From the NCBI GenBank assembly GCA_035288905.1, contig DATDYZ010000001.1, positions 19,172-83,171 on the forward strand: a stretch of 64,000 bases of DNA. Direction: 5' to 3'. This DNA is from Candidatus Anderseniibacteriota bacterium. GTDB lineage: Bacteria > Patescibacteriota > Andersenbacteria > UBA10190. The notes under the pieces were generated by a model. It did not search any database. It saw only the letters and a list, made by a program, of their open reading frames with translations, and was not told where the DNA came from. The first letter of the stretch is position 1; every line of letters starts with the position of its first letter. The translations under genes and the position numbers were made by a program. Positions 1 to 64,000 of this stretch are shown here, one piece after another.

Positions 1-348
1 ATGGCTGATACTCCACAAAATGACGTAGTAGCTGAGGTAGTACCTCCTCGTATTCGCATAAAGCTGAAGGCGTACGATCATAAGCTTATTGATCAATCTG
101 CCAAGCAGATTATGGAAGCGGTAGAGCGGGACGGCGCAAAAGTCGCCGGCCCCACTCCGCTCCCGACGAGCAAGAAAAAGTACACGGTGAACCGTTCTAC
201 CTTTGTGCATAAAAATGCCAGAGATCAGTACGAGATCCGCGTACACAAGCGCTTGATCGATATTATTACATCAACTCCGCGTACGGTAGATACTCTTATG
301 AGCTTGAATCTCCCTGCAGGCGTGGACGTGTCGATGAAGACGGTGTAA
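1..348 (+). CDS. rpsJ: 30S ribosomal protein S10
   Basis: The protein carries typical S10 segments [11 protein letters not shown]...[19 protein letters not shown] and AGVDV. It sits at the head of the r-protein operon. Confidence 0.9.
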
Positions 349-351
349 GTG

Positions 352-413
352 TGTCATCCCGGGCTTGACCCGGGATCCACGCGTAGATTCCGGCTCACGG
401 GCCGGAATGACAG
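352..413. repeat. Family A palindromic repeat (GTCATCCCGGGCTTGACCCGGGATCC...CCGGAATGACA), MITE/REP-like with imperfect terminal inverted repeats
   Basis: Seen directly. It is near-identical to copies at 13558, 18531, 28450 and 47946, and has two internal GC-rich hairpins. Confidence 0.8.
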
Positions 414-428
414 GTTACTACCACTAAA

Positions 429-455
429 AACCTCGCATTATATGCGGGGTTTTTG
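429..455 (+). terminator. Rho-independent terminator-like hairpin after rpsJ and repeat A
   Basis: CCTCGCA-ttata-TGCGGGG followed by TTTTT. Confidence 0.5.
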
Positions 456-494
456 GCGTATATGACCTTCAGGAACCTACAACAATCTCGCTCT

Positions 495-523
495 TGACAG
501 AAGCGCTACTTTAGGTATATAAT
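495..523 (+). promoter_or_regulatory. Sigma70-like promoter
   Basis: TTGACA, 17-nt spacer, TATAAT. It lies upstream of the small ORFs inserted before rplC. Confidence 0.55.
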
Positions 524-589
524 AGTACGAGTGGCTGGTATAGGTTTACTAGCTTGGACGTTGAAAACCTGTCAAAGGATTAGTGTATC

Positions 590-967
590 ATGTGGGAAAT
601 TCTCCGTTATGTTGCTGTTGCGGCACTCTTGATTCCGATTGTATTTATGCTCTGTGCCATTGAGACCGGCATCAGAGAAAGGGCCTTGAAGTTCCGAGGG
701 TTGCTCGATCTCCCGACCGGGGTCGAGTTCGTCATGATCGACAGGTTCCAGGTTAGAGACACTAAATGTCTTATAACCAGGGCCAAGCGGCGATTATTAG
801 TACAAAATGACTATCTTGTTATCGACTGGGATGCTCTCCAACAAAACGAACATTTCGAGATCGTCAGAACTACAAAAGGAAGGGTGGTTAGAAAGATCGC
901 AGAGCAGCCGAAACAAGCGGTTGAATCCGATCCGTTCGGTCTGCTCGAGCAACTCGAGCGAGTCTAA
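590..967 (+). CDS. Hypothetical small membrane-anchored protein (N-terminal TM helix), inserted between rpsJ and rplC
   Basis: Long ORF with coding-like composition, an AAAGGA motif upstream and an N-terminal hydrophobic helix. I recognise no family for it. Confidence 0.45.
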   Translation: MWEILRYVAVAALLIPIVFMLCAIETGIRERALKFRGLLDLPTGVEFVMIDRFQVRDTKCLITRAKRRLLVQNDYLVIDWDALQQNEHFEIVRTTKGRVVRKIAEQPKQAVESDPFGLLEQLERV

Positions 968-1086
968 ATCCCGCGCAGGAAAAAGTATATTCAGAATTAC
1001 ACCGGCGATCTTTATTGATTGCCGGTTTTTTTATATGTAGAATATGTTGGGGCGGGTTACTGATTGTTTTTTTGAAAGGGATACGT

Positions 1087-1413
1087 ATGATAGTTGTTGG
1101 ATTCTTGTCTGGCTGTTTTATTGCTTTTCTACTCTTGCTCTTTTGGAGATGGTATTTTTACCGGGTGTGGCCTTGGGAAAAACTGCCGTTCGATGAGCGG
1201 TTTATCGTCTTGTGCCAGGAGAATATGGAGCATGTGTACTTGGTTCGACGAGTGGCAGTGAAGATGTTTCGTCGAAACAAGTTCGTAGTCAGGTTATCTG
1301 AAGCTATCCAGGTTGGGGCAGAGATATTGGTGCAGGATTTTCGAGGCATGCCCTGCCTCAAGATTTGTAAAAGGACGGTTGTCTTGGAAGGCTTCTCTGA
1401 TCCCTTTGAGTAG
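1087..1413 (+). CDS. Hypothetical small membrane protein (N-terminal TM, about 80-aa soluble tail)
   Basis: ORF with AAAGGGA 8 nt upstream of the ATG at 1087. The track ORF 1015..1413 is trimmed to the internal start. I recognise no family. Confidence 0.4.
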   Translation: MIVVGFLSGCFIAFLLLLFWRWYFYRVWPWEKLPFDERFIVLCQENMEHVYLVRRVAVKMFRRNKFVVRLSEAIQVGAEILVQDFRGMPCLKICKRTVVLEGFSDPFE

Positions 1414-1545
1414 AATACCGGCGGCGAGATTTTCACCAATCCCCGCCGTTTTATTTGCGTTTTTTGGGGAGATGTTCTATCTTAAGAAATACCCGTGCTC
1501 GGGACTTAAGTTTTTTGTTTATAGGACACATGCTAATTTCGTATT

Positions 1546-2118
1546 ATGAAAGCTCTTCTCGGTCGAAAAGTTGGTATGTCTCAGGTATTTTCTCCTAACG
1601 GAGATGTTGTTCCCGTTACCTTAATTTCTGCTTTTCCGAATACTATTACGATTCGTCGTACTATAGAAAAAGATGGATATGCAGCTGTGCAGCTTGCCCT
1701 TCCCAAAAAAGATGATTCTAAACTATTTGCTGTCCGTAAGGAATTTCATGGGGAAATGCCTGCGGACGTTTCTGTTGTAGGGGTTGATCAGTTTGCAGAA
1801 GGCGATGCAATTGAAGTTACGGGTGTTTCAAAAGGAAAAGGGTATGCCGGAGTGGTGAAGCGTCATCACTTTAAAGGAGGGCCGAAGAGTCACGGCCACA
1901 GGCACGTACTTCGCAGACCCGGTTCTATTGGATCACGATTTCCCCAGCATGTAATGAAAGGTATGCGCATGGCAGGGAGAATGGGGTCTGATCAAGTAAC
2001 GGTGAAGAATTTAGAAATTGTGAAAATAGACACCGAACATAACGTGATTGCGGTAAAAGGAGCTGTGCCTGGGCGCAAGGGCGGCGTTGTTGAGATTCTT
2101 GGCATTGGAAAGAAATAA
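1546..2118 (+). CDS. rplC: 50S ribosomal protein L3
   Basis: L3 motifs: KVGMSQVF at the N-terminus and the FKGGPKSHG loop. Operon position fits. Confidence 0.95.
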   Translation: MKALLGRKVGMSQVFSPNGDVVPVTLISAFPNTITIRRTIEKDGYAAVQLALPKKDDSKLFAVRKEFHGEMPADVSVVGVDQFAEGDAIEVTGVSKGKGYAGVVKRHHFKGGPKSHGHRHVLRRPGSIGSRFPQHVMKGMRMAGRMGSDQVTVKNLEIVKIDTEHNVIAVKGAVPGRKGGVVEILGIGKK

Positions 2119-2121
2119 GCT

Positions 2122-2802
2122 ATGAAAACAGTTTCTGATAAAAAGAACAACCCCGTAAAATCCCGTACTGATGTACGTGATCACGGGGCTACGCTCCCTG
2201 TGCGAACTCTTGATAAAGAGTCTAAAAAAGATGGAGTTGATGTCCCTGCATTTTTTACAGAAGCTCTGCCAATTCTCATTGCTCGCGCTATACACACTAC
2301 GCATAAACGAATGCGTATTCGTCGTGCACACACGAAAGATCGTTCTGAGGTACGAGGTGGCGGTCGCAAGCCATGGAAACAAAAAGGAACCGGTAGGTCT
2401 CGTCATGGTTCTAGTCGTTCACCTCTTTGGGCTGGCGGTGGCATTACGTTTGGGCCACGAAGTCGCAAAACTACTATTAAGAAAACACAGCTGAAAGAAC
2501 GAAGACGTGCTCTTGCTGGTGCATTCGCAATGCATGTAAAAAATAATTCCCTGTCTTTGTTGCAGCTTTCTGAGAAGATGCCCGTAAAGACGAAAGACAT
2601 GGCAAAGCATACAAAAGATGTACGTTCAGTCCTTATTGTCGTTGATGATTCTCATCGCGCTTTAGAAAAAGTAACTGCAAATATCCCAACTATTCGTGTT
2701 CGCTACGCATCAAGTGTTACTCCTAAGGATATTCTAGAAGCGCAGGCAGTGTGGGTCGATATCGCTTCCATGAAGATACTTGAAGTTCGTTGCTCACTCT
2801 AA
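2122..2802 (+). CDS. rplD: 50S ribosomal protein L4
   Basis: GGGRKPWKQKGTGRSRHGS and SPLWAGGGITFGPRSR motifs. Confidence 0.93.
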   Translation: MKTVSDKKNNPVKSRTDVRDHGATLPVRTLDKESKKDGVDVPAFFTEALPILIARAIHTTHKRMRIRRAHTKDRSEVRGGGRKPWKQKGTGRSRHGSSRSPLWAGGGITFGPRSRKTTIKKTQLKERRRALAGAFAMHVKNNSLSLLQLSEKMPVKTKDMAKHTKDVRSVLIVVDDSHRALEKVTANIPTIRVRYASSVTPKDILEAQAVWVDIASMKILEVRCSL

Positions 2803-2809
2803 TATTACT

Positions 2810-3211
2810 ATGTCTTTACTTACACTCTCAAAACGAATACTCGGAAAAAACACAAAATCTTCTGAAGTTAAAAAGAAGAAAATTTCTGCCGCCGCCCTTC
2901 GAAAATCTCAGGGTAAACAACAAGTAGATACACAAGCACTTACGACCGGAGCAATTGGTCTTGCGGAAGTTGTTTCTGAAAAGGGCATTAAGCAGCAATT
3001 GCACGGGACGGTTGTGTTTACGGTGTTGCCCCATGTAACAAAGACGCAGATTTCTGCTGCTATTGAGTCCAGGTTCGGCGTGAAGGTAAAAAGTGTTCGA
3101 ACTTCTCTTTCTCATCCAAAAACGAAGCGACGTGGTGTTACAGAAGGAAAAACAAATCGCTTCAAGAAAGCGTATGTGAGCGTTGATAATGTTCAGAAGC
3201 TTGTAAAGTAA
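2810..3211 (+). CDS. rplW: 50S ribosomal protein L23 (N-terminally extended)
   Basis: L23-like C-terminal region in the correct operon position. The start is trimmed to the ATG after the rplD stop. It is longer than typical bacterial L23. Confidence 0.8.
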   Translation: MSLLTLSKRILGKNTKSSEVKKKKISAAALRKSQGKQQVDTQALTTGAIGLAEVVSEKGIKQQLHGTVVFTVLPHVTKTQISAAIESRFGVKVKSVRTSLSHPKTKRRGVTEGKTNRFKKAYVSVDNVQKLVK

Positions 3212-3219
3212 ATTCTCCT

Positions 3220-4062
3220 ATGCCTATTAAAAACTACAAACCAAATCGCGCAGCACGAAAGAATATGTCTATTGTGGATCGTGCAGAACTATACAAAGGG
3301 GAACCACTCAAGTCTTCTCTTTCTTCTAAGCATGCAACCAGTGGCCGAGGATCCGCAGGAAAAATTACAACGCGTCACCGTGGAGGTGGAGTGAAGCGGC
3401 GTCTTCGTGAGATAGCGTTGGGGCAAGAAAAGATTGGAATTGCTGGTACGGTGGAACATGTTGAATTTGATCCGAATCGCAGTGCGTATTTGGCACGTAT
3501 TGTATATGTTGATGGAGATCGCAATTATGTGTTGGCGTGGCAGGGCGCAAAAGAAGGCGACCAAATCATCACAAATGAAAAGACCATTGAAAAAGAAGGG
3601 AATCGCATGAAGCTTGCAAACATCACTCCTGGAGTATTCGTATTTAACGTTGAGATTAAACCAGGACGTGGCGGGGCATTCTTTAGGTCAGCAGGCTCAT
3701 ATGGCGTTTTAATGGACGTGCAAGGGGAATATGCGCAGCTTCGCATGCCATCAAGCGAGATCCGCTTGATTTCGGGGCAATCGTATGCCACAATAGGCCA
3801 GGTCAGTAACCCCGATTGGCGTCTACAACGCATTGGGTCAGCTGGAAGGAATCGTCGCCTGGGGATGCGTCCTCAAGTTCGCGGTAAAGCAATGAACCCG
3901 GTAGATCATCCGCACGGCGGTGGTGAAGGCAATCAGAGCGTTGGAATGAAATATCCAAAGACTCCTTGGGGTAAACACGCATTGGGAGTGAAAACACGTC
4001 AGCCAGGAAAATATTCAGATATGTTTATCGTAGAGAGAAGGAAGAATAAACGTAAGAAATAA
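3220..4062 (+). CDS. rplB: 50S ribosomal protein L2
   Basis: GRNxxGxITxRHRGGG, PNRSAYLARIVY and HPHGGGEG motifs. Confidence 0.95.
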   Translation: MPIKNYKPNRAARKNMSIVDRAELYKGEPLKSSLSSKHATSGRGSAGKITTRHRGGGVKRRLREIALGQEKIGIAGTVEHVEFDPNRSAYLARIVYVDGDRNYVLAWQGAKEGDQIITNEKTIEKEGNRMKLANITPGVFVFNVEIKPGRGGAFFRSAGSYGVLMDVQGEYAQLRMPSSEIRLISGQSYATIGQVSNPDWRLQRIGSAGRNRRLGMRPQVRGKAMNPVDHPHGGGEGNQSVGMKYPKTPWGKHALGVKTRQPGKYSDMFIVERRKNKRKK

Positions 4063-4074
4063 CATTTTATTAAT

Positions 4075-4404
4075 ATGTCTCGATCACTCAAAAAAGGACC
4101 ATTTATTGACCAGCATCTTCTTGATAAAATCAAGAATCTTGCGAGTGGAAGCAAAACGATTATCAAGACATGGTCTCGTAGATCTACGATCTTTCCTGAG
4201 ATGGTCGGGTTTCGTTTTGGTGTACATAACGGCAAAGATCATATTACTGTTCTTGTAACAGAAGACATGGTTGGTCATAAGCTTGGTGAGTTTGCTTCTA
4301 CTCGAAAATTTGTTCGTCATGGTGGAAAGCTTCAAAAAGAAGTGGAAACAGCGAAGGCTGCCTCCTCCGCTACCACCGCTGATGCTTCGGCGGGTAAAAA
4401 ATAA
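4075..4404 (+). CDS. rpsS: 30S ribosomal protein S19 (with C-terminal Ala/Ser-rich extension)
   Basis: [12 protein letters not shown]..., [25 protein letters not shown]. Confidence 0.92.
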
Positions 4405-4413
4405 AGATTTTTT

Positions 4414-5031
4414 ATGCAAATATCTGCTACACAAAAACATACGCGCATGTCTCCAAGAAAACTGCGTCCGTACGCTCGCATGATTCAGGGTATGTCGGCA
4501 CAAGAGGCACAAAATCAGTTGACTCTGGCAGTAGGGAAGGCACCGGTAATAATTCTTGAAGTACTCAAGAGCGCAATTGCCAACGCTACACACAATGCAA
4601 AAATTCCTGTATCAGATTTAAAGGTTGCAAGTATTCTCGTAAATCAAGGGCTTGTTATGAAGCGTTTTATGCCCGCGGCCAAAGGAATGGCGCATCCTAT
4701 TTTAAAGCGCACGGCGCATGTTACGGTTATAGTTAGTGGCGACCCAGCCGTCGCTAAAGCTAAGGCGGGCAAGGTGCAAAATAAAGATGTAATTAAGACA
4801 GTTACTGCTGACCAGTTTGTAGCTTCGGAGCAAAAAGAAGCTAAGAAAGAAGCAACCCTTCGACAGGCTCAGGGTGAAGAGCTTTCTGAGCAGCATCTAG
4901 AAAAACATGAAACAGAGGAACGAAGTGTTGAAACGACTCTTGATAAGCAAGGTCAGGCATTTCAAAAAATAAAGATGAATCAAAAAGGTGCAGACAAGAA
5001 AAAGACGCATCGAAGAAAGAGTATCGGATAA
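4414..5031 (+). CDS. rplV: 50S ribosomal protein L22 with about 85-aa K/E-rich C-terminal extension
   Basis: L22 core (SPRKLRPYARMIQGMSAQEA...) followed by a low-complexity charged tail. Confidence 0.9.
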   Translation: MQISATQKHTRMSPRKLRPYARMIQGMSAQEAQNQLTLAVGKAPVIILEVLKSAIANATHNAKIPVSDLKVASILVNQGLVMKRFMPAAKGMAHPILKRTAHVTVIVSGDPAVAKAKAGKVQNKDVIKTVTADQFVASEQKEAKKEATLRQAQGEELSEQHLEKHETEERSVETTLDKQGQAFQKIKMNQKGADKKKTHRRKSIG

Positions 5032-5050
5032 TAACAAACACACTATTTCT

Positions 5051-5797
5051 ATGGGACGAAAAACAAATCCAATTATATTACGAGTCGGAAACATCCTCCA
5101 TAACTGGGATGCGAAGTGGTTTTCAGATAGCAAAAAAGATTTTCGTCATAACATTATACAAGATATTAAAATTCGAAATTACTTGAAGAAAAATTTGCGT
5201 GCAGCGTCTATTTCACGTGTTGAATTTGTACGCCAAGCCCGAGAGACCGTTCTTACTATTCATACCTCTCGACCAGCAGTAGTGATTGGACGTGGAGGGT
5301 CTGGGATTGAGAAAATACAGAAAGATTTTCAAAAAATGTTTGGAAAAACGACGAAGTTCCGTATTAACGTACAAGAAATACGCAACCCAGACACTGACGC
5401 CAGCGCAGTTGCAACACAGGTTGCTGACCAAATTGAGCGAAGAATGCCATATAGACGAGTACTGAAGCAATCCGTTCAACGTTCGCTCCAGGCTGGTGCA
5501 CGAGGAATTCGTATTGCAGTTGCAGGACGCCTAAATGGTGCAGATATTGCGCGTAGGGAGTGGCTTGCAGAGGGTAGTGTTCCATTACACACCTTCCGAG
5601 CGGATATTTCGTATGCAGAGCGTACAGCTCATACAACGTTTGGTGCAATTGGTGTGAAGGTATGGATTAATAGGGGGGAATATGAAATTGAAAAGGAAGA
5701 ACGTCCGGGTGAAACGATTGGCGAAACAAAGCAGGCAAAACCAGCTCCAAGACGCCGTGCTTCGCTTTCTGAAAAAGTTGCCCCAAGTGCAACATAA
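5051..5797 (+). CDS. rpsC: 30S ribosomal protein S3
   Basis: MGRKTNPIILRVG N-terminus and a KH domain. Start trimmed from track ORF 4988 to the ATG after the rplV stop. Confidence 0.92.
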   Translation: MGRKTNPIILRVGNILHNWDAKWFSDSKKDFRHNIIQDIKIRNYLKKNLRAASISRVEFVRQARETVLTIHTSRPAVVIGRGGSGIEKIQKDFQKMFGKTTKFRINVQEIRNPDTDASAVATQVADQIERRMPYRRVLKQSVQRSLQAGARGIRIAVAGRLNGADIARREWLAEGSVPLHTFRADISYAERTAHTTFGAIGVKVWINRGEYEIEKEERPGETIGETKQAKPAPRRRASLSEKVAPSAT

Positions 5798-5805
5798 ACC
5801 ATCCT

Positions 5806-6216
5806 ATGTCTTTTATTCCACGCAAAGTAAAACATCGCAAACACCAGAAGGGTTCTGTTCGTGGTGTTTCAAAAGGTGCGCTTACCATTGACTTTGGTCA
5901 GTATGGATTAAAGGCTATGGAAAGCAGATGGGTTTCTGCGCGTCAATTAGAAGCCGCGCGTCGTGCTGTTACTCGCCATGCAAAACGCAATGGAAAAATC
6001 TGGATCCGTGTATTCCCCGATAAGCCAATTACTGCAAAGGGACAGGAACTTCCTATGGGAAAAGGGAAGGGTTCTGTGGATCATTTTGTTGCAGTTGTGC
6101 ACCGTGGAAGAATTATGTTTGAGGTAGACGGTATGGATGAAAAAACTGCTCGGGAGGGGTTGCAATTAGCAGCTCAGAAGCTTCCATTGAAGACAAAATT
6201 TGTTGCTAAAATATAA
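5806..6216 (+). CDS. rplP: 50S ribosomal protein L16
   Basis: PRKVKHRKHQKG...RWVSARQLEAARRA... Confidence 0.95.
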   Translation: MSFIPRKVKHRKHQKGSVRGVSKGALTIDFGQYGLKAMESRWVSARQLEAARRAVTRHAKRNGKIWIRVFPDKPITAKGQELPMGKGKGSVDHFVAVVHRGRIMFEVDGMDEKTAREGLQLAAQKLPLKTKFVAKI

Positions 6217-6222
6217 CGGCCT

Positions 6223-6414
6223 ATGAACATACTTGAACTCAAACAATTATCGAAAGAGGAATTAGCACAGCGGCTCCTGGAGAGTCGTCAGAAACTGCAC
6301 CATGTTCACGAAGAAGTGGCATCCGGTAAAGATAAAAATCATGCGCAAATGGGGGTTCTCCGCAAGGACATTGCTCGGATTAAGACTTGCATTTCTGACA
6401 AAAATAATTCATAG
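6223..6414 (+). CDS. rpmC: 50S ribosomal protein L29
   Basis: Small helical protein (ELKQLSKEELAQRLLESRQKL) in the L29 position. Confidence 0.85.
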   Translation: MNILELKQLSKEELAQRLLESRQKLHHVHEEVASGKDKNHAQMGVLRKDIARIKTCISDKNNS

Positions 6415-6423
6415 TATATTCTT

Positions 6424-6699
6424 ATGAAATCTTCCCAGCCAAATGAGACACCAAGACGCAAGCGAGAGCTTACAGGTGTTGTTGTGCGCAAATCCGGACT
6501 CAAGACGGTTGCTGTTGAGATTGTGCGTGTACTGGCGCATCCATTATATGGAAAGCGCATTAAGCATACGAAGCGGTATTTAGCACACGATGAGAGCAAT
6601 GCGATAGCAGTTGGCGATGCGGTAACAATTCAAGAATCACGCCCTCTTTCAGCTCGGAAGCGTTGGGTTGTTATGCCACAGAAAGGAAAGGCACTATGA
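6424..6699 (+). CDS. rpsQ: 30S ribosomal protein S17
   Basis: [19 protein letters not shown]...HDE.N...GD.V.I.E.RPLS.KRW. Confidence 0.9.
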
Positions 6700-7067
6700 T
6701 TCAGGAAGAATCCAAATTAATGATTGCTGATAACTCGGGAGGCAAAATGATTAAAGTTATTCGTGTACTGGGTTCCACTCACCGCAGATATGCATACATC
6801 GGTGATACCGTTGTGGCTGCTGTAAAAGTTGCAGAGCCTCGAGCAACTGTAAAAAAAGGTGACGTTGTACGCGCCGTTATTGTTCGGGTTCGGAAGGAAC
6901 ATAAGCGTCCAGACGGCACTGCTATTCGGTTTGACGATAACGCAGCAGTGATTGTGGGCAAGGAATCCAAAGAACCCGTTGGTACACGCGTATTTGGCCC
7001 GATAGCACGAGAACTTCGAACAAAGGGATTCCAGAAAATCGTATCTTTAGCATCCGAGGTTTGGTAA
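6696..7067 (+). CDS. rplN: 50S ribosomal protein L14
   Basis: [17 protein letters not shown]... The ATGA start overlaps the rpsQ stop. Trimmed from track ORF 6663. Confidence 0.93.
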
Positions 7068-7072
7068 TTCCT

Positions 7073-7393
7073 ATGGCATCACTACAAAAAATTAAACAAG
7101 GCGATACCGTGCGGATTCTTCGCGGAAAAGATGCGGGCAAAAAGGGTAAGGTTATGGCGGTATTGCCAAAACTTGAAACTCTTGTTGTGGAAGGATTAAA
7201 CATGGTAAAGAAACATGTGAAGGCAAAAAGTGGCGGGCAAAAAGGCCAACGGGTTAGTATTGCAGCTCCGCTTCGTGTTGCGAATGTTCAACTGGTTTGT
7301 ACGCAATGCAAAAAAGGTACTCGTGTTGGTATATCTCGAGAAAACGGCGTTCGAAGCAGAATGTGCAAGCATTGTAAGGCAATAATCGAATAA
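7073..7393 (+). CDS. rplX: 50S ribosomal protein L24
   Basis: KIKQGDTVRILRGKDAGKKGKV KOW motif. Start trimmed to the ATG after the rplN stop. Confidence 0.88.
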   Translation: MASLQKIKQGDTVRILRGKDAGKKGKVMAVLPKLETLVVEGLNMVKKHVKAKSGGQKGQRVSIAAPLRVANVQLVCTQCKKGTRVGISRENGVRSRMCKHCKAIIE

Positions 7394-7403
7394 TACTTAC
7401 TCT

Positions 7404-7946
7404 ATGCCTATTATTACTCCTACAACAAAGAAATTAGCTACATCTCTTGGTATTAAAAATATCCACGCCGTTCCTCGCATTACAAAAGCAATTGTTACGG
7501 TTGGTGTTGGTAAAAATCGGGATAACAAGACGTATATTGAAGCTGTACAAAAAGATCTTGCTGTTATTACCGGACAAAAACCGAGTGAGCGAAGAGCAAA
7601 AAAATCTATTGCTGGTTTTAACGTTCGAGAGGGAAACCTGGTCGGTTATAGCGTGACGCTTCGAGGGAAGCGTATGGAAGACTTTCTCGCTCGATTTGTT
7701 GGTACGGTGCTTCCTCGTATTCGTGACTTCCGTGGTCTTTCCTTGTCTGTATTAGACGGTCAGGGAAATGTAAGTATTGGGCTTACCGAACACTTGGCAT
7801 TTCCTGAAATCCGTGCTGATAAGACAGACGTTATCTTTGGGGTAGGGGTTACATTTGTAACAACTGCTACAGAGAATGAAACAGCTGAAAAGATGTTCCG
7901 GGCGCTCGGGTTCCCGTTCCGATCAGAAGAACTTGAAGAAGAATAA
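7404..7946 (+). CDS. rplE: 50S ribosomal protein L5
   Basis: L5 signature ...[30 protein letters not shown]... Confidence 0.93.
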
Positions 7947-7972
7947 GAACTAGCGTACTCTTCATTACTTAT

Positions 7973-8158
7973 ATGGCAAAAACATCACAAATCGCAAAAA
8001 GCAAACGAGAACCCAAGTTTTCATCTCGGGCAAGGTCTCGCTGCAAGCTGTGTGGGCGCCCAAGGGGCTACATGCGCGCGTTTGATATGTGCCGGATTTG
8101 TTTTAGGGAAAGTGCCGAAAAGGCGCATATTCCAGGTATTAGAAAGTCATCTTGGTAA
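7973..8158 (+). CDS. rpsZ: 30S ribosomal protein S14 type Z (zinc ribbon)
   Basis: 61 aa with CxxC...CxxC (CKLCGRP...CRIC). Confidence 0.88.
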
Positions 8159-8162
8159 TTCT

Positions 8163-8549
8163 ATGGATACTGTAGGAAATACATTAACGATACTGCTCAA
8201 CGGCCAAAGGGTCGGGAAAAAACGGGTTGCTGTTCCTTTTTCGCGCTTCACGCAGAGCTTGCTTTCCTTTATGAAAGAACAAAAGCTTATTGGCGATATT
8301 CGAGTACAGGAAAGTCCGAAGTCTAAGCTTATTGTTTCTCTTGCGTATAACGAAGCAGGGAAGGGTGTAATTAGTGGATCAAACAGAATCAGCAAGCCTG
8401 GCAGGCGGGTGTATGTAGGTGCTGATCGTTTACCTTATTCACGCCAAGAAGCAGGTATGATTATCGTCTCTACTCCGGAAGGATTAATGGATGAGAAGCG
8501 AGCTCGTGGAAAAGGAATCGGCGGCGAACTTATTTGTGCTATTTGGTAA
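8163..8549 (+). CDS. rpsH: 30S ribosomal protein S8
   Basis: MDTVGNTLTILLNG... and a C-terminal STPEG motif. Trimmed from track ORF 8052. Confidence 0.92.
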   Translation: MDTVGNTLTILLNGQRVGKKRVAVPFSRFTQSLLSFMKEQKLIGDIRVQESPKSKLIVSLAYNEAGKGVISGSNRISKPGRRVYVGADRLPYSRQEAGMIIVSTPEGLMDEKRARGKGIGGELICAIW

Positions 8550-8556
8550 CATCTCT

Positions 8557-9099
8557 ATGTCACGTATCGGCAAACAATCTATTGCAATCCCCTCTGGCGT
8601 CACGGCAACCGTGGACGGCGAGCTTGTACACGTAAAAGGCCCAAAAGGCAGTCTTACTATTACGGTGCATCCTGACATTGCAGTTAGTGTTTCCGAAAAC
8701 ATTTTGGAATGTTCTATTGCTCATAAAACAAAAAAATCTGCAGCTCTGTGGGGTACGATGCGTGCTATTCTTGCCAATGCAGTAACAGGTGTGCATGAAG
8801 GGTTTACAAAAAAGCTTGAATTACAAGGGGTTGGGTACCGCGCATCCCTGCAAGGGAAAAACATCCAACTGCTTGTAGGATATTCGCACCCTGTTCTTAT
8901 TGAAGCGCCGGAGGGAATATCGTTTGCAGTAGAAAAAGAAATTATTACTGTTACGGGATTTGACGCGTACGCAGTTGGCCAAGTAGCTGCGAATATTCGC
9001 AAAGTTCGTCCGCCAGAACCGTATAAAGGAAAAGGTATCCGGTACCTTGGTGAGCATGTACGTCGCAAAGTTGGTAAGGTTGTTGGTTCAACGTCATAA
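8557..9099 (+). CDS. rplF: 50S ribosomal protein L6
   Basis: MSRIGKQSIAIPSGV... with two L6 repeats. Trimmed from track ORF 8491. Confidence 0.92.
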   Translation: MSRIGKQSIAIPSGVTATVDGELVHVKGPKGSLTITVHPDIAVSVSENILECSIAHKTKKSAALWGTMRAILANAVTGVHEGFTKKLELQGVGYRASLQGKNIQLLVGYSHPVLIEAPEGISFAVEKEIITVTGFDAYAVGQVAANIRKVRPPEPYKGKGIRYLGEHVRRKVGKVVGSTS

Positions 9100-9114
9100 T
9101 ACTTTTTTACTCCT

Positions 9115-9450
9115 ATGAATCCAGTAAATCGCAAAAAACGTCATAAAAAAATCCGATCCCAAATGATTGGCAGCGCATCTCGTCCACGAGCATGTGTGTT
9201 TCGTAGCGCGCGTGGAATGGAAGTGCAGATTATTGACGACGCAAAAGGAGTTACTATTCTTTCTTCTCATATGATTGCAACAAAAAAGCTGAACAAAACA
9301 CAGCTTGCGCAGGATATGGGAAAGACACTGGCGACAGAAGCAAAAAAGAAAGGCATTACGAGTATTGTCTTTGACCGTGGAGGGTATATGTATCATGGAA
9401 GAGTAAAGGCACTCGCAGAAGCGATGCGTGAGGGTGGACTTTTGTTTTAA
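9115..9450 (+). CDS. rplR: 50S ribosomal protein L18
   Basis: [10 protein letters not shown]...[20 protein letters not shown]. Confidence 0.9.
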
Positions 9451-9467
9451 TACGGAACTATTTATTT

Positions 9468-9920
9468 ATGGCATACGGACCACAATCAATTGAAGATAAC
9501 CAGTTTGCACACGAAGTGCTGGAAATTTCTCGCGTCGTGCGAGTGGTTAAAGGTGGTCGTAGGTTTCGGTTTCGGGCCAGTGTTGTAGTTGGTGATCGCG
9601 CAGGTAAAATAGGATTTGGAATTAGTAAAAGTAAAGACGTTCAACAAGCAATTGCCAAAGCACAGGCGCAAGCCATGAAGAAAATTGTTACAATTCCTAT
9701 TGTTGATGGAACAATTGGCCACGAAGTTATTGCAAAGTTTAAAGGTGCAAAAGTATTGCTGAAGCCAGCAAGACCAGGAACAGGAGTTATTGCAGGTGGA
9801 ATTATCCGTACCGTTGCAGATTTAGCAGGTATTAAGGATTTAGTATCGAAGCGATATGGTTCTGTAAACCGCATTAGCAATGCTCGTGCTACAATTAAGG
9901 CATTAGTTGCCAGCGCATAA
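9468..9920 (+). CDS. rpsE: 30S ribosomal protein S5
   Basis: RVVKGGRRFRFRA.VVVGD..G.IGFG. Confidence 0.93.
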   Translation: MAYGPQSIEDNQFAHEVLEISRVVRVVKGGRRFRFRASVVVGDRAGKIGFGISKSKDVQQAIAKAQAQAMKKIVTIPIVDGTIGHEVIAKFKGAKVLLKPARPGTGVIAGGIIRTVADLAGIKDLVSKRYGSVNRISNARATIKALVASA

Positions 9921-9931
9921 TATATTTTTCT

Positions 9932-10387
9932 ATGTCACTATTTCAATTACCAAAAGTTACCGCAAAGAAGAAAAGCCTTGGAAGAGGACATGCTCGAAAT
10001 GGTGGGAAATCTGGTCGTGGTCAAAAAGGGCAAAAGTCCCGTGCGGGGTACAGCTCAAAGGCAGGATTTGAAGGTGGACAGACTCCTATCTATATGCGGT
10101 TTCCAAAAAATCGTGGAAGCAAGCAAATTAATCCATCCCAAATCGTAAAACCTATTGCTATTACGTTAGGCGTTCTTCGTGCATTTGAAGCAGGAAGTAT
10201 TGTAGGCCCGGGGCAATTGAAAAAACGAGGATACCTTGCAAGTCATATTGATACGGTAAAGCTTATCGGAACTGGCAAGCTTGAAGGCGCATATACGGTG
10301 CGTGTACATGGCGTAACTGCTGGCGCTAGAGCCGCTGTGGAAACTGCAGGTGGTAAAATAGAGCTTATCGCTACTATAAATGGTTGA
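9932..10387 (+). CDS. rplO: 50S ribosomal protein L15 (follows S5 directly, so no L30 gene)
   Basis: GRG.ARNGGKSGRGQKGQKSR. Only 11 nt separate the rpsE stop from this start. Confidence 0.9.
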   Translation: MSLFQLPKVTAKKKSLGRGHARNGGKSGRGQKGQKSRAGYSSKAGFEGGQTPIYMRFPKNRGSKQINPSQIVKPIAITLGVLRAFEAGSIVGPGQLKKRGYLASHIDTVKLIGTGKLEGAYTVRVHGVTAGARAAVETAGGKIELIATING

Positions 10388-11672
10388 TTTTAAAAAATTC
10401 GCAGCAATTATACGCGTACCAGAACTTCGCAAGAAGCTTTTTATGGTACTTTGGCTTATTCTTGTATTCCGTATTGCGGCCATTGTTCCAGTTCCGGGAA
10501 TTCCGCGAGAAAGCTTAGCGCAGATTTTTTCTGGTAATCAGCTTTTTGGTTTACTTGATATATTTTCAGGAGGAGGCCTTTCCCGGCTTTCTGTTGTCAT
10601 GCTTGGGCTTGGTCCGTATATTACGGCCTCAATCGTTATACAACTTTCTACGATGATCTTCCCGAGGTTGGAAGAGATGCAAAAGGAAGAAGGGGAAGCA
10701 GGCAGGCGCAAACTTTCTCAGTGGACACGTCTGTTGGCTGTTCCGTTTGCTGCAATTCAAGGATTTGGATTTTTAAATATTTTACAGCGCGGTGGAGGTG
10801 CTGGTGGCCCAACGCTTACGTTTACTCCGTGGGAAATGATTATGACTCTTATTGCAATTATTGCAGGAACAATATTCCTTATGTGGCTGGGAGAACTTAT
10901 GACCAAGCAAGGATTTGGAAACGGAATATCTCTTATTATTTTTATTGGTATTATTGGACGTTTGCCAGAGGCTATCTTTCAAATTTTAGCAACATTTACA
11001 GCCGATCAGCTATTTACGTATGCTGCATTTTTGGTTGCTTCCGTAGTTGTTATTGCTGGAGTCGTAGTTGTGACGGAAGGTCAGAGGGCAATTCCTATCA
11101 GCTATGCAAAGCAGGTACGAGGCAATAGGATGCTCGGAGGTACTTCAACTCATCTTCCGCTTCGGGTAAACCAAGCAGGAGTGATGCCGATTATTTTTGC
11201 GCTTTCGGTGATGCTGTTTCCCGGAATTATCGCAAACTTTTTCGTTGCATCAAGTAATACCGTGGTTGTTTCTGTTTCGCAGTTTGTTGTTCAGTTGTTT
11301 CAGAATCAATTGTTTTACGGTGCAGTATACTTTGTGCTTGTTGTAGTGTTTACCTATTTTTATACATCTGTAACGTTTGATCCTGCTCAAATTTCAGAGA
11401 ACGTTCAAAAACAGGGCGGGTTTATTCCCGGTATTCGACCTGGTCGTCAAACTATGCTGTATCTTCAGTACGTAGTGCGAAGGATTACGCTTGCAGGTGC
11501 AATATTTTTGGGTGCTATTGCCGTACTGCCGCTTATAGTGCAGGCGTTTTCTGGATTAACTACCCTTACTATTGGTGGTACTGCTCTCTTGATTGTTGTA
11601 TCTGTTGTACTTGAAACATTAAAGCAAATTGAATCGCAGCTTACCATGCGCGAATACGAAGGATTCCTATGA
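10380..11672 (+). CDS. secY: Preprotein translocase subunit SecY
   Basis: 10 TM segments, a GISLIIF.GI motif, and the position after rplO. Confidence 0.95.
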   Translation: MVDFKKFAAIIRVPELRKKLFMVLWLILVFRIAAIVPVPGIPRESLAQIFSGNQLFGLLDIFSGGGLSRLSVVMLGLGPYITASIVIQLSTMIFPRLEEMQKEEGEAGRRKLSQWTRLLAVPFAAIQGFGFLNILQRGGGAGGPTLTFTPWEMIMTLIAIIAGTIFLMWLGELMTKQGFGNGISLIIFIGIIGRLPEAIFQILATFTADQLFTYAAFLVASVVVIAGVVVVTEGQRAIPISYAKQVRGNRMLGGTSTHLPLRVNQAGVMPIIFALSVMLFPGIIANFFVASSNTVVVSVSQFVVQLFQNQLFYGAVYFVLVVVFTYFYTSVTFDPAQISENVQKQGGFIPGIRPGRQTMLYLQYVVRRITLAGAIFLGAIAVLPLIVQAFSGLTTLTIGGTALLIVVSVVLETLKQIESQLTMREYEGFL

Positions 11673-12337
11673 AACTCCCAAAAGTTATTTATGTAATGGG
11701 AATGCCCGGCTCTGGCAAAGGAACACAAGCGGAACTGCTGTCGCATGATATCCGATATAACCAATTTAGTACGGGAAGTGCATTTCGTAGAATTGCACGC
11801 GAAGACTCTGATCTTGGGAGAAAGATGAAACACTTTGTAGATAACGGCTTTCTAACTCCTTCAGACATCGCTGCGCAGGTGGTCTTACAAGCAATCCATG
11901 AACTTATTACAGAAGGGGAAGGAATTGTATTTGATGGTACTCCGCGGACTCTGGAAGAAGCTCAAACGGTCAACTCTCGCCTTCTAGAAGAAGGGTATGG
12001 GGTTCCGCTTGTCATTTACCTTGAAGTAGATAAAGAAACAATGATCGAACGTAATAGTAAGCGCAGACTCTGTTTGGGTGTTGAAAAAGAATTTCCTGTC
12101 ACAACTCATAAAGATGAAATAGTATGCGCACGGCTCGGTGGAAATGTAGGCACTCGTCCTGATGATGAAAAAGAAAAATTTACGACTCGGTATAATCAAT
12201 TTATGGAACTTACGTATCCTGTTATTGTGGCTCATAAAGAAAAACACCCTGAACTCTTTTATCGAGTAAATGGATTACTCGAACCTCATCAAGTACATGC
12301 CTTGGTTATGGATATTACCAAGCAATTTGAAATGTAA
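11669..12337 (+). CDS. adk: Adenylate kinase
   Basis: GMPGSGKGTQAE P-loop and a DGTPRT motif. Confidence 0.93.
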   Translation: MKLPKVIYVMGMPGSGKGTQAELLSHDIRYNQFSTGSAFRRIAREDSDLGRKMKHFVDNGFLTPSDIAAQVVLQAIHELITEGEGIVFDGTPRTLEEAQTVNSRLLEEGYGVPLVIYLEVDKETMIERNSKRRLCLGVEKEFPVTTHKDEIVCARLGGNVGTRPDDEKEKFTTRYNQFMELTYPVIVAHKEKHPELFYRVNGLLEPHQVHALVMDITKQFEM

Positions 12338-12347
12338 AAAATTGAGT

Positions 12348-13106
12348 ATGGTTTCACTCAAAACTTCGCAAGAAATTGAACTCCTTGCAGAGGCGGGTGC
12401 GCTCTTAGGGGCGATACTTGATGTACTTACCAAAAAAGCAGCGGTAGGAGTGACGGGGACAGAATTAAATACCGTAGCTCACGATATGATGCAGCAAGCA
12501 GGCGCAATCCCTGTATTTTTAGGCTACGGCAAACCACCATATCCCGCAGCTATTTGTGTGTCCGTAAACGATCAAGTCGTTCATGGAATTCCAAATGATA
12601 TTCCATTTCAAGATGGGGATATAGTAAGCATAGACGCAGGACTTTCGCTGCATGGCTTAATTGTAGATAGCGCTCGAACTGTTGGCGTAGGCCATCTCAC
12701 TCCTATACAAAAAAAGCTTATGAACGTCACTAAGCAAGCGCTTGCAATTGGCATAGAACAAGCTCAAGTTGGAAACAGAACGGGAGACATTGGCTATGCC
12801 GTGCAATCATATGTCGAAAAAGAAGGATTTGAAGTTGTTCGTGCTTTAGTTGGCCATGGGGTAGGCCATGAATTGCACGAAGAACCACAAGTGCCCAACT
12901 TCGGATCAAAAGGGGCAGGTACGTTACTTACAGAGGGCATGGTACTAGCAATTGAGCCGATGGTAACGCAAGGCAGTCCCCATGTTACTACTTCTCCTGA
13001 TAAATGGAGTATTATTGCAGTCTCGGGAAAAGCATCTGCACACGAAGAACATACGATTGCAATTACAAAACAAGGGCCGAGGATCCTTACTATCGGAAAT
13101 GCATAA
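12348..13106 (+). CDS. map: Methionine aminopeptidase type I
   Basis: Pita-bread fold residues (D...D...H...E...E pattern: IDAG, HGVGHELHE, EPM). Trimmed from track ORF 12270. Confidence 0.92.
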   Translation: MVSLKTSQEIELLAEAGALLGAILDVLTKKAAVGVTGTELNTVAHDMMQQAGAIPVFLGYGKPPYPAAICVSVNDQVVHGIPNDIPFQDGDIVSIDAGLSLHGLIVDSARTVGVGHLTPIQKKLMNVTKQALAIGIEQAQVGNRTGDIGYAVQSYVEKEGFEVVRALVGHGVGHELHEEPQVPNFGSKGAGTLLTEGMVLAIEPMVTQGSPHVTTSPDKWSIIAVSGKASAHEEHTIAITKQGPRILTIGNA

Positions 13107-13632
13107 AATACCCACTAACGTCACCCCCTCCAGCTCCCCCTTGGTAAGGGGGAGAGGCGTCATTGCGTTAGACATCGGGAATCGTTATATTGGCGTTGCG
13201 GCTGCCGACCATGTGGATGCCTCGCTGGCGTATCGCTACACAACTATTGATCGTAAAACACAAGACGCACGAACAGTGCTTGCGGACATTATTACAAAAG
13301 AATCTATTGATACACTTGTGCTTGGTGTGCCGTATCATATACAAGATGGGAGTGAAACGCAGCAGACTAAAAAAACTCGTCAGTTTATAGCGTTACTAAA
13401 AAAAACATTTGACCCTGCTATTTCATACATTGAAGTTGATGAGACATTAACGTCTATGCAAGCAAAAGAAAATTTACAACACGAAGAATCGGATACGAAA
13501 GAAGAGCATGCAGAAGCCGCGCGTATTATGTTGCAAGAATTTCTTAGTTCCGCGACTGTCATGCCGGACTTGATCCGGCATCCAGGCGACGTGGATCCTT
13601 ACGTCAAGCCCGGGATGACAATGCTGTTATGA
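13099..13632 (+). CDS. ruvX: Putative pre-16S rRNA nuclease / Holliday junction resolvase-like RuvX (YqgF). Both termini are encoded by palindromic repeats.
   Basis: ALDIGNRYIGVAAAD, LVLGVP and the AEAARIMLQEFL end are YqgF-like. The first roughly 20 aa overlap repeat B and the last roughly 25 aa (MPDLIRHPGDVDPYVKPGMT) are encoded by repeat A, so the true start and stop are uncertain. Confidence 0.65.
   Translation: MHKIPTNVTPSSSPLVRGRGVIALDIGNRYIGVAAADHVDASLAYRYTTIDRKTQDARTVLADIITKESIDTLVLGVPYHIQDGSETQQTKKTRQFIALLKKTFDPAISYIEVDETLTSMQAKENLQHEESDTKEEHAEAARIMLQEFLSSATVMPDLIRHPGDVDPYVKPGMTMLL
13110..13172. repeat. Family B-variant palindromic repeat (CCCCCTCCAGCTCCCCC...GGGGGAGAGG)
   Basis: It shares its core with the insert inside hldD (59603..59688). 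Confidence 0.6.
13558..13620. repeat. Family A palindromic repeat copy
   Basis: GTCATGCCGGACTTGATCCGGCATCCAGGCGACGTGGATCC...CCCGGGATGACA. Confidence 0.8.
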
Positions 13633-14444
13633 CAAATATCAATACATATCTATCAAATATTCGAGAACGGGTTGATCAAGAACTTGATCGTTTACTTCCG
13701 CGTGCAGATGACTCTCCAAAGCGACTTCATGAGGCTATGCGATATAGCGTATTTGCGGGAGGAAGGCGTTTTCGACCAGCGCTGTGTATTGCGTCGTGTG
13801 AGGCAGTTGGTGGTACGTTTGAACAAGTGTTACTTGCCGCATGTGCAATTGAAGTATTACACACGTATACGTTAATTCATGATGACCTGCCAGCCATGGA
13901 CGATGATGATATGCGTCGTGGAAAGCCCTCAAGCCATAAAGCATTTGATGAGGGCACCGCAATACTTGCCGGCGATGCCTTACTTACGATTGCTTTTGAA
14001 TGGCTCGGGAAAACAGGCAATGCACGACTGGTACAAGAATTAGCGCAAGCAACAGGAAGTCTTGGAACAATAGGTGGACAAGCGGACGACCTTGATGCAA
14101 AAAATACGAGTATCTCTCAAGAAGCCGTACTGTCTATTCATGAAAGAAAGACAGCCGCTCTGTTTCGCGCTTCGTGTAGAATGGGCGGGATCACGGCAGA
14201 TGCATCAGGAAAACAAATAGACATGCTCGGGCAATTTGGCGAGCATCTTGGTATCGCATTCCAATTATTAGATGATATATGCGATACTGATCCAATTACT
14301 ATGAACGCGTATAGCAAAGATGAAGTTATATTGCTTGTGAAAAAATACGAGCAGTTATCGTACGATGCACTGAAAAAAATAAAAGGCGATACTTCGCAGA
14401 TGCAAGCACTTGCTCGTCATACATATGCATCTTTTAATATATGA
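13629..14444 (+). CDS. Polyprenyl diphosphate synthase (FPP/GGPP synthase family, trans-IPPS)
   Basis: Two Asp-rich motifs: LIHDDLPAMDDDDMRRGKP and FQLLDDICD. Confidence 0.85.
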   Translation: MTNINTYLSNIRERVDQELDRLLPRADDSPKRLHEAMRYSVFAGGRRFRPALCIASCEAVGGTFEQVLLAACAIEVLHTYTLIHDDLPAMDDDDMRRGKPSSHKAFDEGTAILAGDALLTIAFEWLGKTGNARLVQELAQATGSLGTIGGQADDLDAKNTSISQEAVLSIHERKTAALFRASCRMGGITADASGKQIDMLGQFGEHLGIAFQLLDDICDTDPITMNAYSKDEVILLVKKYEQLSYDALKKIKGDTSQMQALARHTYASFNI

Positions 14445-15139
14445 CCGAGAATATTCCAACGCATATTGCTATTATTCCTGATGGCAACAGGAGGTGGGCC
14501 ACGTCAAATTCAGCATCCGCTTTAGATGGACATACACAGGGAGCTGAAGTGATGCGGACTATCATGCCCCATGCAGCAGATGCGGGGGTGAAGTATGTTT
14601 CCGTATGGGGAATGTCACTCGATAACTTTACAAAACGAAGCTTGGGTGAAGTTGCTGGCCTGTTGGCACTGTTTCGATCAGAGTTTCTTGACCTCGCTAC
14701 AAGTAACGATATTCACTCACGGGAGGTCAGAATAAACGTCATTGGGCGTTGGAAAGAAAAGTTTCCACTGCCCGTGAGGAATGCAGTGCAAAAAGCAATT
14801 GATGCCACCAGCCACTACACTAATCATTATATGAATTTTTTTCTGGCATACGACGGCGTAGACGAAATGACGCAGGCAATTCAAAGCATTATTGCAAGTG
14901 GAGTGCACACCGTAACACCGGAAATTATTAAGCAGCATTTATTCACAAAAGATTTGCCACCTGTTGATTTAATCGTTCGCACAGGCGGAGAACCGCATTT
15001 ATCCGCAGGGTTTATGATGTGGGATGTAACCGATTCGCAGTTATGGTTTACCGAAAAATTGTGGCCGTCATTTACGACTACAGATTTAGACGATGCAATT
15101 ACAGAATACGCAAAAAGACAAAGAAGAAAAGGCGCATAG
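14441..15139 (+). CDS. uppS: Undecaprenyl diphosphate synthase (cis-prenyltransferase)
   Basis: HIAIIPDGNRRWA motif. The ATGA start overlaps the upstream stop. Confidence 0.9.
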   Translation: MTENIPTHIAIIPDGNRRWATSNSASALDGHTQGAEVMRTIMPHAADAGVKYVSVWGMSLDNFTKRSLGEVAGLLALFRSEFLDLATSNDIHSREVRINVIGRWKEKFPLPVRNAVQKAIDATSHYTNHYMNFFLAYDGVDEMTQAIQSIIASGVHTVTPEIIKQHLFTKDLPPVDLIVRTGGEPHLSAGFMMWDVTDSQLWFTEKLWPSFTTTDLDDAITEYAKRQRRKGA

Positions 15140-15146
15140 TAGTGTT

Positions 15147-15449
15147 CCCCTCTCCCCAATTGGGGAGAGGGTTAGGGTGAGGGCAACATCGATGCAATGC
15201 TCTGCACTACTCCATTAATATTTTTCATCACCTCATCATTCGTAAACCTCACAACTCGTATACCGCACGCATTTAGATATGTAGTACGTTCTGTATCATA
15301 TGCTTGTCCTTTCGTCGCACGGGTGTTGATCGTGCTCTGTTATGTAATACTCCCACAATCATATTCTACACCCAAGTCATATTCCTCTTGGGTTGCCCTC
15401 ACCCTCCCGCCTGTTGGCGAGGAGCCCTCTCCCCAATTGGGGAGAGGGG
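15147..15449. mobile_element. MITE-like composite element. Terminal perfect palindromes CCCTCTCCCCAATTGGGGAGAGGG with inner inverted repeats GGGTGAGGGCAAC / GTTGCCCTCACCC flank about 200 bp.
   Basis: Seen directly. Shorter versions of the same module occur at 29983, 58754, 61430 and 63736. Confidence 0.65.
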
Positions 15450-15490
15450 AACGCTACTTTGTAACTTATCCACAATATATTATTAGGGTG

Positions 15491-15499
15491 TGGTATAAT
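15491..15499 (+). promoter_or_regulatory. Extended -10 element (TGgTATAAT) ending 6 nt before the ATG at 15506, so the transcript may be leaderless
   Basis: TGGTATAAT is followed by tatttcATG. There is no Shine-Dalgarno sequence. Confidence 0.4.
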
Positions 15500-15505
15500 T
15501 ATTTC

Positions 15506-18500
15506 ATGATTAAATTCTTTACATATTTATTTGTTGTATTAAGTTTTTTTGGTGGAACTGTTGCGAATGCACAAGGGCCGTTTGGCAATCGTAGCGGTGC
15601 TGATCTTGACAACGCGTTAAACTCAGATGAAGGGTCATACTCTCCTCCTGCTATTTATATTAGAAATACGAAGGTAAATCCTGCCGATGCTTCGGGTAAG
15701 CTTACTGGTACGTTTACCATGATCAATAAAGATGATGAGACACTCGGAGATTTACGGTACCGCATTGAGCTCCTAGAAACATTGCCACCTGCCGAAAAGA
15801 ACACCTTTGTGTGGGATACTGGCCGCATGTTTGATACATACCTTTCTTCAGAAATATTTGCGCTTACTCCGGGAGAAGAGAAAAATATTTCGTTTACATA
15901 TACTCCCGCCAGTGTTCCTGCAGGAAACTATCGTTTGCAGATTCAGAGCACCACTTCACAGGGGAAGGATTTGGGTTGGGATACCGTACCTGTTACGTTG
16001 CAAGGAAGCGTTACGCAGTTTGTTGATCTTGTACCGGGGACTATTTTACTTCCGGAATTTCCGAATGAACTCATTCCACCGCTGTCTGGTCCAAACGTTT
16101 CCCCTAGTAGTCCTTTTACATTGCGCGCAACTGCAACAAACCCGGGGAATGCTTCTGTCACTGTTACTCCTACTGTTACGGTGTATGACTTTGCAACCTC
16201 AGGAGAAATTGTAAGTACACAGCCTATTGCTAACGTTGAACTTGTGCCTGGTAAAGCAACCGAACTGAGTATTCCTGTTACGGCAAGCGCTACTCCGGGT
16301 GTGTATTATGCAGTGCTTAGCTTGAATTCTGCGAACACAAGAGTTTCTGCGTTAGCAGAATATAGATGGGTAGTTCGAGGGGGTTCCGGAAAAATATTGT
16401 CAGCGAGAATTAAACAATTGCAAACAAAAGCAAACGAGAAAGTTTCTGTATCTGTAGAATATGCCGGCCCTGCAGACGCAGAGACGGAGATACAGGGCAA
16501 GATGACCATTGAAGTTGTAGATACACAAGGTGTTGCGGGAACATTTCAAGTTCCTGAAACGTTGGAACTTTCAGACGGTATTGGTGGCGGAGTTGCAGGA
16601 GTTACGCTTACGCGCGACCTTACCGGAGCTCCTGGTCTTCGCGTAACGCTTACTGATATACATGGAGCGGTACTGGATGTATATGAAGTAGCAATTCCTC
16701 TTTCCGGAGAACAATTACAGACGCTTGCGCAAGAAAATAAAGATATTGTCGCCAGTATAGCCAAGAGCAAAAGTTCTGTTTTATATATCCTTCTCGGTTC
16801 TGTTATACTCGGTGTATTTGCTCTTGTTCTCTATTTGCAGAAGAAAGGAGCCGCTGCGGCAACTGTTCTTGGGCTTTTCCTTGTCATCGCAGCTACGCTT
16901 AATGTGGCTCACGGTCAAAGCGGTGCTGGTAATGGGGTTGGTATTGAAGTTATAAGCCCAAAGATATTTTCTGGCGCTGGGGATAACGGATATGGCGGAT
17001 TGTGGGAGGCGGAGCCGAGCTTAACCGGCAAACCTCTTGTAGAAGTATTTATTAATAGTCCTGATCACGATGCTCCAGGTGGAACGTATGAAATGGATGC
17101 TGTTCTGTTTGGGTATCGGATAGAATATGGTGCTTGTGGAAATACTCCCCCAGAAGCATGGTTGAAGGTGCGCTTTGATCGCAATGGAGGAAAGCATAGT
17201 GACTTATTAGGTTCTGGTACGCCTAACTGGTTTCAGATTATTGACTTAAAATGGACGAACGGTTGTCAGTTTTCGTGGCAGTATTGTCTCCGTTCGGCTC
17301 AAGGGGAAGCGTTGCTGGATCTTTCTTCCTTGTCTCAAGCTGCGACAAGTACGACACTTCAAATAGGTTCATTCTGGGAGAACTTTGATGCAAGTGATGA
17401 AAGTTGTATTACGGGGCATTGCATTCCTGCTACTCCTTCGTTTACCCTCAGCGATTGGTTTGTAGTAAATCGCCATGCGCATATTGTGAACATGTGGATA
17501 AATCCGGTCGCAGTAGCACTACCCCCAAGTGTTGATCTTAAAATTAATGGTTCCGATAATCCTGCAGACGTGGTGGTGAATACAGGAATCACGCTTTCGT
17601 GGACTTCTTCACAAGTAAGCAGTTGTACAGCAACGATTGATTGGACTGGAGCAAAGCCAACGGCAGGTACGGGGAGCGCTACACCTACTCAGGTGAGAAC
17701 CTATACATACACCATTACATGCAGCGGTATTTCAGGCACAGCTACCGACACGGTAAGTATAAATTCTATAGCTGCTCCTCAAGTGGTAACGGTTGATCTT
17801 AAAATTAACGGTACTGATAGCCCTCCGAACGTAGCTTTGGGCAACTCAATCACCTTGTCGTGGACGGCTTCTGCAAATGCAAATACATGTGCTGCTACTG
17901 GTGATTGGGGCGGGTCAAAGAGTGTACCTACGGGGTCTCAAATAGATACTCCAGCACAGGCAAGAACATATACGTATGCAATTACGTGTACAAATACTGC
18001 CAGTGGTGCTACGGGTACAGATACGGTGAATATTGTGGTGGATGCGCCTAGCGGTGTTCCTATAGCAATCGCGAAGATGAGTATTGATGGAATAACGTAT
18101 AGTAACAGCATCACTGTTACGCAAAATGTTCCTTATACGATCTACCTTACTGCCGGAGAACATGGGAATCCTCCCGGAAGCTCTGATCCAGATGGGTGGG
18201 ATCATCCTCTGGCGGGAGTGTCTGAGGGTGGTAATATTAAATGGAATTCTGATCTTAATTTAGGTGCAGCTACGTTTGAAACAACGTATTCAAATCCTCA
18301 ATTTCCTACCGACGCTGATATGAACCTTGGGCAGAAGACATTTACACTTGCTCCAAGTGGTTCTCCGTATACATATAATTTGCTGCAGATAACGGATGCT
18401 ACTGGTAATGTGTCTCCTATCGGAACTGTCAATGTCACGGTTGTGTCTGCAACTCCATCACCAAGCCCTAGCCCGAGTCCATCATTTAATCCGGGCGGAG

Positions 18501-18520
18501 GATTTGAAGAAACAAGATAA
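15506..18520 (+). CDS. Large secreted/surface protein (1004 aa) with a signal peptide, two tandem repeats of about 80 aa (VDLKING.D.P..V......ITLSWT...C.AT.DW.G.K...G.....P.Q.RTYTY.ITC), an internal hydrophobic pair and a C-terminal PSPSPSPS linker
   Basis: Signal peptide MIKFFTYLFVVLSFFGGTVANAQG. The repeats are at about 17521-17760 and 17791-18040. Track ORF 15197 starts inside the MITE and was trimmed. Confidence 0.75.
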   Translation: MIKFFTYLFVVLSFFGGTVANAQGPFGNRSGADLDNALNSDEGSYSPPAIYIRNTKVNPADASGKLTGTFTMINKDDETLGDLRYRIELLETLPPAEKNTFVWDTGRMFDTYLSSEIFALTPGEEKNISFTYTPASVPAGNYRLQIQSTTSQGKDLGWDTVPVTLQGSVTQFVDLVPGTILLPEFPNELIPPLSGPNVSPSSPFTLRATATNPGNASVTVTPTVTVYDFATSGEIVSTQPIANVELVPGKATELSIPVTASATPGVYYAVLSLNSANTRVSALAEYRWVVRGGSGKILSARIKQLQTKANEKVSVSVEYAGPADAETEIQGKMTIEVVDTQGVAGTFQVPETLELSDGIGGGVAGVTLTRDLTGAPGLRVTLTDIHGAVLDVYEVAIPLSGEQLQTLAQENKDIVASIAKSKSSVLYILLGSVILGVFALVLYLQKKGAAAATVLGLFLVIAATLNVAHGQSGAGNGVGIEVISPKIFSGAGDNGYGGLWEAEPSLTGKPLVEVFINSPDHDAPGGTYEMDAVLFGYRIEYGACGNTPPEAWLKVRFDRNGGKHSDLLGSGTPNWFQIIDLKWTNGCQFSWQYCLRSAQGEALLDLSSLSQAATSTTLQIGSFWENFDASDESCITGHCIPATPSFTLSDWFVVNRHAHIVNMWINPVAVALPPSVDLKINGSDNPADVVVNTGITLSWTSSQVSSCTATIDWTGAKPTAGTGSATPTQVRTYTYTITCSGISGTATDTVSINSIAAPQVVTVDLKINGTDSPPNVALGNSITLSWTASANANTCAATGDWGGSKSVPTGSQIDTPAQARTYTYAITCTNTASGATGTDTVNIVVDAPSGVPIAIAKMSIDGITYSNSITVTQNVPYTIYLTAGEHGNPPGSSDPDGWDHPLAGVSEGGNIKWNSDLNLGAATFETTYSNPQFPTDADMNLGQKTFTLAPSGSPYTYNLLQITDATGNVSPIGTVNVTVVSATPSPSPSPSPSFNPGGGFEETR

Positions 18521-18530
18521 CAATTTGTAC

Positions 18531-18595
18531 TGTCATCCCGGGCTTGACCCGGGATCCAGGCGACGTGGATGCCGGCTCGGGGGCCGGCATGACAC
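18531..18595. repeat. Family A palindromic repeat between convergent genes
   Basis: TGTCATCCCGGGCTTGACCCGGGATCCAGGCGACGTGGATGCCGGCTCGGGGGCCGGCATGACAC. Confidence 0.8.
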
Positions 18596-19626
18596 TACAG
18601 AATCGTTTCGGGTAAACTTTGCTCTCGCAAGAACACCGCGGCGTCTTCTGGTAGCATGGTATTTATCTCTATTCCCGTTCCTAGTTCAAAACCTGCATAC
18701 GTAGAAAGACGAGGCATAATGGCGATGTGCCAGCGAAAATGTTGAAAGAGGCTTTTGTCGCATACAAACCCCGTTTCATCACATGGCGCAGAATGAATGT
18801 AGTAGTTATACGGCGGATCATTCAGCCCGGTATACATTTTGCCAAGTACTTGCTGGAGTGCCTGTGCAAGTGCGCTGCGCTCTGATGGGCCAATATCTTC
18901 AAAAAACGGATTAGACTGCCTTGGCATAATCCATGTTTCAAACGGTACTCGGGAAGCGTATGGGCAAAATGCTGTAAAATATTCATTTTCAAAGACTATT
19001 CTTTTTTTATGTTCACGTTCATAATCCAGGATTATAGTAAACGCTTTTTCTCCGTGCTTTTTTGCGTATCTTTCTGTTCCGTGAAGCAAATCTGCAATAT
19101 CGCTGGGGAGTACAGGGACGGAAAATATTTGGTGATGAGGATGTTCGAGCGAGGCACCCGCTTCTCTTCCGTGATTTTTAATGATTTGAATATAGTTTAC
19201 GGCAGGTAATGATTTGAGCTGGCGATACCGAAGCACAAGCGCTTCTAGTTCTAGTTCAATAATGTGCTGATCTACGGTCGCATCGTTTTGATTGTGGTAG
19301 CGGGTGGCAAGTAATTCATGGTGACCCACAGCATTGGTTGCAAGGTACGGACCTTCTTTCCATGAACGAAATTCTTCGCTTGGTATAAATGCAGGGTATT
19401 TGTTTTGGAATATATGCATCTGCCACGTAGCGTCCGCGTCGGGAAGTCGCAAAATATCTGGTTCTTGCGGAAACTTTGCCAGGTTGCAAAACGGACAATC
19501 ATTTTTGTATCGTTCTTGGGAATGGCGAAGAGATTTTTCTTTCGAAAAAGAATCAGGCCGTTTTGCACGCTCTGTAGCAATAGCGACCCATTTTTCCGTT
19601 ATAGGGTTTTGGCGAAGCTCACCCAT
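18595..19626 (-). CDS. galT: Galactose-1-phosphate uridylyltransferase (HIT family)
   Basis: CPFC zinc motif, HPHHQIF (the HxHxQ active site) and two HIT-like halves. Confidence 0.85.
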   Translation of the reverse strand: MGELRQNPITEKWVAIATERAKRPDSFSKEKSLRHSQERYKNDCPFCNLAKFPQEPDILRLPDADATWQMHIFQNKYPAFIPSEEFRSWKEGPYLATNAVGHHELLATRYHNQNDATVDQHIIELELEALVLRYRQLKSLPAVNYIQIIKNHGREAGASLEHPHHQIFSVPVLPSDIADLLHGTERYAKKHGEKAFTIILDYEREHKKRIVFENEYFTAFCPYASRVPFETWIMPRQSNPFFEDIGPSERSALAQALQQVLGKMYTGLNDPPYNYYIHSAPCDETGFVCDKSLFQHFRWHIAIMPRLSTYAGFELGTGIEINTMLPEDAAVFLREQSLPETIL

Positions 19627-20353
19627 TATATATGCCCTTTGTCATATTTAGGCGTACTTGAACCACTTCTTTGAGAACTTCCAGGTATGCGCTTCCTGAT
19701 ACTTTGCTGTTTGGGTCGTTGATCCATCGCACGGGTTGTTCTGAAATTTTATATCCTTTCATTCTGGCAACAGCTAAAGCCTCTACATCAAATCCCCAGC
19801 GGTCTATGGTGAGATACGGGAACACGGCGTCGGACGCTTTTTTTGTAAACAATTTAAAACCAGCCTGGGTGTCTTTAATGCCTGGAACTGCCCAGAACTG
19901 GATCCATATATTACCTAAATCTCCTAACAGTTCTTTCCATTTTGGTTGGTGTACAGAAATTTCCGCTCCAGCAACATCGCGAGAACCTATAACAACATCG
20001 AACCCTTGCGCAACAAGTGGAATAAACTTTTCTGCATGCTCAATGCCAGTGGAATTATCTGCATCCATAAATATACGTATTTCTCCTTGCACGTGGGTCA
20101 TGCCGTATCGTACTGCATAGCCCTTGCCTTTGTTACCCCCATAATGCAAGAGACGAACGCGCGGATCTTCTATACCCATGCTTCGTACAATATCCGCAGT
20201 CTTGTCACTTGATCCGTCATTTACTACAGCAATTTCCCATGTGTACGGCTGCTTTTTTAAATATCCGATTGTTGCTCGCAGCGTGTGAGGTAGTCGCTTC
20301 TCTTCGTTATACGCAGGGATAACAACCGAAAGATACGGTAAGGGATTGTTCAT
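19619..20353 (-). CDS. GT2 family glycosyltransferase (polyprenyl-phosphate hexosyltransferase-like, no TM tail)
   Basis: LSVVIPAYNEE and VVNDGSSDKT..., plus a DAD motif in FMDADNS. Confidence 0.8.
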   Translation of the reverse strand: MNNPLPYLSVVIPAYNEEKRLPHTLRATIGYLKKQPYTWEIAVVNDGSSDKTADIVRSMGIEDPRVRLLHYGGNKGKGYAVRYGMTHVQGEIRIFMDADNSTGIEHAEKFIPLVAQGFDVVIGSRDVAGAEISVHQPKWKELLGDLGNIWIQFWAVPGIKDTQAGFKLFTKKASDAVFPYLTIDRWGFDVEALAVARMKGYKISEQPVRWINDPNSKVSGSAYLEVLKEVVQVRLNMTKGIYNG

Positions 20354-20381
20354 ATCGATAGTATACCATACACTGAAGGAG

Positions 20382-21155
20382 ATGGATAAATTGCCGCTTG
20401 TTATTGGAAATTGGAAGATGGAGCTTTCTCATAAATCTGCTGGTGAGGTTTCAAGTGCGCTAAAAAAGATGATGCTTGCGGTAACATACCGAGCAGACGT
20501 TGTAGTGTGCCCATCGTTTCCGTCCCTTGTGGCCGTATGTGATATGTTACAGGGTTCTCCTGTTGCTGTGGGTGCACAAAACGTGCATCACGAAGAAAAG
20601 GGAGCATTTACTGGAAGTGTTTCGGTAGGTCAGCTGCGTGAATTTATTACGTGGTGTATTGTTGGGCATTCTGAAGTGCGAGCGTCTCAGGGTGATACAG
20701 ATACTCTTGTTGCTCAAAAGGCAAACTTGCTGCTATCGCACGGAATTCGCCCTATTGTATGTATTGGGGAAACACAAGAACAGCACGAGAACGAAAAGAC
20801 GATTTCTACTATTTCTGCTCAGATAGACGTATTACTTGCCAGTCTTGACCGTGTTGCATTACTTAAGACTGCAATTACATATGAACCAATATGGGCAATC
20901 GGGACAGGTAAAATGCCTGAACCAAACGAGGTATACGAAGTCTTACTCTTGATACGCAAGCGTATCGCAGAGCATTTTGATATAGACTTGGCAGATAGAG
21001 TACATTTGCTGTATGGCGGAAGTGTGCAACCCAGTACGGTAAGCCCTTATATTGGGGGGCCAGGGGCAGATGGAGTTCTGGTGGGCGGAGCGTCACTGCA
21101 TCCAAGAGATTTTATCGATATTATTTCTCAAGTTTCTGTTGCATATGCTCGCTAA
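20382..21155 (+). CDS. tpiA: Triosephosphate isomerase
   Basis: IGNWKM, GHSEVR, AYEPIWAIGTG and YGGSV. Confidence 0.9.
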   Translation: MDKLPLVIGNWKMELSHKSAGEVSSALKKMMLAVTYRADVVVCPSFPSLVAVCDMLQGSPVAVGAQNVHHEEKGAFTGSVSVGQLREFITWCIVGHSEVRASQGDTDTLVAQKANLLLSHGIRPIVCIGETQEQHENEKTISTISAQIDVLLASLDRVALLKTAITYEPIWAIGTGKMPEPNEVYEVLLLIRKRIAEHFDIDLADRVHLLYGGSVQPSTVSPYIGGPGADGVLVGGASLHPRDFIDIISQVSVAYAR

Positions 21156-22017
21156 ACCAGACAACATTCTTTTACATGCAATGCAGGCAGAGTATGCTGT
21201 AGGTGCCTTTAATGTTTCTACTATGGAAATTGCACAGGCAGTTGTGCGTGCTGCTGTTGCAAAACAGTCTCCGGTCATTATACAAACATCAGAGGGTGCA
21301 ATAGAATACGCTGGATTGTCTATGATTTCAGGAATCATGCGCATCCTTGCAGAAGAAGCTGCGGTACCAGTTATTATGCATTTAGATCATGGAAAAAAGT
21401 TTGAAACCGTGAAGCGTTGTATTGCATCTGGGTATACGTCAGTAATGATCGATAATTCTAAGCTACCATTTGCGGAAAATATTGCGAAAACGGCGGAAGT
21501 TGTAGCATATGCGCATGAGCACGGAGTATGGGTTGAGGCAGAACTGGGTGCGATAGTTGGAAAAGAAGGTATTAAAGATTTGCACGGTGGCGCAACTCCG
21601 GATGCTTTTTTAACAAATCCGGAACAAGCAGCAGAATTTGTTGAACGTACGAAGATAGATAGTCTTGCAGTTTCTGTTGGAACTATTCATGGAGAGTTTT
21701 CAGGGCAAGAATATATCCGATTTGCATTGCTTGCAGAAGTACAAAAGGCCATACCTCGTACTCCGCTGGTTTTACACGGTGCATCTGGTATTGGCAACGA
21801 GGACTTACGGAAAGCATGTGCGTATCATGTAAGTAAAGTAAATGTAGATACCGAGCTTCGCGTGGCGTTTGAAAAAGCTGTCGGTGAATACTTTACCATT
21901 GCACACGATTCATATGACCCAAGGAGTATTGTGGGCCCGGCACGAGACGCAATGCAAAAGGTAGTAGAAGACAAAATAGATACACTTGGCTCATCTGGCA
22001 CATCTGCGATATACTAA
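21145..22017 (+). CDS. fba: Class II fructose/tagatose-bisphosphate aldolase
   Basis: GAFNV, HLDHG and a LHGASG motif. Trimmed from track ORF 21052. Confidence 0.87.
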   Translation: MLAKPDNILLHAMQAEYAVGAFNVSTMEIAQAVVRAAVAKQSPVIIQTSEGAIEYAGLSMISGIMRILAEEAAVPVIMHLDHGKKFETVKRCIASGYTSVMIDNSKLPFAENIAKTAEVVAYAHEHGVWVEAELGAIVGKEGIKDLHGGATPDAFLTNPEQAAEFVERTKIDSLAVSVGTIHGEFSGQEYIRFALLAEVQKAIPRTPLVLHGASGIGNEDLRKACAYHVSKVNVDTELRVAFEKAVGEYFTIAHDSYDPRSIVGPARDAMQKVVEDKIDTLGSSGTSAIY

Positions 22018-22022
22018 GCAGC

Positions 22023-23003
22023 ATGGACGTACTTGCTATTGGAGATACTACGGAAGATATTTTTCTTCAAATGCATGATGCAAGTTTGCAGTGCAATGTG
22101 GATGGGAAGAAATGTATGATTTGTTTCGATTTCGGTGAAAAAATAGCAGTCGAAGGTAAGATTGTTATTTCTGGGGTTGGAAATGCGGCGAACCATGCAA
22201 TCGGTATTGCTCGTCTTGGACATAGCTCGGGAATATACACCGTTGTCGGAGACGACACAGAGGGGCACGAAGCAAAAAAGATATTAGAAAAAAATGGTGT
22301 AGACGTGTCGAACGTAGTATTTGATACCGAACATGGAACGAATTTATCTGTTGTTATTAATTTTAAGTCTGAGCGTACTATATTGGTGTATCATGAACCC
22401 CGTACGTATGAATTACCGAGCAACGTTTCGCCGAAGTGGCTATATCTTACATCTGCATCTGGAGATGGCGTAAAAAATCTGCATGACCAGGTATTGCAGC
22501 TTTTGGAAAAAAACAAAGAGACAAAACTGGCGTTCAATCCTGGTACTCATCAAATAAATCTTGGAAAAGAAGAGTTATTGCCGCTTCTGAAAAAGACAGA
22601 ACTATTATTTTTAAACCGTGAAGAAGCCGCGCGGGTTTTAGAAATTGAGACAACTGATGTGCATACTCTTATTTATGGTTTTCATGCAATTGGCGTACCG
22701 ACGGTAGTACTCACTGATGGCCCCAAAGGTGCATATGCATCTAATGGAAAAAACATATATTACCTTCCTATTTACCCAGGAAAAGAAGTGGAACGCACGG
22801 GCGCTGGGGACGCATATGGGTCAGGATTTTTAGCAGGAATACTGCACGGCAAGGGAATTTCAGAGGCGATGCAATGGGGTAACGCGAATGCTACGTCTGT
22901 TGTAATGTATGTAGGTGCGCGGGAAGGGTTGCTTGAACAAGAGGCTCTTCTTCATATGATTCAAGAATTTTCAACTATTAAACCAACACATTATGTCAAT
23001 TAA
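22023..23003 (+). CDS. PfkB-family carbohydrate kinase (candidate phosphofructokinase/ribokinase-like), lying within the glycolytic cluster
   Basis: GG..N.A and the C-terminal GAGDAYGSGFLAG anion-hole motif. Confidence 0.75.
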   Translation: MDVLAIGDTTEDIFLQMHDASLQCNVDGKKCMICFDFGEKIAVEGKIVISGVGNAANHAIGIARLGHSSGIYTVVGDDTEGHEAKKILEKNGVDVSNVVFDTEHGTNLSVVINFKSERTILVYHEPRTYELPSNVSPKWLYLTSASGDGVKNLHDQVLQLLEKNKETKLAFNPGTHQINLGKEELLPLLKKTELLFLNREEAARVLEIETTDVHTLIYGFHAIGVPTVVLTDGPKGAYASNGKNIYYLPIYPGKEVERTGAGDAYGSGFLAGILHGKGISEAMQWGNANATSVVMYVGAREGLLEQEALLHMIQEFSTIKPTHYVN

Positions 23004-24000
23004 GATTGCAATTAATGGATTTGGAAGAATCGGGCGCGCAGCGTGTAAGATAGCGCTTGCTCATGACGATGCTCATATTGTGGCTATTAACGACTTAGGC
23101 GATATCGATAACCTTGCGTATCTGCTCAAGTATGATTCTGTATATGGCAGGTATGGAAGCACCGTAACAGTAGAGGGTCGTGAACTGGTGATTGGGAAAA
23201 AACGCATTACGGTATTGCAAGAAAAAGACCCCCTCAATTTGCCATGGAAAGATATGGGAATTGATGTTGTTATTGAATCTACTGGATTTTTTACTGATAA
23301 AGAAGGGGCGGAAAAACATATTACTGCAGGCGCAAAGCACGTTGTTATATCTGCTCCTACAAAAAGTGATGATGTGCCAACCGTTGTAATGGGGGTAAAC
23401 GACCATAAACTCAAAGGCGCAGGGATTGTATCGAATGCATCGTGTACTACAAATTCCGCTGCTCCGGTAATGGCAGTTCTCCACAGCGTATTTGGAGTTG
23501 AAAAGGCTTTACTTACAACTGCACATGCATATACTGCAACTCAAAGTATTGTGGACGGCCCTGGTGGAAAAGGAGATTTTCGAAGAGGCAGAGCTGCAGC
23601 TCAGAATATCGTACCTGCTTCGACTGGCGCGGCTATAGCAGCAACGCTCGCAATTCCGGAACTACAAGGAAAATTTGATGGCATATCGCTTCGCGTTCCA
23701 GTTCCGGTGGTTTCCATATCTGACATAACGTGTGTGCTTTCTAGGAATGTAACAGTTGAAGAAGTGAATCAGGCATTTACAGATGCGGTGGATAATCCAG
23801 CGTACCAGGGTATTATTGCGGTTACGGAAGACCCGGTAGTCTCAAGCGATTTTATCGGTGATCCGCATTCTGCAATTATCGATTTGCCACTCACGCGCGT
23901 AGTGGGGGGCAATTTGATAAAAGTCTTGGCATGGTACGATAACGAGTGGGGATATTCTAATCGACTTGTTGAGCAGGTGCTTGGAATAGGCAACATGTAA
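22993..24000 (+). CDS. gap: Glyceraldehyde-3-phosphate dehydrogenase
   Basis: INGFGRIGR, SNASCTTN and WYDNEWGYS. Confidence 0.95.
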   Translation: MSIKIAINGFGRIGRAACKIALAHDDAHIVAINDLGDIDNLAYLLKYDSVYGRYGSTVTVEGRELVIGKKRITVLQEKDPLNLPWKDMGIDVVIESTGFFTDKEGAEKHITAGAKHVVISAPTKSDDVPTVVMGVNDHKLKGAGIVSNASCTTNSAAPVMAVLHSVFGVEKALLTTAHAYTATQSIVDGPGGKGDFRRGRAAAQNIVPASTGAAIAATLAIPELQGKFDGISLRVPVPVVSISDITCVLSRNVTVEEVNQAFTDAVDNPAYQGIIAVTEDPVVSSDFIGDPHSAIIDLPLTRVVGGNLIKVLAWYDNEWGYSNRLVEQVLGIGNM

Positions 24001-24003
24001 TAT

Positions 24004-25179
24004 ATGAGTCCTCTTCGAACCATGGACGACGTATTACTTGACGGCAAGCGCGTGATTGTGCGTGTGGATTTTAATGTCACGGCAGGTGAAGACGGCAAAG
24101 TTGATGATTCGGAAGATTATCGGATACAAGCCGCACTTCCTACTATCCAGGAACTGAGACAAAAGCGATGCAAGGTGCTCTTACTCGCACACTTGGGTCG
24201 CCCCGGAGAAGAGGAGAGTATCCTTTCTATGGATGAGGTTCATAGACGTTTACAAGATCTTCTTCATGACGATGTTCGCATGCTTCCAAAGCTCTACGGA
24301 TCGCAAGTGGAATCTATTGTGCAAGGAATGGAACAAGGAGATATTGCCTTGTTCCCTAATGTTCGTCTTGATGATCGAGAGGTTACGTTAAATCAAAAAT
24401 TTGCAGAAGAACTCGCTGCTATGGGCGATGCGTATGTAAATGAAGCATTTAGCGCCAGCCACCGTGCACACACTTCTATTGTATTGCTTCCTCAACTCCT
24501 CACCAGCGCTGCAGGTCGACGGACAGTTCAAGAGGTAGATGTATTAACTTCGCTTCGTGTAACAGCAGAACGGCCCTATGTTGCCATCGTTAGCGGTGGG
24601 AAAATTACTACAAAAATTGGTATTTTAGAATATTTACTTTCAACGGTTGACAAGATGTGCTTGGGTGGAAAAATTGGAAACGTATTTTTGGCATCTCAAG
24701 GCAAATGGCCCGACACGATGTTTACTCCAGATGAACTAGCCGTTGCGAAACACATTGTAGAAAAATATGGAGAAAAAATAGTGTTGCCAATCGACGTGGT
24801 TGTCGGAAATGATGATGGAACATATACCCAAATCATAGACGTTTCATATGTTCCCGAACATGTTGGTGGGGTGTGGGATATTGGTCCGAAATCTGTGGCT
24901 GCTTTTTTAAAAACATGTGAAGGTGCCAAGACAATTGTTTGGAATGGGCCTGTGGGGCGTGTGGAAACACGTGCATACGCCGTTGGGAGCGCAGCTCTTG
25001 TAGAAGGACTTGCAACACATTCAGGCAATCGTATTGTTGGTGGAGGAGATACGGTTAATATGCTAGAAAAAATGAAAAAAGTTGATTCATTCAACCATGT
25101 TTCCATCGGAGGCGGAGCGATGCTGGAATTTTTGGAAGGAAAGCGACTGCCTGGGCTTGTTGCACTTGCTGCGCCGTAA
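24004..25179 (+). CDS. pgk: Phosphoglycerate kinase
   Basis: RVDFNVP-like N-terminus, and GGGDT and NGPVG motifs. Confidence 0.95.
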   Translation: MSPLRTMDDVLLDGKRVIVRVDFNVTAGEDGKVDDSEDYRIQAALPTIQELRQKRCKVLLLAHLGRPGEEESILSMDEVHRRLQDLLHDDVRMLPKLYGSQVESIVQGMEQGDIALFPNVRLDDREVTLNQKFAEELAAMGDAYVNEAFSASHRAHTSIVLLPQLLTSAAGRRTVQEVDVLTSLRVTAERPYVAIVSGGKITTKIGILEYLLSTVDKMCLGGKIGNVFLASQGKWPDTMFTPDELAVAKHIVEKYGEKIVLPIDVVVGNDDGTYTQIIDVSYVPEHVGGVWDIGPKSVAAFLKTCEGAKTIVWNGPVGRVETRAYAVGSAALVEGLATHSGNRIVGGGDTVNMLEKMKKVDSFNHVSIGGGAMLEFLEGKRLPGLVALAAP

Positions 25180-25192
25180 TAGGTTTTTTCGC

Positions 25193-26545
25193 ATGGCAAA
25201 AATACAAAAAGTTATTGGCAGGGAGGTTATAGATTCTCGCGGGATGCCTACGGTGCAGGCTACGGTGCTATGTGAAGGGGGAATACAAGGGTCGGCAATG
25301 GTTCCTTCCGGCGCTTCTACAGGAACGCATGAGGCAGTTGAACTGCGGGATGGTGATGAAAAACGATACAACGGCAAAGGAGTATTAACTGCAGTGTCTC
25401 ATGTAAATACGGAAATTAATGCGGCACTATTTGGGCAAGATACAGCGAACCAATCCAAAATAGATAGGCGTATGATGGAGCTCGATGGAACACCAAGTAA
25501 GGGAAAACTGGGTGCAAACGCAATTCTTGCAGTGTCGCTCGCATGTGCTCGGGCTGAAGCGCGCTCTCAAGGGTTACCACTCTATCTATACCTTACCCAG
25601 CTGTTTCCAAAACGAAAACCTTTGATGCCAGTACCGCAAATGAATCTCATTAATGGTGGAAGGCATGCAAGTAACGGACTTTCTGTTCAAGAATTTCATA
25701 TCTTGCCGGTTGGAGCGCAAAGTTTTGCTATTGCTCTTCGGATGGGAGTTGAAATACATCACGCACTCAAGGCGTTACTAGTTTCAGAAGGGTTCCAAAC
25801 AGAAGTTGGAGATGAGGGAGGTTTTGCACCAAAACTTTCAAAGAGCGAGGATGTATTTATGTTTATGATCCGTGCCATTGAGGATGCGGGGTATATTCCG
25901 GGGGTAGATGTATATCTTGGTCTCGATGTTGCTGCCTCAGAATTTTATGATTCGGAACGGGAAGGGTACATGATCGACAAAGCATTTCTTCAAGTTAATG
26001 ATTTAGCTTTTCAATATAAGACGTGGAGAGAGCGCTACCCTATTATTTCTATTGAAGATCCATTTGAGCAAGACGCTTTTTCTGATTGGAAGGAGTTTTT
26101 AGCAGGAAGTAAAAATGCATTGCAAGTAGTTGGCGATGATCTCTACGCTACAAATACCACGAGAATTAAGCAAGGTATCGTAAACGAGGCTGCAAATTCC
26201 GTGCTTATAAAGCCAAATCAAATTGGGACACTTACGGAAACATTGCAAGCTATATTGATTACACAAGAAGCAGGACACAACGTCGTTATCTCACATCGTT
26301 CAGGAGAAACGGAAGATACTTTTATAGCTGATTTGGCAGTTGCTGTTGGTGCTGGACAAATAAAAACAGGTGCGCCTTCTAGGTCAGATAGGACAAGCAA
26401 ATATAATAGGCTTCTGCAAATAGAGGATGAAATCCATCCGCAAATGGGACACATGTTACAACGGTTTTTAGAAAATCAAACGTATCACTACAAACGCGCC
26501 GCAGAAGCTGTAACATTTACGCCGAGCAGAAATGTAGTCTTGTAG
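25193..26545 (+). CDS. eno: Enolase
   Basis: SGASTG.HEA.ELRDGD and IKPNQIGT, SHRSGETED. Trimmed from track ORF 25082. Confidence 0.95.
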   Translation: MAKIQKVIGREVIDSRGMPTVQATVLCEGGIQGSAMVPSGASTGTHEAVELRDGDEKRYNGKGVLTAVSHVNTEINAALFGQDTANQSKIDRRMMELDGTPSKGKLGANAILAVSLACARAEARSQGLPLYLYLTQLFPKRKPLMPVPQMNLINGGRHASNGLSVQEFHILPVGAQSFAIALRMGVEIHHALKALLVSEGFQTEVGDEGGFAPKLSKSEDVFMFMIRAIEDAGYIPGVDVYLGLDVAASEFYDSEREGYMIDKAFLQVNDLAFQYKTWRERYPIISIEDPFEQDAFSDWKEFLAGSKNALQVVGDDLYATNTTRIKQGIVNEAANSVLIKPNQIGTLTETLQAILITQEAGHNVVISHRSGETEDTFIADLAVAVGAGQIKTGAPSRSDRTSKYNRLLQIEDEIHPQMGHMLQRFLENQTYHYKRAAEAVTFTPSRNVVL

Positions 26546-26552
26546 GTACAAT

Positions 26553-28220
26553 ATGAAAAATGGGATTTGGAATATAGTTGCAGGGGATACTGTTATTGAG
26601 GATCAGGATGAATTGATTCGTGTGCTACTTCATAATCGCAACATCACCTCTGAGGGCAGCGAAGCTTTTTTTTCTTCTTCGTATATTCGTGATATTCATG
26701 ATCCATATGATTTGTATGATATGGAAAAAGCAGTGGAGCGCGTATATCGCGCAATAAAAAAGCAAGAAAGAATAGTTGTATATGGCGATTATGATGCAGA
26801 TGGTGTTACATCTACGGCAATTATGGTAGAAACACTTACTGCACTTGGTGCTCATGTATTTCCGTATTTGCCGCACAGGTACGATGATGGATACGGTTTA
26901 CATGGGAAAGTGTTGGAACAAATGCTCTCTGAATTTGAATTAGTAATCACTGTTGATTGTGGAGTGAGCAACCGGGAAGAAATAGCTATGCTACAAGCAG
27001 CTAAAAAAGACGTTATTATTGTTGACCATCACGAAATTCCTGAACAGCTTCCAGTTGCCTATGCAATTTTGCACCCACGGCATCCGAAAGGATTATATAG
27101 TTTTGGGCATCTGTGTGGGGCTGGTATGGCGTGGAAGTTTGCACAGGCATTGTTTCGCCATGCAGATTCTCTGTTTGCATCAGATCCTGATCGAGAAAAG
27201 TGGTTGCTTGATATTGTAATGATTGGGACTATTGCGGATGTAATGCCACTTGTTGGAGAAAATCGTGCCATTGTTCGATTTGGTAAAGATGTGTTACTAC
27301 GTACAAAGCATCCAGGAATTGCAGCACTACTGAAAGAATCTCGCATTAACGTATCAACGATAACTGCGGAAGATATTGCGTTTCGAATAGTGCCTTTGTT
27401 AAATGCCGCTGGGAGAATTGGCCACCCACAATCGGCTCTCAATGCGCTTATTGCGAAAACAAGCGATCAAGCAGATGCTGCAGTAAAAAAGCTAGTGCAG
27501 ATGAATAATGAGAGGCGGACACTGACAAAGAAAATGATGGATGAGGCGAATATCGAAATAGATCATAGTCTGCCGTTTGTGTTTATAGCTAATAGTAATT
27601 GGCCAGCAGGCATTGTTGGGCTTGTGGCTGGCCGCTTGGCTTCGCAGTTTGGAAAACCTGCATTTGTGGTAGGGGGGCATAGCTCACTATCACACTCTGT
27701 AGGGTCTGCACGGGGAGGCGGCAAAATAAACATTATGTCTGCGTTAGAAACAGTTCGCCACCATACTCTTAAGTTGGGCGGGCATAAGGCAGCAGCAGGG
27801 TTTTCTGTATTGCCCGAATATATAGATCGTATGAAACATGGGTTACGAGAGTATTTTGAATCTCAAGTATTAGAGCAGTCTCCGGTAGTTCATGAAGCCG
27901 ATGCTGTTATTTCTTCGCAACTTGTGTCGTGGGATACGGCGCGGGCACTTACAAAGTTTGAGCCGTTTGGTGAAGCGAACACAAGGCCATCTTTTGTTTT
28001 AAAGGGTTTGCGGCTTTTAGAGCGCAGAACGGTTGGGAAATCAAACGATCATATAAAGGCAAAACTTCTGGTAGGCGACCGTGAAATAGATGCAATAGGG
28101 TTTGGGCTCGGGGGGCAGGTACGTGTTCTTAAAAACACTGTAGACGTCTTGGCAAGTATAGGCGTAAATGAATTTCGTGGGCGAGAAAGCCTAGAGCTTC
28201 GTCTTACGGATATACGCTAA
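26553..28220 (+). CDS. recJ: Single-stranded-DNA-specific exonuclease RecJ (DHH/DHHA1)
   Basis: VYGDYDADGVTS, VDCG and DHH motifs. Confidence 0.87.
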   Translation: MKNGIWNIVAGDTVIEDQDELIRVLLHNRNITSEGSEAFFSSSYIRDIHDPYDLYDMEKAVERVYRAIKKQERIVVYGDYDADGVTSTAIMVETLTALGAHVFPYLPHRYDDGYGLHGKVLEQMLSEFELVITVDCGVSNREEIAMLQAAKKDVIIVDHHEIPEQLPVAYAILHPRHPKGLYSFGHLCGAGMAWKFAQALFRHADSLFASDPDREKWLLDIVMIGTIADVMPLVGENRAIVRFGKDVLLRTKHPGIAALLKESRINVSTITAEDIAFRIVPLLNAAGRIGHPQSALNALIAKTSDQADAAVKKLVQMNNERRTLTKKMMDEANIEIDHSLPFVFIANSNWPAGIVGLVAGRLASQFGKPAFVVGGHSSLSHSVGSARGGGKINIMSALETVRHHTLKLGGHKAAAGFSVLPEYIDRMKHGLREYFESQVLEQSPVVHEADAVISSQLVSWDTARALTKFEPFGEANTRPSFVLKGLRLLERRTVGKSNDHIKAKLLVGDREIDAIGFGLGGQVRVLKNTVDVLASIGVNEFRGRESLELRLTDIR

Positions 28221-28830
28221 TCATCATCAGGCCTGTCCCAATTGCAAGTCGTATTGCATGAGCGCGTGGTTCTTTTTGCACTACTGTAAAAAATTCAGTG
28301 AGTTTTTTGGCATGTGATAGGGTATTGTCCGCGATGATAATTCCATGCGGTGTAATTATTTGCATGGCATACTGAAAGTAGAGGGCATATTCTTCTTTGT
28401 TTGCATCGAGAAAAATGAAGTCGAAAGACGGAGGCTGTTTGTTTAGGTTGTCATTCCGGGCTTGCTTGCCGGCCATAGCCTTGGCGTCGGCTGGACCCGG
28501 AATCCACGCGCCTGGATCCCGGCTCGGGGGCCGGGATGACACTGCTAATTGCGACATGATTTCCACCGCATCTCCTTGTATCACCTCGATAGTTTCTGAT
28601 AATCCTTCTGTTGCAATATTTTCTTTTGCTAATTTCACTCGTTCGTCAAAAAATTCTATTGTCGTTATGTTTCCACCATAGAGAGATGCAACGTTTCCCA
28701 TAAGAATTGCTGAATATCCATTTGATGTACCAACCTCTAAAATATTCTTCGGTTTTTGTGCATGAATGAGAGCCTGGAGCACAGCGCCAGAATTTGGGTC
28801 AATATTCCAGTACTCATCTTGTGGTTTCAT
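28204..28830 (-). CDS. Class I SAM-dependent O-methyltransferase (CCoAOMT/YrrM-like) carrying an in-frame Family A repeat insertion
   Basis: ILEVGTSNGYS motif I and FDFIFLDANKEEY. Between them is VSSRPPSRDPGAWIPGPADAKAMAGKQARNDN, encoded by repeat A at 28450..28552. Confidence 0.8.
   Translation of the reverse strand: MKPQDEYWNIDPNSGAVLQALIHAQKPKNILEVGTSNGYSAILMGNVASLYGGNITTIEFFDERVKLAKENIATEGLSETIEVIQGDAVEIMSQLAVSSRPPSRDPGAWIPGPADAKAMAGKQARNDNLNKQPPSFDFIFLDANKEEYALYFQYAMQIITPHGIIIADNTLSHAKKLTEFFTVVQKEPRAHAIRLAIGTGLMMISVYP
28450..28552. repeat. Family A palindromic repeat (long form) inside the O-methyltransferase CDS
   Basis: GTCATTCCGGGC...CCGGCTCGGGGGCCGGGATGACAC. Confidence 0.8.
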
Positions 28831-28849
28831 TTGGTATACTACAAAGAAT

Positions 28850-29680
28850 ATGAATATTATTATTCGACTTTTTCTTTCTCTTATAAGTATATTGGCATTG
28901 TTTTATGTGGTTTTGCAATACCTGTTTCCTATACCTTGTAGCCAAATAATTTCGTATTCCATTGGAAATGTGGACAAGAAGTTCGGTCTTTCTCGGGATG
29001 ATTTTTTACGATCGATTCAGGGTGCAGAAAACGCATGGGAAAAGCCATTTGGTGCTCAGCTTTTCGCATATGATCCAAATGCTGCGTTTACCATAAACCT
29101 CTTATATGATAGTCGACAAAAAAGAACAGACCTAGTAAGGGTAGCTAAAAGTACTCTCAATGAAACATCAAAAACTCGCGAGGGCATCAAGCAGCAATAT
29201 GACAGTGCATACGAAAAATATTCACGAGCACTGAAGGTATATAATACACACGTTCAAGAGTATAAAAATGGTGCTTTTGTATGGGAAACACTCAAACAAG
29301 AAGAAGCAAATCTTAATACTCTTGGCGATCAGGTAAATAAGCTCGTAGATGACGAAAATAAAATTGTAAGAACATACAATACAAAGGTGGAGAAATTTCA
29401 AGATGAATTTTCTGAAGACAGTGAGTTTGCACAGGGCGAATATAACGGCAAGGCGGTTACTATTTATGAATTTACTAATTCGAAGGATTTACTGCTCGTA
29501 CTGGAACATGAACTTGGTCATGTGCTAGGGTTAGATCACGTACAAGATCCTTTCTCTATCATGTATTATCTTGGTCATAGCAACAATACGACACAGAGTG
29601 GCCCGACGGTCGATGATATTTCTATGCTTGCAGCGCAATGTAAGAAGACGTCATTTGGTGTCTTCCTTGATTGGCTATAA
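28850..29680 (+). CDS. Membrane-anchored matrixin/metzincin-like zinc metalloprotease (M10-like)
   Basis: N-terminal TM helix, the HELGHVLGLDHV zinc site (HExxHxxGxxH) and a Met-turn SIMYY. Trimmed from track ORF 28766. Confidence 0.75.
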   Translation: MNIIIRLFLSLISILALFYVVLQYLFPIPCSQIISYSIGNVDKKFGLSRDDFLRSIQGAENAWEKPFGAQLFAYDPNAAFTINLLYDSRQKRTDLVRVAKSTLNETSKTREGIKQQYDSAYEKYSRALKVYNTHVQEYKNGAFVWETLKQEEANLNTLGDQVNKLVDDENKIVRTYNTKVEKFQDEFSEDSEFAQGEYNGKAVTIYEFTNSKDLLLVLEHELGHVLGLDHVQDPFSIMYYLGHSNNTTQSGPTVDDISMLAAQCKKTSFGVFLDWL

Positions 29681-29726
29681 AAAAGGAGTACAATAAACGT
29701 ATTATTACTTTTTAATACATATCTCT

Positions 29727-29972
29727 ATGGAAAACAGTCCAATGGAAAAGAATTGCGAGTCATGCGGATCCGGAACATGTTCTGGAAATTGCGCTGCATG
29801 TAATTGCCCTCACCACAAGGCGATTCCAGTATTTATTATCTTAATTGCTGCAACATTCTTACTCGGAGAATGGGGAATGCTCGCACCATCTTCGGTAGGG
29901 GTTATCTGGCCTATTTTGCTCGGAGCAATTGGAGTTACAAAGCTTATGAAGAGCAAGTGTACCTGCTGCTAA
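29727..29972 (+). CDS. Small Cys-rich membrane protein: N-terminal CxxCxxxxCxxxCxxCxCxHH, two TM helices, C-terminal CTCC
   Basis: ORF of 81 aa. I recognise no family for it. Confidence 0.5.
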   Translation: MENSPMEKNCESCGSGTCSGNCAACNCPHHKAIPVFIILIAATFLLGEWGMLAPSSVGVIWPILLGAIGVTKLMKSKCTCC

Positions 29973-29982
29973 ATCCTTCTAC

Positions 29983-30022
29983 CGCCCTCTCCCTCGACGG
30001 GGAGAGGGATGGGGTGAGGGGT
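29983..30022. repeat. Family B palindromic repeat variant (CCCTCTCCCTCGACGGGGAGAGGG + GGGGTGAGGGG)
   Basis: Seen directly. Confidence 0.7.
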
Positions 30023-30030
30023 ATCGCGTT

Positions 30031-30444
30031 ATGAAACGAGCGACGTTATTCACAGACGGCGGGGCGAGGGGTAACCCGGGTCCCGCCGCAATCGGTTTTG
30101 TGCTTACTGGTATTGGAAGCGCGCCTATTTTATATAAAGAATATATTGGGAAAGGCACGAACAACCAGGCAGAGTATCGTGCGTTATTAGCGGGTATTAC
30201 TCGTGCAAAAAAAGAGGGAGTAAAAGATTTGTTGTGCTATTTAGATAGCGAATTAGTGGTAAAGCAGGTGCGAGGAGAATACAGAGTTAAAAATGAAGAG
30301 CTAAAACTTTTGCTTACAGAAATAAAAAAACTACTACCCGTTTTTGATTCTATAACATTCCAACACGTTCCGCGCGCTAAAAACGCTATTGCGGATAAGC
30401 TGGTGAATGAGGCGTTGGACTCCAATTTTGCAGATGGACTATAA
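30031..30444 (+). CDS. rnhA: Ribonuclease HI
   Basis: FTDGGARGNPGPAA, NNQAEYRAL and the DSELVVKQ catalytic DEDD pattern. Confidence 0.9.
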   Translation: MKRATLFTDGGARGNPGPAAIGFVLTGIGSAPILYKEYIGKGTNNQAEYRALLAGITRAKKEGVKDLLCYLDSELVVKQVRGEYRVKNEELKLLLTEIKKLLPVFDSITFQHVPRAKNAIADKLVNEALDSNFADGL

Positions 30445-30782
30445 GCCGGATTCTGTTAAAGGCAATCATCTGTCTTGTTCTGCTATCGCTAGCAGAATCT
30501 TTGCCCTCTACCTGCCCCGTTATTCACGAAGCGACTTGAGGTTGCACTCGGTGGGGTTTGCACCCTCGCCGTATTACTACGGCGCGGCGTGGGCTCTTAC
30601 CCCACGATTTCACCATTGCTAATAAAAGCTGTTTGTTTCTGTTGCGCTCTTCGCCCTGCAAGCAGGGTCCCTAGGCTTGCGCCTGGCAGACGTTATCTGC
30701 CACTGTTTTCTTGAGTGTCCGGACTTTCCTCTCAGGCCCTTCGATTTCTCTCAGGGTAAAGCGATTGCCCATCCATCTGCGT
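30425..30782 (-). ncRNA. rnpB: RNase P RNA (bacterial type), antisense to the last about 20 nt of rnhA
   Basis: The minus strand reads GAGGAAAGUCCGGAC (P4 5' strand), GGUAAGAGCCCAC, and ACAGAAUCCGGCUUAUAG near the 3' end. The P1 helix GCAGAUGGA / UCCAUCUGC defines the ends. Confidence 0.75.
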
Positions 30783-30844
30783 ACTCTATGCTACGGTAAA
30801 ATTTCTATTTGTCAATTATACAAGAAAAGCGTACGCTATAAGGC

Positions 30845-32266
30845 ATGAAACGTTCTGAGTTGTTTTTTGGTGCGCTCCTTGTGCCTATCGACTTTATCGC
30901 TCTTTTATCTGCTGCTGCATCGGCATATTTCTTGCGTTTGAGTAACGTTGCACAAGGACTACGGCCCGCAGTGTTTGCCTTCGATTTGCCATTTGCAGAA
31001 TATATGCAACTTGCAAGCATTGTATCGTTTGTGATTATTTTTGTATTTTCTTTACACGGGTTATATGCCATGCGAGTAACCCGCAGGGCACTCGATGAAG
31101 TAACGCAAATATTTTCTGGAATTTCTATCGGAATCATGATTATTATTTTATATATCTTTTTACGCGCTGAACTATTTCAATCTCGTTTTATTATTATCAC
31201 CGCGTACGTATTAGCATTTCTCTTTGTTTCGTTTGGACGTATGCTTGTGCGCCAAATGCAGCATGCCCTGCTGCGTCGCGGAATGGGAGTACATCGGGTG
31301 GTGCTTGCAGGTAATGGGCCATTCGCTCTAGAGCTTGATTCTATTTTTAAGCGGCGTCTCGATCTTGGATACGAAGTAGTAGGAAAAGCAGATGCTATAT
31401 CTTGGGATGCACTGCAAAATATATATAATCAATACGGGATAGATGAAATTATTCAAACAAATCCATCTCTTTCTGATGCGGATAATTTAATTCTTCTTGA
31501 TTTTTCTGAGCAGTATAAAATCGATTATCGATATGTTCCAAATATTTTTGAAACACACGCAATCAACGTTCGATATCGTCAGATAGGTATTGTCCCACTA
31601 CTAGAACTTTCTCGAACACCGCTTGATGGATGGGGAAGGATTGTAAAGCGGGTGATTGATATTGGTGGAGCGCTGTTTGGTGTTGTTCTGTTATCTCCGC
31701 TTTTGTTGATAACGGTATATAGTATTAAACGTAATTCTACCGGGTTAGTGATTTATCGACAAATACGGGCAGGGAGAAACATGATTCCCTTTGAAATCAT
31801 GAAATTCAGAAGTATGTATAGCGAGTTTTGTGTTGGTCCGCGGTATGGAGGGAAGCAAGCAGAAGAGAAGTATAAAGAATTGAAGCAAAATGGAAATGAA
31901 CGAACAGGGCCTCTCTTTAAAATGAAAAAAGATCCGAGGGTAACAAGTGTCGGTCGTGTTATACGTCGCTTGCGTATAGACGAATTGCCGCAGCTTTTTA
32001 ATGTTCTGCGGGGGGAGATGAGTTTGGTTGGCCCACGACCTCACTTATTAGAAGAAATAGCTCAATACGATAAATACCATCGCAAGCTTTTTGCTATTAA
32101 ACCAGGAATGTCGGGCATGGCCCAAGTTGCCGGTAATGCAGGACTTTCGTTTGAAGAAGAGGCAAAATTAGATATTGCGTACATAGAGAACTGGTCACTG
32201 TGGCTTGATATTGTCATTATATTAAAAACCATTGGTATTTTATTTCGAGACAAAAATGCTGTGTAG
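30845..32266 (+). CDS. Polyprenyl-phosphate glycosyl-1-phosphate transferase (WbaP/CpsE-type 'bacterial sugar transferase')
   Basis: Multi-TM N-terminus. The C-terminal domain carries [43 protein letters not shown]. Confidence 0.87.
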
Positions 32267-32272
32267 GGTAGT

Positions 32273-33367
32273 ATGCGTATTTGTATCATCCATGATTACT
32301 TAACGCACATGGGAGGAGGGGAGCATGTATTAGAAGCGCTTGCAGAGGCGTTTCCTTCTGCTCCTGTGTATACGCTTGTGTATGACCAAAATCAAGTTCA
32401 TGTTTCATTTGATAATAGTAGGATTCGGACTTCTTTTCTACAAAAATTCCCGGGTGCAGCGCGTGCGCATCGATATTTTCCGCTTGCGCTTATGCCACTT
32501 GCTATCGAGCAGTTTAATTTGTCGCAGTTCGATGTAATTATCTCTAATGCGCATAGTTTTGGTAAGGGAGTTCTTGTTTCTCCTGGTACGCTTCATATTT
32601 CCTATTGCATGACGCCTACCAGGTATGCGTGGGATGACAGTCATCGATATGTTCGTGAATTTTCTGGAAGTCGTTGGTTTCAGAAATTCGCACCATTTGC
32701 AATTTCCTATATTCGCATGTGGGATTTTTTAGCATCGCAGCGGGTAGATGCATATGTCACGCTGTCAAGGTATGTTTCGAGAAGAATTCAGAAATACTAT
32801 AATCGCTCGTCACATGTTATTTATCCGCCAGTTGATATCGGAAAGTTTTCTTCTACTGCAAATGAAGGACAATACTATCTTGTAGTTTCAAGGCTTGTTC
32901 CGTATAAACGGATAGAGATTGCAATTGCTGCAGCAGAAAACTTAGGGAAAAGACTCAAGATTGCAGGCACCGGGCCAGAGTTGGCAGCGTTACAGCGTAT
33001 CGCTGGGCCTATGACGGAATTTTTAGGGTTTGTTCCTGATGCGTTGTTGCCAGAACTCTATCGCAATGCAAAAGCGCTTCTCTTCCCACAGGAAGAAGAT
33101 TTTGGGTTGACTCCCATTGAAGCTGCTGCAAGTGGAGTGCCCACCATTGCATATGGGGCTGGCGGAGCACTTGAGACAATTATAGATGGCACAACAGGGC
33201 TGTTTTTCCCCGAGCAAGCGACGTGGAGTTTAATGCAGGCGATGCAAGTGTTTGAAGGCAAGACATGGAATAAACAGGTACTCGTTGCGCATGCAGCGCA
33301 GTTTTCCAAACAGCGCTTTATGGCTGAAATACAACAATTTGTACAAAAGGCATACGCGCGTGCATAA
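32273..33367 (+). CDS. GT4 family glycosyltransferase
   Basis: EDFGLTPIEAAASGVPTIA motif. Confidence 0.85.
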   Translation: MRICIIHDYLTHMGGGEHVLEALAEAFPSAPVYTLVYDQNQVHVSFDNSRIRTSFLQKFPGAARAHRYFPLALMPLAIEQFNLSQFDVIISNAHSFGKGVLVSPGTLHISYCMTPTRYAWDDSHRYVREFSGSRWFQKFAPFAISYIRMWDFLASQRVDAYVTLSRYVSRRIQKYYNRSSHVIYPPVDIGKFSSTANEGQYYLVVSRLVPYKRIEIAIAAAENLGKRLKIAGTGPELAALQRIAGPMTEFLGFVPDALLPELYRNAKALLFPQEEDFGLTPIEAAASGVPTIAYGAGGALETIIDGTTGLFFPEQATWSLMQAMQVFEGKTWNKQVLVAHAAQFSKQRFMAEIQQFVQKAYARA

Positions 33368-33376
33368 TCATATGAT

Positions 33377-34012
33377 ATGCAAGAAGATCCAAGAGACGCT
33401 ATTCTTTCTTCACTGAGTGCACTTTCCCGTGCTTTTTTTCTTATTTTGAGCCTAAGTTTAATTGTTGCTTTTATTGCCTATGGGGTTGTAAAAAAAATTC
33501 CTGGCACCTATGAAGTGCATTTTTCATATATGGTTTCCATAGAGCAACACGATGTCGCACTCGGGTTTCGGTACGACGGGTATTATGCCCTTTCTTCCAC
33601 GGATTTATTTTCTGCAACGCTTGCAAGTATTGCATCTGCTCCTGAAACAATTATCGCTGCCTACATTGCATCTGGTATACAACCTCCAACGCAAGATGCA
33701 ATTCGTCTTGTTCGTGTAGTTACTGCAAAAAAGACAGCACCCGCGTTAGTTCAAATTACTGTTACGGACGCATCTCAAAAGAATGCAGAACAGCTGACGA
33801 GTGGGCTCATGACAGTTCTCGCAAAAACAATCGATGAATATAATACAAAAGGTCCCGCTTCTCTTATTTTTCATGGAGTTTCTACTACACCATGGACATC
33901 CGTTCATGCTCCTCTGCCACTACCAATTGCGGCATCTATGTTTATGCTTGTTTTTTTGGGTGGAAATATGATTGTCTTGGTTCGGCAGGCGCTTAAGCGA
34001 GGGCATCACTAG
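33377..34012 (+). CDS. Hypothetical two-TM membrane protein (possible Wzz-like chain-length regulator)
   Basis: N- and C-terminal TM helices around a soluble domain, lying within the polysaccharide cluster. I recognise no motif. Confidence 0.4.
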   Translation: MQEDPRDAILSSLSALSRAFFLILSLSLIVAFIAYGVVKKIPGTYEVHFSYMVSIEQHDVALGFRYDGYYALSSTDLFSATLASIASAPETIIAAYIASGIQPPTQDAIRLVRVVTAKKTAPALVQITVTDASQKNAEQLTSGLMTVLAKTIDEYNTKGPASLIFHGVSTTPWTSVHAPLPLPIAASMFMLVFLGGNMIVLVRQALKRGHH

Positions 34013-34019
34013 CAGTTGT

Positions 34020-35141
34020 ATGCATATAGCTATTGATGTCCGCTCGCTTATAGGGCTTCGGCATAGTGGGGTAGAGGAATATACAATCCAAATTATCCGC
34101 GCCATGTCGGTAGTTGCGCCGCAGCACACGTATCATTTGTTTTACAGCTCATTTAAAAAAGTAGAGATGCCGTCATTTCGAGAAAATGTGGTTGTGCACC
34201 CATTTCATTATCCCAATAAGCTCATTCATACTTCCCAGTGGTTGTTTTCTCGGCCGCGGTGGGACGTAATGCTTCCGGTTGCTCCTGATGTAGTGTTTGT
34301 TCCAAATCCACACCGAATTCCACTTTCGTATACTGTGCCCCTTGTCTCCGTTGTTCATGATTTGGCTTTTGAGCGGTTTCCAGAGTTTTTAACATTTCGG
34401 AAAAAAGTATCTCATCGGTTTATGCGTAATCCGAAATTTCTTCTGAAAAACTCTAGTCAGGTAATAGCAGTATCTGATTATACAAAAGAAGATGTAGTAG
34501 AACTCTATGAGGTAGATCCTTCTCATATTAGTGTGGTGTATTCAGGAATTAGTGCGAGTAGAACGAGCGCAACTCCATTCCAGGTACAAAACGTGAAACG
34601 AAAGTATACGTTGCCAGAAAAGTTTTTGCTGTTTGTAGGAACAATGGAACCAAGAAAAAATATTTCAGGAGTTGTTTCTGCATTTTCTGCAATAGCAAAT
34701 AGAGTATCACAAGATTTGGTAATTGCGGGGGAGCAAGGGTGGAAAATACGCGAGTTGATGTCTCATATTGCATCTTCGCCGTATTCTGACCGTATTCATC
34801 TTGTAGGGTTTGTTGCAGAAGAAGATAAGAATGCTCTATACGCAGCAGCGGACGTGTTTTTGTACCCGAGTTTTTATGAGGGTTTTGGCTTTCCGCCACT
34901 TGAAGCAATGGTTAATGGTACTCCAGCTGTTGTGTCGTTTAATTCTTCGCTTCCCGAAGTAGTTGGAGAGTGGGCGACATTAGTAGACCCGTATAACACT
35001 TCGCAAATTGCTGCTGTGTTAGAAGAATTATTAGTATCGCCAACAAGGGTGCCAGCAAGTGTCCAAAAAGAAATTAGGGAGAAGTACTCGTGGGAACGCG
35101 CCGCAAAAGAGACGGTGAAAATACTGGAGAGCGTTGTATAG
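34020..35141 (+). CDS. GT4 family glycosyltransferase
   Basis: EGFGFPPLEAMVNGTPAV. Trimmed from track ORF 33972. Confidence 0.85.
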   Translation: MHIAIDVRSLIGLRHSGVEEYTIQIIRAMSVVAPQHTYHLFYSSFKKVEMPSFRENVVVHPFHYPNKLIHTSQWLFSRPRWDVMLPVAPDVVFVPNPHRIPLSYTVPLVSVVHDLAFERFPEFLTFRKKVSHRFMRNPKFLLKNSSQVIAVSDYTKEDVVELYEVDPSHISVVYSGISASRTSATPFQVQNVKRKYTLPEKFLLFVGTMEPRKNISGVVSAFSAIANRVSQDLVIAGEQGWKIRELMSHIASSPYSDRIHLVGFVAEEDKNALYAAADVFLYPSFYEGFGFPPLEAMVNGTPAVVSFNSSLPEVVGEWATLVDPYNTSQIAAVLEELLVSPTRVPASVQKEIREKYSWERAAKETVKILESVV

Positions 35142-35149
35142 TTTACTGT

Positions 35150-36268
35150 ATGCGCATAGCAATCGATGCACGAGCGTTTTATTGGACTGGGATTGGCCGG
35201 TATATTCGCAATATTGCGTCAGAGTTTTTGCGTAATTCTTACGGGCACACGTTTACACTTTTAGTTCCTGAGGGTAAAGAAGATGACGTTAAAAAAGAAC
35301 TCCGGGATGACGGGCACTTTCGATATGTCGGCGTTGAGCCGTCCTATTATTCATTAAAAGAACAAACACGCTTTTTGTTTCAATTAAACAAACTAGACGT
35401 TGATCTCGTGCATTTTGCACATTTTAATGTCCCGTATTTCTATCGAAGACCATATGTGGTAACAATTCACGACATAACCCGGTTTATTTTTCCCGGGCAA
35501 AAGCGGCAGTCGTTCATTCAGCAAATTGCGTATGAAACGGTTTTTAGTAATGCAATAGCAAACGCATGGCAAGTCATTGCTGTTTCAAATACAACCAAGC
35601 ACGATATGCAGATGTTGCCGTTTAGGCACATGGCGCCAATTACGTCTATTTACGAAGGGGTAGATCCTGAATTCTCTCAGCCAGTATCACTTATATCTCG
35701 CCAAAAAACGAGGCTTCTTCTTGGTACTGATCGGCCTTTTTTCTTATTTGTTGGTGTTTGGATGAGTCATAAAAACTTGGTACGTCTTCTCGCTGCATAT
35801 CAAATGGTTCAGAAAAAATTTCCTGAAGTAGCGTTAGTGATAACAGGGAAGCCAGTGCCCGGGTATAGCAATCTCATTGCCTATGTACAAAAAAATAACC
35901 TAGAAAAAGACGTTATATTCCCTGGTTTTGTTCCCCACGCCCTCTTGCCTGCACTATATAGTGAAGCACAAGCGTTTGTATTTCCGAGTCTTTACGAGGG
36001 GTTTGGGCTACCTCCACTTGAAGCCATGACGTGCGGAGCACCAGTTATTGCGTCAAATAGTTCCAGTATTCCTGAGCTGTTGGGGAACGCCGCAGAATAC
36101 ATCAATCCAGAATCGGTGGATGATATTGCACATGGCATGACGAAGATTTTACAAAACCCTACATATGTCAATCAATTAGCCAAAAAAGGCAGAGAATATG
36201 CGAAACAATACCGCTGGGACGTTTGTGCAAAGCAGCATATACAAGTATACGAAAAAGCGCTTGAATAA
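35150..36268 (+). CDS. GT4 family glycosyltransferase
   Basis: [20 protein letters not shown]. Trimmed from track ORF 35090. Confidence 0.85.
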
Positions 36269-36269
36269 C

Positions 36270-36295
36270 TTATTCCAAGGCAAAGCCTTGGAATT
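36270..36295. repeat. REP-C palindrome TTCCAAGGCAAAGCCTTGGAA (inverted orientation relative to the two other copies)
   Basis: Perfect hairpin. Confidence 0.8.
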
Positions 36296-36322
36296 GCTTA
36301 TGAATTTGCTAGATATGCTAGA

Positions 36323-36961
36323 ATGATTGGGATTATATCTATGAACTGTAACGAATATCACATAATCGGAATGAGTCCTGGTAATAGCTATTTTAAGGAT
36401 GAAGAAATTCTTTACCTGCTCAAAACTACAATTGATCGTTTTGGTAAGGTAGCTATTTTAATTGCGGATATTCCTGCAATATCTACATACATAGCTTTGG
36501 GGTATCCAGAAAATCGAGCACGGCGTGATAAGGCCATACCAAAAGGCAATGCGTTAAAAAATCGCGTACGAAAAATAATGGCCAAGCTTGGTTATTCTGA
36601 GGATATTGTCAGAATTATTGATTGGGAACATGAAGTAGAAAATAATTCCGAGTATCAGAAAAGCTATCAAAATGTACTTGAATTATACAAGCAGAATCGA
36701 GCGTTTCATAGCGCTGCAGATACTACTACCTACTTAGTGCTTGAAAGCTCAAAAAAGGATTTTGATGACATTGAACTCGCCACTGGTATTGCGGTTCATT
36801 ATCTTTTATCAGAGTTTGCTTTTTTGGAGTTTGCGCCGAGCTTTTTGGAAGCAACAAAAGTTATTTATGTTTATCATAAAAACTGGCAAGTATACGAAGA
36901 TTATATCGCAGGTAAATTTGATCATGTCGTACGTCCAAATTTAGGTTTTCTATTACTATAG
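36323..36961 (+). CDS. Cyclodipeptide synthase (CDPS, AlbC/YvmC family)-like protein
   Basis: HIIGMSPGNSYF aligns with the AlbC HALIGISAGNSYF region (catalytic Ser). TYLVLE gives a Y..x3..E pair, and a later VYHKN gives a YH. Length (212 aa) is in the CDPS range. Confidence 0.55.
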   Translation: MIGIISMNCNEYHIIGMSPGNSYFKDEEILYLLKTTIDRFGKVAILIADIPAISTYIALGYPENRARRDKAIPKGNALKNRVRKIMAKLGYSEDIVRIIDWEHEVENNSEYQKSYQNVLELYKQNRAFHSAADTTTYLVLESSKKDFDDIELATGIAVHYLLSEFAFLEFAPSFLEATKVIYVYHKNWQVYEDYIAGKFDHVVRPNLGFLLL

Positions 36962-36980
36962 AATCCCTATGAAACGTAAG

Positions 36981-37010
36981 CTTATTCCAAGGCTTTGCCT
37001 TGGAATATAG
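36981..37010. repeat. REP-C palindrome TTCCAAGGCTTTGCCTTGGAA
   Basis: Perfect hairpin. Confidence 0.8.
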
Positions 37011-37035
37011 TCTATTTTGCGTATAATTACATTAT

Positions 37036-37701
37036 ATGAGTTATCGGCATGTGGGCTTTGCACCAGGTGAGATATATCACATATTCACTCGTGGCGTTGA
37101 GAAAAGAAAGATCTTTCTCTATGATGCTGATCGAATCCGTTTTCTTTCGCTCCTTGTGCATTGTTTACCACAAGGTCCAATCCAAAGTTTTTCTGTCGCG
37201 CAAAAACTCAAGCGAAAAACTGAGATTACCGCTTCTGGCGAAGGGCTAGTAGATATTCTCTGTTACTGCCTTATGAATAATCATATTCACCTGCTCCTGA
37301 AAGAAAATGTCGAAAAAGGTATTTCTATATACATGCAACGACTGCTCACTAGCTACGCTATGTATTTTAACAGAAGATCTGAGCGTTCAGGATCCTTATT
37401 TGTAAATCCGTTTAAGGCGGTTGTAGTTGATGCTGACGATCAATTCCTGCACGTCACTCGATATATTCATCTAAATCCGTTTGTTGCGCATCTGGTTGAA
37501 GACCCCTTTGGATATATTTGGTCTTCTTTACATGAATACACAGCTGCTTCACAAGAAAGTAAAATTTGTCACCCTGAATTACTCCGAGGAATAATGGGAC
37601 AACAGGAGTATCACCGTTTTGTGCTAGATCATGCCGACTATTCGCAGTCGCTTGTAGATAATTATCACCTTCTTATCGACATTGATGAAGAAGTGTCATA
37701 A
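37036..37701 (+). CDS. IS200/IS605-like HuH Y1 transposase (REP-associated tyrosine transposase, RAYT-like)
   Basis: HuH motif NNHIHLLL and the conserved tyrosine region TRYIHLNP. Flanked by REP-C copies. Confidence 0.8.
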   Translation: MSYRHVGFAPGEIYHIFTRGVEKRKIFLYDADRIRFLSLLVHCLPQGPIQSFSVAQKLKRKTEITASGEGLVDILCYCLMNNHIHLLLKENVEKGISIYMQRLLTSYAMYFNRRSERSGSLFVNPFKAVVVDADDQFLHVTRYIHLNPFVAHLVEDPFGYIWSSLHEYTAASQESKICHPELLRGIMGQQEYHRFVLDHADYSQSLVDNYHLLIDIDEEVS

Positions 37702-37705
37702 AGGC

Positions 37706-37735
37706 GTTATTCCAAGGCTTTGCCTTGGAATGCGT
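37706..37735. repeat. REP-C palindrome copy
   Basis: TTCCAAGGCTTTGCCTTGGAA. Confidence 0.8.
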
Positions 37736-37770
37736 TTGCTCACAACTTTTTCTGGGCGTATCATTTTTGT

Positions 37771-38364
37771 ATGAACGCATACAAAAGAATTGCTAACTTT
37801 TTATTCGAAATAGGGACGATGCGGAAGTTGCCTCGTATGCATCGGCAGATGCTGCTAACGGATGATGATTCTGATACTATTGCTTCTCATTCATACAGAG
37901 TTGCCATTATCGCGTGGATACTTGCTAAACAAGAGGGTGCAGATCCGTACAGATCCGTAATGATGGCGTTGCTTCACGATATTGCGGAAGCTCGAACAGG
38001 AGATCATAATTGGGTTCACAAAAAGTATGTAAAAATATTTGAAGATGAAGTGCACAAAGAACAGTTGAACGGCTTGCCTTTTCCGGAGCTGAAAGAATTT
38101 ATTGACGAGTATGTGAAGAGGGAAAGTAAAGAAGCCGTGGTTGCAAAGCATGCTGATCTTCTGGATCAAGTTTTGTTGCTTCGAGAATACGAATGGCAGG
38201 GAAATAAAGAGGCAACGGTGTGGCTACATGGCAAAGGAAAGACGAAAGGAAATGCACAGCTCAAGAAGCTAACTTTGAAACGGGCAAAGGAACTAGGAAA
38301 GGCAATATACAAAACATCTCCGTCTGCTTGGTGGGACGATTTGTGGACGAGCAAAAATCGGTAA
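37771..38364 (+). CDS. HD-domain phosphohydrolase (YfbR-like 5'-deoxynucleotidase family)
   Basis: H..R......LLHDIAE....D metal-binding pattern. Trimmed from track ORF 37720, which starts in the REP. Confidence 0.72.
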   Translation: MNAYKRIANFLFEIGTMRKLPRMHRQMLLTDDDSDTIASHSYRVAIIAWILAKQEGADPYRSVMMALLHDIAEARTGDHNWVHKKYVKIFEDEVHKEQLNGLPFPELKEFIDEYVKRESKEAVVAKHADLLDQVLLLREYEWQGNKEATVWLHGKGKTKGNAQLKKLTLKRAKELGKAIYKTSPSAWWDDLWTSKNR

Positions 38365-38382
38365 ATAGGATACAATGAATAC

Positions 38383-40758
38383 GTGAAAGATGTTATTCCT
38401 TCAGGAAAAGACCATACGATTCGTATTGACTGGAAATTGCCGGCTAGGCTTCGTAAACGAACGAGTAGGCCGCACTCAAAGCAGCAAAGTAAAAAACACG
38501 CTGAAAAATCGACACCTCATTTTGCCGCGAAAAAAATCATAACAGAAGCTCCTGGTCAACACATTTCACTTCCGGCACATCATTTTTTTGACCATGCAGC
38601 TCATCCTACAACTGCGGACATTACAATACCAGCTGCAACATTTTCAAAGCCAGTGTTACGGGCAAAGCCGCCGAAAAAGCGTGTAGACCCAGTTCTTATT
38701 ATACAAGAGCGTGATGTAGCGTATCATTTTCCCGAAGTGCGGGTTATACAACCGCAGGCAAAGCCGGCGATGAGCGCATTGTTTTTACTCATTGGACTCG
38801 GAATTGTTTCATTTTTTGTTTGGAATTTGCAGGGGGCGGGGAGGGGAACGGCTGTACTTTCAACGATACAAACAAAGGCTGCAAATGCATTTAGTCATGT
38901 AATACAAGCTCAGGCTGCTCTTGCTATCACGAACACTGTGGAAAGCGAGCGTCAGTTTTCAGCAGCTTCACAAGAATTACTATCTGCAAAAGCAGATATG
39001 GATGAAGCACTCGCTGCATCCAAAAATATTCTTCAAATCCTTGATGTAACAGGCACGGTAAAATCAGGGAGGGACATGCTTGATGTGGGTACTGCGCTTG
39101 CGGATGCAGGGGTTCATATGTCTCGTGCAGTTACACCGTTTCTTTCTGTAACGCTCGATACTTCTTTGGTTGATGCAATTATTGCATCTCGTCCTCATTT
39201 GGAAAATGCACAGCAGGCTATGGATGTTGCAGAAGAAAAGATTCGTGGCGTTGAGACTGCGCTCATGCCAGAAGATATTGCGAGCGATATCGAGAAACTG
39301 CAAGACATTATTCCTCAGGCAAAAAATACTCTTCATCACTTACTTCAAGAAAGCGATACATTGCTTGCTCTTCTAGGCGCGTCGCGAGATCGGCAGTATC
39401 TTATATTGTTTGCAAATAGCGATGAAATGCGTCCCGTAGGAGGGTTTATTGGTACTGTAGGGTTGGTGAATATTTCTCGAGGTAAAGTGGAAAATATTGA
39501 TGTACGGAGTGTATATGACGGTGATGGGCAGCTTAAAAAGTTTCTTGCGCCTCCCAATCCTCTCCTTCCAATCGTAAACAGGTGGTTTTTACGGGATTCA
39601 AATTGGTTTGTTGATTATGAGGTAAGTGCGCGCAAAGCTGCGGAATTATTTGAAAAAGAGGGCGGCCCAACGGTGGATGGGGTTATTACGCTTACTCCAA
39701 AAGTGATACAAAACCTATTAGCGGTTACAGGCCCCATACAAGTTCCTGGGTATGACAGGGTGGTAACCGCTGAAAACTTTATTCAGGTAACTCAGGCGGA
39801 GGTTACATACGAATACGATCGAGAGATTAATAAGCCCAAGCAGTTTTTATCAGACTTAACTCCTCTTTTGCTTACCAAACTTTTTTCATCTACCGGTGAC
39901 ACTACCGCAGGAAGCGGGAAGTTAAAAACACTCCAAGCGCTTACGCAATCGTTAACGCAGAAGGATCTTCTACTATATTTTGTGGATGATGATGCACAAG
40001 AAGAAGCGATGCGGCTGGGCTGGGCTGGTACATTACCTCAAGGTGCGGATGGTTTTTTAATGGTGAATAATGCGAACATTGGTGGGCATAAAAGTGACCA
40101 ATTTATTGAACAGGAGATTGATTATCGGGCAACTATTTTAGAAAATGGAGATGCGGACGTGGTGCTTACGGTGAGGCGTGAACATCATGGACCAGAAGAG
40201 AAAATCGATTATGAGTATCGGGAAGAAGGAGACCCGGCACTCAAGGATAATATTATATACCAACGTACTCTTGTGCCGCTTGGAGCAACGTTTATTGAAG
40301 CAAAAGGATTCACTGCAGAATCAGACGTGCCTCGCCCTTTACTTACAACCAGTACATTGCAGCTAGAGGCAGATCCTGATGTAGCTGCTTGGCAACAAGG
40401 GCAGCATCGTTTACCTGATGGGACAGTTATGGGGACTGAATCGGGGTACACGTTTTTTGCAAATTGGGTTGTTACCAAGCCGGGGCAAACATCGATGACG
40501 CTCTATCATTATCTCATTCCAAACGCAGTTTCAATGCCGAACATATTGCATAATGCATCTTCGTTTGCGCTTTCCCTTTCAAAGCAGCCAGGGCAGCGTC
40601 GCAGTAGTATACGCGCTTCTATTCAATTGCCTTCTGGAATGAGGATTCTTCGTAGCGTTCCAAGCTCTGGAGTAACAATTGAGTCAGATACTACGTTTGT
40701 ATACCGTGGGCAATTGACTTCTGATACCGTGCCAGGCATTGTGTTTGAAAAGCGATAA
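38383..40758 (+). CDS. Large N-terminally membrane-anchored protein, DUF4012-like
   Basis: NSDEMRPVGGFIGTVG matches the DUF4012 N.ELR.TGG.IGS motif. There is one TM helix near residue 130. Confidence 0.55.
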   Translation: MKDVIPSGKDHTIRIDWKLPARLRKRTSRPHSKQQSKKHAEKSTPHFAAKKIITEAPGQHISLPAHHFFDHAAHPTTADITIPAATFSKPVLRAKPPKKRVDPVLIIQERDVAYHFPEVRVIQPQAKPAMSALFLLIGLGIVSFFVWNLQGAGRGTAVLSTIQTKAANAFSHVIQAQAALAITNTVESERQFSAASQELLSAKADMDEALAASKNILQILDVTGTVKSGRDMLDVGTALADAGVHMSRAVTPFLSVTLDTSLVDAIIASRPHLENAQQAMDVAEEKIRGVETALMPEDIASDIEKLQDIIPQAKNTLHHLLQESDTLLALLGASRDRQYLILFANSDEMRPVGGFIGTVGLVNISRGKVENIDVRSVYDGDGQLKKFLAPPNPLLPIVNRWFLRDSNWFVDYEVSARKAAELFEKEGGPTVDGVITLTPKVIQNLLAVTGPIQVPGYDRVVTAENFIQVTQAEVTYEYDREINKPKQFLSDLTPLLLTKLFSSTGDTTAGSGKLKTLQALTQSLTQKDLLLYFVDDDAQEEAMRLGWAGTLPQGADGFLMVNNANIGGHKSDQFIEQEIDYRATILENGDADVVLTVRREHHGPEEKIDYEYREEGDPALKDNIIYQRTLVPLGATFIEAKGFTAESDVPRPLLTTSTLQLEADPDVAAWQQGQHRLPDGTVMGTESGYTFFANWVVTKPGQTSMTLYHYLIPNAVSMPNILHNASSFALSLSKQPGQRRSSIRASIQLPSGMRILRSVPSSGVTIESDTTFVYRGQLTSDTVPGIVFEKR

Positions 40759-42371
40759 TGTTGAAATACCCTGCAAACGGATCCATTATATCGGCGGCGC
40801 TCATTCTAGGCGCCTCTTCTCTTGTGAGTAGAATAATTGGGCTCCTGCGAGATAGAACATTTACTACGTTATTTGGAGCGGGAGATACGTTTGATGCGTT
40901 TATTGCCGCCTTTAGAATTCCCGATTTGATTTTTAATCTTATTGTTATAGGCGCTCTTTCTGCAGCGTTTATCCCGATGTTTACGGAAAAGATGGTGGCA
41001 GGAAAAGACGGAAAAAAAGAAGCGTATCGATTTGCGCTTTCTGTTTTAAATGTCATGTGTTTTGGAGTGAGTGTGTTAAGCTTGATATATATTACGTTTG
41101 CACCAGCTATTGTTTCTTTAATTACCCCAGGGTTTTCAGGGGAAAAACTTTCGTTAACAATTGAACTTTCGCGTATTATGGCGCTTCAGCCATTACTTCT
41201 TTCTGTGAGTTTTGTTTTTTCTGGAATTTTGAATTCGTACAAGCGCTTTGTGGCGTATGCGTTTGCTCCTATTGTATATAATCTTGGTATTATTGCAGGG
41301 GCAATATATTTTGTGCCGTACATCGGCATACGGGGACTGGCATGGGGAGTTGTATTTGGCGCACTATTGCATGTGCTCATACAAGTACCGAGCGTACTTC
41401 GCGTGGGATTTCGCTGGGATATTATTTTGTTTTCGTCTTTTGCTGATTGGAAAAAGCTATGGAGTATGATGCTCCCGCGCGTATTTGGTCTTGCCGCTCA
41501 GCAGACTAATTTGCTTATTGTAACTATTTTGGGTTCGGGGTTTTTATCTGGCAGTATTTCTGCATTTCACCTTGCAAACAATGCACAATATATTCCCGTT
41601 GGAATTTTTGGGATTGCGTTTGCGCAAGCTGCGTTCCCTACACTTTCTGAGCAGATTGCTCGCAAACAGAAGAGAGCGTTTCGCCATACGCTCACCAAAT
41701 CATTTCGATATATTATGTTTCTTGTTGTGCCAATATCTGTTCTGTTTTATCTCCTTCGTGCGCAAATTATTCGTGTGCTTTTTGGAGACGGGGCATTTAG
41801 TTGGGACGATACAACAATTACATACGATACATTTGGTTTTTTAGTTGTGAGTATTTTTGCTCAGGCAACTATTCCATTACTTACCCGTGCATTTTATGCA
41901 AAACAAAATACAAAAACACCCGTTATTGTTTCTCTTATTAGTATTGTGTTAAACATAGCTCTTGCACTCGCACTCTCGGAGCGCTTCGGGGTGCAAGGAC
42001 TCGCAATTGCGTTTTCTGTTTCCGCAATTGTTCAACTCGCGCTCTTGCTCGGAGTGCTCCACTGGCAGCTGGATGGATTTGATGACAAGGTTGTTTTAAA
42101 AAGTACATGCAAAGTAGTTATAGCAACTCTCGCAGCTGCAATTGTGGCACAGGCGTTGAAAACACCAATCGCATATATGGTCGATATGCAGCGGTTTTGG
42201 GGTATTGCCACACAATTAATTGGAGTGTTTACTGGTGGAATGATAATGTATATCTTTGTTTGTATGATACTTAAGAGTGAGGAGCTAGAAATCATCAAGA
42301 AATATATTCCTCGCAAATTGAAATTCACCGCAGGCTCAGACACCCCGCGCTTTTCAGGGTTTATGGAATGA
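40758..42371 (+). CDS. murJ: Lipid II flippase MurJ (MviN)
   Basis: N-terminal LLRDR..T..FGAG...DAF..AFRIPD signature and 14 TM helices. Confidence 0.87.
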   Translation: MLKYPANGSIISAALILGASSLVSRIIGLLRDRTFTTLFGAGDTFDAFIAAFRIPDLIFNLIVIGALSAAFIPMFTEKMVAGKDGKKEAYRFALSVLNVMCFGVSVLSLIYITFAPAIVSLITPGFSGEKLSLTIELSRIMALQPLLLSVSFVFSGILNSYKRFVAYAFAPIVYNLGIIAGAIYFVPYIGIRGLAWGVVFGALLHVLIQVPSVLRVGFRWDIILFSSFADWKKLWSMMLPRVFGLAAQQTNLLIVTILGSGFLSGSISAFHLANNAQYIPVGIFGIAFAQAAFPTLSEQIARKQKRAFRHTLTKSFRYIMFLVVPISVLFYLLRAQIIRVLFGDGAFSWDDTTITYDTFGFLVVSIFAQATIPLLTRAFYAKQNTKTPVIVSLISIVLNIALALALSERFGVQGLAIAFSVSAIVQLALLLGVLHWQLDGFDDKVVLKSTCKVVIATLAAAIVAQALKTPIAYMVDMQRFWGIATQLIGVFTGGMIMYIFVCMILKSEELEIIKKYIPRKLKFTAGSDTPRFSGFME

Positions 42372-43804
42372 AGTACGCGTTCAAGAAAAGTGGTTCGATA
42401 TTCTTACTTGGAGTTTGCCTCTTTCTTTTTACTATTCTACTTTGGCCGCTTCGGTATTCTACATCAGACACCGAGCAGCTGTCTGACCCGGTTGGCTCAA
42501 TTTCTGTTACTCCGGACAAGCCAGTCGTGAATGTACAAATTTACCCTTCTCGTTCATTGGTTGGGGTTTCTTTCTGGACCGCAGAAAAGCAAAAAGTTCA
42601 AGGTGATACTCTCTTGGAACTGGTAATAACTAATTCAAACACAGGAGAGGTAGCTATATCTCGCGAGATGCAGTTTTCTCACGTGTTCCAAAAGAAAAAA
42701 AACATGATCATGTTTACATTTCCATCGATACGTAGTTCTCCATATCTCGTCTCGCTACGAATACCAGATGCGTCCGCAGGGCAATCTCTTACGCTTCGGG
42801 GGCCACTCAAGATTATTGATGATAAAACGAGCGCGCAGACTGTTGTTCAAGTGCTTGAAAAGCGTTCGCTCTATTCTATATTTTATACACATTTATTCAG
42901 CGCTACCGCCGAGGGGGAAGATATTTACTATTATTGGTTGAGAGGAGGGGAAATTGTAAAAGGGGAAAACCCATATGTATGCTCTTTGGACGATACGTGT
43001 ATAAATCATAAGAACCCAGGGCACTTCCCAGTATTTTACTGGTTGTCAGCCTTATCGCAACAGGCAGGATTCCATGACTTTCATGATTGGATTGTGTTTT
43101 GGCGAACGATATTTTTATTGTGCTATTTAGCAACTGGTGCTGTGCTATTTTGGACGCTTTATAAGCGCAAACAATATGAGCTGGCTGTTTTTGCGTTATT
43201 CTTTTGGTTATTTAATAGATGGTCACTATATGTAATTCGTGTTGCGCATGTAGATTTTGTGGCTATATTTTTCTTGACTGCTTCGTTGGTGCTATTTGAG
43301 AAGAAGCGCTTTTTATCTTTATTGGCATTTGGAGTTTCTTTGGGAATTAAACAGGTTGCCATCTTTTTAGTACCTTTGTATATTATTTTTATTTGGGTGC
43401 AAGCGGAAAAAGGCAAACGAGTTACAGCAACTCTCAAGGGTATTCTAGTCATGGCAATTGTTCCGCTTATTTCCTTAATCCCGTTTGTAATTGATAGCCC
43501 CAAAAGTGTGGCAACGGGACTTTTGTTTTCTGCTACTCGAAATTCGCAGGCCAATATTGGGGCAGCACCTCTGGTGTCGCTTCTGAAGATTGATGGTGCT
43601 ATAGGGGTCGCTCCGATGGTATTCCTAATGCTACTTGTATTCATGGCTGCATACAGAAAAAAGCTTTCTCTCGCTATGAGTGGGCTTGCTATTATGCTGA
43701 CATTTATTGCGTTTAATACGGTTTTGTTTAACCAATATTTCCTATGGTTTGTACCGTTTCTGCCACTCGCCGCGTCGGAAATAAAAAAAGTACGGTTGCA
43801 GTAA
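42368..43804 (+). CDS. Polytopic membrane protein with a large extracytoplasmic N-terminal domain (possible GT-C-like glycosyltransferase)
   Basis: N-terminal TM, a soluble domain of about 200 aa, then a C-terminal region of about 8 TM. I have no firm family assignment. Confidence 0.45.
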   Translation: MKYAFKKSGSIFLLGVCLFLFTILLWPLRYSTSDTEQLSDPVGSISVTPDKPVVNVQIYPSRSLVGVSFWTAEKQKVQGDTLLELVITNSNTGEVAISREMQFSHVFQKKKNMIMFTFPSIRSSPYLVSLRIPDASAGQSLTLRGPLKIIDDKTSAQTVVQVLEKRSLYSIFYTHLFSATAEGEDIYYYWLRGGEIVKGENPYVCSLDDTCINHKNPGHFPVFYWLSALSQQAGFHDFHDWIVFWRTIFLLCYLATGAVLFWTLYKRKQYELAVFALFFWLFNRWSLYVIRVAHVDFVAIFFLTASLVLFEKKRFLSLLAFGVSLGIKQVAIFLVPLYIIFIWVQAEKGKRVTATLKGILVMAIVPLISLIPFVIDSPKSVATGLLFSATRNSQANIGAAPLVSLLKIDGAIGVAPMVFLMLLVFMAAYRKKLSLAMSGLAIMLTFIAFNTVLFNQYFLWFVPFLPLAASEIKKVRLQ

Positions 43805-43814
43805 GCTAAAAACA

Positions 43815-43847
43815 GGAATCATTCCGACACCTGGTGTCGGAATCTTG
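43815..43847. repeat. REP-D palindrome TTCCGACACCTGGTGTCGGAA
   Basis: Perfect hairpin. Confidence 0.8.
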
Positions 43848-43863
43848 TGATAGAATATTTACT

Positions 43864-44523
43864 ATGGGGTATCGAATAAATGGGTTTGAGCGGGGCGGTG
43901 TATACCACATATTTACGCGCGGTGTGGAGAAGAGGGAAATTTTTATGGATCATTCCGATCGTGTACGGTTTATCTCGCAAATGATTCATTGCTTGCCCGA
44001 TGAGCCTATTCTGAATTTTTCGCATGCACAAAAACTAAAACGAAAGTTGATAATAACCAGCGAAGGGGAGGGGTTAGCGGATATTCTTTGTTATTGCTTA
44101 ATGAATAATCATGTTCATTTTTTGCTCCGAGAAAATGTTGATGGTGGTATTTCGCGCTATATGCAACGGCTGCTCAATAGCTTCGCTCGGTATTTTAATG
44201 TTAAATACGAGCGCACTGGGGCGTTATTTGCGGGTCCGTTTCGGTCTGTTCCTGTGGTAAGTGATGATCAGCTTTTGCACGTAAGTAGGTATATTCATCT
44301 TAATCCTCATGCTGCGCATATAGTAAAGGATGTCTTCGCATATCCCTGGTCCTCGTTACGTGCATACTTAAACGACGAAGATTCGAAACTTTATTGCCAC
44401 GCTGACTTTCTTGCGTCATTAATGGATAAAAAAGAATATAAAAAATTCGTTTTCGATCAAGTGAGTTACGAACAATCCTTAGCTGCTTTTCCTGAACTTC
44501 TTTTAGATGATGACTATACTTAA
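43864..44523 (+). CDS. HuH Y1 transposase (RAYT-like), second paralog
   Basis: VYHIFTRGVEKREIF, NNHVHFLL and SRYIHLNPH. Trimmed from track ORF 43834, which starts in the REP. Confidence 0.8.
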   Translation: MGYRINGFERGGVYHIFTRGVEKREIFMDHSDRVRFISQMIHCLPDEPILNFSHAQKLKRKLIITSEGEGLADILCYCLMNNHVHFLLRENVDGGISRYMQRLLNSFARYFNVKYERTGALFAGPFRSVPVVSDDQLLHVSRYIHLNPHAAHIVKDVFAYPWSSLRAYLNDEDSKLYCHADFLASLMDKKEYKKFVFDQVSYEQSLAAFPELLLDDDYT

Positions 44524-44570
44524 TTCCGACACCTGGTGTCGGAATAAGTTCCCTGGTGTCGGAATAAGTT
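44521..44570. repeat. REP-D palindrome plus tandem half-copy
   Basis: TTCCGACACCTGGTGTCGGAATAAGTTCCCTGGTGTCGGAATAAGTT. Confidence 0.75.
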
Positions 44571-44572
44571 CT

Positions 44573-44865
44573 TTTCTGGCCCGTTTCGTGCTGTAGCTGT
44601 TGTACGTGATGAGCAATTTCTTCACGTAAGTAGGTATATTCACTTGAATCCATATGCGGCCCATATGACAAAGGATCCGCTTACATATAAATGGTCTTCT
44701 CTTGGCGAGTACTTTTTAGATGAAAGCAATAAAACAGCTTCTTGCCACACGAACTTTCTATTATCGTTAATAAGCTCTAAAGAATACAGAAGTTTTGTTG
44801 CAGACTACGCAGAGTATGCTCAGTCTCTCGCAAGCTACCCAGAATTGCTTATAGACGATGAATAA
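44573..44865 (+). pseudogene. C-terminal fragment of a third RAYT paralog (lacks the HuH N-terminal half)
   Basis: It translates to FSGPFRAVAVVRDEQFLHVSRYIHLNPYAAHM..., which parallels residues about 125-229 of the upstream transposase. There is no N-terminal domain. Confidence 0.65.
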
Positions 44866-44870
44866 TTTGT

Positions 44871-44893
44871 ATTCCAACACCTGGTGTTGGAAT
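44871..44893. repeat. REP-D variant TTCCAACACCTGGTGTTGGAA
   Basis: Hairpin. Confidence 0.75.
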
Positions 44894-44935
44894 GAGGATT
44901 TGTTTCGTTTGAATAAAATCTGATACTATTTACTT

Positions 44936-45685
44936 GTGAATGAATTATTAGGAAAGTTGGAAATTGATGATGCCTTCGGTCAAGAAGTTTGGGATCATTT
45001 TAAGGGTGAGCGACACTTTGAGATTGTTGAGCGAGATGATGGATTTATTGATGCTGGTAGTTTTGGTGGGCTAGTTTATTTTGCGAAATTCGATGATTGG
45101 GAAAATATAGATAAAGAAGCAATAAAATATGCGAAGGGCAAAACCTTAGATATAGGATGTGGTGCTGGTCGTCATGCTCTATATCTTCAAAATAAAAAAT
45201 TTGACGTAACAGGTATTGATAACTCGCCATTGGCAATTAAAGTTTGTAAAGAGCGTGGACTAGAAAAAGCATTTGTATTGCCCATAGTCGAAGTTGAGAC
45301 ACTTCTGCCAGAAAAATTTGATAGTATATTACTGCTCGGTCATAACTTCGGTTTATTTGGAAGTTTTCAAGAGGCTCGATCATTGCTCGCTAAAATAGGG
45401 AATGTAACAAATCCTGGTGCAATTATTATTTCTACTACTCGGGATCCATATCAAAGCACTGAGGCAGTTCATGAAGAATATCAACAAAAGAATCTAGCAG
45501 AAGGGCGCATGGGCGGACAACTTAGACTTCGTATTCGCCACAAAAAATTAATAGGTTCTTGGTTTAATTATCTTTTTGTGTCCAAAGAAGAGCTTAAACA
45601 TATTGTGGAAGGTTCTGGTTGGAAAGTTAAAGAATTTATTGGTAATGAAGAGCCAGAATACGGTGTTATTTTGGAAAAGGAGTGA
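44936..45685 (+). CDS. Class I SAM-dependent methyltransferase
   Basis: Motif I LDIGCGAGRHALYL and motif post-I DVTGIDNS. Confidence 0.75.
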   Translation: MNELLGKLEIDDAFGQEVWDHFKGERHFEIVERDDGFIDAGSFGGLVYFAKFDDWENIDKEAIKYAKGKTLDIGCGAGRHALYLQNKKFDVTGIDNSPLAIKVCKERGLEKAFVLPIVEVETLLPEKFDSILLLGHNFGLFGSFQEARSLLAKIGNVTNPGAIIISTTRDPYQSTEAVHEEYQQKNLAEGRMGGQLRLRIRHKKLIGSWFNYLFVSKEELKHIVEGSGWKVKEFIGNEEPEYGVILEKE

Positions 45686-45727
45686 TTTATTGAATGAAAA
45701 CTGTAGGGTGTACAGGTTTTTGTGCCG

Positions 45728-45750
45728 ATTCTAACACCAGGTGTTAGAAT
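45728..45750. repeat. REP-D variant TTCTAACACCAGGTGTTAGAA
   Basis: Hairpin. Confidence 0.7.
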
Positions 45751-46079
45751 GGATAGTGGTTTGTACCGTTTCTCCCGCTTGCGCTATCGGAATTTTCCAA
45801 AAAACGTGGTATGCTCAATGTATGAAAAAGAAACATCAAAATGGTGACACTCCAGCTACACAGCACGATCTTGAGATACTTGGTGGACATTTGTCTTCAA
45901 GAATTGATGACGTAGAGGCAAGTATTTCTAGTCTTAGGTATGTAGTAGAATCTATTTTAAGCGTTGTACAATCAATTGAAGGAAGGTTTCAAGAAACTAA
46001 GGGAGATCATGAACGAGTTGAAAGGCACGAAGAACGCATCACGGCGGTTGAGGTTCAAGTGAGAATGCTCCAGAAATAA
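45741..46079 (+). CDS. Hypothetical small coiled-coil protein
   Basis: The ORF's listed start lies inside the REP, so the real start may be the later MKKKHQ (about 45819). I recognise no family. Confidence 0.35.
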   Translation: MLEWIVVCTVSPACAIGIFQKTWYAQCMKKKHQNGDTPATQHDLEILGGHLSSRIDDVEASISSLRYVVESILSVVQSIEGRFQETKGDHERVERHEERITAVEVQVRMLQK

Positions 46080-46123
46080 AAGATTGAAATAATTAGAAAA
46101 CCGTGGTATTTTCATGGAATTGT

Positions 46124-47938
46124 ATGGAAATACGCAATTTTTGTATTATCGCGCATATTGATCATGGAAAGAGCACACTGGCAGACCGGATGCTCGAGTT
46201 AACGCATACCGTCGAAATGAGAGATATGCAGGCGCAGCTACTAGACTCTATGGAGCTGGAGCGAGAAAAAGGAATAACCATTAAGCTTCAACCAGTACGC
46301 ATGGAGCATAAAGGCTTTGTATTAAATTTAATAGATACTCCCGGGCATGTAGATTTCCAGTACGAAGTATCAAGAAGTCTGAAAGCAGTTGAAGGGGCTA
46401 TTTTACTTGTAGATGCTACGCAAGGTGTGCAAGCACAGACGGTTTCTAATTTATATTTTGCACTCGAAAAAAATCTGGAAATAATTCCTGTTATTAATAA
46501 AATAGACTTACCAGCTGCAGACGTTGAGGGCGTATCTCAAGAAATTATTAATCTTTTGGGTGCAAAAAAAGAAGATATACTTCATATATCTGCGAAGACG
46601 GGACAGGGGGTTCCGGAATTATTGGATGCAGTGATTGCGCGGGTGCCGGCGGCCACGCGCCCCTCACCCCCTGCCACGGCAGGGCCCTCTCCCAGAACGG
46701 GAGAGGGGAGCGAAAACCTGCGGGCGCTTATATTTGATTCGGTGTACGACGACTACAAGGGTGTGGTTGCATATGTGCGGGTTATGGAAGGAAGCGTTTC
46801 GCAAGGCGATGCGATTACGTTTTTAGGGACAGATGTTGATGATAGGGTAGTTGAAGTGGGCGTATTTAAACCACAATTTACTTCGCGTGAAAAAATTGGA
46901 GCGGGAGAAATTGGATATATTGCAACTGGCTTAAAAAATATTCGACAGGCTCGCGTGGGCGATACAATTACAAAAACAGTAGAAAAACATGAAGTGGAGC
47001 AACTCCCCGGCTTTGCAATTCCTCAACCGAAAGTCTTTGCTGGATTATACCCTGTAGATGGAAGCGACTTCCCTGTATTGCGCGAAGCAATGAGCCGACT
47101 GCAACTCAATGATTCTAGTTTAACTGCTCATATGGAGCGAAGCCATGCACTCGGGCAAGGTTTTCGATGTGGGTTTTTAGGAATGCTCCATTTAGAAATT
47201 GTGCAAGAGAGGCTGCGAAGAGAATTCGACGTAGAGTTGGTAGTCACGACTCCGAGCGTGCTCTACCACGTGGTGTTAACCTCCGGCGAGAAAAAAGATA
47301 TTCATACACCAGATGCGTTTCCGGATCCGAGTTTTGTCACATCTATGGAAGAGCAATGGTGTAAGGCAGATATATTACTTCCTCAGAAGTATCTCGGAGC
47401 CGTATTTGAAGTTATGGCACAACATGAAGGGAATTTAATTTCGCAAGAAGTATTGGGAACAGACCGCATGCTATTGCATTATGAATTGCCACTTCGAGAA
47501 CTTGTTGTCGATTTGTATGATCAACTAAAATCTATAACAAGTGGATATGGTTCGTTAAGTTATGATGTGATTGGTTGGAGGTCGGCAGACGTGGTGAAGC
47601 TGACAATCTTAATGAATCATGAAGTTGCTGAAGCGTTGTCATTAATTATTCCACGTACCAAAGCAGAAGCAATCGGGCGCCGAGTAGTCGATAAGCTAAA
47701 GGATCTTGTGCCGCGACAACAATTCGCAGTGCCTATTCAAGCAGCAATCGGTGGCAAAGTTGTAGCTCGCGAGACGGTACCCGCGCTTCGAAAAGACGTG
47801 ACGGCAAAGCTGTATGGAGGAGACGTAACTCGAAAACGAAAACTCTTAGATAAGCAGAAAAAAGGAAAAAAACGCCTTTCCACGAAAGGGTCTATCAATT
47901 TACCCCCAGAAGCATATATTCAGTTGCTCAAAAGGTGA
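46124..47938 (+). CDS. lepA: Translation elongation factor 4 (LepA), carrying an in-frame Family B repeat insertion
   Basis: IIAHIDHGKSTLADR and DTPGHVDF G-motifs, and the C-terminal LepA domain. The extra segment ATRPSPPATAGPSPRTGEGSE lies before the conserved LRALIFDS. Confidence 0.92.
   Translation: MEIRNFCIIAHIDHGKSTLADRMLELTHTVEMRDMQAQLLDSMELEREKGITIKLQPVRMEHKGFVLNLIDTPGHVDFQYEVSRSLKAVEGAILLVDATQGVQAQTVSNLYFALEKNLEIIPVINKIDLPAADVEGVSQEIINLLGAKKEDILHISAKTGQGVPELLDAVIARVPAATRPSPPATAGPSPRTGEGSENLRALIFDSVYDDYKGVVAYVRVMEGSVSQGDAITFLGTDVDDRVVEVGVFKPQFTSREKIGAGEIGYIATGLKNIRQARVGDTITKTVEKHEVEQLPGFAIPQPKVFAGLYPVDGSDFPVLREAMSRLQLNDSSLTAHMERSHALGQGFRCGFLGMLHLEIVQERLRREFDVELVVTTPSVLYHVVLTSGEKKDIHTPDAFPDPSFVTSMEEQWCKADILLPQKYLGAVFEVMAQHEGNLISQEVLGTDRMLLHYELPLRELVVDLYDQLKSITSGYGSLSYDVIGWRSADVVKLTILMNHEVAEALSLIIPRTKAEAIGRRVVDKLKDLVPRQQFAVPIQAAIGGKVVARETVPALRKDVTAKLYGGDVTRKRKLLDKQKKGKKRLSTKGSINLPPEAYIQLLKR
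46659..46712. repeat. Family B-type palindrome (CCCTCTCCCAGAACGGGAGAGGGG with GC-rich flanks) inside the lepA CDS
   Basis: Seen directly. It sits in-frame. Confidence 0.7.
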
Positions 47939-47945
47939 CACCACG

Positions 47946-47977
47946 CTGTCATCCCGGGCTTGACCCGGGATCCAGGT
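47946..47977. repeat. Family A repeat, half copy
   Basis: TGTCATCCCGGGCTTGACCCGGGATCCAGG. Confidence 0.7.
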
Positions 47978-48086
47978 TGTATTAATATACTGAGCAACTT
48001 TCTTGAGATGCCATGAACAATCTCAAGAGGCCAGGTGCATAACCGTAGAGGAAGAATAAGGCAGCCTACACCCTGTCACTGACCTC

Positions 48087-48130
48087 CTTTTATGTGTCGC
48101 CCGGCTTAGCTCAACGATTGAGTGATGCCG
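48087..48130 (+). terminator. Terminator-like stem-loop GCCCGGC...GCCGGG followed by TTTTTTCTTTTTTT
   Basis: Seen directly. Confidence 0.45.
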
Positions 48131-48266
48131 GGTTTTTTCTTTTTTTATTCTCCTATATACTTTCATATATGCAACAAGACCAAGAAATTCTACCTCCAGA
48201 ACAGGCCAGAGAGTGGCTGAATGAATTTCTGGTAGAGCAGCAAGAAGAAAGTAAGTAGTTTTTCCT

Positions 48267-48809
48267 ATGCCATTTGATTTTCAAAAAACAAAACTAGTAG
48301 GGGTAGTTCATATAACCCCCAAAATATTCCCAGATGAACGAGGTGAGTTTACGGAGCTCTATAAAGATTCTGCGTTTACTGAGGCGGGAATTGATGCCCA
48401 CTTCGTGCAAGTAAATCATTCTAAAAGTAAAAAGCATGTAATACGAGCGTTACACTACCAACTCCCGCCAAAAGCTCAAGGAAAATTAGTACAAGTAAGC
48501 CATGGAAGTGTATTTGATGTCGCAGTTGATATTCGAAAAGACTCAGTAACATATGGCAAATGGGTAGGAGTAACACTTACTGCGAGAGAAAAAAATATGC
48601 TGTATATTCCGCCCGGCTTTGCGCATGGATTTTGCACGCTAGAAGATGACACCGAGCTTGTGTATTTCTGCACGGACGAATATTCGAAAGAGCACGAGAG
48701 GGGAATTGTATGGAACGACCCTGCAATTGGAATTGAGTGGCCCGTACAAGATCCCATAATTTCCGACCGAGATGCCAATTTCCCGGTATTGGCGGACGCG
48801 GAACACTAG
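48267..48809 (+). CDS. rfbC: dTDP-4-dehydrorhamnose 3,5-epimerase
   Basis: RmlC cupin motifs: LHYQ, FDVAVDIRK.S.TYGKW, YIPPGFAHGF. Confidence 0.87.
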   Translation: MPFDFQKTKLVGVVHITPKIFPDERGEFTELYKDSAFTEAGIDAHFVQVNHSKSKKHVIRALHYQLPPKAQGKLVQVSHGSVFDVAVDIRKDSVTYGKWVGVTLTAREKNMLYIPPGFAHGFCTLEDDTELVYFCTDEYSKEHERGIVWNDPAIGIEWPVQDPIISDRDANFPVLADAEH

Positions 48810-48817
48810 GATTCTAC

Positions 48818-48846
48818 TTGACAAAGTAACACTATGACAGTAATAT
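48818..48846 (+). promoter_or_regulatory. Sigma70-like promoter TTGACA-17-TAATAT
   Basis: Seen directly. Confidence 0.5.
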
Positions 48847-48965
48847 GTCCGTAGTGTTCTTTACAATTTAGTGTTGTGAAGACCCATGGCACCGGGAAGG
48901 GCCAATTTCGAATGAAGGTCCCCGCAATTTTCATCCATTGAATTTACGATGAAAGGTATTGAACG

Positions 48966-49253
48966 ATGAACAAGAAACAAACTGAAAAAGGAGAGTTTGT
49001 TCAGGATCAGTCAGGTCTTTGGCACTACACTCCCACGGATCATGTATCGGCATACATCACACGTTGGATTGTAGACGCCCTCGCTAATATGCCCGATGGA
49101 CCAGCATGGTTTTGGTTTAATAATCTGCCAGCTCCAATTGTTCCAAACGATACCCCAGAAACACTGGAGAGGCGTTGGTATAAGGTCAATAATCCGTATA
49201 AAGATCAAGTACCATTTTTGAAAAGCCTCTTGGAGTTTATAAGTGAGGCATGA
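48966..49253 (+). CDS. Hypothetical small protein
   Basis: ORF of 95 aa with its own promoter and a leader of about 110 nt. I recognise no family. Confidence 0.4.
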   Translation: MNKKQTEKGEFVQDQSGLWHYTPTDHVSAYITRWIVDALANMPDGPAWFWFNNLPAPIVPNDTPETLERRWYKVNNPYKDQVPFLKSLLEFISEA

Positions 49254-49283
49254 CAATATGTATGCTACGGTCAGAAACACGCA

Positions 49284-49320
49284 GCCCCTCGACGCAATCG
49301 CGACGAGGGGTTTTTATTTT
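49284..49320 (+). terminator. Rho-independent terminator (CCCCTCG...CGAGGGG followed by a T-run)
   Basis: Seen directly. Confidence 0.55.
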
Positions 49321-49335
49321 TCTGACCCGACGCTC

Positions 49336-49365
49336 TTGACAGATAGTATTCTTACACTGTATATT
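49336..49365 (+). promoter_or_regulatory. Sigma70-like promoter TTGACA-18-TATATT
   Basis: Seen directly. Confidence 0.5.
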
Positions 49366-49437
49366 GCGCATCAGGAAAAGGACAGCATCGTAGCTATTCT
49401 TTTTTGTTTCGTTGACAACTTGTGCGAGGTCTCAAAG

Positions 49438-50253
49438 ATGTCAAATATTCAATATGATTTTACTGGCAAGGTAGCAATCGTAACCGGCGGAGCGTCTGGT
49501 ATTGGCAAGGCTACAGTGAAGATGTTTGCCGAAGCCGGCGCGAATGTTGTGCTGGTGGATGTTAATAAGGGTCGTGGTGAAACAGTAGCGGAGGAGCTCG
49601 GTGAGAGAGTTTGTTTTGTCTTTGCAGACGTAGCAAGAACCCGGCATGCCGAAGAGGTGGCGCAAAGGGCGATGCTTGCCTTCGGGAAGATTGATATTCT
49701 CGTGAACAATGCGGGTATCGAGTACAACGACCGAGGAAATCTTGTCACGATGCCACACGATGACATGATGCGCATTATCCAAGTGAACCTCTTCGGATAT
49801 ATCCATATGGTTCGCGCGTGCCTGCCTCATATGAATTTCGGCGGGCGTGTGGTGAACGTGAGTTCCCTGCAAGGTCTTGCAGCGGCTCTTCCAGGTACAA
49901 GTTATCAGTCTACCAAGGCAGCTATTCTTGGGATGACGAGGGCTCTGGCTATCGAATATGCGCTTGAGGGGATAACCTTCAACAGTGTTTGTCCTGGTGC
50001 TATATGTACTGAAGGAATGGGTGCGGCGCGGGCAGGAGGATCGGCATCGCTTGACCCAACTCGCAGGCGTATTCCTATGGGGCGCAGAGGGTGGCCACAT
50101 GAGGTTGCTGCGTTGATCGCCTTCTTGGCTTCAGATGCAGCTAGTTATATGACCGGTGGCGATTATGTCGTGGACGGTGGGTTGCTTATAAGCCTCAGTG
50201 CAGACGACCCGTCCAAGCCAACGCCAAATGTTTCAAACGATCCGGATCGGTAA
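49438..50253 (+). CDS. Short-chain dehydrogenase/reductase (SDR)
   Basis: TGGASGIGKA, NNAGI and S...Y...K catalytic residues. Trimmed from track ORF 49243. GC is visibly higher than in neighbouring genes. Confidence 0.85.
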   Translation: MSNIQYDFTGKVAIVTGGASGIGKATVKMFAEAGANVVLVDVNKGRGETVAEELGERVCFVFADVARTRHAEEVAQRAMLAFGKIDILVNNAGIEYNDRGNLVTMPHDDMMRIIQVNLFGYIHMVRACLPHMNFGGRVVNVSSLQGLAAALPGTSYQSTKAAILGMTRALAIEYALEGITFNSVCPGAICTEGMGAARAGGSASLDPTRRRIPMGRRGWPHEVAALIAFLASDAASYMTGGDYVVDGGLLISLSADDPSKPTPNVSNDPDR

Positions 50254-50321
50254 GCACAGTAACAAGGTGCTCTCAAAGGGCTCATTGCGGAATTCAATTC
50301 TGCGTGGGCCCTCTTTTTTAT

Positions 50322-50351
50322 TTGACAAAGTTGGCTGTATATGTATATAAT
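50322..50351 (+). promoter_or_regulatory. Sigma70 consensus promoter TTGACA-18-TATAAT, followed by a structured leader of about 128 nt
   Basis: Seen directly. Confidence 0.55.
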
Positions 50352-50479
50352 GCGAAATCGTTTGAGACCAGTGTTTTGCCTTATATATGGTGTTTTATAG
50401 GCAAAACAGTGTTCTCAAGGTGAGACCACTATGTCCCGAAACGGACATGAACGGATCTTTGACAAACAGGATAACGTAC

Positions 50480-51385
50480 ATGAAGCTCAGAAATACGGAA
50501 TTTGCGGATGTGATAGCCAGGTTTATATCAGTCCGAACAGGACTATTGGAGGACTGGGAAAAGTTCGCTGGAATCCAGGGATCAAAACAGCAGCGCGAAG
50601 GCGCAAGCACTGTATTGAAAGCAGACCTGTGGGCCGAGCAGCGGTTGGTTCCCGTTCTTCGTTACTTGTGGCCAGGTGTGCCTTTTCTCTGCGAAGAGGC
50701 AGGAAATTCCGGTCTCGCAACGCTCGTCCCAGGCATTGAACTGCTTTCGTGGGATGATGATGTCACCAACCTGCCCGACAATTTCGTCAGTGTTGATGGA
50801 GTTGACGGATCGGCACTCTATGCCAATCAGTGCTTTGAGCTCGTTGCGATGATGGCCGGTCTTGTTAAGGACGGTCGTCCAAGCGCTGGTATTGTCACGA
50901 TGCTTGATGATGGAGCAATGTATCACACTGGTGTCAACGGGCAGCCAGGTGTATTTAAGGGAGATAAGCCCCATGAAGAATGGCTTGTCCCGGTACGTCC
51001 GCTCAACAAGTGCTTGATCTGCGTCGATGACTGTGGAAGTGTGGATGAGGACTTCCGCAAACTCGTGACAAACATGTTGACGGGAACGAAAGATTTTGCG
51101 TATCCGATGAATACCCCGTCGGGCGCCGGCCCAATCAATGTGCTCAGAGGAAGAGCAGCTGCCTATGTCTCGAGTAACGCTCGAAACTGGGACCAGGTTG
51201 CAACTGCAGCTCTTTTGGGGGCGGCTGGCATGATTGTTCGGTGTTTGGACGGATCTGAAGTACCCTGGAAGCAGACTCGAATGCCGGCAGTGGTATTCGC
51301 TCGGGACGAGGAAACTTTCTGCTATATTCAGAAGCAGGCCAAGGAGTACCTCGAACTGCAGAAAAAGAAGCAGTCTGCCGCGTAA
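50480..51385 (+). CDS. Inositol monophosphatase-family phosphatase (IMPase/CysQ/FBPase superfamily), higher-GC paralog
   Basis: LCEEAG, SVDGVDGS (DPIDGT-like) and NWDQVATAALLGAAG (the WD.AAG motif). Start chosen by alignment with the paralog at 53159. Confidence 0.72.
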   Translation: MKLRNTEFADVIARFISVRTGLLEDWEKFAGIQGSKQQREGASTVLKADLWAEQRLVPVLRYLWPGVPFLCEEAGNSGLATLVPGIELLSWDDDVTNLPDNFVSVDGVDGSALYANQCFELVAMMAGLVKDGRPSAGIVTMLDDGAMYHTGVNGQPGVFKGDKPHEEWLVPVRPLNKCLICVDDCGSVDEDFRKLVTNMLTGTKDFAYPMNTPSGAGPINVLRGRAAAYVSSNARNWDQVATAALLGAAGMIVRCLDGSEVPWKQTRMPAVVFARDEETFCYIQKQAKEYLELQKKKQSAA

Positions 51386-51412
51386 GTAAAAGCGCTTTAT
51401 GCGCCAACAACA

Positions 51413-51447
51413 AGCCGATTAGATTCACCTCTAATCGGCTTTTTTCT
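51413..51447 (+). terminator. Rho-independent terminator AGCCGATTAG...CTAATCGGCT followed by TTTTTT
   Basis: Seen directly. Confidence 0.6.
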
Positions 51448-51453
51448 TGCCCT

Positions 51454-51483
51454 TGACAAGTATAGTGTTTTAGATATACAATG
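51454..51483 (+). promoter_or_regulatory. Sigma70-like promoter TTGACA-16/18-TATACAAT, followed by a structured leader of about 125 nt
   Basis: Seen directly. Confidence 0.5.
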
Positions 51484-51610
51484 CATAGTTCTTTTAAGGG
51501 TCATGAGGGTGGCGTTTTGTCTCGTATTTCGGGCTAAAACGGTGCTCTCACGGTGAGAATACCAGATTTCAGAAATATGATCGTTCGTTACAAATTGATG
51601 GAGTACAGTT

Positions 51611-52309
51611 ATGCGCAAGGTGATTTCTTTGAGTGACATGAATGTTTTGGGAAAAGGCGGTTGGCTCAGCCTTTACAAGCTGAGTCCAGAACAGACGGGA
51701 TTGAAGTTCAATTCTGAAATCGCCGCGAGAAATAACCAGAAGTATGGCGCAGCAAAATGTCTGCGCCTGGTTACAAACCAGTCGCTAGAGAGGCGGGAAG
51801 ATACGGATATTCAGAGCCTCTGTGCAACGCTTCGGGAAATTGGATTGGCAAACATCGCGGTTCAATTCTTGGCTGCGATCCGACCATTCACATTTTTTGA
51901 CGGACCGGGGTTGGAGCGGCTGGAGGTGAACTACCAAATCGAGTTGCCCGGTGGAATCATTGAACCCGATGAAGACGCTCGGCTGGGTGCTTTGCGGGAA
52001 GCCATGGAAGAAGGCGGAAAAGCGAAGACCATTCAGTGTGCGTCTCTTATGGTGTATAGCTCTCCGTTTGATGCGGGAAGCCATGTTGAGATGTACTCCA
52101 TTGAAACAGCGCTTGTGTATGCGGAAACACTTGCGCCACCGGCTCGAGAAGGTGTCATTCCCGAAAAGTGCGCGCTCGTTCCTTTGCTTGAAGTGCAGCA
52201 ATGGCTTCTTGGAAAAGAATGTCAGGGTATCCCGATTGAGGGATACGCCAAGACTGCGCTTGCTTTGCTCGGACTGGAACTCCACGGAGGATGGAGAGCT
52301 TTGAGCTAA
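51611..52309 (+). CDS. Nudix hydrolase
   Basis: The Nudix box GIIEPDEDARLGALREAMEEGG matches Gx5Ex7REUxEExGU. Confidence 0.78.
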   Translation: MRKVISLSDMNVLGKGGWLSLYKLSPEQTGLKFNSEIAARNNQKYGAAKCLRLVTNQSLERREDTDIQSLCATLREIGLANIAVQFLAAIRPFTFFDGPGLERLEVNYQIELPGGIIEPDEDARLGALREAMEEGGKAKTIQCASLMVYSSPFDAGSHVEMYSIETALVYAETLAPPAREGVIPEKCALVPLLEVQQWLLGKECQGIPIEGYAKTALALLGLELHGGWRALS

Positions 52310-52343
52310 CGAGACATTCTCGTTCGTTCACATCTTTCACAAT

Positions 52344-52377
52344 AGGCGACAGATTCAAACCCTGTCGCCTTTTTTTA
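52344..52377 (+). terminator. Rho-independent terminator AGGCGACAG...CTGTCGCCT followed by TTTTTTT
   Basis: Seen directly. Confidence 0.6.
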
Positions 52378-52407
52378 TTGACAAAATAGATGACATCTTG
52401 TTAATAT
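52378..52407 (+). promoter_or_regulatory. Sigma70-like promoter TTGACA-17-TTAATA, abutting the terminator
   Basis: Seen directly. Confidence 0.5.
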
Positions 52408-52454
52408 GCTAAGTTGGTCTTTGCCAATTTACGTTACTTGATTTAGGGCTCTTT

Positions 52455-53063
52455 TTGAGAGAAAATGAAAGCATGATTACAAAACTCATGGTGTTAGACC
52501 GCGACGGATTGCTCAACGTAGACGTTGGGTATACCTACAAAGTGGAAGATTTGAAACTTGCCCCAGGCGTTATTGAAGGCCTTACGCTTCTCAAGAGTCT
52601 TGGGTTTCGGTTTGCCATTGCAACCGGCCAGTCTGGAATTGGGAAGGGTAAGTACACCGAAGCAGACATGGACGCGTTCAATATCGCATTGCTTGCCGAG
52701 CTTGCAAAAAGCGACATTCAGGTCGACGCCGTTGCATTTTGCCCACACGACAAGGGCGAAGGGTGCAAGTGCAGGAAGCCGGGAGTTGGTATGCTTGAGC
52801 AAATTGAAGCAAAGCTTGGTCCGATCGACTGGTCAAAAGCATGGGGAAGTGGCGACAAGCCTGCAGACTCAAAGATGATTCTCGCGATGGGAGGTTCTGC
52901 GGTTCTGGTAGAAAGCGGACCACACAATAACTCGGCTGGGAAAGCGTACTGGGATGAAGAACCAGAACTTCTGAAAGAAGTCATGGGAAACCCAAGAAAC
53001 TTCGTGGCGCACGATCTTGGCGCAGCTGCGTTGGTTATTCAACAGCAGTTGGCAGCATCGTAA
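52455..53063 (+). CDS. HAD-IIIA phosphatase, GmhB-like (D,D-heptose 1,7-bisphosphate phosphatase family), second copy
   Basis: VLDRDGLLN and the zinc motif CPHDKGEGCKCRKP. Confidence 0.78.
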   Translation: MRENESMITKLMVLDRDGLLNVDVGYTYKVEDLKLAPGVIEGLTLLKSLGFRFAIATGQSGIGKGKYTEADMDAFNIALLAELAKSDIQVDAVAFCPHDKGEGCKCRKPGVGMLEQIEAKLGPIDWSKAWGSGDKPADSKMILAMGGSAVLVESGPHNNSAGKAYWDEEPELLKEVMGNPRNFVAHDLGAAALVIQQQLAAS

Positions 53064-53086
53064 TTCCAACACCAGTTGTTGGAAAA
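53061..53086. repeat. Degenerate REP-D-like palindrome TTCCAACACCAGTTGTTGGAA
   Basis: Hairpin. Confidence 0.55.
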
Positions 53087-53158
53087 TGAAGAACAGTACG
53101 ACCGTTTGGGATTTCCCAGGCGGTCGATTTTATATTTAAATGACTATATACTAAACGT

Positions 53159-54028
53159 ATGGAATTACAGAAAATAACAACATTATTTCAGACAACGGGA
53201 CAATTATTAATTGACGATTGGGGAAGACTTACAGGTATAGTTAGTGAAAAAGAAATACTTGAAGGATCAAGTTCCGTTTTACATGCAGATTGGATTGCAG
53301 AAAAGGCATATGTGCCTCTTGCAACAAAGTTGTGGCCTAACGTGCCAGTTTTGTGCGAAGAAGCTGGAACATCCGGAGTCGCAGATTTAATTTCAGGAGT
53401 TTCTTTGCTTCCACATGAAGATAATGTTATTGATTTGCCGTCAGACTTCATTAGTGCAGATGGAGTGGACGGTTCGGCGCTGTATGCAAATGGTATGTTT
53501 ACGTTAGTTTCTATGATGGCAGGGCTTATAAAAGACGGAAAACCTCACGCTGGGGTACTGATGGTGCTTGGTGAGAAGAAGCTGTATCACACAGGGATTG
53601 ATGGAAAGCCAGGTGTGTTTTATGGAGATCTCTCATATAATGAGTGGCGTTTGCCTGCTCGTCCTCTGAAACAGTCTTTGATAGGAACGGACGACAATAA
53701 GTCTGTTGATGCCAATTTTCGCAATCTTGTGATTAATAAATTAATGGGCAGTTCTGGTTTTAGATATCCTCTCAATATGCCCTCAGGCGCAGGGGCTCTC
53801 GCAGTTTTAAAGGGTAATCTTGCGGTATACGTAACGAGTAATGCGCGAAACTGGGACTTGGCTACCACGTCAGCACTTTGCATGGCTGCTGGTCAGGTTG
53901 TTCGTTGTTTGGACGGTTCCGAAGTGCCCTGGAATGTAGTGCGAATGCCGCCTGTCGTATTTGCTCGCGACGAAGAAACATTTTTATACGTGCACACATT
54001 AGCAAAAAACTGGCTTAACACTGTATAA
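53159..54028 (+). CDS. Inositol monophosphatase-family phosphatase, native-GC paralog of 50480..51385
   Basis: About half the residues are identical to the upstream paralog, with the same motifs (LCEEAG, SADGVDGS, NWDLATTSALCMAAG). Confidence 0.72.
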   Translation: MELQKITTLFQTTGQLLIDDWGRLTGIVSEKEILEGSSSVLHADWIAEKAYVPLATKLWPNVPVLCEEAGTSGVADLISGVSLLPHEDNVIDLPSDFISADGVDGSALYANGMFTLVSMMAGLIKDGKPHAGVLMVLGEKKLYHTGIDGKPGVFYGDLSYNEWRLPARPLKQSLIGTDDNKSVDANFRNLVINKLMGSSGFRYPLNMPSGAGALAVLKGNLAVYVTSNARNWDLATTSALCMAAGQVVRCLDGSEVPWNVVRMPPVVFARDEETFLYVHTLAKNWLNTV

Positions 54029-54048
54029 GGTCCTAGAATAGATGGTAC

Positions 54049-54077
54049 TTGACAATAGTACAATATAGGTATATAAT
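54049..54077 (+). promoter_or_regulatory. Sigma70 consensus promoter TTGACA-17-TATAAT
   Basis: Seen directly. Confidence 0.55.
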
Positions 54078-54137
54078 GAACCAAGTGCTGATTTTTGGCT
54101 GTTTTTTGGCAATTTCCCTCTGAAGGAGGAAAGAGTA

Positions 54138-54770
54138 ATGACAAATCGAATTACCGATCATGTGTTTGACGCTCGAAGGGTGATGAAGTGCGTACCTGGA
54201 CTTGTCCGAACGCAATACACCGAAGCTGATGTTTGTAAGCTGCTTTCAGACGAAACGCTTGCGAGGTTGCTTCCGTCGGTTCGACAGCAGCCGGAAGTGT
54301 TGCCGCCTATTCATGTGATTCGATGCGGTAAGGAGCCAGCGATGCCTGGGGGCATCATAATTGGGGCTTCGTGGAAGATTGAACAACACCTACATTGTGA
54401 GGATTTGACATGGAGCGCTGACTCTGTGCGATTGGAAGAATTTCCTGAAAAAAAGATGATCAGGGATGATCGTCCTTGGGTTTTTCTACCATTGCCTAAA
54501 AAACCATTTGCGAACGCCAATGTTGCAAATTACCTTTTACGGCACACTCACCTGATTCCGGATTCATGGAAGATGAAAAATGACGGTGAACCTGTGGAGA
54601 TTCTGTTTCTCGGAACTCTTTTTGGGAAACATTCGGCAGCTCAACATGATGAGATGTCTACTACCTTCCACGTTCAGACGTTGTACTTTTCGCGTCGAAA
54701 GTGGAGAAGGGGGTTGATGAATTTGACTTCCTGGCGATGCGGGGCAAGTCGCGTTGCCGTCCTCACATAA
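54138..54770 (+). CDS. Hypothetical protein (210 aa) preceded by a strong GGAGGA ribosome-binding site
   Basis: ORF with a Shine-Dalgarno sequence. I recognise no family. Confidence 0.5.
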   Translation: MTNRITDHVFDARRVMKCVPGLVRTQYTEADVCKLLSDETLARLLPSVRQQPEVLPPIHVIRCGKEPAMPGGIIIGASWKIEQHLHCEDLTWSADSVRLEEFPEKKMIRDDRPWVFLPLPKKPFANANVANYLLRHTHLIPDSWKMKNDGEPVEILFLGTLFGKHSAAQHDEMSTTFHVQTLYFSRRKWRRGLMNLTSWRCGASRVAVLT

Positions 54771-54799
54771 CGTCTTCGTGCAAACAAACGCCGATCGTG

Positions 54800-54846
54800 A
54801 TTGAATTATTCAATCAGGGTCGGCTTTTTTCTTTTTGTTTTGCTTT
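54800..54846 (+). terminator. Rho-independent terminator (GCCGATCGTGATTGAAT...ATTCAATCAGGGTCGGC followed by TTTTTT)
   Basis: Seen directly. Confidence 0.55.
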
Positions 54847-54932
54847 TGCAAAATAACCCCGCACTGCGCCCCGCGAAGCTTTAGCGTAGTGGGGTGTTCC
54901 CTTTTGAGTCCGAACACCTATATAATCAATAT

Positions 54933-55757
54933 ATGAACCTCGTAATTGTCGGCGCGAAGGGAATGTTGGGAAGTATGCTTTCTACCGTATTTTCGGAATA
55001 TAAGCCGTTGCTTGTTGATAGGGATGAAATAGATATTACTAATATAGATAGTGTGCGCAGTGTGCTTCGAGAAGCAAATGCTACGCTTATTATAAACGCA
55101 GCAGCATATACAAATGTTGACGATGCAGAAACTCATACAGAAGATGCTTTTTTGGTAAATGAAACCGGGGTAAAAAATCTTGCGGAAGTTGCAAAAGAAC
55201 TTTCTGCAACGCTCGTTCACTTTAGTACGGATTACGTGTTCCCTGGTACAAATTCGGATGGCTACTTGGAAACAGATTCTCCAGGCCCTGCAGTAAATCA
55301 ATATGGCAATTCTAAACTTGCGGGCGAACGTGCACTGAAAGAAAGTGGATGTAATTTTTATTTAATTCGTACGGCGTGGTTGTACGGGTCAAATGGCAAA
55401 AACTTTGTTGATACTATGTTGAAACTAGCCGAAACAAAGAAAAACTTACAAGTGGTTGAAGATCAAGTTGGATGCCCGACGTATACGAAAGACGTTGCAA
55501 TGTATGTGAAAGTGTTACTTGATGAAAAATATCCGTTTGGAATTTACCATGCCGTAAATAGCGGGAAGGCGTCGTGGTTTGCATTTGCACAAAAGATTTT
55601 TGAATACAAAGATAACTTGCCCGTGGTAGTGAAGCCAGTTTCTTCGTCGCAGTTTCCTCGCCCTGCAAAACGCCCGGCGTATAGTATTTTGAAAAACACC
55701 AAAGGGCCAGGTATAAGAGCGTGGCAAGAAGCACTACGAGAATACTTGACGAAATAA
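54933..55757 (+). CDS. rfbD: dTDP-4-dehydrorhamnose reductase
   Basis: RmlD-like: N-terminal GAKGMLG Rossmann motif and Y...K. Trimmed from track ORF 54894. Confidence 0.85.
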   Translation: MNLVIVGAKGMLGSMLSTVFSEYKPLLVDRDEIDITNIDSVRSVLREANATLIINAAAYTNVDDAETHTEDAFLVNETGVKNLAEVAKELSATLVHFSTDYVFPGTNSDGYLETDSPGPAVNQYGNSKLAGERALKESGCNFYLIRTAWLYGSNGKNFVDTMLKLAETKKNLQVVEDQVGCPTYTKDVAMYVKVLLDEKYPFGIYHAVNSGKASWFAFAQKIFEYKDNLPVVVKPVSSSQFPRPAKRPAYSILKNTKGPGIRAWQEALREYLTK

Positions 55758-55840
55758 CGTAGTTATACTAGTGTAGCAACTAGAAATTTGTTCGTTGTCA
55801 TTTTGAAGTTTCCGTAAAAAAATAGAGAGGGAAAAAAGTC

Positions 55841-56542
55841 ATGAGCCGAAAAATTAGGGGCATCGTGTTTGATTTGGAAGGAACAATCGTTTCAGTGGAA
55901 GAGTGCCATACGGGCGGGTTCTCAGCTGCTGCGCTTTCGTATGGCATTGAGATTACTCCCCAGGAACTTCTCGAAATACCAGGGTACGTCGGCGCGGGCG
56001 ACAAGAGGGCCATTGATATGATCCTCGAGAAATTCCGCCGAGCAGACGTTGACGCTGAGGAGTTTCGCATTCGAAAGATGGAGCGCTACAACGAGCTGCT
56101 GAACGTGGCAGACATTGCATTGCGACCAGGGTTCGCCGACTTCTGTTGCCAAGCGAGCAGGCATTGGCTTCAAATTGCTATTGCGTCATTGACCCCAAGA
56201 GTTCAGGCTAACCCTTTGATTAAGAGGATTGGGCTTGAGCAACTTGTTCCAATCGAAAGGATTGTCCTTCGTGAGGACGTCACAAATGTGAAGCCAAATC
56301 CGGAAGTATTTTTGGAGGCAGCAGCACGGATCAACGTTCATCCGCGGAGCGTACTTGTGTTCGGGGATTCGGTGCATGACATGACGGCAGCAGTTGCGGC
56401 CGGTTCCGTTCCTATCGGAATGCCGTGCAATTTCAGAGATCCATTCATCGGAGACTTACTGAAAGCCGGCGCCGTAGATGTTTTTAAAGATTGGCGAAGC
56501 ATCAGATTAGAGGGATTGCTCAAAATTGTTCAGGGTTTGTAA
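55841..56542 (+). CDS. HAD-IA family hydrolase (beta-phosphoglucomutase/phosphatase-like)
   Basis: Motif I VFDLEGTIV and motif IV FGDSVHDMTAA. Higher GC. Confidence 0.75.
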   Translation: MSRKIRGIVFDLEGTIVSVEECHTGGFSAAALSYGIEITPQELLEIPGYVGAGDKRAIDMILEKFRRADVDAEEFRIRKMERYNELLNVADIALRPGFADFCCQASRHWLQIAIASLTPRVQANPLIKRIGLEQLVPIERIVLREDVTNVKPNPEVFLEAAARINVHPRSVLVFGDSVHDMTAAVAAGSVPIGMPCNFRDPFIGDLLKAGAVDVFKDWRSIRLEGLLKIVQGL

Positions 56543-56568
56543 CAGCATTGCTGCAACTAACTCTCCTA

Positions 56569-56602
56569 AAGCCCCAACGTACATACGTTGTGGGCTTTTT
56601 TA
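56569..56602 (+). terminator. Rho-independent terminator AAGCCCCAACGT...ACGTTGTGGGCTT followed by TTTTT
   Basis: Seen directly. Confidence 0.55.
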
Positions 56603-56644
56603 TTGATCTTGCGAGGTATGAAAAAAGGCGGTACCGTTATTGAC

Positions 56645-57214
56645 ATGAAATATGAAAAATTATTTAAAGATCATACTCAAGAATTGCGAGAAACCATTGA
56701 TCGGTTGGATCAATACTACGAACAAGTTATAGAGGTTGCGAAGCAATTTAAAAAGGCATTTGATAGCGGAAATAAAATCTTAATTGCCGGTAATGGCGGA
56801 TCTGGCGCACAGGCGCTGCATTTATCAGATGAAATGGTGGGGCGGTATAGAAATGATAGGCAGGCGTATCCTGCAATATCGCTTACCGCAGATGGAGCGG
56901 TAATTACTTGTATTGGGAACGATTTTGGATACGACAATGTGTTCGGGAGGCAAGTCGCTGCCTTTGGACAACCAGGCGATATTTTTGTTGGCCTCACGAC
57001 TTCCGGAGCATCGGAAAATATTTTAAAAGCAGCAGCAGTCGCACGAGAGAGAGGAATGCTGATTATCGGATTTATGGGTGAAGGTGGAGTGTTTCAGGAG
57101 TTGTGTGATTTTGTGTTACAGGCGCCATCAAAGAAAAGCGCTGTTGTACAGGAAATGCATTTACACGCGATTCACTTGCTGTGTGAATTATTTGAAGAGC
57201 CAATATCAATTTAA
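56645..57214 (+). CDS. gmhA: Phosphoheptose isomerase (SIS domain)
   Basis: GNGGSGAQALHLSDE and TTSG. Trimmed from track ORF 56588. Confidence 0.85.
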   Translation: MKYEKLFKDHTQELRETIDRLDQYYEQVIEVAKQFKKAFDSGNKILIAGNGGSGAQALHLSDEMVGRYRNDRQAYPAISLTADGAVITCIGNDFGYDNVFGRQVAAFGQPGDIFVGLTTSGASENILKAAAVARERGMLIIGFMGEGGVFQELCDFVLQAPSKKSAVVQEMHLHAIHLLCELFEEPISI

Positions 57215-57224
57215 CAACTATTCT

Positions 57225-58217
57225 ATGAAACATATTTCACTAAAACGAGCGAAAGAAATTACCTCAAAGTTTAGCAGTCAAAAAGTTTTGGTCATTGGAG
57301 ATGCAATGATTGATCACTATGTGCTAGGGGTGGTACAGCGGGTGAACCCCGAAGCCCCTGTATCTCTGTTGAATGTGAAAGAAAAACGTGACATGAGCGG
57401 AGGTGCGGGTAATGCAGCGAAAAACGTTGCAACACTTGGTGCTGCCACTACCCTCCTTACGATTACCGGAGATGACCCGGCAGCATTTCGACTGAAGGAA
57501 ATTGCAGAAGCGGAACTGTATAAAGTGTACCCAATTCGAGATGGTTCTCGTCCAACTATTCAAAAGAGTAGGTATATGGCAAATCACCAACAACTGTTGC
57601 GGGTAGACGAAGAGGAAAAGCACCCGGTATCTCCTGAAATTGAAAAGCAAATAATAGCAGATATGGAGAAGTTGCAAGAAGGAATAACTGCGATTGTTGT
57701 TTCTGATTACGACAAGGGATTTATTACGCCCAATGTTGCTTCTGCTATTATTGCTATTGCTCATGATCGTTCTCTGCCGATTATTGCTGACTTGAAGGCG
57801 AATCACGTTCCGTTGTTTAAAGGAGTTACGGCTATTACTCCAAATCGAAAAGAAGCACATGAATTTCTTTCGCTTAATTGGCCAGATGAAAAAAAGCCAC
57901 CTGAATATTTAGCACAAGAACTTTCAAAGATGATGAAAAGCGATGTATTTGTAACGCTCGGAGATGAAGGTATTTACCTGCGGGATCGTGAAGGAGAAGA
58001 GTTCCATATTAATCCCGCGCGAAAAATTGAAGTGTTTGATGTGTCTGGGGCTGGCGATACGGTAGTTGCAACGTTAGCGTTATCGTATGCTTCGGGCGCT
58101 ACTGCATTTGAGGCTGGGGAATTAGCAAATGCAGCAGGTGCTGTTGTGGTAGGCAAGGTTGGAAGCGTTGCTCCTACTGTGGAAGAGATTTTAGAAATGG
58201 TTGAGTCTGAGGAATAG
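57225..58217 (+). CDS. hldA: D-glycero-beta-D-manno-heptose-7-phosphate kinase (stand-alone HldE kinase domain, PfkB family)
   Basis: VLVIGDAMIDHY, GGAGN and the C-terminal GAGDTVVA. Trimmed from track ORF 57078. Confidence 0.83.
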   Translation: MKHISLKRAKEITSKFSSQKVLVIGDAMIDHYVLGVVQRVNPEAPVSLLNVKEKRDMSGGAGNAAKNVATLGAATTLLTITGDDPAAFRLKEIAEAELYKVYPIRDGSRPTIQKSRYMANHQQLLRVDEEEKHPVSPEIEKQIIADMEKLQEGITAIVVSDYDKGFITPNVASAIIAIAHDRSLPIIADLKANHVPLFKGVTAITPNRKEAHEFLSLNWPDEKKPPEYLAQELSKMMKSDVFVTLGDEGIYLRDREGEEFHINPARKIEVFDVSGAGDTVVATLALSYASGATAFEAGELANAAGAVVVGKVGSVAPTVEEILEMVESEE

Positions 58218-58788
58218 TCCTTCTCGTATGCTTAAGCGCGTCATCTTTTTAGATCGCGATGGAACGCTGAACGTTGACCATGGATATGTGCACTCACGCG
58301 AACAGTGGGAGTGGGTGCCTGGTGCACTGGATGCATGTAAACAACTCCAAGATGCAGGGTATACGCTTGCAGTGATAACGAATCAATCCGGCATTGCCCA
58401 TGGCTTATATACAGAAGAAGCGATGCATGAGTTGCATCGATATATGAGATTGGAATTGGATCAGTATGGCGTGCATCTTGCGATGATTGCATTTTGTCCG
58501 CATGCTAGAAGCCAGACAGATTGCGATTGCAGAAAACCTCATATAGGGATGGCAAAACAAATTGAGGCAAAAATTGGTGAAATTGACTATGCAAATAGTT
58601 GGACAGTAGGTGATAAAGAAGCTGATTTGTTATTTGGCAAAACTGCAGGAACAAAAACGGCATTGATACGAAGTAAGTATTGGGAAGAAGGCAAACTAAC
58701 GGTACAACCTGATATGGTTGTTGATTCTCTGGAACAGGCGGCAGTTAGTATCACCTCTTCCCAATTGGGGAGAGGTCGCTCTGTATGA
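58201..58788 (+). CDS. gmhB: D,D-heptose 1,7-bisphosphate phosphatase
   Basis: IFLDRDGTLN and CPHARSQTDCDCRKP. The start could instead be the internal ATG at 58228. The C-terminal roughly 10 aa run into repeat B. Confidence 0.83.
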   Translation: MSLRNSPSRMLKRVIFLDRDGTLNVDHGYVHSREQWEWVPGALDACKQLQDAGYTLAVITNQSGIAHGLYTEEAMHELHRYMRLELDQYGVHLAMIAFCPHARSQTDCDCRKPHIGMAKQIEAKIGEIDYANSWTVGDKEADLLFGKTAGTKTALIRSKYWEEGKLTVQPDMVVDSLEQAAVSITSSQLGRGRSV

Positions 58789-58850
58789 GCGAAGCGAATT
58801 AAAGAGCGGGAGAGGGCAACCCAAAGCGCAACGACAGCCCTCCAGCCTTC
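58754..58850. repeat. Family B composite repeat (CCTCTTCCCAATTGGGGAGAGG ... GGGAGAGGGCAAC..CAACGACAGCCCTCC)
   Basis: Seen directly. Confidence 0.7.
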
Positions 58851-58980
58851 GCTGAAGCTATGGCCGGCAAAGCACCCTTTTACCCCACTGCGTCCCGCGT
58901 AGCTCGCAAGCGAAGTGGGATATGGGTAGAGGGGAACTATGCACTTCCCTATATTTTATTTTTTATATACTATTATATCT

Positions 58981-59493
58981 ATGGAACTTCCACATCATTG
59001 GAGAAAAGAGAAAATTTTAACCCTGGAAGAAGCAGCAAAAAAGTCTGCGGAACTTCGAGCACAAGGAAAGACAATCGTAAGCCATAACGGGTCTTATGAC
59101 CTACTTCACGGCGGGCATTTAGACATGCTTGAAGAAGCAAAGCAACAGGGCGATATTCTTATTGTTGGAATAAACACGGACGTTTCTATCCGTGATGCAA
59201 AGGGCCCTACTCGTCCTATTATTGGTGTAGAAAATCGTGCGGCTATGCTTGCTGCACTTATTTGCGTCGATTATGTAACAGTGATGGATGGGGCGTACAA
59301 CGAGGAGCCACAAGGTTCGTTTATACCTGCTATTAAGCCGCACATTCATGTGAATGGTGAAGAATACGGGCCAGAAGAAAAGTGGATTGAATACGGTGCA
59401 ATGCAAGCATGTGGAGCGAAGGGATACTCGGTAGGACGCAGACCAAACCTTTCAACCTCAGACATCATCAAGAAGATTCAATCGGAAGTATGA
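58981..59493 (+). CDS. hldC: D-beta-D-heptose-1-phosphate adenylyltransferase (stand-alone HldE C-terminal domain)
   Basis: Cytidylyltransferase motif SHNGSYDLLHGGH. Trimmed from track ORF 58939. Confidence 0.83.
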   Translation: MELPHHWRKEKILTLEEAAKKSAELRAQGKTIVSHNGSYDLLHGGHLDMLEEAKQQGDILIVGINTDVSIRDAKGPTRPIIGVENRAAMLAALICVDYVTVMDGAYNEEPQGSFIPAIKPHIHVNGEEYGPEEKWIEYGAMQACGAKGYSVGRRPNLSTSDIIKKIQSEV

Positions 59494-60551
59494 TTGTCGT
59501 AACTGGCGCAGCAGGGTTCATTGGAAGTGCTACGGTGTGGGCACTTAATCAAAAAGGCCGAGAAGATATTATTATTGTGGATGAGATAATTGATAACCCG
59601 ATTCTCCCACCCCCTCCAGCTCCCCCTCGGGCAGGGGGAGAGAACGCGGCGGACGCTTCGCCGAGTAGCGACTCGGCTCGCGAAAAGGAACACAATATCG
59701 GGCATTTGAAGTATGATCAAATGATGGGTATTGCCGATTTTCGAAAGCAATTACTATCAGGAGAACTGGATAGCTTAGGTATAGAAGCAATTATTCATTT
59801 GGGTGCATGCAGCGCAACTACAGAAACAAATTGGGACTATTTGCTGGATAACAACGTGGAGTATACCAAAGATATGATCCGCTGGTGCCAAACGAATAAC
59901 GCTCGGTGCGTGTATGCATCCAGTGCGGCAACATATGGTGATGGAGAGGTAGGGTATGACGATAATCACGACCTATTTGACTCGCTGGTACCGATGAACC
60001 TCTACGGCAAATCAAAGCTGTTAGTTGATATATGGGCGCGAGATGGCGGCTATTTAGATGGGGCAGTTGGTCTTCGATACTTTAACGTATTTGGTCCGAA
60101 TGAATGGCATAAAGGCTCTATGATGAGCGTAGTTGCAAAAAAGTACCCTGAAATTGCCTCTGGCAAACCCATTACGTTGTTTAAGTCGTATGAAAAGGAC
60201 TATGGTGATGGTGAACAAAAACGAGACTTCGTGTATGTAAAAGATGCAGTGAGAGCCACTCTCTTTTTTATGGATAACATGCAACATAATGGAGTGTATA
60301 ACGTGGGTATGGGAATTGCCCGTTCCTGGCTTGATGTTGCCCGCGCCATGTTTGCAGCATCTAGTATTCCAGAAAAGGTAGAGTTTATCGAGATGCCAGA
60401 TAATCTCAAAAACCAATATCAATACTTTACGCAGGCAAATATTAAAAAGTTAGAAGCAACAGGATTTGATATGAGTCAAAATTATTCTTTAGAGAAAGCA
60501 GTGACAGAATATATCCAAGAACATTTAGCTCCTCATAAACACTTAGTATGA
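59490..60551 (+). CDS. hldD: ADP-L-glycero-D-manno-heptose 6-epimerase, carrying an in-frame Family B repeat insertion
   Basis: [22 protein letters not shown] and the YxxxK catalytic pattern. The ATGA start overlaps the hldC stop. Trimmed from track ORF 59409. The extra segment [29 protein letters not shown] lies in the first variable loop. Confidence 0.88.
59603..59688. repeat. Family B-variant repeat inside the hldD CDS
   Basis: CCCCCTCCAGCTCCCCCTCGGGCAGGGGGAGAG plus the CGAGTAGCGACTCG palindrome. Confidence 0.7.
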
Positions 60552-61423
60552 AAGGTATTATTTTAGCTGGTGGATCAGGGACAAGATTGTATCCATTAAC
60601 ACGAGCGGTGAGTAAACAATTGCTTCCAGTATACGATAAGCCAATGGTGTATTATCCGCTTTCTACACTGATGCTTTCAGGCATTACGGAGATTTTATTT
60701 ATTTCAACCCCGAAAGATTTGCCTATTTTTGAATCGTTGTTTGGTGATGGATCTAATTTGGGGATGAAATTTAGCTACAAAGTGCAAGAAAAACCAAATG
60801 GTTTACCAGAAGCATTTATATTGGGCGAGGATTTTATCGGGGACGATAGTGTTGCGATGATGCTTGGCGATAATATTTTATATGGAAGTGGGCTCTCGGG
60901 TATTTTAAAGGATGCAAAAGAAAAAGTTGAAACAGACGGCGGGCACATGCTGTTTGGGTATCATGTACCTGATCCAGAGCGTTCTGGAGTGATAGAGTTT
61001 GATGCTGCTGAAACCGTTGTTTCTATTGAAGAAAAACCAAAGAATCCGAAATCGCCTTATGCAATTTTAGGGTTATACTTTTTCGATAACAAGGTTGTTG
61101 AAGTAGCAAAGGGGCTTACGCCGTCTGCCCGTGGAGAACTAGAAATGGTCGATTTGCATAATCACTATTTAGCTGCAGGCAATTTATACGCTACAAAATT
61201 ACCTCGAGGGGTAGCCTGGCTAGATGCGGGGTTGCACTCTTCACTATTGCAGGCGGGTAATTTTGTTCAGATTGTTGAACAGCGCCAAGGATTAAAAATA
61301 GGGTGCATTGAAGAAGTCGCATACCGAATGGGGTATATTACGGCGCAGCAGCTTACTGAAATAGCGCAGGGGTTACTAAAAAGTGGATATGGACAGTATT
61401 TGTTGGATGTCGCTAATGAATAG
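60548..61423 (+). CDS. rfbA: Glucose-1-phosphate thymidylyltransferase
   Basis: [17 protein letters not shown]. Confidence 0.92.
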
Positions 61424-61429
61424 CAGCGA

Positions 61430-61541
61430 TCCCCTCTCCCCAATTGGGGAGAGGGTTAGGGAGAGGGCAACCCACGACGCAACGACAGCCCTCACCCCTG
61501 CCTGCGGGCTAGGCCCTCTCCCCCATATGGGTAGAGGGGAA
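61430..61541. repeat. Family B composite repeat (two palindromes flanking GGGCAAC..ACGACAGCCCTCACCCC)
   Basis: Seen directly. Confidence 0.75.
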
Positions 61542-61588
61542 CTAACCATTATTGACAATAACAATATAATAGAACATAATATAGCCAT

Positions 61589-62554
61589 ATGGATTACTCA
61601 ATAGTAGTACCCGCTCGTAACGAAGAAGGATCTATTAACGCGTTGTATGAGGCTACAAAGCGTATTTTTGATGCAATGGGAGGTACTTGGGAATTGATTG
61701 TTGTAGATGATGGTAGTACTGATTCTACGTATCAAATTCTTTCCGATATTTGTGACAAGGATGCAAATGTAAAAATAGTTCGGCTTCGCAGAAGTTTTGG
61801 CCAAACCGCAGGATGGTCTGCTGGGTTTTCTGCTGCATCAGGAGATATTGTGATTGTGATGGATGCTGATTTACAAAACGACCCGGAAGACATTCCCGCA
61901 ATGATTAAAAAACTCAAGGATGAAAATTACGATGTTATTTCCGGCTGGAGAAAAGATAGAAAAGATGCCAGTATGTTAAAGGTTGGAAGCAAAATTGGAA
62001 ACTGGGTACGGAGAAAAGTTACGGGAGAAAAAATTCATGATCAAGGGTGCAGCTTAAAAGTATATCGTAAGGAAGCGCTGGAGGATTTAGAACTCTACGG
62101 AGAAATGCATCGCTATATTACCGCGTTGTTAACGTGGAAAGGCTTTAGGGTTGGAGAAATGGTTGTGCGCCATCATGCACGTGCACACGGAAAAACAAAC
62201 TATACTATCCGAAAAAAGTTGAAAGGCTTTTTAGATCTGCTTATTGTAAAGTTTTGGATTCAGTACTCTGCACGGCCGATGCATCTCTTTGGTGCAATTG
62301 GAGTAATTTTTATTGGTGCAGGTTTTTTGCTTGGGAGCACGTTGGGCACTCTGTGGCTGTTTCGCCTTATTTCACTTGCGGGTAGATCAACACCGTTGCT
62401 CGCAGTACTGCTCGTACTCTTAGGGTTTCAGTTTTTACTAGCTGGAGTGCTCGCAGATATAGTTGCGCATACGTATTACGCACAAAAAAAGCCCTACTCT
62501 ATTAAAGAAACAAAAGGGTTTCAGTCTTCGACGGGTTCGACAAGCTCACCGTAA
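61589..62554 (+). CDS. GT2 polyprenyl-phosphate glycosyltransferase (ArnC/GtrB/DPM1-like) with C-terminal TM helices
   Basis: SIVVPARNEE, VVDDGSTDST and a DAD motif. Two C-terminal TM segments. Confidence 0.85.
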   Translation: MDYSIVVPARNEEGSINALYEATKRIFDAMGGTWELIVVDDGSTDSTYQILSDICDKDANVKIVRLRRSFGQTAGWSAGFSAASGDIVIVMDADLQNDPEDIPAMIKKLKDENYDVISGWRKDRKDASMLKVGSKIGNWVRRKVTGEKIHDQGCSLKVYRKEALEDLELYGEMHRYITALLTWKGFRVGEMVVRHHARAHGKTNYTIRKKLKGFLDLLIVKFWIQYSARPMHLFGAIGVIFIGAGFLLGSTLGTLWLFRLISLAGRSTPLLAVLLVLLGFQFLLAGVLADIVAHTYYAQKKPYSIKETKGFQSSTGSTSSP

Positions 62555-62574
62555 ACAGCTCAGGATAAATAATT

Positions 62575-63723
62575 ATGAATTTATTGCTGATAAATAACGA
62601 ATTTCCTCCTATTGGCGGAGGCGGCTCTACGGTTACAAAATATGCAATCCGCTATCTTGTTCAAATGGGACATACCGTAACCCTTATTACGTCTAGGTAC
62701 GGTAATTTGCCTCATCGAGAAGTTATTGATGGTGCTGCGGTAATTCGTATCCCTGCACTTCGAAGATATAAAGATTATAGTTCTGTGTTTGAGCTTGTGA
62801 TTTTTGGTATATCTGCACTTCTGTATTCTTTTTTCTTTACCCTCAAGTATAAAACTGATTTTACATTTGCTTTTTTTGCCGTGCCCGCAGGTTGGGTAGC
62901 GTGGATACTTTCGTATGTACGAGGTATTCCGTATGGAGTGTATTTTGGAGGGTCGGATATTCCAGGCGCAAACCCGTCTCGTTTTCGTCAGATATATCCG
63001 TTTATTACACCTCTTTTAAAAACGATTTGGAAGCGTGCGTCGTTTCGGTCAGTATGTTCAAAAGATTTACAAGATATTGCACGCCGTCTTGATCCGGCAT
63101 CCGAGTTTCACTATATTCCTAATGGCGTAGAGACAGATAGATTTATGCCAATAGACCGACCAGAAAACCCTAAAGTAAAAATAGTTTTTATTGGTAGGCT
63201 TATTCCACGCAAGGGATTTCATCGAGTGGTACGCGCGCTTCCTAAAGTTCTTACGCTAACACATGTCCCTTTTGAAATTGAAGTGGTGGGTACGGGTGCT
63301 CATCGTGCAGAGTTGGACGACCTTGCAGAGCAATTAGGCGTAAGCCAATTTATTTCCTATATTGGCATGGTGCCATATGACCAATTAGAAAAGTCATACC
63401 AGTATGCAGATATATTTGTGCTGACGTCACTTTCTGAGGGTATGCCTTCTGTAATACTAGAGGCAATGGGTGCTGGGCTTCCTATTATTGCCAGCAATGT
63501 AGGGGGTAATAACGAAATTGTGAAAGAAGGCGAAAATGGATTCCTCATTATGGGTGACGATATTGATTTATTAGCAGATAAAATGGCAGTATTAATTAAC
63601 GACAGTGCTCTGCGCAAACAGATGGGAGCTAAAAGTCGGGAATATGCGATGCAGTACGATTGGAAACATATTATGAACAGGTATAATGAACTGATAATGC
63701 AATATGGCAAAAAACAGCAATAA
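62575..63723 (+). CDS. GT4 family glycosyltransferase
   Basis: EGMPSVILEAMGAGLPIIASNVGG. Confidence 0.85.
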   Translation: MNLLLINNEFPPIGGGGSTVTKYAIRYLVQMGHTVTLITSRYGNLPHREVIDGAAVIRIPALRRYKDYSSVFELVIFGISALLYSFFFTLKYKTDFTFAFFAVPAGWVAWILSYVRGIPYGVYFGGSDIPGANPSRFRQIYPFITPLLKTIWKRASFRSVCSKDLQDIARRLDPASEFHYIPNGVETDRFMPIDRPENPKVKIVFIGRLIPRKGFHRVVRALPKVLTLTHVPFEIEVVGTGAHRAELDDLAEQLGVSQFISYIGMVPYDQLEKSYQYADIFVLTSLSEGMPSVILEAMGAGLPIIASNVGGNNEIVKEGENGFLIMGDDIDLLADKMAVLINDSALRKQMGAKSREYAMQYDWKHIMNRYNELIMQYGKKQQ

Positions 63724-63735
63724 AAGCGTAGACGT

Positions 63736-63848
63736 TCCCTTCTCCCCAATTGGGGAGAAGGTGCCTCGCCAGAGCGGGCGGATGAGGGCAGGACACAACG
63801 CTACAACAGCCCTCACCCCAACCCTCTCCCCCCATGGGGAGAGGGGGT
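63736..63848. repeat. Family B composite repeat
   Basis: CCCTTCTCCCCAATTGGGGAGAAGG ... ACAACAGCCCTCACCCC ... CCCTCTCCCCCCATGGGGAGAGGGGG. Confidence 0.75.
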
Positions 63849-63862
63849 CTCGTGATTACTTT

Positions 63863-64000
63863 ACCGGCAAAAAAGTATTAATCACCGGCGGTGCTGGATT
63901 TTTGGGTAGTTCTCTTGCGCAAGTTCTTGTTCTGCTGGGCGCAGAAATTACGATACTAGATGCCATGTTGCCATTGTACGGCGGAAATTTGTTCAACCTA
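63863..64000 (+). CDS. N-terminus of an NAD-dependent epimerase/dehydratase (possibly dTDP-glucose 4,6-dehydratase or UDP-sugar epimerase), partial
   Basis: TGKKVLITGGAGFLGS Rossmann motif. The start codon is unclear because the ORF emerges from the repeat, and the gene runs off the window. Confidence 0.45.

Follow-up and report, generated by a model that had tools for sequence, protein, structure and literature searches.

Intragenic REPs of the GTAG- and CGTC-tagged superfamilies have already been documented in other phyla (Di Nocera et al. 2013, PMC3733652). A minority of REPs lie wholly inside ORFs and add 10–30 residues to the protein, with tRNA synthetases among the hosts, and different REPs have been reported at about one site of Xanthomonas recB (PMC3733652). 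In the summary that PMC10969869 gives of Ogata 2000 and 2002, classic RPEs are about 100–150 bp long, belong to ten Rickettsia-specific families and encode conserved peptides.

We analysed a 64-kb stretch of Candidatus Andersenbacteria DNA, hereafter the window, in which a palindromic element lies in frame within lepA. As intragenic REPs are known in other phyla (PMC3733652), this behaviour is not new in kind. Like REPs, the Andersenbacteria elements are short (20–40 nt), GC-rich stem-loops scattered over the genome, for the most part between genes, and they frequently form inverted dimers (61432–61541 and 63738–63845). A minority of them, too, sit within ORFs, and the hosts again include a tRNA synthetase gene. 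REP ends can supply stop codons, as does the window copy at 58749–58788. The Andersenbacteria units differ from REPs in that [GA]TAG shows no more than a statistical enrichment and is found 5–13 nt from the stem rather than adjoining it, and in that they add a third arm (GGGTGAGGG), to which some units also add an inner hairpin of variable sequence. Their host belongs to the CPR/Patescibacteria, outside the survey of PMC3733652, and one linker of at most 10 codons is occupied by at least five different elements or orientations.

By the description in PMC10969869, RPEs are likewise selfish palindromes placed in frame in unrelated housekeeping genes of a small-genome bacterium, compatible with fold and function, and a substantial share of their copies is intragenic. 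In Andersenbacteria, in-frame palindromes were found in lepA, an O-methyltransferase gene, an HldD-like epimerase gene, zwf-gnd and cysS. However, the Andersenbacteria elements are 24–60 nt long and REP/REPIN-like, which sets them apart from RPEs as described; the lepA element measures 53 nt and lengthens the gene by 39 nt net, and the encoded peptides differ. The resemblance to RPEs would appear to be one of behaviour only.

REPIN-RAYT systems, in which REP-associated tyrosine transposases mobilise REP doublets (PMC8049555, PMC5581495), share with the window tail-to-tail doublets with a conserved spacer, RAYT-like Y1 genes and the REPtron layout, although RAYT is usually a single copy, whereas here at least two occur in 64 kb, score below the cutoff and are flanked by a different palindrome. 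Intragenic MITEs such as the Coxiella QMITE (PMC5896051) and enterobacterial ERIC/RU (PMC2759123) are also non-autonomous, with open frames and in-frame fusions to their hosts, but they exceed 100 bp, have terminal inverted repeats and often show target-site duplications. The units studied here are much shorter, and no duplication was seen. Elhai and colleagues reportedly described cyanobacterial small dispersed repeats, tiny mobile palindromes found within genes as well. These are 20–30-nt palindromes that likewise seem to enter genes and other repeats without an identified transposase; their sequences and lineage are different. CPR/Patescibacteria genomes are small and streamlined, and selfish DNA inside core genes is therefore not expected to persist in them. 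The author of the earlier note on this DNA was not aware of such insertions having been noted for CPR-like genomes, and we found no report of intragenic palindromic elements in CPR bacteria in the open-access literature searched.

The element within lepA

The host gene, the element and its parts are as follows.

46124–47938, plus strand: lepA (elongation factor 4) coding sequence, host of the insertion, 604 aa plus stop (ORF list)
46660–46712, minus strand: REP-like palindromic element in lepA, a singlet of the long form (alignment with intergenic copies)
46661–46669, plus strand: third arm CCCTCACCC of the element, complement of the GGGTGAGGG module
46669–46684, plus strand: CCCTGC-CACG-GCAGGG, a small hairpin of variable sequence that separates third arm and core (fold and copy comparison)
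46685–46707, plus strand: core palindrome CCCTCTCCC-AGAAC-GGGAGAGGG, with 9-bp arms and a 5-nt loop (pattern search)

The lepA ORF extends from 46103 to 47938 on the plus strand, with the ATG at 46124 as the likely start, and its 604-aa product is identical to the database entry P0001, which carries the annotation translation elongation factor 4 (EF4), Candidatus Andersenbacteria. A PDB search matched it to EF4 (E=4e-185), solved EF4 structures aligning end to end. Pfam returned GTP_EFTU (residues 2–175), GTP_EFTU_D2 (213–283), EFG_III, EFG_C and LepA_C, i.e. the five-domain LepA/EF4 architecture including the LepA-specific C-terminal domain. Synonymous divergence from orthologues was saturated (dS ~1.6–2.0) and dN/dS was 0.025–0.03; the ratio of ~0.03 indicates that lepA is under strong purifying selection and stays functional.

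The element consists of CCCTCACCCC, the small hairpin and then CCCTCTCCC-AGAAC-GGGAGAGGG-GAGCG, 53 nt in all, and in relation to the family unit (tag, core, spacer or hairpin, GGGTGAGGGC) it is in minus-strand orientation. Its ends, at about 46660 and 46712, were set by two intergenic copies of the AGAAC-loop subfamily in other Andersenbacteria DNA, L025:2753 (26/26 nt) and L035:3167 (37/38 nt without the hairpin). The coordinates 46659–46712 given in the earlier note are thus essentially borne out, whereas the loop of the core is AGAAC and not AGAACG. GC content peaks at 80% at the insert, compared to 44% for the whole window, and the element as RNA yielded a predicted fold of −32.8 kcal/mol (z=−3.5). 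A search of 46650–46720 revealed no terminator-like or promoter-like signal created by the insert, and Rfam at gathering thresholds matched RNase P only in the whole window, with no match for the element.

Five of the six reading frames of the element are free of stops. In the frame used it encodes residues ~179–196 of EF4 (…RPSPPATAGPSPRTGEGS…), a Pro/Gly/Ser-rich peptide within the short stretch linking the GTPase domain and domain II. Alignment with orthologues delimited a net gain of 39 nt (13 codons) relative to L001 and L013, such that EF4 has 13 more residues than its closest relatives, with 10-aa linkers, and 14 more than Thermus EF4; the PDB alignment places these 14 between the G domain and domain II. 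The earlier note was correct that lepA has an extra segment and that the frame is kept, the length change being a multiple of three, but the ~20 aa it proposed shrink to 13 net, as about 8 of the residues it quoted are ordinary linker. AlphaFold2 modelled residues 180–195 as coil with pLDDT <50, between a helix (163–173) and a strand (200–209), and the insert is accordingly predicted to be a disordered surface interdomain loop, of the kind that note had in mind. We infer translation of the segment from conservation of the frame alone, which is subject to ascertainment bias in that only intact proteins are retrieved. As the 53-nt element produced a net gain of only 39 nt, simple cut-and-paste does not describe the event; at its G-rich end, the element shares sequence with what aligns to ancestral Glu-Gly codons.

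Family B and other genes with palindromic inserts

Related elements occur elsewhere in the window, both between and within genes.

15148–15183, plus strand: intergenic family-B unit, short form (GTAGTGTTC, core, TTA, GGGTGAGGG)
15396–15455, minus strand: long-form family-B unit between genes (GCCCTCACCC, hairpin, core, GAACGCTAC)
29985–30020, plus strand: intergenic family-B unit with loop TCGAC
61432–61541, no strand assigned: two family-B units between genes, arranged tail to tail as a REPIN-like doublet around one spacer
63738–63845, no strand assigned: second intergenic tail-to-tail family-B doublet
58749–58788, plus strand: degenerate family-B copy with which a GmhB-like phosphatase gene (58201–58788) ends, contributing ~10 codons and the stop
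59595–59702, plus strand: in-frame ~28-aa insertion in an HldD-like epimerase gene (59490–60551)
28432–28551, minus strand: in-frame ~36-aa insertion in an O-methyltransferase family 3 gene (28204–28830), made up of GC-rich palindromes of family A and one other family

Module-by-module alignment of the 53-nt lepA segment with the intergenic copies of the window and with other Andersenbacteria genomes confirmed, at the level of sequence, that it is a copy of a dispersed, modular, GC-rich palindromic family (family B). This family, with units of the CCCTCTCCCC type and a core of 23–24 nt, has eight copies in the 64 kb. A relaxed core pattern recovered six window copies with none expected from shuffles, and shuffled sequence likewise gave zero expected matches to CCCTCTCCC-AGAAC-GGGAGAGGG. 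Several Andersenbacteria MAGs contain multiple copies, JAQBWN01 having at least eight exact cores; a search of IMG/VR for viral vectors did not find the exact family-B core or D14 patterns.

The GGGTGAGGG module accompanies the core in nearly all units. The inner hairpin is missing from short-form copies and differs in sequence among long-form ones (L035 has none; L024, L026 and the window units at 15396 and 61489 have other hairpins), yet its pairing is kept across copies. The second half of the first doublet (61489–61541) is the window copy most similar to the lepA element, 57 nt of the unit at 15396–15455 are identical to the L038 copy in another genome, and the pair 15148/15425 is inverted. 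Near-identical copies thus occur across genomes despite saturated synonymous sites in lepA, a pattern of recent activity or constraint. The same families occur between genes and in unrelated genes, in both orientations, and the encoded peptides vary with the frame and orientation of the element.

Three other genes of the window carry related elements, two in frame and one as a source of C-terminus and stop codon. Because these genes are affected too, the insertion habit is not isolated to lepA: in 64 kb, three conserved genes have in-frame palindromic inserts and a fourth has a repeat-derived C-terminus and stop. The epimerase insert includes a copy of the D14 family (59608–59642), which also occurs in lepA of the sister lineages L002 and L010. 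As L002:19860–20906, considered as an orthologue of the HldD-like gene, was rejected as a different SDR enzyme, the evidence for the epimerase insert comes from PDB and Pfam alignments only. In-frame elements were also found in zwf-gnd, cysS and membrane proteins of other Andersenbacteria genomes. Family B also occupies one shared position in the L024 and L041 orthologues, reversed in one relative to the other. The earlier note had placed the rest of the family between genes, which is true of the other family-B copies of the window except 58749–58777 but fails in other genomes, where family B sits in frame in several genes. By these comparisons, Rickettsia-like in-gene selfish DNA is common in this Andersenbacteria lineage.

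Two candidate observations were set aside. The exact 24-nt core shared by zwf-gnd of three genomes could not be used as evidence of selection because those loci had been found via an exact-core search, and the GC island at 124–174 is ordinary, non-palindromic rpsJ coding sequence outside the family.

The lepA linker in related lineages

Across 120 LepA orthologues the baseline linker is 8–10 aa long, with 9–10 aa in the Andersenbacteria clade compared to 8–9 aa in outgroups. The segment is missing from the closest relatives, P0003 (93% identity) and P0006. Had relatives shared it without repeat similarity, the earlier note would have favoured lineage-specific sequence over a repeat; as close orthologues at 93% aa identity are without the segment, that objection falls away, and the proposal of an in-frame dispersed palindromic repeat with RPE-like behaviour was supported by every test.

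Several sister lineages have something else at this site. The L002 linker contains D14 in reverse, identical at 34/35 nt to window 59608–59642, and the L010 linker contains it in the forward orientation (32/34 nt). L008 and L009 have a CCCCGTAAA…ACGGGG hairpin, L012 a family-B-like half in a different frame, and L011 a palindrome of ~66 nt. At least five other elements or orientations thus occupy the same linker of at most 10 codons, in an essential-type translation factor. No other internal site of LepA varies as much in length in the clade, and some orthologues have AT-rich, low-complexity inserts without sign of a palindrome. As relatives either have no insert or have unrelated sequence, EF4 needs no specific sequence or peptide here.

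The 'empty' linker of L001 equals that of L002 minus a 24-nt hairpin, codon for codon, and keeps 12/15 nt resembling the non-palindromic arm of D14. It may therefore be that an insert was once present, and later lost, at some of the 'empty' sites. L008 and L009 belong to different subclades, and their inserts align codon by codon with 25/33 nt identical. The history of the linker may be one of turnover at an old insertion rather than of repeated new hits. The many naturally filled, empty and replaced sites provide material for work on the movement and loss of REP-like hairpins.

Mobility and competing explanations

43821–44545, plus strand: RAYT-like Y1 transposase gene (43834–44523) in a REPtron-like layout, flanked by perfect palindromes ATTCCGACACCTGGTGTCGGAAT

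This gene represents a candidate type of mobilising enzyme, although its flanking repeat belongs to a different family. We aligned the two RAYT-like proteins of the window (43834–44523 and 37036–37701; 48 and 43 bits vs the NCBIfam cutoff of 80) with the L012 protein and scanned the loci of 80 relatives. All three genes are flanked by ATTCCGACACCWGGTGTCGGAAT or TTATTCCAAGGCTTTGCCTTGGAAT, which are AT-richer and not family B. Because of this different palindrome, the lepA family has no known cognate RAYT, and in the part of the genome covered no RAYT was flanked by family B itself. Similarly, tblastn detected no RAYT-like gene in the 8-kb loci around 33 family-B copies of other genomes, and the 80 distant RAYT-like metagenome loci (≤42% identity) contained no family B, D14, family A, D5 or D8. 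No transposase was linked to the lepA family.

Of the 24 oriented units, 13 have a [GA]TAG tag in the 22 nt that precede them (background 0.11, p~2e−7). The tag is missing from the lepA copy and from five of the six in-ORF copies among the oriented units, L024 being the one that keeps it. The element does not fit the MITE pattern of terminal inverted repeats, target-site duplication and descent from an identifiable IS: the filled-versus-empty junctions of lepA, L002 and zwf-gnd showed no target-site duplication or clean junction, and no parent IS was identified.

The probable explanation for these results is that a REP/REPIN-like GC-rich singlet inserted into the lepA linker between the GTPase domain and domain II. 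The insertion persists because the length change is a multiple of three, because the element is open in five of six frames and encodes a Pro/Gly/Ser-rich peptide, and because a surface linker tolerates extra disordered residues, with EF4 remaining functional; the data show these points, as they do the family membership. Beyond what the data show, the element would be, or would once have been, mobile as single-stranded hairpin DNA, by way of a RAYT/IS200-type HUH tyrosine transposase or of hairpin-promoted events, either template switching or recombination, at the linker's G-rich Glu-Gly codons. Purifying selection would purge nearly all other intragenic insertions, leaving permissive loops visibly occupied, and such a filter would explain why different elements occur in the same linker of sister lineages. 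It is possible, although we are inclined to doubt it, that the insertion dates to the ancestor of the clade and served as a landing pad, with later hairpin deletions and with palindromes replaced when GC-rich arms recombined or underwent gene conversion, or by REP-next-to-REP integration, instead of many independent new insertions. The L001 linker, with its D14 remnant resembling a deletion footprint, fits this history, as do the longer clade linkers, the opposite orientations of family B at one site in L024 and L041, and the L008/L009 inserts, whose similarity approaches the ~80% gene-wide nucleotide identity among the window, L001 and L002 lepA genes and suggests an old shared insertion. However, the elements differ in family, orientation and frame, so each replacement amounts to a separate acquisition from a dispersed family; precise loss would be needed in each of the many tips with a baseline linker, and the NJ tree is shallow and unsupported by resampling.

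That the element was recruited for a function and kept by selection, as an mRNA or DNA hairpin pausing translation at the domain I/II boundary, a protein-binding site or a lengthened flexible linker tuning EF4, seems unlikely to us. Its very stable structure, the location of inserts at a domain boundary, the maintained pairing of inner hairpins and the near-identity of copies across genomes are consistent with a function, but recent spread from conserved master copies explains that identity equally well, close relatives do without the element or have unrelated sequence at the site, the same families occur in both orientations in unrelated genes and intergenic DNA, and neither the signal searches nor Rfam returned a match. 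Simple lineage-specific expansion of a Pro/Gly-rich linker, e.g. by slippage, with the repeat likeness due to shared GC-rich composition, is very improbable. The length variability of the site and the AT-rich inserts are in keeping with it, but ~50 nt of modular identity with intergenic copies, including the loop variant, the D14 matches of L002 and L010, the zero matches to the core pattern expected from shuffles and the GC-rich control island in rpsJ, which is neither palindromic nor a family member, argue against composition as the cause. Misassembly is a classic problem at repeats, and the DNA comes from a metagenome-assembled genome, and yet a chimeric join at the repeat, or a binning error, is hardly credible: the same lepA allele, with an identical 604-aa product, was present on four contigs from independent assemblies of four samples with shared flanking genes, and on either side of the insert the reading frame runs on at 93% aa identity to orthologues. 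The source samples, from groundwater, are those behind ERZ28563803, ERZ27254752, ERZ28563625 and ERZ4903072.

Returning to insertion of a REP/REPIN-like singlet, a bolder extension is that several tiny GC-rich hairpin families are actively directed to, or selectively kept at, interdomain linkers and surface loops of core housekeeping proteins in Andersenbacteria, perhaps CPR-wide. Selection on a DNA or RNA structure, e.g. a co-translational pause site or a site recognised by a protein of the host or the element, would maintain their sequence across species, and an enzyme not yet recognised as their transposase would move them. We rate this as a long shot; if true, the hairpin families would be a lineage-wide mechanism for making and regulating protein loops rather than mere passengers. 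For annotation, CPR proteins contain peptides that stem from the repeats, among them PSPQLGRG, SPLPNWGEG and LSPIGERG, and these can distort alignments, start-codon calls and domain boundaries. The predicted tryptic peptides across the lepA insert are …VPAATR, PSPPATAGPSPR and TGEGSENLR.

The palindromic element in lepA and its family

The window derives from a bacterium of the Candidatus Andersenbacteria (Parcubacteria group, Patescibacteria/CPR). All five EF4 domains were found by Pfam in its LepA (elongation factor 4, EF4), and solved EF4 structures aligned with the protein from end to end. Purifying selection on the gene is strong, with a dN/dS of 0.025-0.03 and saturated synonymous sites (dS of 1.6-2.0) relative to three orthologues.

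46103..47938, plus strand: lepA open reading frame; the ATG at 46124 gives 604 aa, the same as database protein P0001
46660-46712, minus strand relative to the family unit: inserted palindromic element, 80% GC (window, 44% GC)

The linker between the conserved '…VPxA' and 'LRALIFDS' segments is 8-10 aa across 120 orthologues, compared to 23 aa in the window LepA, which has 14 extra residues relative to Thermus EF4. DNA alignment with the closest lepA loci (L001 and L002; 93% amino acid and ~80% nucleotide identity), with L013 as a further baseline, gave a net gain of 39 nt, i.e. 13 codons. Together with the family match described below, these results bear out the proposal of the earlier note that a dispersed palindrome was inserted in frame. 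Misassembly was excluded, as four contigs, each assembled independently from a different sample, encode the identical allele. The element itself spans 53 nt, its G-rich end (GGA GAG GGG AGC) sits at ancestral Glu-Gly codons (GAA GGG in L001, GAG GGC in L013), and no target-site duplication was visible at the junction. We conclude that the event was not a simple clean-ended insertion.

The element consists of three modules: CCCTCACCC(C), the hairpin CCCTGC-CACG-GCAGGG, and CCCTCTCCC-AGAAC-GGGAGAGGG followed by GAGCG. Its predicted single-strand fold has a free energy of -32.8 kcal/mol as RNA (z=-3.5 relative to shuffled sequences). The modular layout is common to the lepA element and intergenic copies, and a relaxed core pattern occurred six times in the window versus zero expected. 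From the flanks of the copies, the family B unit comprises (G/A)TAG, separated by a short gap from GTTC and the core, then a spacer of 1-3 nt or a variable small hairpin, and GGGTGAGGGC; the lepA copy is a long form of this unit. An intergenic copy in MHHS01 of the same loop subfamily (L025:2753) matched 26/26 nt, with both AGAAC and the GAGCG tail conserved; another (L035:3167) corresponds to the lepA element minus its 12-nt inner hairpin (37/38 nt). As these two copies fix the ends at ~46660 and ~46712, the coordinates are essentially those originally proposed. On these sequence grounds we conclude that the lepA segment is a member of the dispersed family.

We also scanned one genome per species for the exact 24-nt core with an AATT loop. 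It was present in several Andersenbacteria MAGs, including MHHS01, DATIIA01, JBPOIM01 and JAQBWN01 (at least 8 copies), and in some MAGs labelled Saccharibacteria. Elsewhere it was isolated in other phyla, as singletons plus three copies in one Asaia bogorensis MAG. Loci L021, L023, L028-L031, L033, L040, L042 and L046, from MAGs with other phylum labels (Erythrobacter, Asaia, Methylomirabilis, Chloroflexi and others), carry one to few exact copies, often with GGGTGAGGG nearby. These off-clade cores may be chance matches, may come from contaminated bins or may mean that the family is more widely distributed.

Tolerance and repeated occupation of the LepA linker

Pfam matched the G domain as far as residue 175 and domain II from 213 onwards. 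In an AlphaFold2 model that used 60 orthologues (mean pLDDT of 82.6), residues 180-195 had no secondary structure and pLDDT <50; they follow the final G-domain helix (163-173) and precede the first domain II strand (200-209). The insert would thus lie in a disordered interdomain stretch. Five of the six reading frames of the element are stop-free, as holds for most family members, so that these GC-rich palindromes can persist within coding DNA whichever way they are oriented. The linker model, the selection on lepA and the stop-free frames suggest that the inserted segment is translated.

Different palindromic elements were found at this one spot in the DNA of eight further orthologous loci:

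L002: D14 family, reverse orientation, 34/35 nt versus window 59608-59642
L010: D14 family, forward orientation, 32/34 nt versus window 13123-13156
L008 and L009: nested hairpin CCCCGTAAA…GACCACGGGG
L012: family B-like 5' half, in another reading frame
L011: unrelated palindrome of ~66 nt

Of the ~37 internal length variants seen across the 120 orthologues, 18 fell in the linker; other length-variable loops follow residues 62-63, 287 and 542. This single linker is an unusually clear multi-family hotspot. In a LepA tree with the linker masked, inserts fell at scattered tips, and the tightest clade (P0001, P0003, P0005 and P0002) contained three different inserts in three members and none in the fourth. 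The inserts may be independent new hits, or their diversity may reflect turnover at an old insertion. Turnover is suggested by L001, which matches L002 codon for codon apart from lacking a 24-nt hairpin, and retains 12/15 nt of the D14 arm; from its sequence this linker resembles the footprint of a deletion. Codon-by-codon alignment of the L008 and L009 inserts gave 25/33 identical nt, close to the divergence of the remaining lepA.

Elements in other genes and known systems

Palindromes also occur in or at the ends of other window genes:

28204-28830, minus strand: O-methyltransferase family 3, ~36-aa in-frame insert at ~28432-28551
59490-60551, plus strand: HldD-like ADP-heptose epimerase, ~28-aa in-frame insert at ~59595-59702
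58201-58788, plus strand: GmhB-like heptose-bisphosphate phosphatase; a degenerate family B palindrome (58749-58777) forms the final ~10 codons plus stop codon
12982-13632, plus strand: RuvX/YqgF-like ORF, D14 palindrome (13122-13156) in an N-terminal extension

The O-methyltransferase insert, which splits both the Pfam match and the PDB alignment, comprises GC-rich palindromes of family A (GTCATCCCGG…) and an GCTATGGCCGGCAA-type element. That of the epimerase comprises a D14 copy (59608-59642) and two small hairpins, one containing GTAG (CCGAGTAGCGACTCGG). The true start of the RuvX/YqgF-like ORF may lie downstream, which would make its D14 copy intergenic. In other genomes, in-frame family B cores were found in several genes, including a Cys-tRNA synthetase gene. 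Three genomes share one site in a G6PD-6PGDH fusion, within the 6PGDH NAD-binding domain (L043:1703-4111, L017:5095-7488 and L045); a further in-frame insert of L043 (SAVAQPAGGAMAGKRE) is lacking in L017. Orthologous large membrane protein genes (L041:3932-6202 and L024:1-2158, reverse complement) carry family B at one site in opposite orientations, and the L041 ORF contains repeat-derived peptides of three families. About one in four AATT-loop cores among the CPR loci examined lies inside a long ORF.

In behaviour the lepA element resembles Rickettsia palindromic elements (RPEs; as summarised in PMC10969869). Judged by size, membership in an RPE family is not supported. Intragenic GTAG/CGTC REPs are a closer match (Di Nocera et al., PMC3733652); REPs within tRNA-synthetase and repair genes, stop codons supplied by REP ends, and recB genes of two Xanthomonas species that carry different REPs at nearly one position have already been reported (PMC3733652). 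Membership of family B in the GTAG-REP superfamily is at most plausible, given the atypical tag position. Among the open-access papers searched, none describes elements of this kind in CPR/Patescibacteria or Andersenbacteria. The insertion in lepA is real, and the reading of these elements as intragenic REP-like selfish palindromes in a CPR lineage is supported.

Possible mobility and neighbouring genes

Family hairpin copies are near-identical between genomes whose lepA synonymous sites are saturated, and copies in coding DNA were seen only where frame, freedom from stops and protein structure permit. Most simply, this would reflect mobility, recent or still ongoing, that strong purifying selection has filtered. 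The hairpins may have moved by a RAYT/IS200-type single-strand mechanism, as suggested by REP-like traits: tail-to-tail doublets in the window, (G/A)TAG upstream of 13/24 units (background 0.11), and the presence of RAYT-like Y1 transposase genes arranged as REPtrons.

37036-37701: RAYT-like Y1 (HUH) transposase gene; palindromes at 36982-37006 and 37707-37731
43834-44523, fragment at ~44568-44714: RAYT-like Y1 (HUH) transposase gene; palindromes at 43821-43843 and 44523-44545

For both genes, the sole NCBIfam match was to the REP-associated tyrosine transposase model, with a score under the cutoff. A perfect, AT-richer palindrome of its own flanks each gene, further copies of these palindromes are dispersed (44871, 45728, 53063; 36270), the same layout lies immediately upstream of lepA in L012, and the block at 43.8-46.1 kb is missing from the syntenic loci L001 and L002. 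No link to family B was found: the RAYT-like genes of the window and L012 are flanked by a different, AT-richer palindrome, none occurred near 33 family B copies, and all of these palindrome families were absent from 80 distant RAYT-like loci. A REPIN-RAYT system is not demonstrated. Template switching promoted by the hairpins, or recombination at microhomology rich in G, is equally allowed, because target-site duplications are lacking, the element overlaps the ancestral GAG-GGx codons and L001 carries the apparent footprint described above.

A tRNA-dependent cyclodipeptide synthase gene (36323-36961, plus strand; TIGR04539, 123.6 bits) adjoins a RAYT-like gene and, as a secondary-metabolism gene, is unusual in a CPR genome. 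A family B palindrome (29985-30020) lies ~400 nt from the class A bacterial RNase P RNA gene (30426-30780, minus strand; 211.5 bits). Between lepA and a dTDP-sugar isomerase gene (window ~47945-48262) is a conserved small ORF of ~33 aa (…ILSPEEARxWLNDFLxxQQxEE*), present in the equivalent regions of L001, L002, L008, L009, L012 and L013; L010 was the sole syntenic locus in which it was not identified. Downstream of lepA, the window and L001 are longer by ~200 nt that include a terminator-like hairpin (GCCCGGC…GCCGGGTTTTTT), and in the window a family A palindrome (47945-47986) lies just after the lepA stop codon.

What the first reader, a model, noticed from the sequence alone, without database searches (positions are those of the whole stretch)
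48810..54850. Run of higher-GC single-gene cassettes, each with its own terminator, consensus promoter and long leader
From just after rfbC, six consecutive genes are laid out as terminator / TTGACA-17/18-TATAAT-like promoter / leader of about 100-130 nt / CDS. They are a small hypothetical protein, an SDR, an IMPase-family phosphatase, a Nudix hydrolase, a GmhB-like HAD phosphatase and a hypothetical 210-aa protein. In three places the terminator T-run abuts the -35 box (50320/50322, 51447/51454, 52377/52378).

By eye, the SDR, IMPase-1, Nudix, GmhB-like and HAD (55841) genes are clearly more GC-rich than the surrounding rfb/gmh genes and than the second IMPase paralog. I estimate about 50% against about 40-44%, not computed. 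That suggests horizontally acquired modules.

Functionally, a Nudix (ADP-sugar pyrophosphatase-like) enzyme, two IMPase-type sugar-phosphate phosphatases and a second heptose-bisphosphate-type phosphatase next to the ADP-heptose and dTDP-rhamnose pathways could form an undescribed nucleotide-sugar turnover or editing module.
Basis: partly seen in the sequence, partly recalled or inferred. Interest (0 to 1): 0.7.

Follow-up and report, generated by a model that had tools for sequence, protein, structure and literature searches.

The report
Self-contained sugar-enzyme gene cassettes, CPR bacterium
Inside the surface-sugar gene cluster of an uncultured groundwater bacterium (Candidatus Andersenbacteria) sits a row of single genes, each with its own on-switch and stop signal and an unusual codon style; related genomes carry the same kind of row, so it is a shared, reshuffled accessory island, not a fresh import.

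Summary
Six perfect-TTGACA promoter matches lie in 48810-54850, where shuffles give 0.12. Six strong terminators follow the six genes. SDR, IMPase-1, Nudix, GmhB-like and HAD-55841 have GC3 of 0.49-0.54, against 0.352±0.024 for 35 core genes (z 5.9-7.9). Only three leaders are about 113-122 nt; the other three are 54-66 nt. hyp95 is not GC-shifted.

Two related genomes (L007, L010) carry the same LepA-rfbC…rmlD-heptose backbone, with orthologous or paralogous cassettes in changed order and number. The GC3 contrast is the same there, although synonymous sites are saturated. Cassette codon usage agrees across genomes (r 0.78-0.83) and differs from each genome's own core (r 0.20-0.46). This points to a long-lived flexible gene pool within CPR bacteria. 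It does not point to recent import from non-CPR donors.

The IMPase-like family is tiny and divergent: 86 relatives among 1.84 billion representatives. It repeatedly neighbours Nudix, GmhB-like and heptose genes. The Nudix model matches ADP-ribose/ADP-sugar pyrophosphatases.

New: the IMPase-1 and Nudix leaders share a conserved hairpin element, with nine copies in five genomes and no Rfam match.

The enzymatic function remains inferred.

The parts
48818..48846 (+). promoter-like site of hyp95 (TTGACA-17-TAATAT, 10/12)
48966..49253 (+). hyp95, small conserved protein of unknown function; GC3 .396, not GC-shifted
   Evidence: Orthologue in L010 at 61% identity, dN .32 against dS 2.2. No Pfam or NCBIfam hit.
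49284..49318 (+). intrinsic terminator after hyp95 (-19.7 kcal/mol plus T-run)
49336..49365 (+). promoter-like site of SDR (TTGACA-18-TATATT, 11/12), conserved in L007
49438..50253 (+). classical SDR, glucose-1-dehydrogenase-like subfamily; GC3 .49
   Evidence: Pfam adh_short_C2 206.8 bits. NCBIfam PRK07231 219.3 bits against cut-off 215. GC3.
50278..50321 (+). intrinsic terminator after SDR (-20.1 kcal/mol); its T-run ends 2 nt before the next -35 box
50322..50351 (+). promoter-like site of IMPase-1 (TTGACA-18-TATAAT, 12/12)
50362..50430 (+). IMPase-1 leader element. The long hairpin has arms 50362-50381 and 50399-50418. It overlaps the short conserved hairpin 50408-50430 (GTGTTCTCAAGGTGAGA core).
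   Evidence: (z -3.8)
50480..51385 (+). IMPase-1, a divergent IMPase-superfamily phosphatase; GC3 .54. The start at 50480 is set by N-terminal alignment with homologues; in-frame ATGs at 50387 and 50447 fall inside the leader.
51412..51448 (+). intrinsic terminator after IMPase-1 (-16.7 kcal/mol)
51453..51482 (+). promoter-like site of Nudix (TTGACA-18-TACAAT, 11/12)
51504..51563 (+). Nudix leader element. The long hairpin has arms 51504-51524 and 51530-51550. It overlaps the short conserved hairpin 51541-51563.
51611..52309 (+). Nudix hydrolase with an intact Nudix box; its fold falls in the ADP-ribose/ADP-sugar pyrophosphatase clade; GC3 .52
52344..52377 (+). intrinsic terminator after Nudix (-14.6 kcal/mol); its T-run abuts the next -35 box. 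The same GGCGAC…GTCGCC stem follows Nudix-like genes in L007 and L010.
52378..52407 (+). promoter-like site of GmhB-like (TTGACA-18-TAATAT, 10/12)
52473..53063 (+). GmhB-like HAD-IIIA phosphatase, a paralogue (38% identity) of the GmhB at 58201; GC3 .52
53064..53084 (+). REP-like palindrome TTCCAACACCAGTTGTTGGAA directly after the stop codon; conserved in L007 and L010
53099..53135 (+). intrinsic terminator after GmhB-like (-20.9 kcal/mol)
53159..54028 (+). IMPase-2, paralogue of IMPase-1 (55% identity) with core-like GC3 of .35. It has no -35/-10 consensus. A TATACT box ends 6 nt before the ATG (leaderless type).
54049..54077 (+). promoter-like site of hyp210 (TTGACA-17-TATAAT, 12/12)
54138..54770 (+). 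hyp210, protein of unknown function with no family hit; GC3 .47
   Evidence: the AlphaFold model is unusable
54790..54831 (+). intrinsic terminator after hyp210 (-21.8 kcal/mol). A near-identical terminator follows a different gene in L007.
54933..55757 (+). RmlD, a backbone gene with GC3 .35; a TATAAT box ends 6 nt before the ATG
55841..56542 (+). HAD-IA phosphatase (beta-phosphoglucomutase-family hydrolase), GC3 .53, with its own terminator at 56568-56598. L010 has a different gene in this slot.

Best explanation
WHAT IT IS. This is a flexible accessory-gene island set inside the conserved rhamnose/heptose surface-glycan locus of an Andersenbacteria-type CPR bacterium. The backbone runs LepA, small ORF, rfbC … GmhB-like, IMPase-2 … rmlD … gmhA, kinase, gmhB, adenylyltransferase, epimerase, rmlA, then glycosyltransferases.

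ARCHITECTURE (shown). The island is built from self-contained one-gene transcription units. Each has a near-consensus sigma-70 promoter, a leader, a coding sequence and an intrinsic terminator. In three places the terminator T-run runs up to, or to within four bases of, the next -35 box.

ORIGIN (inferred). The units belong to a separate codon-usage class (GC3 about 0.5) that is shared by the equivalent genes in related genomes. They are therefore best read as members of a gene pool that is exchanged, duplicated and reshuffled among CPR lineages. The conserved promoter/leader and terminator sequences may serve as the joints for this reshuffling. They are not a recent import into this genome.

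FUNCTION (inferred from families and gene neighbourhood). The enzymes act on ADP-heptose-pathway or related ADP-sugar intermediates. The Nudix would split an ADP-sugar into AMP and a sugar phosphate. The IMPase-like, GmhB-like and HAD phosphatases would remove phosphates. The glucose-1-dehydrogenase-like SDR would oxidise or reduce the sugar. Together they would tune or divert the nucleotide-sugar supply for the surface glycan.

REGULATION (motif shown, role inferred). IMPase-1 and Nudix, together with IMPase-like, Nudix-like and heptosyltransferase-like genes in relatives, share a conserved leader hairpin. This probably puts them under one common control.
For: ARCHITECTURE. Six promoter matches against 0.12 expected. 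Six terminators of -14.6 to -21.8 kcal/mol.

COMPOSITION. GC3 z-scores are 5.9-7.9.

CONSERVED BACKBONE, VARIABLE CONTENT.
- L007 reads LepA(95%), rfbC(76%), IMPase-like286, SDR(66%), GmhB-like(73%), IMPase-2(79%), Nudix-like(38%), GT9-like, IMPase-like300.
- L010 reads LepA(94%), rfbC(82%), 264aa, 98aa, hyp95(61%), Nudix-like278, 129aa, two GmhB-like genes, IMPase-2(79%), Nudix-like247, RmlD(82%), 219aa, cupin, then the heptose genes.
- The GC3 contrast is the same in both.
- Synonymous sites are saturated in core and cassette genes alike (dS 1.1 to unbounded).

CODON USAGE. Cassette RSCU correlates across the three genomes (r .78-.83). It correlates with a higher-GC CPR contig, L029 (r .62-.65), but poorly with each genome's own core (r .20-.46). 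The cores correlate at r .90.

REGULATORY DNA. Intergenic sequences are far better conserved than synonymous sites. The GmhB-like to IMPase-2 spacer shows 84% column identity, against about 50% third-position identity. Promoter-plus-leader modules are nearly identical in front of different genes in L007 and L010.

MOBILITY OF A SINGLE UNIT. In L016 an SDR homologue (61%) with its own terminator, promoter-like site and leader lies alone between copies of the 3' end of tRNA-Ala.

FUNCTIONAL LINKAGE. The IMPase-like gene lies next to GmhB-like (window, L007, L008, L010), Nudix (window, L007, L010, L029), rmlD (L032) and gmhA-kinase-gmhB-nucleotidyltransferase (L009). The Nudix model (pLDDT 80) has ADP-ribose/ADP-sugar pyrophosphatases as its best PDB matches (E 1e-9).

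LEADER MOTIF. There are nine copies, all in cassette leaders, and none elsewhere in 151 kb.
Against: - No mobility gene, attachment site or flanking direct repeat was found around the cassettes in the window. The two IS200-like Y1 genes lie 4-11 kb upstream.
- Exchange within a pool is inferred from codon usage and from changed gene order. There are too few relatives for a gene-tree against species-tree test: 13 IMPase and 7 Nudix homologues.
- With saturated dS, ancient common acquisition cannot be formally separated from repeated exchange.
- rpsJ, a core ribosomal gene, also has GC3 of .53. So high GC3 is not an exclusive mark of accessory genes here.
- hyp95 has cassette architecture but core-like GC3.
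- Promoters, transcript ends and all enzyme activities are predictions.
- Covariation support for the short hairpin is weak.
Confidence: 0.55

Rival explanations
1. Recent horizontal acquisition of separate modules by this genome from higher-GC, non-CPR donors.
For: GC3 is 6-8 sd above the core. SDR homologues at 47-54% identity carry names from Atribacterota and DPANN archaea. An SDR homologue sits alone between tRNA-derived repeats in L016.
Against: Orthologues lie at the same locus in L007 and L010 with the same GC3 contrast, although dS is saturated. The IMPase-like and Nudix families have no close relatives outside this small set of contigs, which come mostly from groundwater and aquifer metagenomes (Rifle, Hainich). 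There are no phage or plasmid matches.
Confidence: 0.08
2. One ancient acquisition of the block by the common ancestor of these lineages from a very GC-rich donor, followed by vertical descent, local rearrangement and incomplete amelioration.
For: The position after rfbC is shared, and several cassettes are orthologous in three genomes.
Against: Synonymous sites have turned over at least once. Even so, all cassettes in all three genomes sit at a similar GC3 (.43-.56) with a shared codon usage (r .78-.83). IMPase-2, a paralogue in the same family, is fully core-like in all three genomes. Gene content, copy number and order differ. Distances disagree between genes: IMPase-2 and Nudix make L007 and L010 the closest pair, while rfbC makes the window and L010 the closest pair.
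Confidence: 0.2
3. The GC3 shift is codon bias selected in highly expressed genes, since these genes have consensus promoters. It would then not be a mark of foreign origin.
For: Strong promoters coincide with high GC3. C-ending two-fold codons rise from 26% to 52%. rpsJ also has high GC3.
Against: EF-Tu, directly upstream of the window, has GC3 of .33. The other ribosomal-protein genes tested have .27-.40. Four-fold sites shift as well. hyp95 has a consensus-type promoter but core-like GC3.
Confidence: 0.05
4. For the leader element only: the shared inverted repeat is a DNA operator for a repressor that overlaps the transcription start, and not an RNA structure.
For: In six of nine copies the repeat begins 2-6 nt after the -10 box. 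The core TCTCA-N3-TGAGA is a palindrome whose central pairs never vary, so they cannot tell DNA from RNA. The covariation score is only marginal (34/500 shuffles).
Against: In three copies the repeat lies 50-75 nt downstream of the promoter. There it is preceded by an extra arm that forms a 20-bp hairpin with three compensatory pairs. Eleven of the paired cells are G-U, which pair only in the transcribed strand. The covariance model scores the + strand 11-33 bits higher than the - strand.
Confidence: 0.3
5. Prophage morons, integron cassettes or an assembly chimera.
For: The promoter-gene-terminator anatomy with deviant GC is the textbook description of a phage moron (own knowledge).
Against: There are no phage, integrase or defence genes. 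PHROGs gives only generic hits and PADLOC gives none. No relatives occur in 2.9 million viral contigs or in the phage and plasmid records. The units carry promoters, unlike integron cassettes. Six contigs read from public assemblies carry the same protein and neighbouring genes.
Confidence: 0.03

Closest known systems
Phage 'morons' (independent promoter-gene-terminator units inserted between prophage genes; Hendrix and colleagues, own knowledge)
   Same: Single genes bracketed by their own promoter and terminator. Nucleotide composition differs from the neighbours. They are inserted between genes of a conserved cluster, and also between rpsJ and rplC at window 427-1450.
   Different: There is no prophage context. 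The units form a row inside a chromosomal glycan locus. They are conserved, with reshuffling, across species whose synonymous sites are saturated. They encode sugar-metabolism enzymes.
Flexible surface-polysaccharide islands and 'minimal mobile elements' (variable genes exchanged between conserved flanks by homologous recombination; own knowledge)
   Same: A conserved backbone with variable slots, atypical GC, and different genes in the same slot in different genomes. Example: HAD-55841 in the window against a 219-aa protein plus a cupin in L010.
   Different: The variable genes are hydrolases and an oxidoreductase, not glycosyltransferases or polymerases. GC is higher than the genome, not lower. 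Each gene is its own transcription unit.
Nudix hydrolases that police nucleotide-sugar pools: AspP/NudF (ADP-sugar pyrophosphatase) and Gmm/WcaH (GDP-mannose hydrolase in the colanic-acid cluster) (own knowledge)
   Same: A Nudix enzyme of the ADP-sugar/ADP-ribose pyrophosphatase fold, encoded inside a polysaccharide-precursor gene cluster.
   Different: Sequence identity to solved members is only 15-22%. It fails the NudE equivalog cut-off (20.7 against 169 bits). Its substrate is unknown. It is paired with a private IMPase-like family.
GmhB (D-glycero-D-manno-heptose 1,7-bisphosphate 7-phosphatase)
   Same: HAD-IIIA fold, the DRDG nucleophile motif and the Cys/His zinc loop CPH…CKCRKP. It is 38% identical to the genome's own GmhB.
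   Different: It scores 134 bits against the 178-bit equivalog cut-off, which the neighbouring true GmhB passes (180 bits). It is a diverged paralogue, present in two copies in L010.
IMPase / CysQ / HisN family (Li+-sensitive phosphatases)
   Same: Pfam PF00459 scores above cut-off. The metal-binding motifs are kept: EE, D-x-x-D-G-S and W-D.
   Different: The best equivalog hit (CysQ) reaches 38 bits against a cut-off of 229. Only 86 relatives at E≤1e-3 exist among 1.84 billion representatives, although the superfamily is very widespread (own knowledge).

Membership tests
Sigma-70-type promoter | -35 TTGACA and -10 TATAAT hexamers spaced 16-18 nt apart, upstream of a gene | tested here: met
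   Six sites score 10-12 of 12, all intergenic and 54-122 nt before start codons. Shuffles give 0.12.
Sigma-70-type promoter | Transcription actually starts there | not testable with these tools
   This needs 5'-end mapping. The only indirect support is conservation of the boxes in L007 and L010.
Intrinsic (Rho-independent) terminator | GC-rich hairpin followed by a T-run, downstream of a stop codon | tested here: met
   Six sites of -14.6 to -21.8 kcal/mol. Eight of the compact + strand intergenic terminators found in the 64 kb lie in 48100-56600.
Nudix hydrolase superfamily | Nudix box GX5EX7REUXEEXGU and a Pfam PF00293 score above cut-off | tested here: met
   The box reads G-IIEPD-E-DARLGAL-RE-A-M-EE-G-G. 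PF00293 scores 26.8 against 21.1 bits.
ADP-ribose/ADP-sugar pyrophosphatase subfamily of Nudix | Whole-protein similarity to characterised members | tested here: inconclusive
   By fold, the top 50 PDB matches are nearly all ADP-ribose/ADP-sugar/ADP-compound or NDP-sugar hydrolases (NUDT5, NudF, NudE, Thermus ADPRase, a Bdellovibrio NDP-sugar hydrolase), together with a Bacillus methanolicus Nudix. E is 1e-9 to 8e-7 but TM only .31-.50. By sequence, NudE scores 20.7 against a cut-off of 169.
ADP-ribose/ADP-sugar pyrophosphatase subfamily of Nudix | Hydrolysis of an ADP-sugar | not testable with these tools
   An enzyme assay is needed.
IMPase superfamily | PF00459 above cut-off and the metal-binding motifs | tested here: met
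   Scores are 60.2 and 46 bits against 27. EE, DGVDGS and WD are conserved in the main members.
CysQ / HisN / SuhB equivalogs | NCBIfam equivalog score above cut-off | tested here: not met
   CysQ scores 38 and 28.5 bits against 228.8. HisN scores about 19 bits against 275.
GmhB | NCBIfam NF006506 equivalog score of at least 178 | tested here: not met
   The GmhB-like protein scores 134.2. The gene at 58201 scores 180.3.
Classical SDR, glucose-1-dehydrogenase subfamily | TGxxxGIG motif, the S…YxxxK catalytic residues, and the subfamily HMM cut-off | tested here: met
   TGGASGIG and S…YQSTK are present. PRK07231 scores 219.3 against 215, a narrow pass. This does not fix the substrate.
Horizontally acquired genomic island | Composition deviating from the host genome | tested here: met
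   GC3 z-scores of 5.9-7.9. RSCU correlation with the core is r .26.
Horizontally acquired genomic island | Mobility genes, a tRNA or att repeats at the borders; absence from close relatives | tested here: not met
   No flanking repeat, integrase or tRNA was found. The island type is present in L007 and L010. Only the SDR homologue in L016 has att-like repeats.
Phage moron | Location within a prophage | tested here: not met
   The neighbours are LepA, rfb and gmh genes. PHROGs gives no phage-specific hits, and the viral and phage searches are negative.
Integron gene cassette | Promoterless ORF with an attC site, next to intI | tested here: not met
   Each unit carries its own promoter. No integrase is seen in the annotated neighbourhood. 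attC sites were not searched with a dedicated model.
Known cis-regulatory RNA (Rfam) | A match to any Rfam 15 covariance model | tested here: not met
   Nothing at gathering score. At E≤10 there are only two chance-level hits, and neither lies on a leader.

The most novel reading that the evidence does not exclude
The shared leader could be a new RNA switch confined to CPR bacteria. Its two mutually exclusive hairpins would respond to a nucleotide-sugar or sugar phosphate of the heptose pathway, or to a protein that senses one. These are the conserved short hairpin with a YUCUC-ANGGU-GRGA apex, and, in the long form, a 20-bp hairpin that sequesters the short hairpin's 5' arm. The switch would co-ordinate an ADP-sugar hydrolase, IMPase-like phosphatases and a heptosyltransferase-like gene. 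In parallel, the genome would maintain two gene classes. One is core: GC3 about .35, often with a -10 box only and no leader. The other is accessory: GC3 about .5, with a consensus -35/-10 promoter plus a leader. These classes would be held apart by selection or continual exchange, not by recency of transfer.
Probability: 0.1. Interest if true: 0.8.

Novelty: new variant of a known kind. Interest (0 to 1): 0.45.

Why it matters
CPR bacteria depend on other cells, and their surface glycans are likely central to attachment, yet their gene regulation and accessory metabolism are almost unstudied.

This locus gives a concrete and compact case in three respects:
- It contains a private, highly divergent IMPase-like family, an ADP-sugar-pyrophosphatase-like Nudix and a GmhB paralogue, all tied to ADP-heptose and dTDP-rhamnose genes. 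This is a candidate control or diversion branch for nucleotide-sugar supply, and it can be tested with purified enzymes.
- It contains a row of one-gene transcription units whose codon-usage class persists across genomes with saturated synonymous divergence. That bears on how flexible genes circulate in very small genomes.
- It contains a conserved leader element with no Rfam match, which could be probed directly.

None of this overturns known principles. It extends known kinds (moron-like units, flexible glycan islands, Nudix control of sugar nucleotides) to a new setting.

Tried and rejected
- Rfam at gathering score and at E≤10 found nothing on the leaders.
- PADLOC gave no hit for any cassette protein. 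PHROGs gave only generic SDR, HAD and Nudix hits.
- The IMPase alignment found no relative in viral contigs. IMPase-1 and Nudix found nothing by tblastn in phage records. The whole region found nothing by blastn in plasmids.
- The motif pattern gave 10 isolated matches in viral contigs. I did not examine them further, and they were not linked to any relative of these genes.
- A covariance model of the short hairpin found no copies beyond the nine used to build it, in 151 kb.
- AlphaFold on hyp210 without an alignment gave pLDDT 37, which is unusable, so no fold search was run.
- The idea that high GC3 reflects high expression was rejected after fetching the upstream flank: EF-Tu has GC3 of .33.
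- I considered whether GGTGAGA in the motif is the ribosome-binding site. The spacing to the next ATG is inconsistent. It is 5 nt in two copies, one of which is out of frame with IMPase-1, and 20 nt or more in the others. I left this unresolved.
- I considered whether the IS200-like Y1 transposases (37036, 43834) mobilise the cassettes. Their flanking palindrome recurs after GmhB-like, but the cassette leader motif does not occur near them. There is no support.
- A first palindrome search was mis-specified by one base and returned nothing. It was corrected.
- Literature searches for ADP-heptose with Nudix, CPR with heptose, Patescibacteria with riboswitch, and Andersenbacteria gave nothing relevant.

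Full report
WHERE THIS IS. Public records name the window's proteins as Candidatus Andersenbacteria (CPR/Patescibacteria). Identical sequences occur on contigs from groundwater and aquifer metagenome assemblies. Around the finding the + strand reads as follows:
- LepA (46103-47938);
- a conserved 29-aa small ORF;
- rfbC (48267-48809);
- the run in question, then RmlD (54933), a HAD phosphatase (55841) and GmhA;
- a PfkB-type heptose kinase, GmhB, a cytidylyltransferase-like nucleotidyltransferase, an HldD-like epimerase and RmlA;
- two glycosyltransferases.
So the run sits in a dTDP-rhamnose plus ADP-heptose surface-glycan locus.

CHECK OF THE ANATOMY: PROMOTERS AND TERMINATORS. They lie at 48818, 49336, 50322, 51453, 52378 and 54049 and score 10-12 of 12, each with a perfect TTGACA. 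In 500 dinucleotide shuffles of 48810-54850 such sites occur 0.12±0.35 times, with a maximum of 2. The other 58 kb of the window holds three on the + strand and one on the - strand. The - strand site lies 35 nt upstream of the RNase P RNA gene. Each of the six genes is followed by a strong hairpin plus T-run, from -14.6 to -21.8 kcal/mol. Eight of the compact intergenic + strand terminators in the window fall in 48100-56600. Two more flank small genes inserted between rpsJ and rplC.

CHECK OF THE ANATOMY: ABUTMENT AND LEADERS. The T-run reaches the -35 box at 50322 and 52378. It stops 4 nt short at 51453. Leader lengths, assuming a start 7 nt after the -10 box, are 113, 66, 122, 122, 59 and 54 nt. 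'Long leader' therefore holds for hyp95, IMPase-1 and Nudix only. For IMPase-1 I place the start at 50480, because the N-termini of 12 homologues align there and the NCBI protein is 301 aa. Some gene callers used the in-frame ATG at 50387, which lies in the loop of the leader hairpin.

CHECK OF THE COMPOSITION. Thirty-five core genes have GC3 of 0.352±0.024. The deviating genes are SDR .493, IMPase-1 .543, Nudix .524, GmhB-like .523 and HAD-55841 .530, giving z-scores of 5.9-7.9. hyp210 is .469 (z 4.9) and hyp95 is .396 (z 1.8). IMPase-2 and RmlD are core-like. GC1 and GC2 barely differ, so the shift is synonymous. It affects four-fold sites (GC4 .36 to .48) and two-fold sites (C-ending .26 to .52). 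Six contigs read from public assembly records carry the identical Nudix protein with its neighbouring genes, which rules out a chimera.

IS IT A RECENT IMPORT? Three lines of evidence say no.

First, relatives have the same thing in the same place.
- L007 carries LepA (95% identity), rfbC (76%), a degenerate IMPase-like gene, SDR (66%), GmhB-like (73%), IMPase-2 (79%), a Nudix-like gene (38%), a GT9 heptosyltransferase-like gene and a third IMPase-like gene.
- L010 is a MAG deposited as Saccharibacteria, but its LepA is 94% identical. It carries rfbC, two unknown genes, hyp95 (61%), a second Nudix-like gene, two GmhB-like genes, IMPase-2 (79%), a Nudix-like gene, RmlD (82%), two different genes in the HAD-55841 slot, and then the heptose operon.
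- In both genomes the cassette genes have GC3 of .43-.56 and the backbone genes .29-.41.

Second, synonymous sites between the three genomes are saturated in backbone and cassette genes alike. dS runs from 1.1 to unbounded, and third-position identity at conserved residues is about .5. A simple un-ameliorated relic of one transfer should therefore have faded.

Third, cassette codon usage is a class of its own. RSCU correlates at r .78-.83 between the cassettes of the three genomes and at r .90 between their cores. It correlates at only r .20-.46 between cassettes and cores. The cassettes resemble a higher-GC CPR contig, L029, from the same aquifer sample (ERZ28563803) as contig L001, which carries this window's locus (r .62-.65).

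High expression does not explain the shift. EF-Tu, fetched from the upstream flank, has GC3 of .33, and ribosomal-protein genes other than rpsJ have .27-.40.

SIGNS OF EXCHANGE AND RESHUFFLING.
- Gene order, copy number and membership differ among the three genomes.
- Distances are incongruent. IMPase-2 and Nudix make L007 and L010 the closest pair (89% and 83%). rfbC makes the window and L010 the closest pair.
- Regulatory DNA is conserved far beyond synonymous sites. The GmhB-like to IMPase-2 spacer shows 84% column identity.
- A near-identical promoter-plus-leader module precedes a GT9-like gene in L007 and a Nudix-like gene in L010.
- The terminator after hyp210 in the window recurs after a different gene in L007.
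- In L016, a different genome, an SDR homologue (61%) with its own terminator, promoter-like site, leader and downstream terminator lies alone between the third and fourth copies of a 25-nt repeat. That repeat is the 3' end of tRNA-Ala(CGC). So at least this gene travels as a self-contained one-gene unit.
- Within the window I found no att-like repeat or mobility gene at cassette borders. The mechanism of exchange here remains inferred. Homologous recombination through the conserved regulatory joints is the simplest possibility.

WHAT THE GENES ARE.
- The SDR is a classical SDR that narrowly passes a glucose-1-dehydrogenase subfamily model (219.3 against 215 bits).
- IMPase-1 and IMPase-2 are 55% identical. 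They keep the metal-binding motifs of the IMPase superfamily and pass Pfam. They miss every equivalog model; CysQ scores 38 bits against 229.
- The IMPase-like family is tiny. A word-indexed search of 5.8 billion proteins gave 13 hits. There are 2 loci in 185,579 species genomes, one of them a weak 28% match in a Kiritimatiellota MAG. There are 4 in the metagenome collection. An exhaustive HMMER pass over 1.84 billion representatives gave 86 at E≤1e-3 and 7 at E≤1e-30.
- The Nudix has an intact Nudix box and only 7 relatives. Its AlphaFold model (pLDDT 80) finds ADP-ribose/ADP-sugar/ADP-compound pyrophosphatases as nearly all of its top matches (E 1e-9 to 8e-7, TM .31-.50).
- GmhB-like is a 38% paralogue of the locus's own GmhB. 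It retains the nucleophile motif and the zinc loop but falls below the GmhB cut-off.
- hyp95 is conserved under purifying selection. hyp210 has no detectable relatives in the loci fetched and no usable model.

FUNCTIONAL LINKAGE. The IMPase-like gene neighbours the following:
- GmhB-like in four genomes;
- Nudix in four (window, L007, L010, L029);
- rmlD in L032 and an HldD-like epimerase in L029;
- a gmhA, kinase, gmhB, HAD-nucleotidyltransferase operon in L009.
This repeated association, across contigs with different GC, is the best evidence that these enzymes work on heptose-pathway or related ADP-sugar intermediates. The chain I propose runs ADP-sugar to sugar phosphate (Nudix), then to free sugar (IMPase-like, GmhB-like or HAD), then to an oxidised or reduced sugar (SDR). 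It is an inference from family chemistry. AspP and Gmm/WcaH are the closest precedents (own knowledge).

THE LEADERS. The IMPase-1 and Nudix leaders share a 23-nt block, AAAAC-N-GTG-N-TCTCA-N-GGTGAGA. It occurs exactly twice in the window, where 0.01 matches are expected. It forms a short hairpin.

Related copies precede an IMPase-1 orthologue (L008), an IMPase (L032), a GT9-like and an IMPase-like gene (L007), and Nudix-like genes (L007, L010). That makes nine copies in five genomes, all on the coding strand in 5' leaders. A covariance model finds no other copy in 151 kb.

The short hairpin is 76% paired, against 32-53% for slid controls. Its central pairs are invariant and its covariation is marginal.

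In six copies it begins 2-6 nt after the -10 box. In three copies (both window copies and L007 IMPase-like300) an added upstream arm makes a 20-bp hairpin. That hairpin would compete with the short one, and it has three compensatory pairs and an invariant G·G mismatch among the three sequences.

A second shared block, TCTTTGACAAA, lies 20-25 nt before the start codons. The SDR and GmhB-like leaders also keep conserved blocks in relatives.

I read this as a shared cis-regulatory element and prefer RNA over a DNA operator. The reasons are the G-U pairs, the strand-specific scores and the long forms far from the promoter. The evidence is thin.

VERDICT. The 'foreign composition' is real. However, it marks a long-lived, CPR-internal flexible gene class, not fresh non-CPR imports. 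The functional idea is reasonable and now has neighbourhood and fold support, but no direct test. This is a new variant of known kinds: moron-like units, a flexible glycan island and Nudix control of sugar nucleotides. It comes with a small, unannotated leader motif as a bonus.

Noticed in passing
window 427-1450: rpsJ and rplC are separated by two small higher-GC3 genes (590-967, GC3 .55; 1087-1413, GC3 .56). These carry a perfect TTGACA-18-TATAAT promoter at 494 and three terminators. The cassette style is the same as in the finding, here splitting the S10 ribosomal operon. rpsJ itself has GC3 of .53, while EF-Tu just upstream has .33.
   Followed up: partly
window 43822-43842, 44524-44544, 44872-44892, 45729-45749, 53064-53084: A REP-like 21-nt palindrome, TTCYRACACCWGGTGTYRGAA, flanks an IS200-like Y1 transposase gene (43834-44523) on both sides. 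It also follows three other stop codons, including that of GmhB-like. The copy after GmhB-like is conserved in L007 and L010. There are 10 strand-matches where 0.2 are expected.
   Followed up: partly
window 15148-15171, 15425-15448, 61432-61455, 63738-63761 (variants at 58753 and 63821): A second repeated element: the perfect 24-bp palindrome CCCTCTCCCCAATTGGGGAGAGGG, in at least four copies.
   Followed up: no
window 53144-53161, 54920-54935, 48150-48172: IMPase-2, RmlD and a conserved 29-aa small ORF (48170-48259) lack a -35/-10 consensus promoter. Each has a TATAMT box ending 6-7 nt before the ATG. This suggests leaderless mRNAs for backbone genes. The boxes are conserved in L007 and L010.
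   Followed up: partly
window 47949-48140 and 352-385: The repeat GTCATCCCGGGCTTGACCCGGGATCCA occurs after LepA and after rpsJ. The LepA copy is followed by a promoter-like site (47960), about 140 nt without an ORF, and a strong terminator (48100-48132). This could be a small RNA.
   Followed up: no
L016 8680-10227: tRNA-Ala(CGC) is followed by two identical 167-nt tandem units and then a lone SDR gene. Each is bounded by a 25-nt copy of the tRNA 3' end. This looks like an array of small integration events without an integrase on the contig.
   Followed up: partly
window 36323-38364: A cyclodipeptide synthase (PF16715) lies next to a second IS200-like Y1 gene (37036-37701) and an HD-domain hydrolase. 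It is the lowest-GC gene of the window (.355).
   Followed up: no
L007 2204-3064 and 7902-8768: Two further IMPase-like paralogues have lost the metal-binding residues: EE is replaced, DGVDGS is degraded and WD is lost. They are probably non-catalytic copies retained in the island.
   Followed up: partly
window 50431-50739: An ATG 5 nt after the GGTGAGA of the leader motif opens a 102-codon frame that overlaps the start of IMPase-1 out of frame. In L007 the equivalent ATG is the in-frame start of IMPase-like300. This could be an upstream ORF or a relic.
   Followed up: no

Follow-up and report, generated by a model that had tools for sequence, protein, structure and literature searches.

We analyzed a stretch of 64,000 nucleotides, called the window below, which begins exactly at the ATG of rpsJ and contains neither an rRNA operon nor a 16S 3' end. 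Gene order runs from rpsJ and a ribosomal-protein/SecY cluster through glycosyltransferase genes to lepA and rmlC. A series of single-gene cassettes follows (a small ORF, an SDR, a first IMPase-like gene, a Nudix gene, a GmhB-like HAD phosphatase, a second IMPase-like gene, and an orphan ORF), and then come rmlD, a complete nucleotide-heptose pathway (SIS/GmhA, PfkB kinase, GmhB-like, cytidylyltransferase-like, and epimerase genes), rmlA, and further glycosyltransferases. Most of the island cassettes have their own consensus promoter and strong terminator, and near-identical promoters and terminator families (GCCGAT...ATCGGCTTTTTTCTTG) are common to cassettes across genes and contigs. In the related contigs L012, L011, and L028, the interval between rmlC and rmlD holds another set of cassettes. 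Because cassette content in this interval differs across contigs, we regard the region as a variable surface-glycan island (heptose/rhamnose), one that likely matters for host attachment. Genes of this genome mostly lack a Shine-Dalgarno (SD) sequence, and many look leaderless.

Two adjacent cassettes are the subject of this work. The first carries an IMPase/CysQ-like gene at 50480 to 51385 on the + strand (301 amino acids; Pfam PF00459, Inositol_P), transcribed from a predicted promoter at 50322 to 50351 on the + strand that matches the consensus at 12 of 12 positions (TTGACA-18-TATAAT). The protein has weak similarity to CysQ, its top PDB match is the 3'(2'),5'-bisphosphate nucleotidase 4qxd, and a protein with 100% identity to it is encoded in a Candidatus Andersenbacteria metagenome-assembled genome (Patescibacteria/CPR). 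The second carries a Nudix hydrolase gene at 51611 to 52309 on the + strand (232 amino acids; Pfam PF00293) with weak similarity to NudE and ADP-sugar pyrophosphatase; its near-perfect sigma-70 promoter lies at 51453 to 51482 on the + strand (TTGACA-18-TACAAT).

A shared leader motif with two alternative pairings

The leaders of the two genes share a 23-nt consensus, AAAACRGTGYTCTCANGGTGAGA, at 50403 to 50425 and 51536 to 51558 of the + strand, about 50 to 60 nt 3' of the promoters, and both copies lie in 5' UTRs. An earlier note on this DNA had claimed a motif common to the IMPase and Nudix leaders, and the claim was borne out: there are two exact copies against an expectation of zero, with no match in any of 100 dinucleotide shuffles. 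At up to three mismatches, the 64-kb window gave no third match, and the motif was absent from the other promoter-bearing island leaders, at 48847, 49366, 52408, and 54078. The two copies are not merely a duplicated block of DNA, as both the stretch between promoter and motif and the sequence 3' of the motif have diverged.

Known classes of repeats and recombination sites were also compared with the motif. A MITE or Correia-like repeat was rejected because the 64 kb hold two copies and a repeat scan shows no other members. An integron attC site was rejected as well: the order of the arms is GTTTTG...CAAAAC and not RYYYAAC...GTTRRRY, the element has a 5' position between promoter and gene, it is found in just 2 of the 6 or more cassettes, and no integrase is found among the annotated neighbors.

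The TCTCA-NGG-TGAGA hairpin described previously is present and constitutes the core of a longer stem-loop, P-short, which continues outward through a 1x1 mismatch and four more pairs. P-short, the conserved core of the element family, therefore consists of a 4-bp outer stem, a 1x1 mismatch, the inner stem UCUC(A)/(U)GRGR, and a variable loop of 3 to 6 nt. In the IMPase leader it spans 50408 to 50430 on the + strand (AGUG-u-UCUCA-agg-UGAGA-c-CACU; -8.6 kcal/mol), and in the Nudix leader it spans 51541 to 51563 on the + strand (GGUG-c-UCUCA-cgg-UGAGA-a-UACC; -9.2 kcal/mol), where 1 of 200 shuffles folds equally well.

The complementary GTTTTG(C/T)C segment that had been reported upstream is also there (50373 to 50380 and 51513 to 51520), but it proved to be part of a longer arm of 16 to 19 nt. 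This arm, strand A, has the left half of the motif (AAAAC-R-G-UG-Y-UCUCA) as its pairing partner, and the two form a second helix, P-long. In the IMPase leader, P-long occupies 50362 to 50418 on the + strand, with strand A at 50362 to 50380 (TTGAGACCAGTGTTTTGCC), strand B at 50400 to 50418 (GGCAAAACAGTGTTCTCAA), and a variable apical loop; this is the strongest inverted repeat of the region (I1; 20-nt arms, 90% complementary). In the Nudix leader, it occupies 51504 to 51550 on the + strand, with strand A at 51504 to 51519 (TGAGGGTGGCGTTTTG), strand B at 51535 to 51550 (TAAAACGGTGCTCTCA), and an apical helix CUCG/CGGG. Four of the pairs in the latter are G-U or U-G, so this copy pairs better as RNA than as a DNA palindrome. 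P-long is the minimum-free-energy (MFE) fold of both window leaders.

P-short is made from the 3' part of strand B together with a further strand, C. The two pairings of the earlier note therefore compete for the same strand, a competition that was missed there, and P-long and P-short are mutually exclusive in the predicted folds: strand B pairs with either A or C. In both window leaders, the SD sequence and AUG of the gene lie 45 to 60 nt 3' of the motif and are predicted to be unpaired with the motif strands. An attenuator built on an intrinsic terminator was rejected, as no U-tract follows P-short or P-long on the 3' side (CCACUAUGUCC, AUACCAGAUUUCAG) and a terminator scan lists no terminator in the leaders.

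Relatives, covariation, and strand specificity

Both protein families are tiny: of 5.8 billion proteins, 13 belong to the IMPase-like family and 7 to the Nudix family. The earlier note had suggested looking for the motif in relatives and checking for covariation. Both proved informative: seven further copies were found, before homologous and unrelated genes, and compensatory changes occur in both helices. Because these two gene families supplied the homologues that led to the relatives, the association of the element with these genes is biased and the sequences are related to one another. In total there are nine copies, all on the sense strand and in a 5' UTR, and wherever the promoter is on the contig it is of the TTGACA-N17/18-TATAAT type.

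Five copies are long forms. Besides the two window leaders, these are the leader of an IMPase homologue (L016), the leader of a Nudix homologue (L025, equal to L026 and L027), and a copy before a divergent IMPase-like gene (L012b). The four short forms consist of P-short alone, without strand A, and stand flush with the predicted 5' end of the transcript. One belongs to an IMPase-1 orthologue (L011, 4 nt after the -10 box), one precedes a GT9-like, non-Nudix gene (L012a, 4 nt after the -10 box), and one belongs to a Nudix paralogue (L012c, 7 nt after the -10 box); the fourth, before an IMPase homologue (L028), looks like a short form, and its promoter lies off the contig. In L012, a Nudix-type leader accordingly stands before an unrelated gene. 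The homologues L013, L017, L019, L020, and L023 and the leaderless-looking IMPase-2 orthologues had no copy of the element. Where leaders are orthologous, the motif and a BoxA-like block described below are kept and the flanks have diverged; the encoded proteins are 59 to 73% identical.

We next considered pairing across the copies. P-short was 86% paired in an alignment of all nine sequences (A4), compared with 32 to 64% in registers slid along the same alignment. Pair 11-28 appears as AU in three copies, GC in three, and GU in two; pair 12-27 appears as CG in two, UA in two, and AU in one, and is otherwise a mismatch; and every one-sided change (10 of 10) keeps a wobble pair. The covariation score and the number of double changes were reached by 0 of 500 shuffles, a control that relatedness alone can beat in a set of nine related sequences from a narrow clade. 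The loops vary (AGG, CGG, UGG, UAAGG, UAUGC, and ACGU), and kissing-loop or pseudoknot partners for the NGG loop were not consistent across members. P-long was 87% paired with four compensatory pairs in an alignment of the five long forms (A3), again reached by 0 of 500 shuffles. A G.G mismatch within P-long is invariant in all five; the helix also carries a Y.U internal mismatch, and its apical part varies.

A covariance model of P-short (CM R1) scored 34 to 45 bits on the + strand and at most 21 bits on the - strand; for the IMPase leader, the scores were 45.5 and 17 bits, respectively. Together with the changes that keep wobble pairs, this sense-strand bias favors an RNA structure in the sense transcript over a palindromic operator, and a protein-binding site in double-stranded DNA is disfavored. 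The operator reading supposes that the TCTCA-N3-TGAGA inverted repeat binds a dimeric repressor near the transcription start. Several copies do have a perfect 5-N3-5 palindrome at their core, which in the short forms overlaps roughly +1 to +25. Against this, the deviations from the palindrome are all transitions that keep a G-U pair on the sense strand, where the opposite strand would have an A.C clash; the positions of the outer stem are not conserved but covary (AU/GC/GU); there is asymmetry in the conserved central GG and in the flanks, in line with the strand difference in the scores; and in the long forms the site is 55 to 75 bp downstream of the predicted transcription start site. We therefore consider an operator very improbable.

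No additional copies were detected with the covariance model in the window and 12 loci. Its one other signal was a weak, relic-like partial match at 50261 to 50289, after the stop codon of the SDR gene. Searches of large collections were carried out with patterns derived from the motif. A scan of 185,579 species genomes with AAAACNGTGNTCTCANNNTGAGA gave 10 chance-level matches, all within unrelated sequence, a conserved stretch of Vibrio among them, and none with the 5' arm; a scan of JGI metagenomes with AAAACRGTRYTCTCNNGGTGAGA gave a single match, inside the coding sequence of a transporter; and two scans of IMG/VR viral sequences gave only coding-looking chance matches. Since these scans stayed at chance level, the motif appears to be confined to a narrow clade. 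With Rfam 15, the window at the gathering threshold returned RNase P only, the leaders at E values of up to 10 returned just subthreshold chance matches (mir-85, Qrr, and others), and 11 related loci at E values of up to 1 returned nothing relevant.

Taken together, these results show a new, narrowly distributed cis-acting leader RNA that matches no Rfam family. It belongs with structured 5'-leader elements having alternative pairings and is limited to a small CPR clade. That the element is a functional structured RNA is, in our judgment, likely. The shared cis-regulatory RNA proposed in the earlier note thus stands as a shared, structured 5'-UTR RNA, and the protein-binding site that the note offered as an alternative may still apply at the RNA level. 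Its designation as an attenuator or as riboswitch-like, in the customary meaning of these terms, is not supported: the element is probably not an attenuator, a riboswitch, or a DNA operator.

Predicted strand competition at the probable 5' end of the transcript

The two states of the long forms have near-equal predicted energies. Forcing UCUC to pair downstream costs a predicted 1.3 to 4.2 kcal/mol in four of the long forms; in L012b, P-short is part of the optimum even when no constraint is set, and the apical GUUUUG/CAAAAC of P-long can coexist with it. L012b is also the one exception to the lack of pairing at translation signals, as its MFE fold pairs an in-frame upstream ATG adjoining P-short. 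The invariant G.G mismatch sits opposite the G of the best-conserved outer pair of P-short, which is G-C in eight of the nine copies, a placement that, judging from the sequences, would be expected if selection balances both states. In each of the five long forms, strand C keeps its complementarity to B, with covariation, and this would seem pointless if P-long always won.

These observations bear on an account without switching, in which the leaders are constitutive protective 5' hairpins that travel with shuffled promoter/terminator cassettes, the alternative pairing is incidental, and conservation reflects descent. The near-identical promoters and terminator families of cassettes on different contigs fit such inheritance, as do the Nudix-type leader before the unrelated GT9-like gene in L012, the relic-like partial copy at 50261 to 50289, and the short forms, which amount to a mere 5'-end hairpin. 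Against it, C stays complementary to B in five long forms in which P-long normally would outcompete it, the mismatch that weakens P-long is invariant, and conservation is much stronger in the motif than in the leader sequence around it. We consider this account rather unlikely.

We favor, with a probability of about 0.4 and hence tentatively, a posttranscriptional 5'-end toggle that is read by an RNA-binding protein, an RNase, or the ribosome. The predicted transcription start of the IMPase leader is at about 50357 to 50359, which places the start of P-long 3 to 5 nt from the 5' end of the RNA. Measured from the predicted -10 box, the short forms begin after 4 to 7 nt and the long forms after 10 to 21 nt; the 5'-terminal position follows from promoter prediction and holds if transcription starts about 7 nt after the -10 box. 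P-short or P-long would thus sit at or near the 5' end of the mRNA in two nearly isoenergetic states, with the invariant G.G mismatch keeping P-long from winning outright. In the A:B state, the 5' end would be buried in a helix and strand C would be single stranded. In the B:C state, 12 to 25 nt at the 5' end would be free and exposed to 5'-end-dependent decay. Strand C would offer an SD-like GGUGA, followed in most copies by a start codon 7 nt further on. We infer that the two states interconvert in vivo, that some input tips the balance between them, and that they set mRNA lifetime and/or ribosome loading. The IMPase/CysQ-like, Nudix, and GT9-like cassette genes of the glycan island would thereby be coregulated. 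In a variant of this scheme, RNase III-type cleavage of P-long would leave a 5' end capped by P-short, like the native end of the short forms. Two ORFs of the island were considered as candidate trans-acting factors: for the 210-amino-acid ORF at 54138, an orphan, neither Pfam nor NCBIfam gave a match and no homologue was found, and the 95-amino-acid ORF at 48966 has no Pfam match.

In Firmicutes, a 5' stem-loop combined with a ribosome-binding sequence is an established determinant of mRNA stability; examples from B. subtilis work are the aprE leader and STAB-SD (cited in PMC3997798), the latter from cryIIIA, and ribosomes protect mRNA against RNase J1 (PMC5737220). Like the aprE leader and STAB-SD, the present element has a stem-loop at or near the predicted 5' end, with an SD-like AGGUGA that is not the ribosome-binding site of the gene after or overlapping it, and it has neither a terminator nor a ligand pocket. 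Unlike in them, the sequence of the hairpin stays conserved before unrelated genes, a competing upstream strand is added in half of the copies, and the SD-like run is not universal. Several points also count against the toggle. (A)GGUGA or GGUGG is present in seven of nine copies and is lost in L028 (GCUGG) and L012c; the start codon at +7 is missing from both Nudix long forms and lies within the stem in L011 and L028; and, as far as the sequences indicate, the strong invariance of UCUC and GGUG would not be needed in a purely structural stabilizer.

The start codon suggests a related possibility, in which P-long exposes and P-short masks AGGUGA and a start codon, and ribosome loading on the resulting mini-ORF affects stability or downstream translation. 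Eight copies bear the pentamer GGTGR (in L028, GCTGG), and six of them have ATG, GTG, or TTG at a distance of exactly 7 nt on its 3' side; chance would give about 3/64 per site. These are the ATG at 50431 in the first IMPase-like cassette of the window, ATG in L016 and L012b, TTG in L012a, and GTG in L011 and L028, and in L012a the 11-codon ORF stops within the SD sequence of the main gene. The ORFs nevertheless vary erratically, with lengths of 2, 3, 8, 11, and 102 codons or a reading frame shared with the gene; the start codon is missing from both Nudix long forms; and the GUG of L011 and L028 is inside the stem. The loss of GGUGA in L028 and L012c and the absence of SD sequences from most genes of the genome argue in the same direction, and we regard upstream-ORF control as improbable.

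The two-state architecture also fits a metabolite riboswitch. On this reading, P-long, with its conserved G.G and Y.U mismatches, would bind a nucleotide or sugar-phosphate ligand and alternate with P-short. In its favor, the enzymes encoded downstream use nucleotides and sugar phosphates as substrates, and the noncanonical positions in P-long are invariant. The likeness to riboswitch and attenuator platforms lies in the three-strand competition of A:B with B:C, with balanced predicted energies, in a 5' leader. The differences are that the gene's SD and AUG are unsequestered, that no intrinsic terminator or SD-sequestering expression platform is present, that there is no conserved aptamer or ligand-binding core, and that some members (four of nine) have no strand A and therefore no P-long. 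Loops and apex vary, the element is very small, and it has no Rfam match. We consider a riboswitch very improbable.

Protein-binding RNA hairpins offer a further comparison. Like CsrA/RsmA sites, the element is a short 5'-UTR hairpin with GG in the loop; unlike them, its loop reads NGG-U and not A(N)GGA, and the GG is lost in two members. A CsrA site was therefore rejected (the loops are AGG-U, CGG-U, UGG-U, UAAGG-U, UAUGC-U, and ACGU, with no A(N)GGA), and we know of no CsrA here. RAT/BglG, PyrR, MS2-type, K-turn, and guanidine-II (ACGR loop) elements were rejected because the loop and stem consensus does not fit.

A BoxA-like box before the Shine-Dalgarno sequence

Hairpin and gene are separated by a second conserved block. 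A BoxA-like sequence, GATCTTTGACAA, lies at 50454 to 50465 on the + strand of the IMPase leader, 2 nt before the SD sequence AGGA (50468 to 50471), and GTTCGTTACAA lies at 51583 to 51593 on the + strand of the Nudix leader, 6 nt before the SD sequence GGAG (51600 to 51603). The latter block is conserved in the L025 and L012a leaders. An unbiased Gibbs search of 18 island leaders returned KTTCKTTGACAAW, not the hairpin, at 2 to 11 nt upstream of the SD sequence in most leaders. The sites in the window are at 48856, 49408, 50454, 51583, 52416, and 54102. A position weight matrix built from nonwindow sites only gave 29 matches of at least 10 bits in the window, five of them within six island leaders (about 480 nt). 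An internal promoter at the TTGACAA boxes of the leaders was rejected on sequence inspection, which showed no -10 element 16 to 18 nt downstream.

The BoxA consensus of gammaproteobacteria is GYTCTTTAANA (PMC5725501). The motif consensus GTTCTTTGACAA and the best window site, at 48856 (GTTCTTTACAA), each match it at 10 of 11 positions. The 50454 site GATCTTTGACA matches this gammaproteobacterial sequence at 9 of 11 positions, and the 51583 site needs a gap. In E. coli, repression of suhB, a member of the IMPase family, acts through a BoxA that lies 6 nt away from the SD sequence (PMC5725501). The window leaders thus resemble the suhB 5' UTR, the boxB-boxA arrangement of rrn operons, and lambda nut sites in having a hairpin and then a GYTCTTTAANA-like box a few nucleotides before the SD sequence.

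On this basis, the leaders could be nut-like antitermination sites in which P-short corresponds to boxB and the BoxA-like box recruits NusB/NusE, with read-through of terminators or suhB-style translational repression as the outcome. The hairpin-then-boxA order is that of rrn leaders, and glycan clusters are classic targets of processive antitermination; both count in favor. So do the position of the box next to the SD sequence in most island leaders, its near match to the gammaproteobacterial BoxA, and the BoxA control of an IMPase-family gene in E. coli. The BoxA-like motif is, however, of low information and overlaps a -35-like TTGACAA, and its enrichment across the window is slight, with 29 matches against 19.6 in shuffles. 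As with E. coli suhB, one of the genes concerned is of an IMPase-like family, but the proteins here are CysQ-like paralogues in a sugar island and not demonstrated SuhB orthologues. It also counts against the nut-like reading that Nus complexes oppose mainly Rho and not intrinsic terminators. Finally, unlike known BoxA/Nus sites, the box is separate from the hairpin motif and is found whether or not a leader has P-short, which leaves P-short unexplained. We consider a nut-like site unlikely.

The 5'-end toggle and the BoxA-like box might also act as one device. The A/B/C switch would then decide whether the boxB-like hairpin of a Nus-dependent, nut-like site forms, with read-through past strong terminators into the next cassettes of a hypervariable island or a translation shutoff as the consequence. 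We consider this combination distinctly unlikely. If it were true, the lineage would have its first described regulatory RNA system, and shuffled cassettes would be wired into one regulon in a new way.

Gene regulation in Patescibacteria/CPR is almost entirely uncharted, and a review mentions riboswitches solely as prospective tools (PMC11665869). In this setting, a compact cis-regulatory RNA would link CysQ/IMPase-like, Nudix, and GT9-like genes in a heptose/rhamnose island, and the co-occurring BoxA-like box raises the possibility of Nus-factor control outside rRNA in the phylum. The balanced three-strand design, with short forms that serve as natural controls without the competitor strand, makes for a neat RNA-toggle system; given the narrow clade of the motif, its general importance is moderate. 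Elsewhere in the window, an inserted ORF separates rpsJ from rplC, and its leader has, at 558 to 568, a box similar to the BoxA-like sites.

A variable island of single-gene cassettes

Between rmlC and rmlD lies a variable island made up mostly of single-gene cassettes. It extends over positions 48810-54900 of the window and 1592-8922 of the related contig L012, with counterparts in L011 and L028. Most of these cassettes carry their own consensus promoter (TTGACA-N17/18-TATAAT), and most end in a terminator from a common family, either GCCGAT...ATCGGCTTTTTTCTTG or GGCGAC...GTCGCCTTTTTT. The gene content of the island differs among related contigs; in L012, a GT9-like gene is preceded by a Nudix-type leader. 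Within or adjoining the glycan cluster, we also observed a cyclodipeptide-synthase-family gene and two IS200-like (Y1 transposase) genes (36323-36961, 37036-37701, and 43834-44523). The 210-amino-acid ORF at 54138-54770 is an orphan whose only match among 5.8 billion proteins was itself.

Elements in and around the cassette leaders

A BoxA-like motif with the consensus KTTCKTTGACAAW lies 2 to 11 nt 5' of the Shine-Dalgarno (SD) sequence in most leadered cassette genes, in leaders both with and without the hairpin (window 48856-48866, 49408-49419, 50454-50465, 51583-51593, 52416-52427, 54102-54113, and 558-568). The consensus and the best window site match the published gamma-proteobacterial BoxA consensus, GYTCTTTAANA, at 10 of 11 positions. 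The motif is also similar to an extended -35 box. Upstream of the BoxA-like box, the SDR leaders of the window (49384-49403) and L012 (~3190-3210) have in common a conserved block, AGCATCGTAG(C/T)TATTCTTTT, which may be another leader element.

Immediately 3' of the SDR stop codon, at 50261-50289, is AACAAGGTGCTCTCAAAGGGCTCA, which has GGTGCTCTCAA in common with the motif of the IMPase and Nudix leaders and scored 10.8 bits (E=3.6) with the covariance model of the short hairpin in that motif. It may be the relic of a former leader left behind by cassette shuffling. Six of the eight hairpin copies with the SD-like pentamer GGTGR (GCTGG in L028) have a start codon 3' of the pentamer at a spacing of exactly 7 nt (window 50431; L016 ~111; L012 7902 and ~6637; L011 ~886; L028 ~33); the ORFs thus opened are inconsistent in length, from 2 to 102 codons.

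The sequence 5' of rmlD is conserved across contigs (window 54836-54905; L011 1903-1941; L012 8850-8922) and includes a small hairpin, GTTTTGC(C)-TTT(T)-GCAAAA(C/T), with arms similar to the inner arms of the longer leader hairpin, followed 3' by a G+C-rich segment able to pair, AACCCCGC...GTGGGGTG.

Two more distant Nudix homologues, P0017 and P0018, have a different leader motif in common, ACGGCTTGGGCAGCC(A/G)(A/T)AATAGAGCCC (L014 ~905-945 and L015 ~445-490), which had no match in Rfam. This motif is a hairpin just 5' of the SD sequence, and its loop UGGGC could pair with a downstream GCCCA to form an H-type pseudoknot.

Putatively leaderless genes and the S10 operon

Most window genes have no visible SD sequence, and at many a TATAAT-like box ends 6 to 7 nt 5' of the ATG (examples at 37036, 33377, 61589, 22023, 53159, and 54935). 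This spacing suggests that leaderless mRNAs are widespread; the long-leader cassettes with SD sequences are the exception.

The genes rpsJ (1-348) and rplC (1546-2118), normally neighbors, are 1.2 kb apart in the window. The intervening segment (349-1545), apparently inserted into the S10 operon, contains a consensus promoter at 495-524, terminator-like hairpins, and two ORFs (590-967 and about 1087-1413) with N-terminal hydrophobic stretches.
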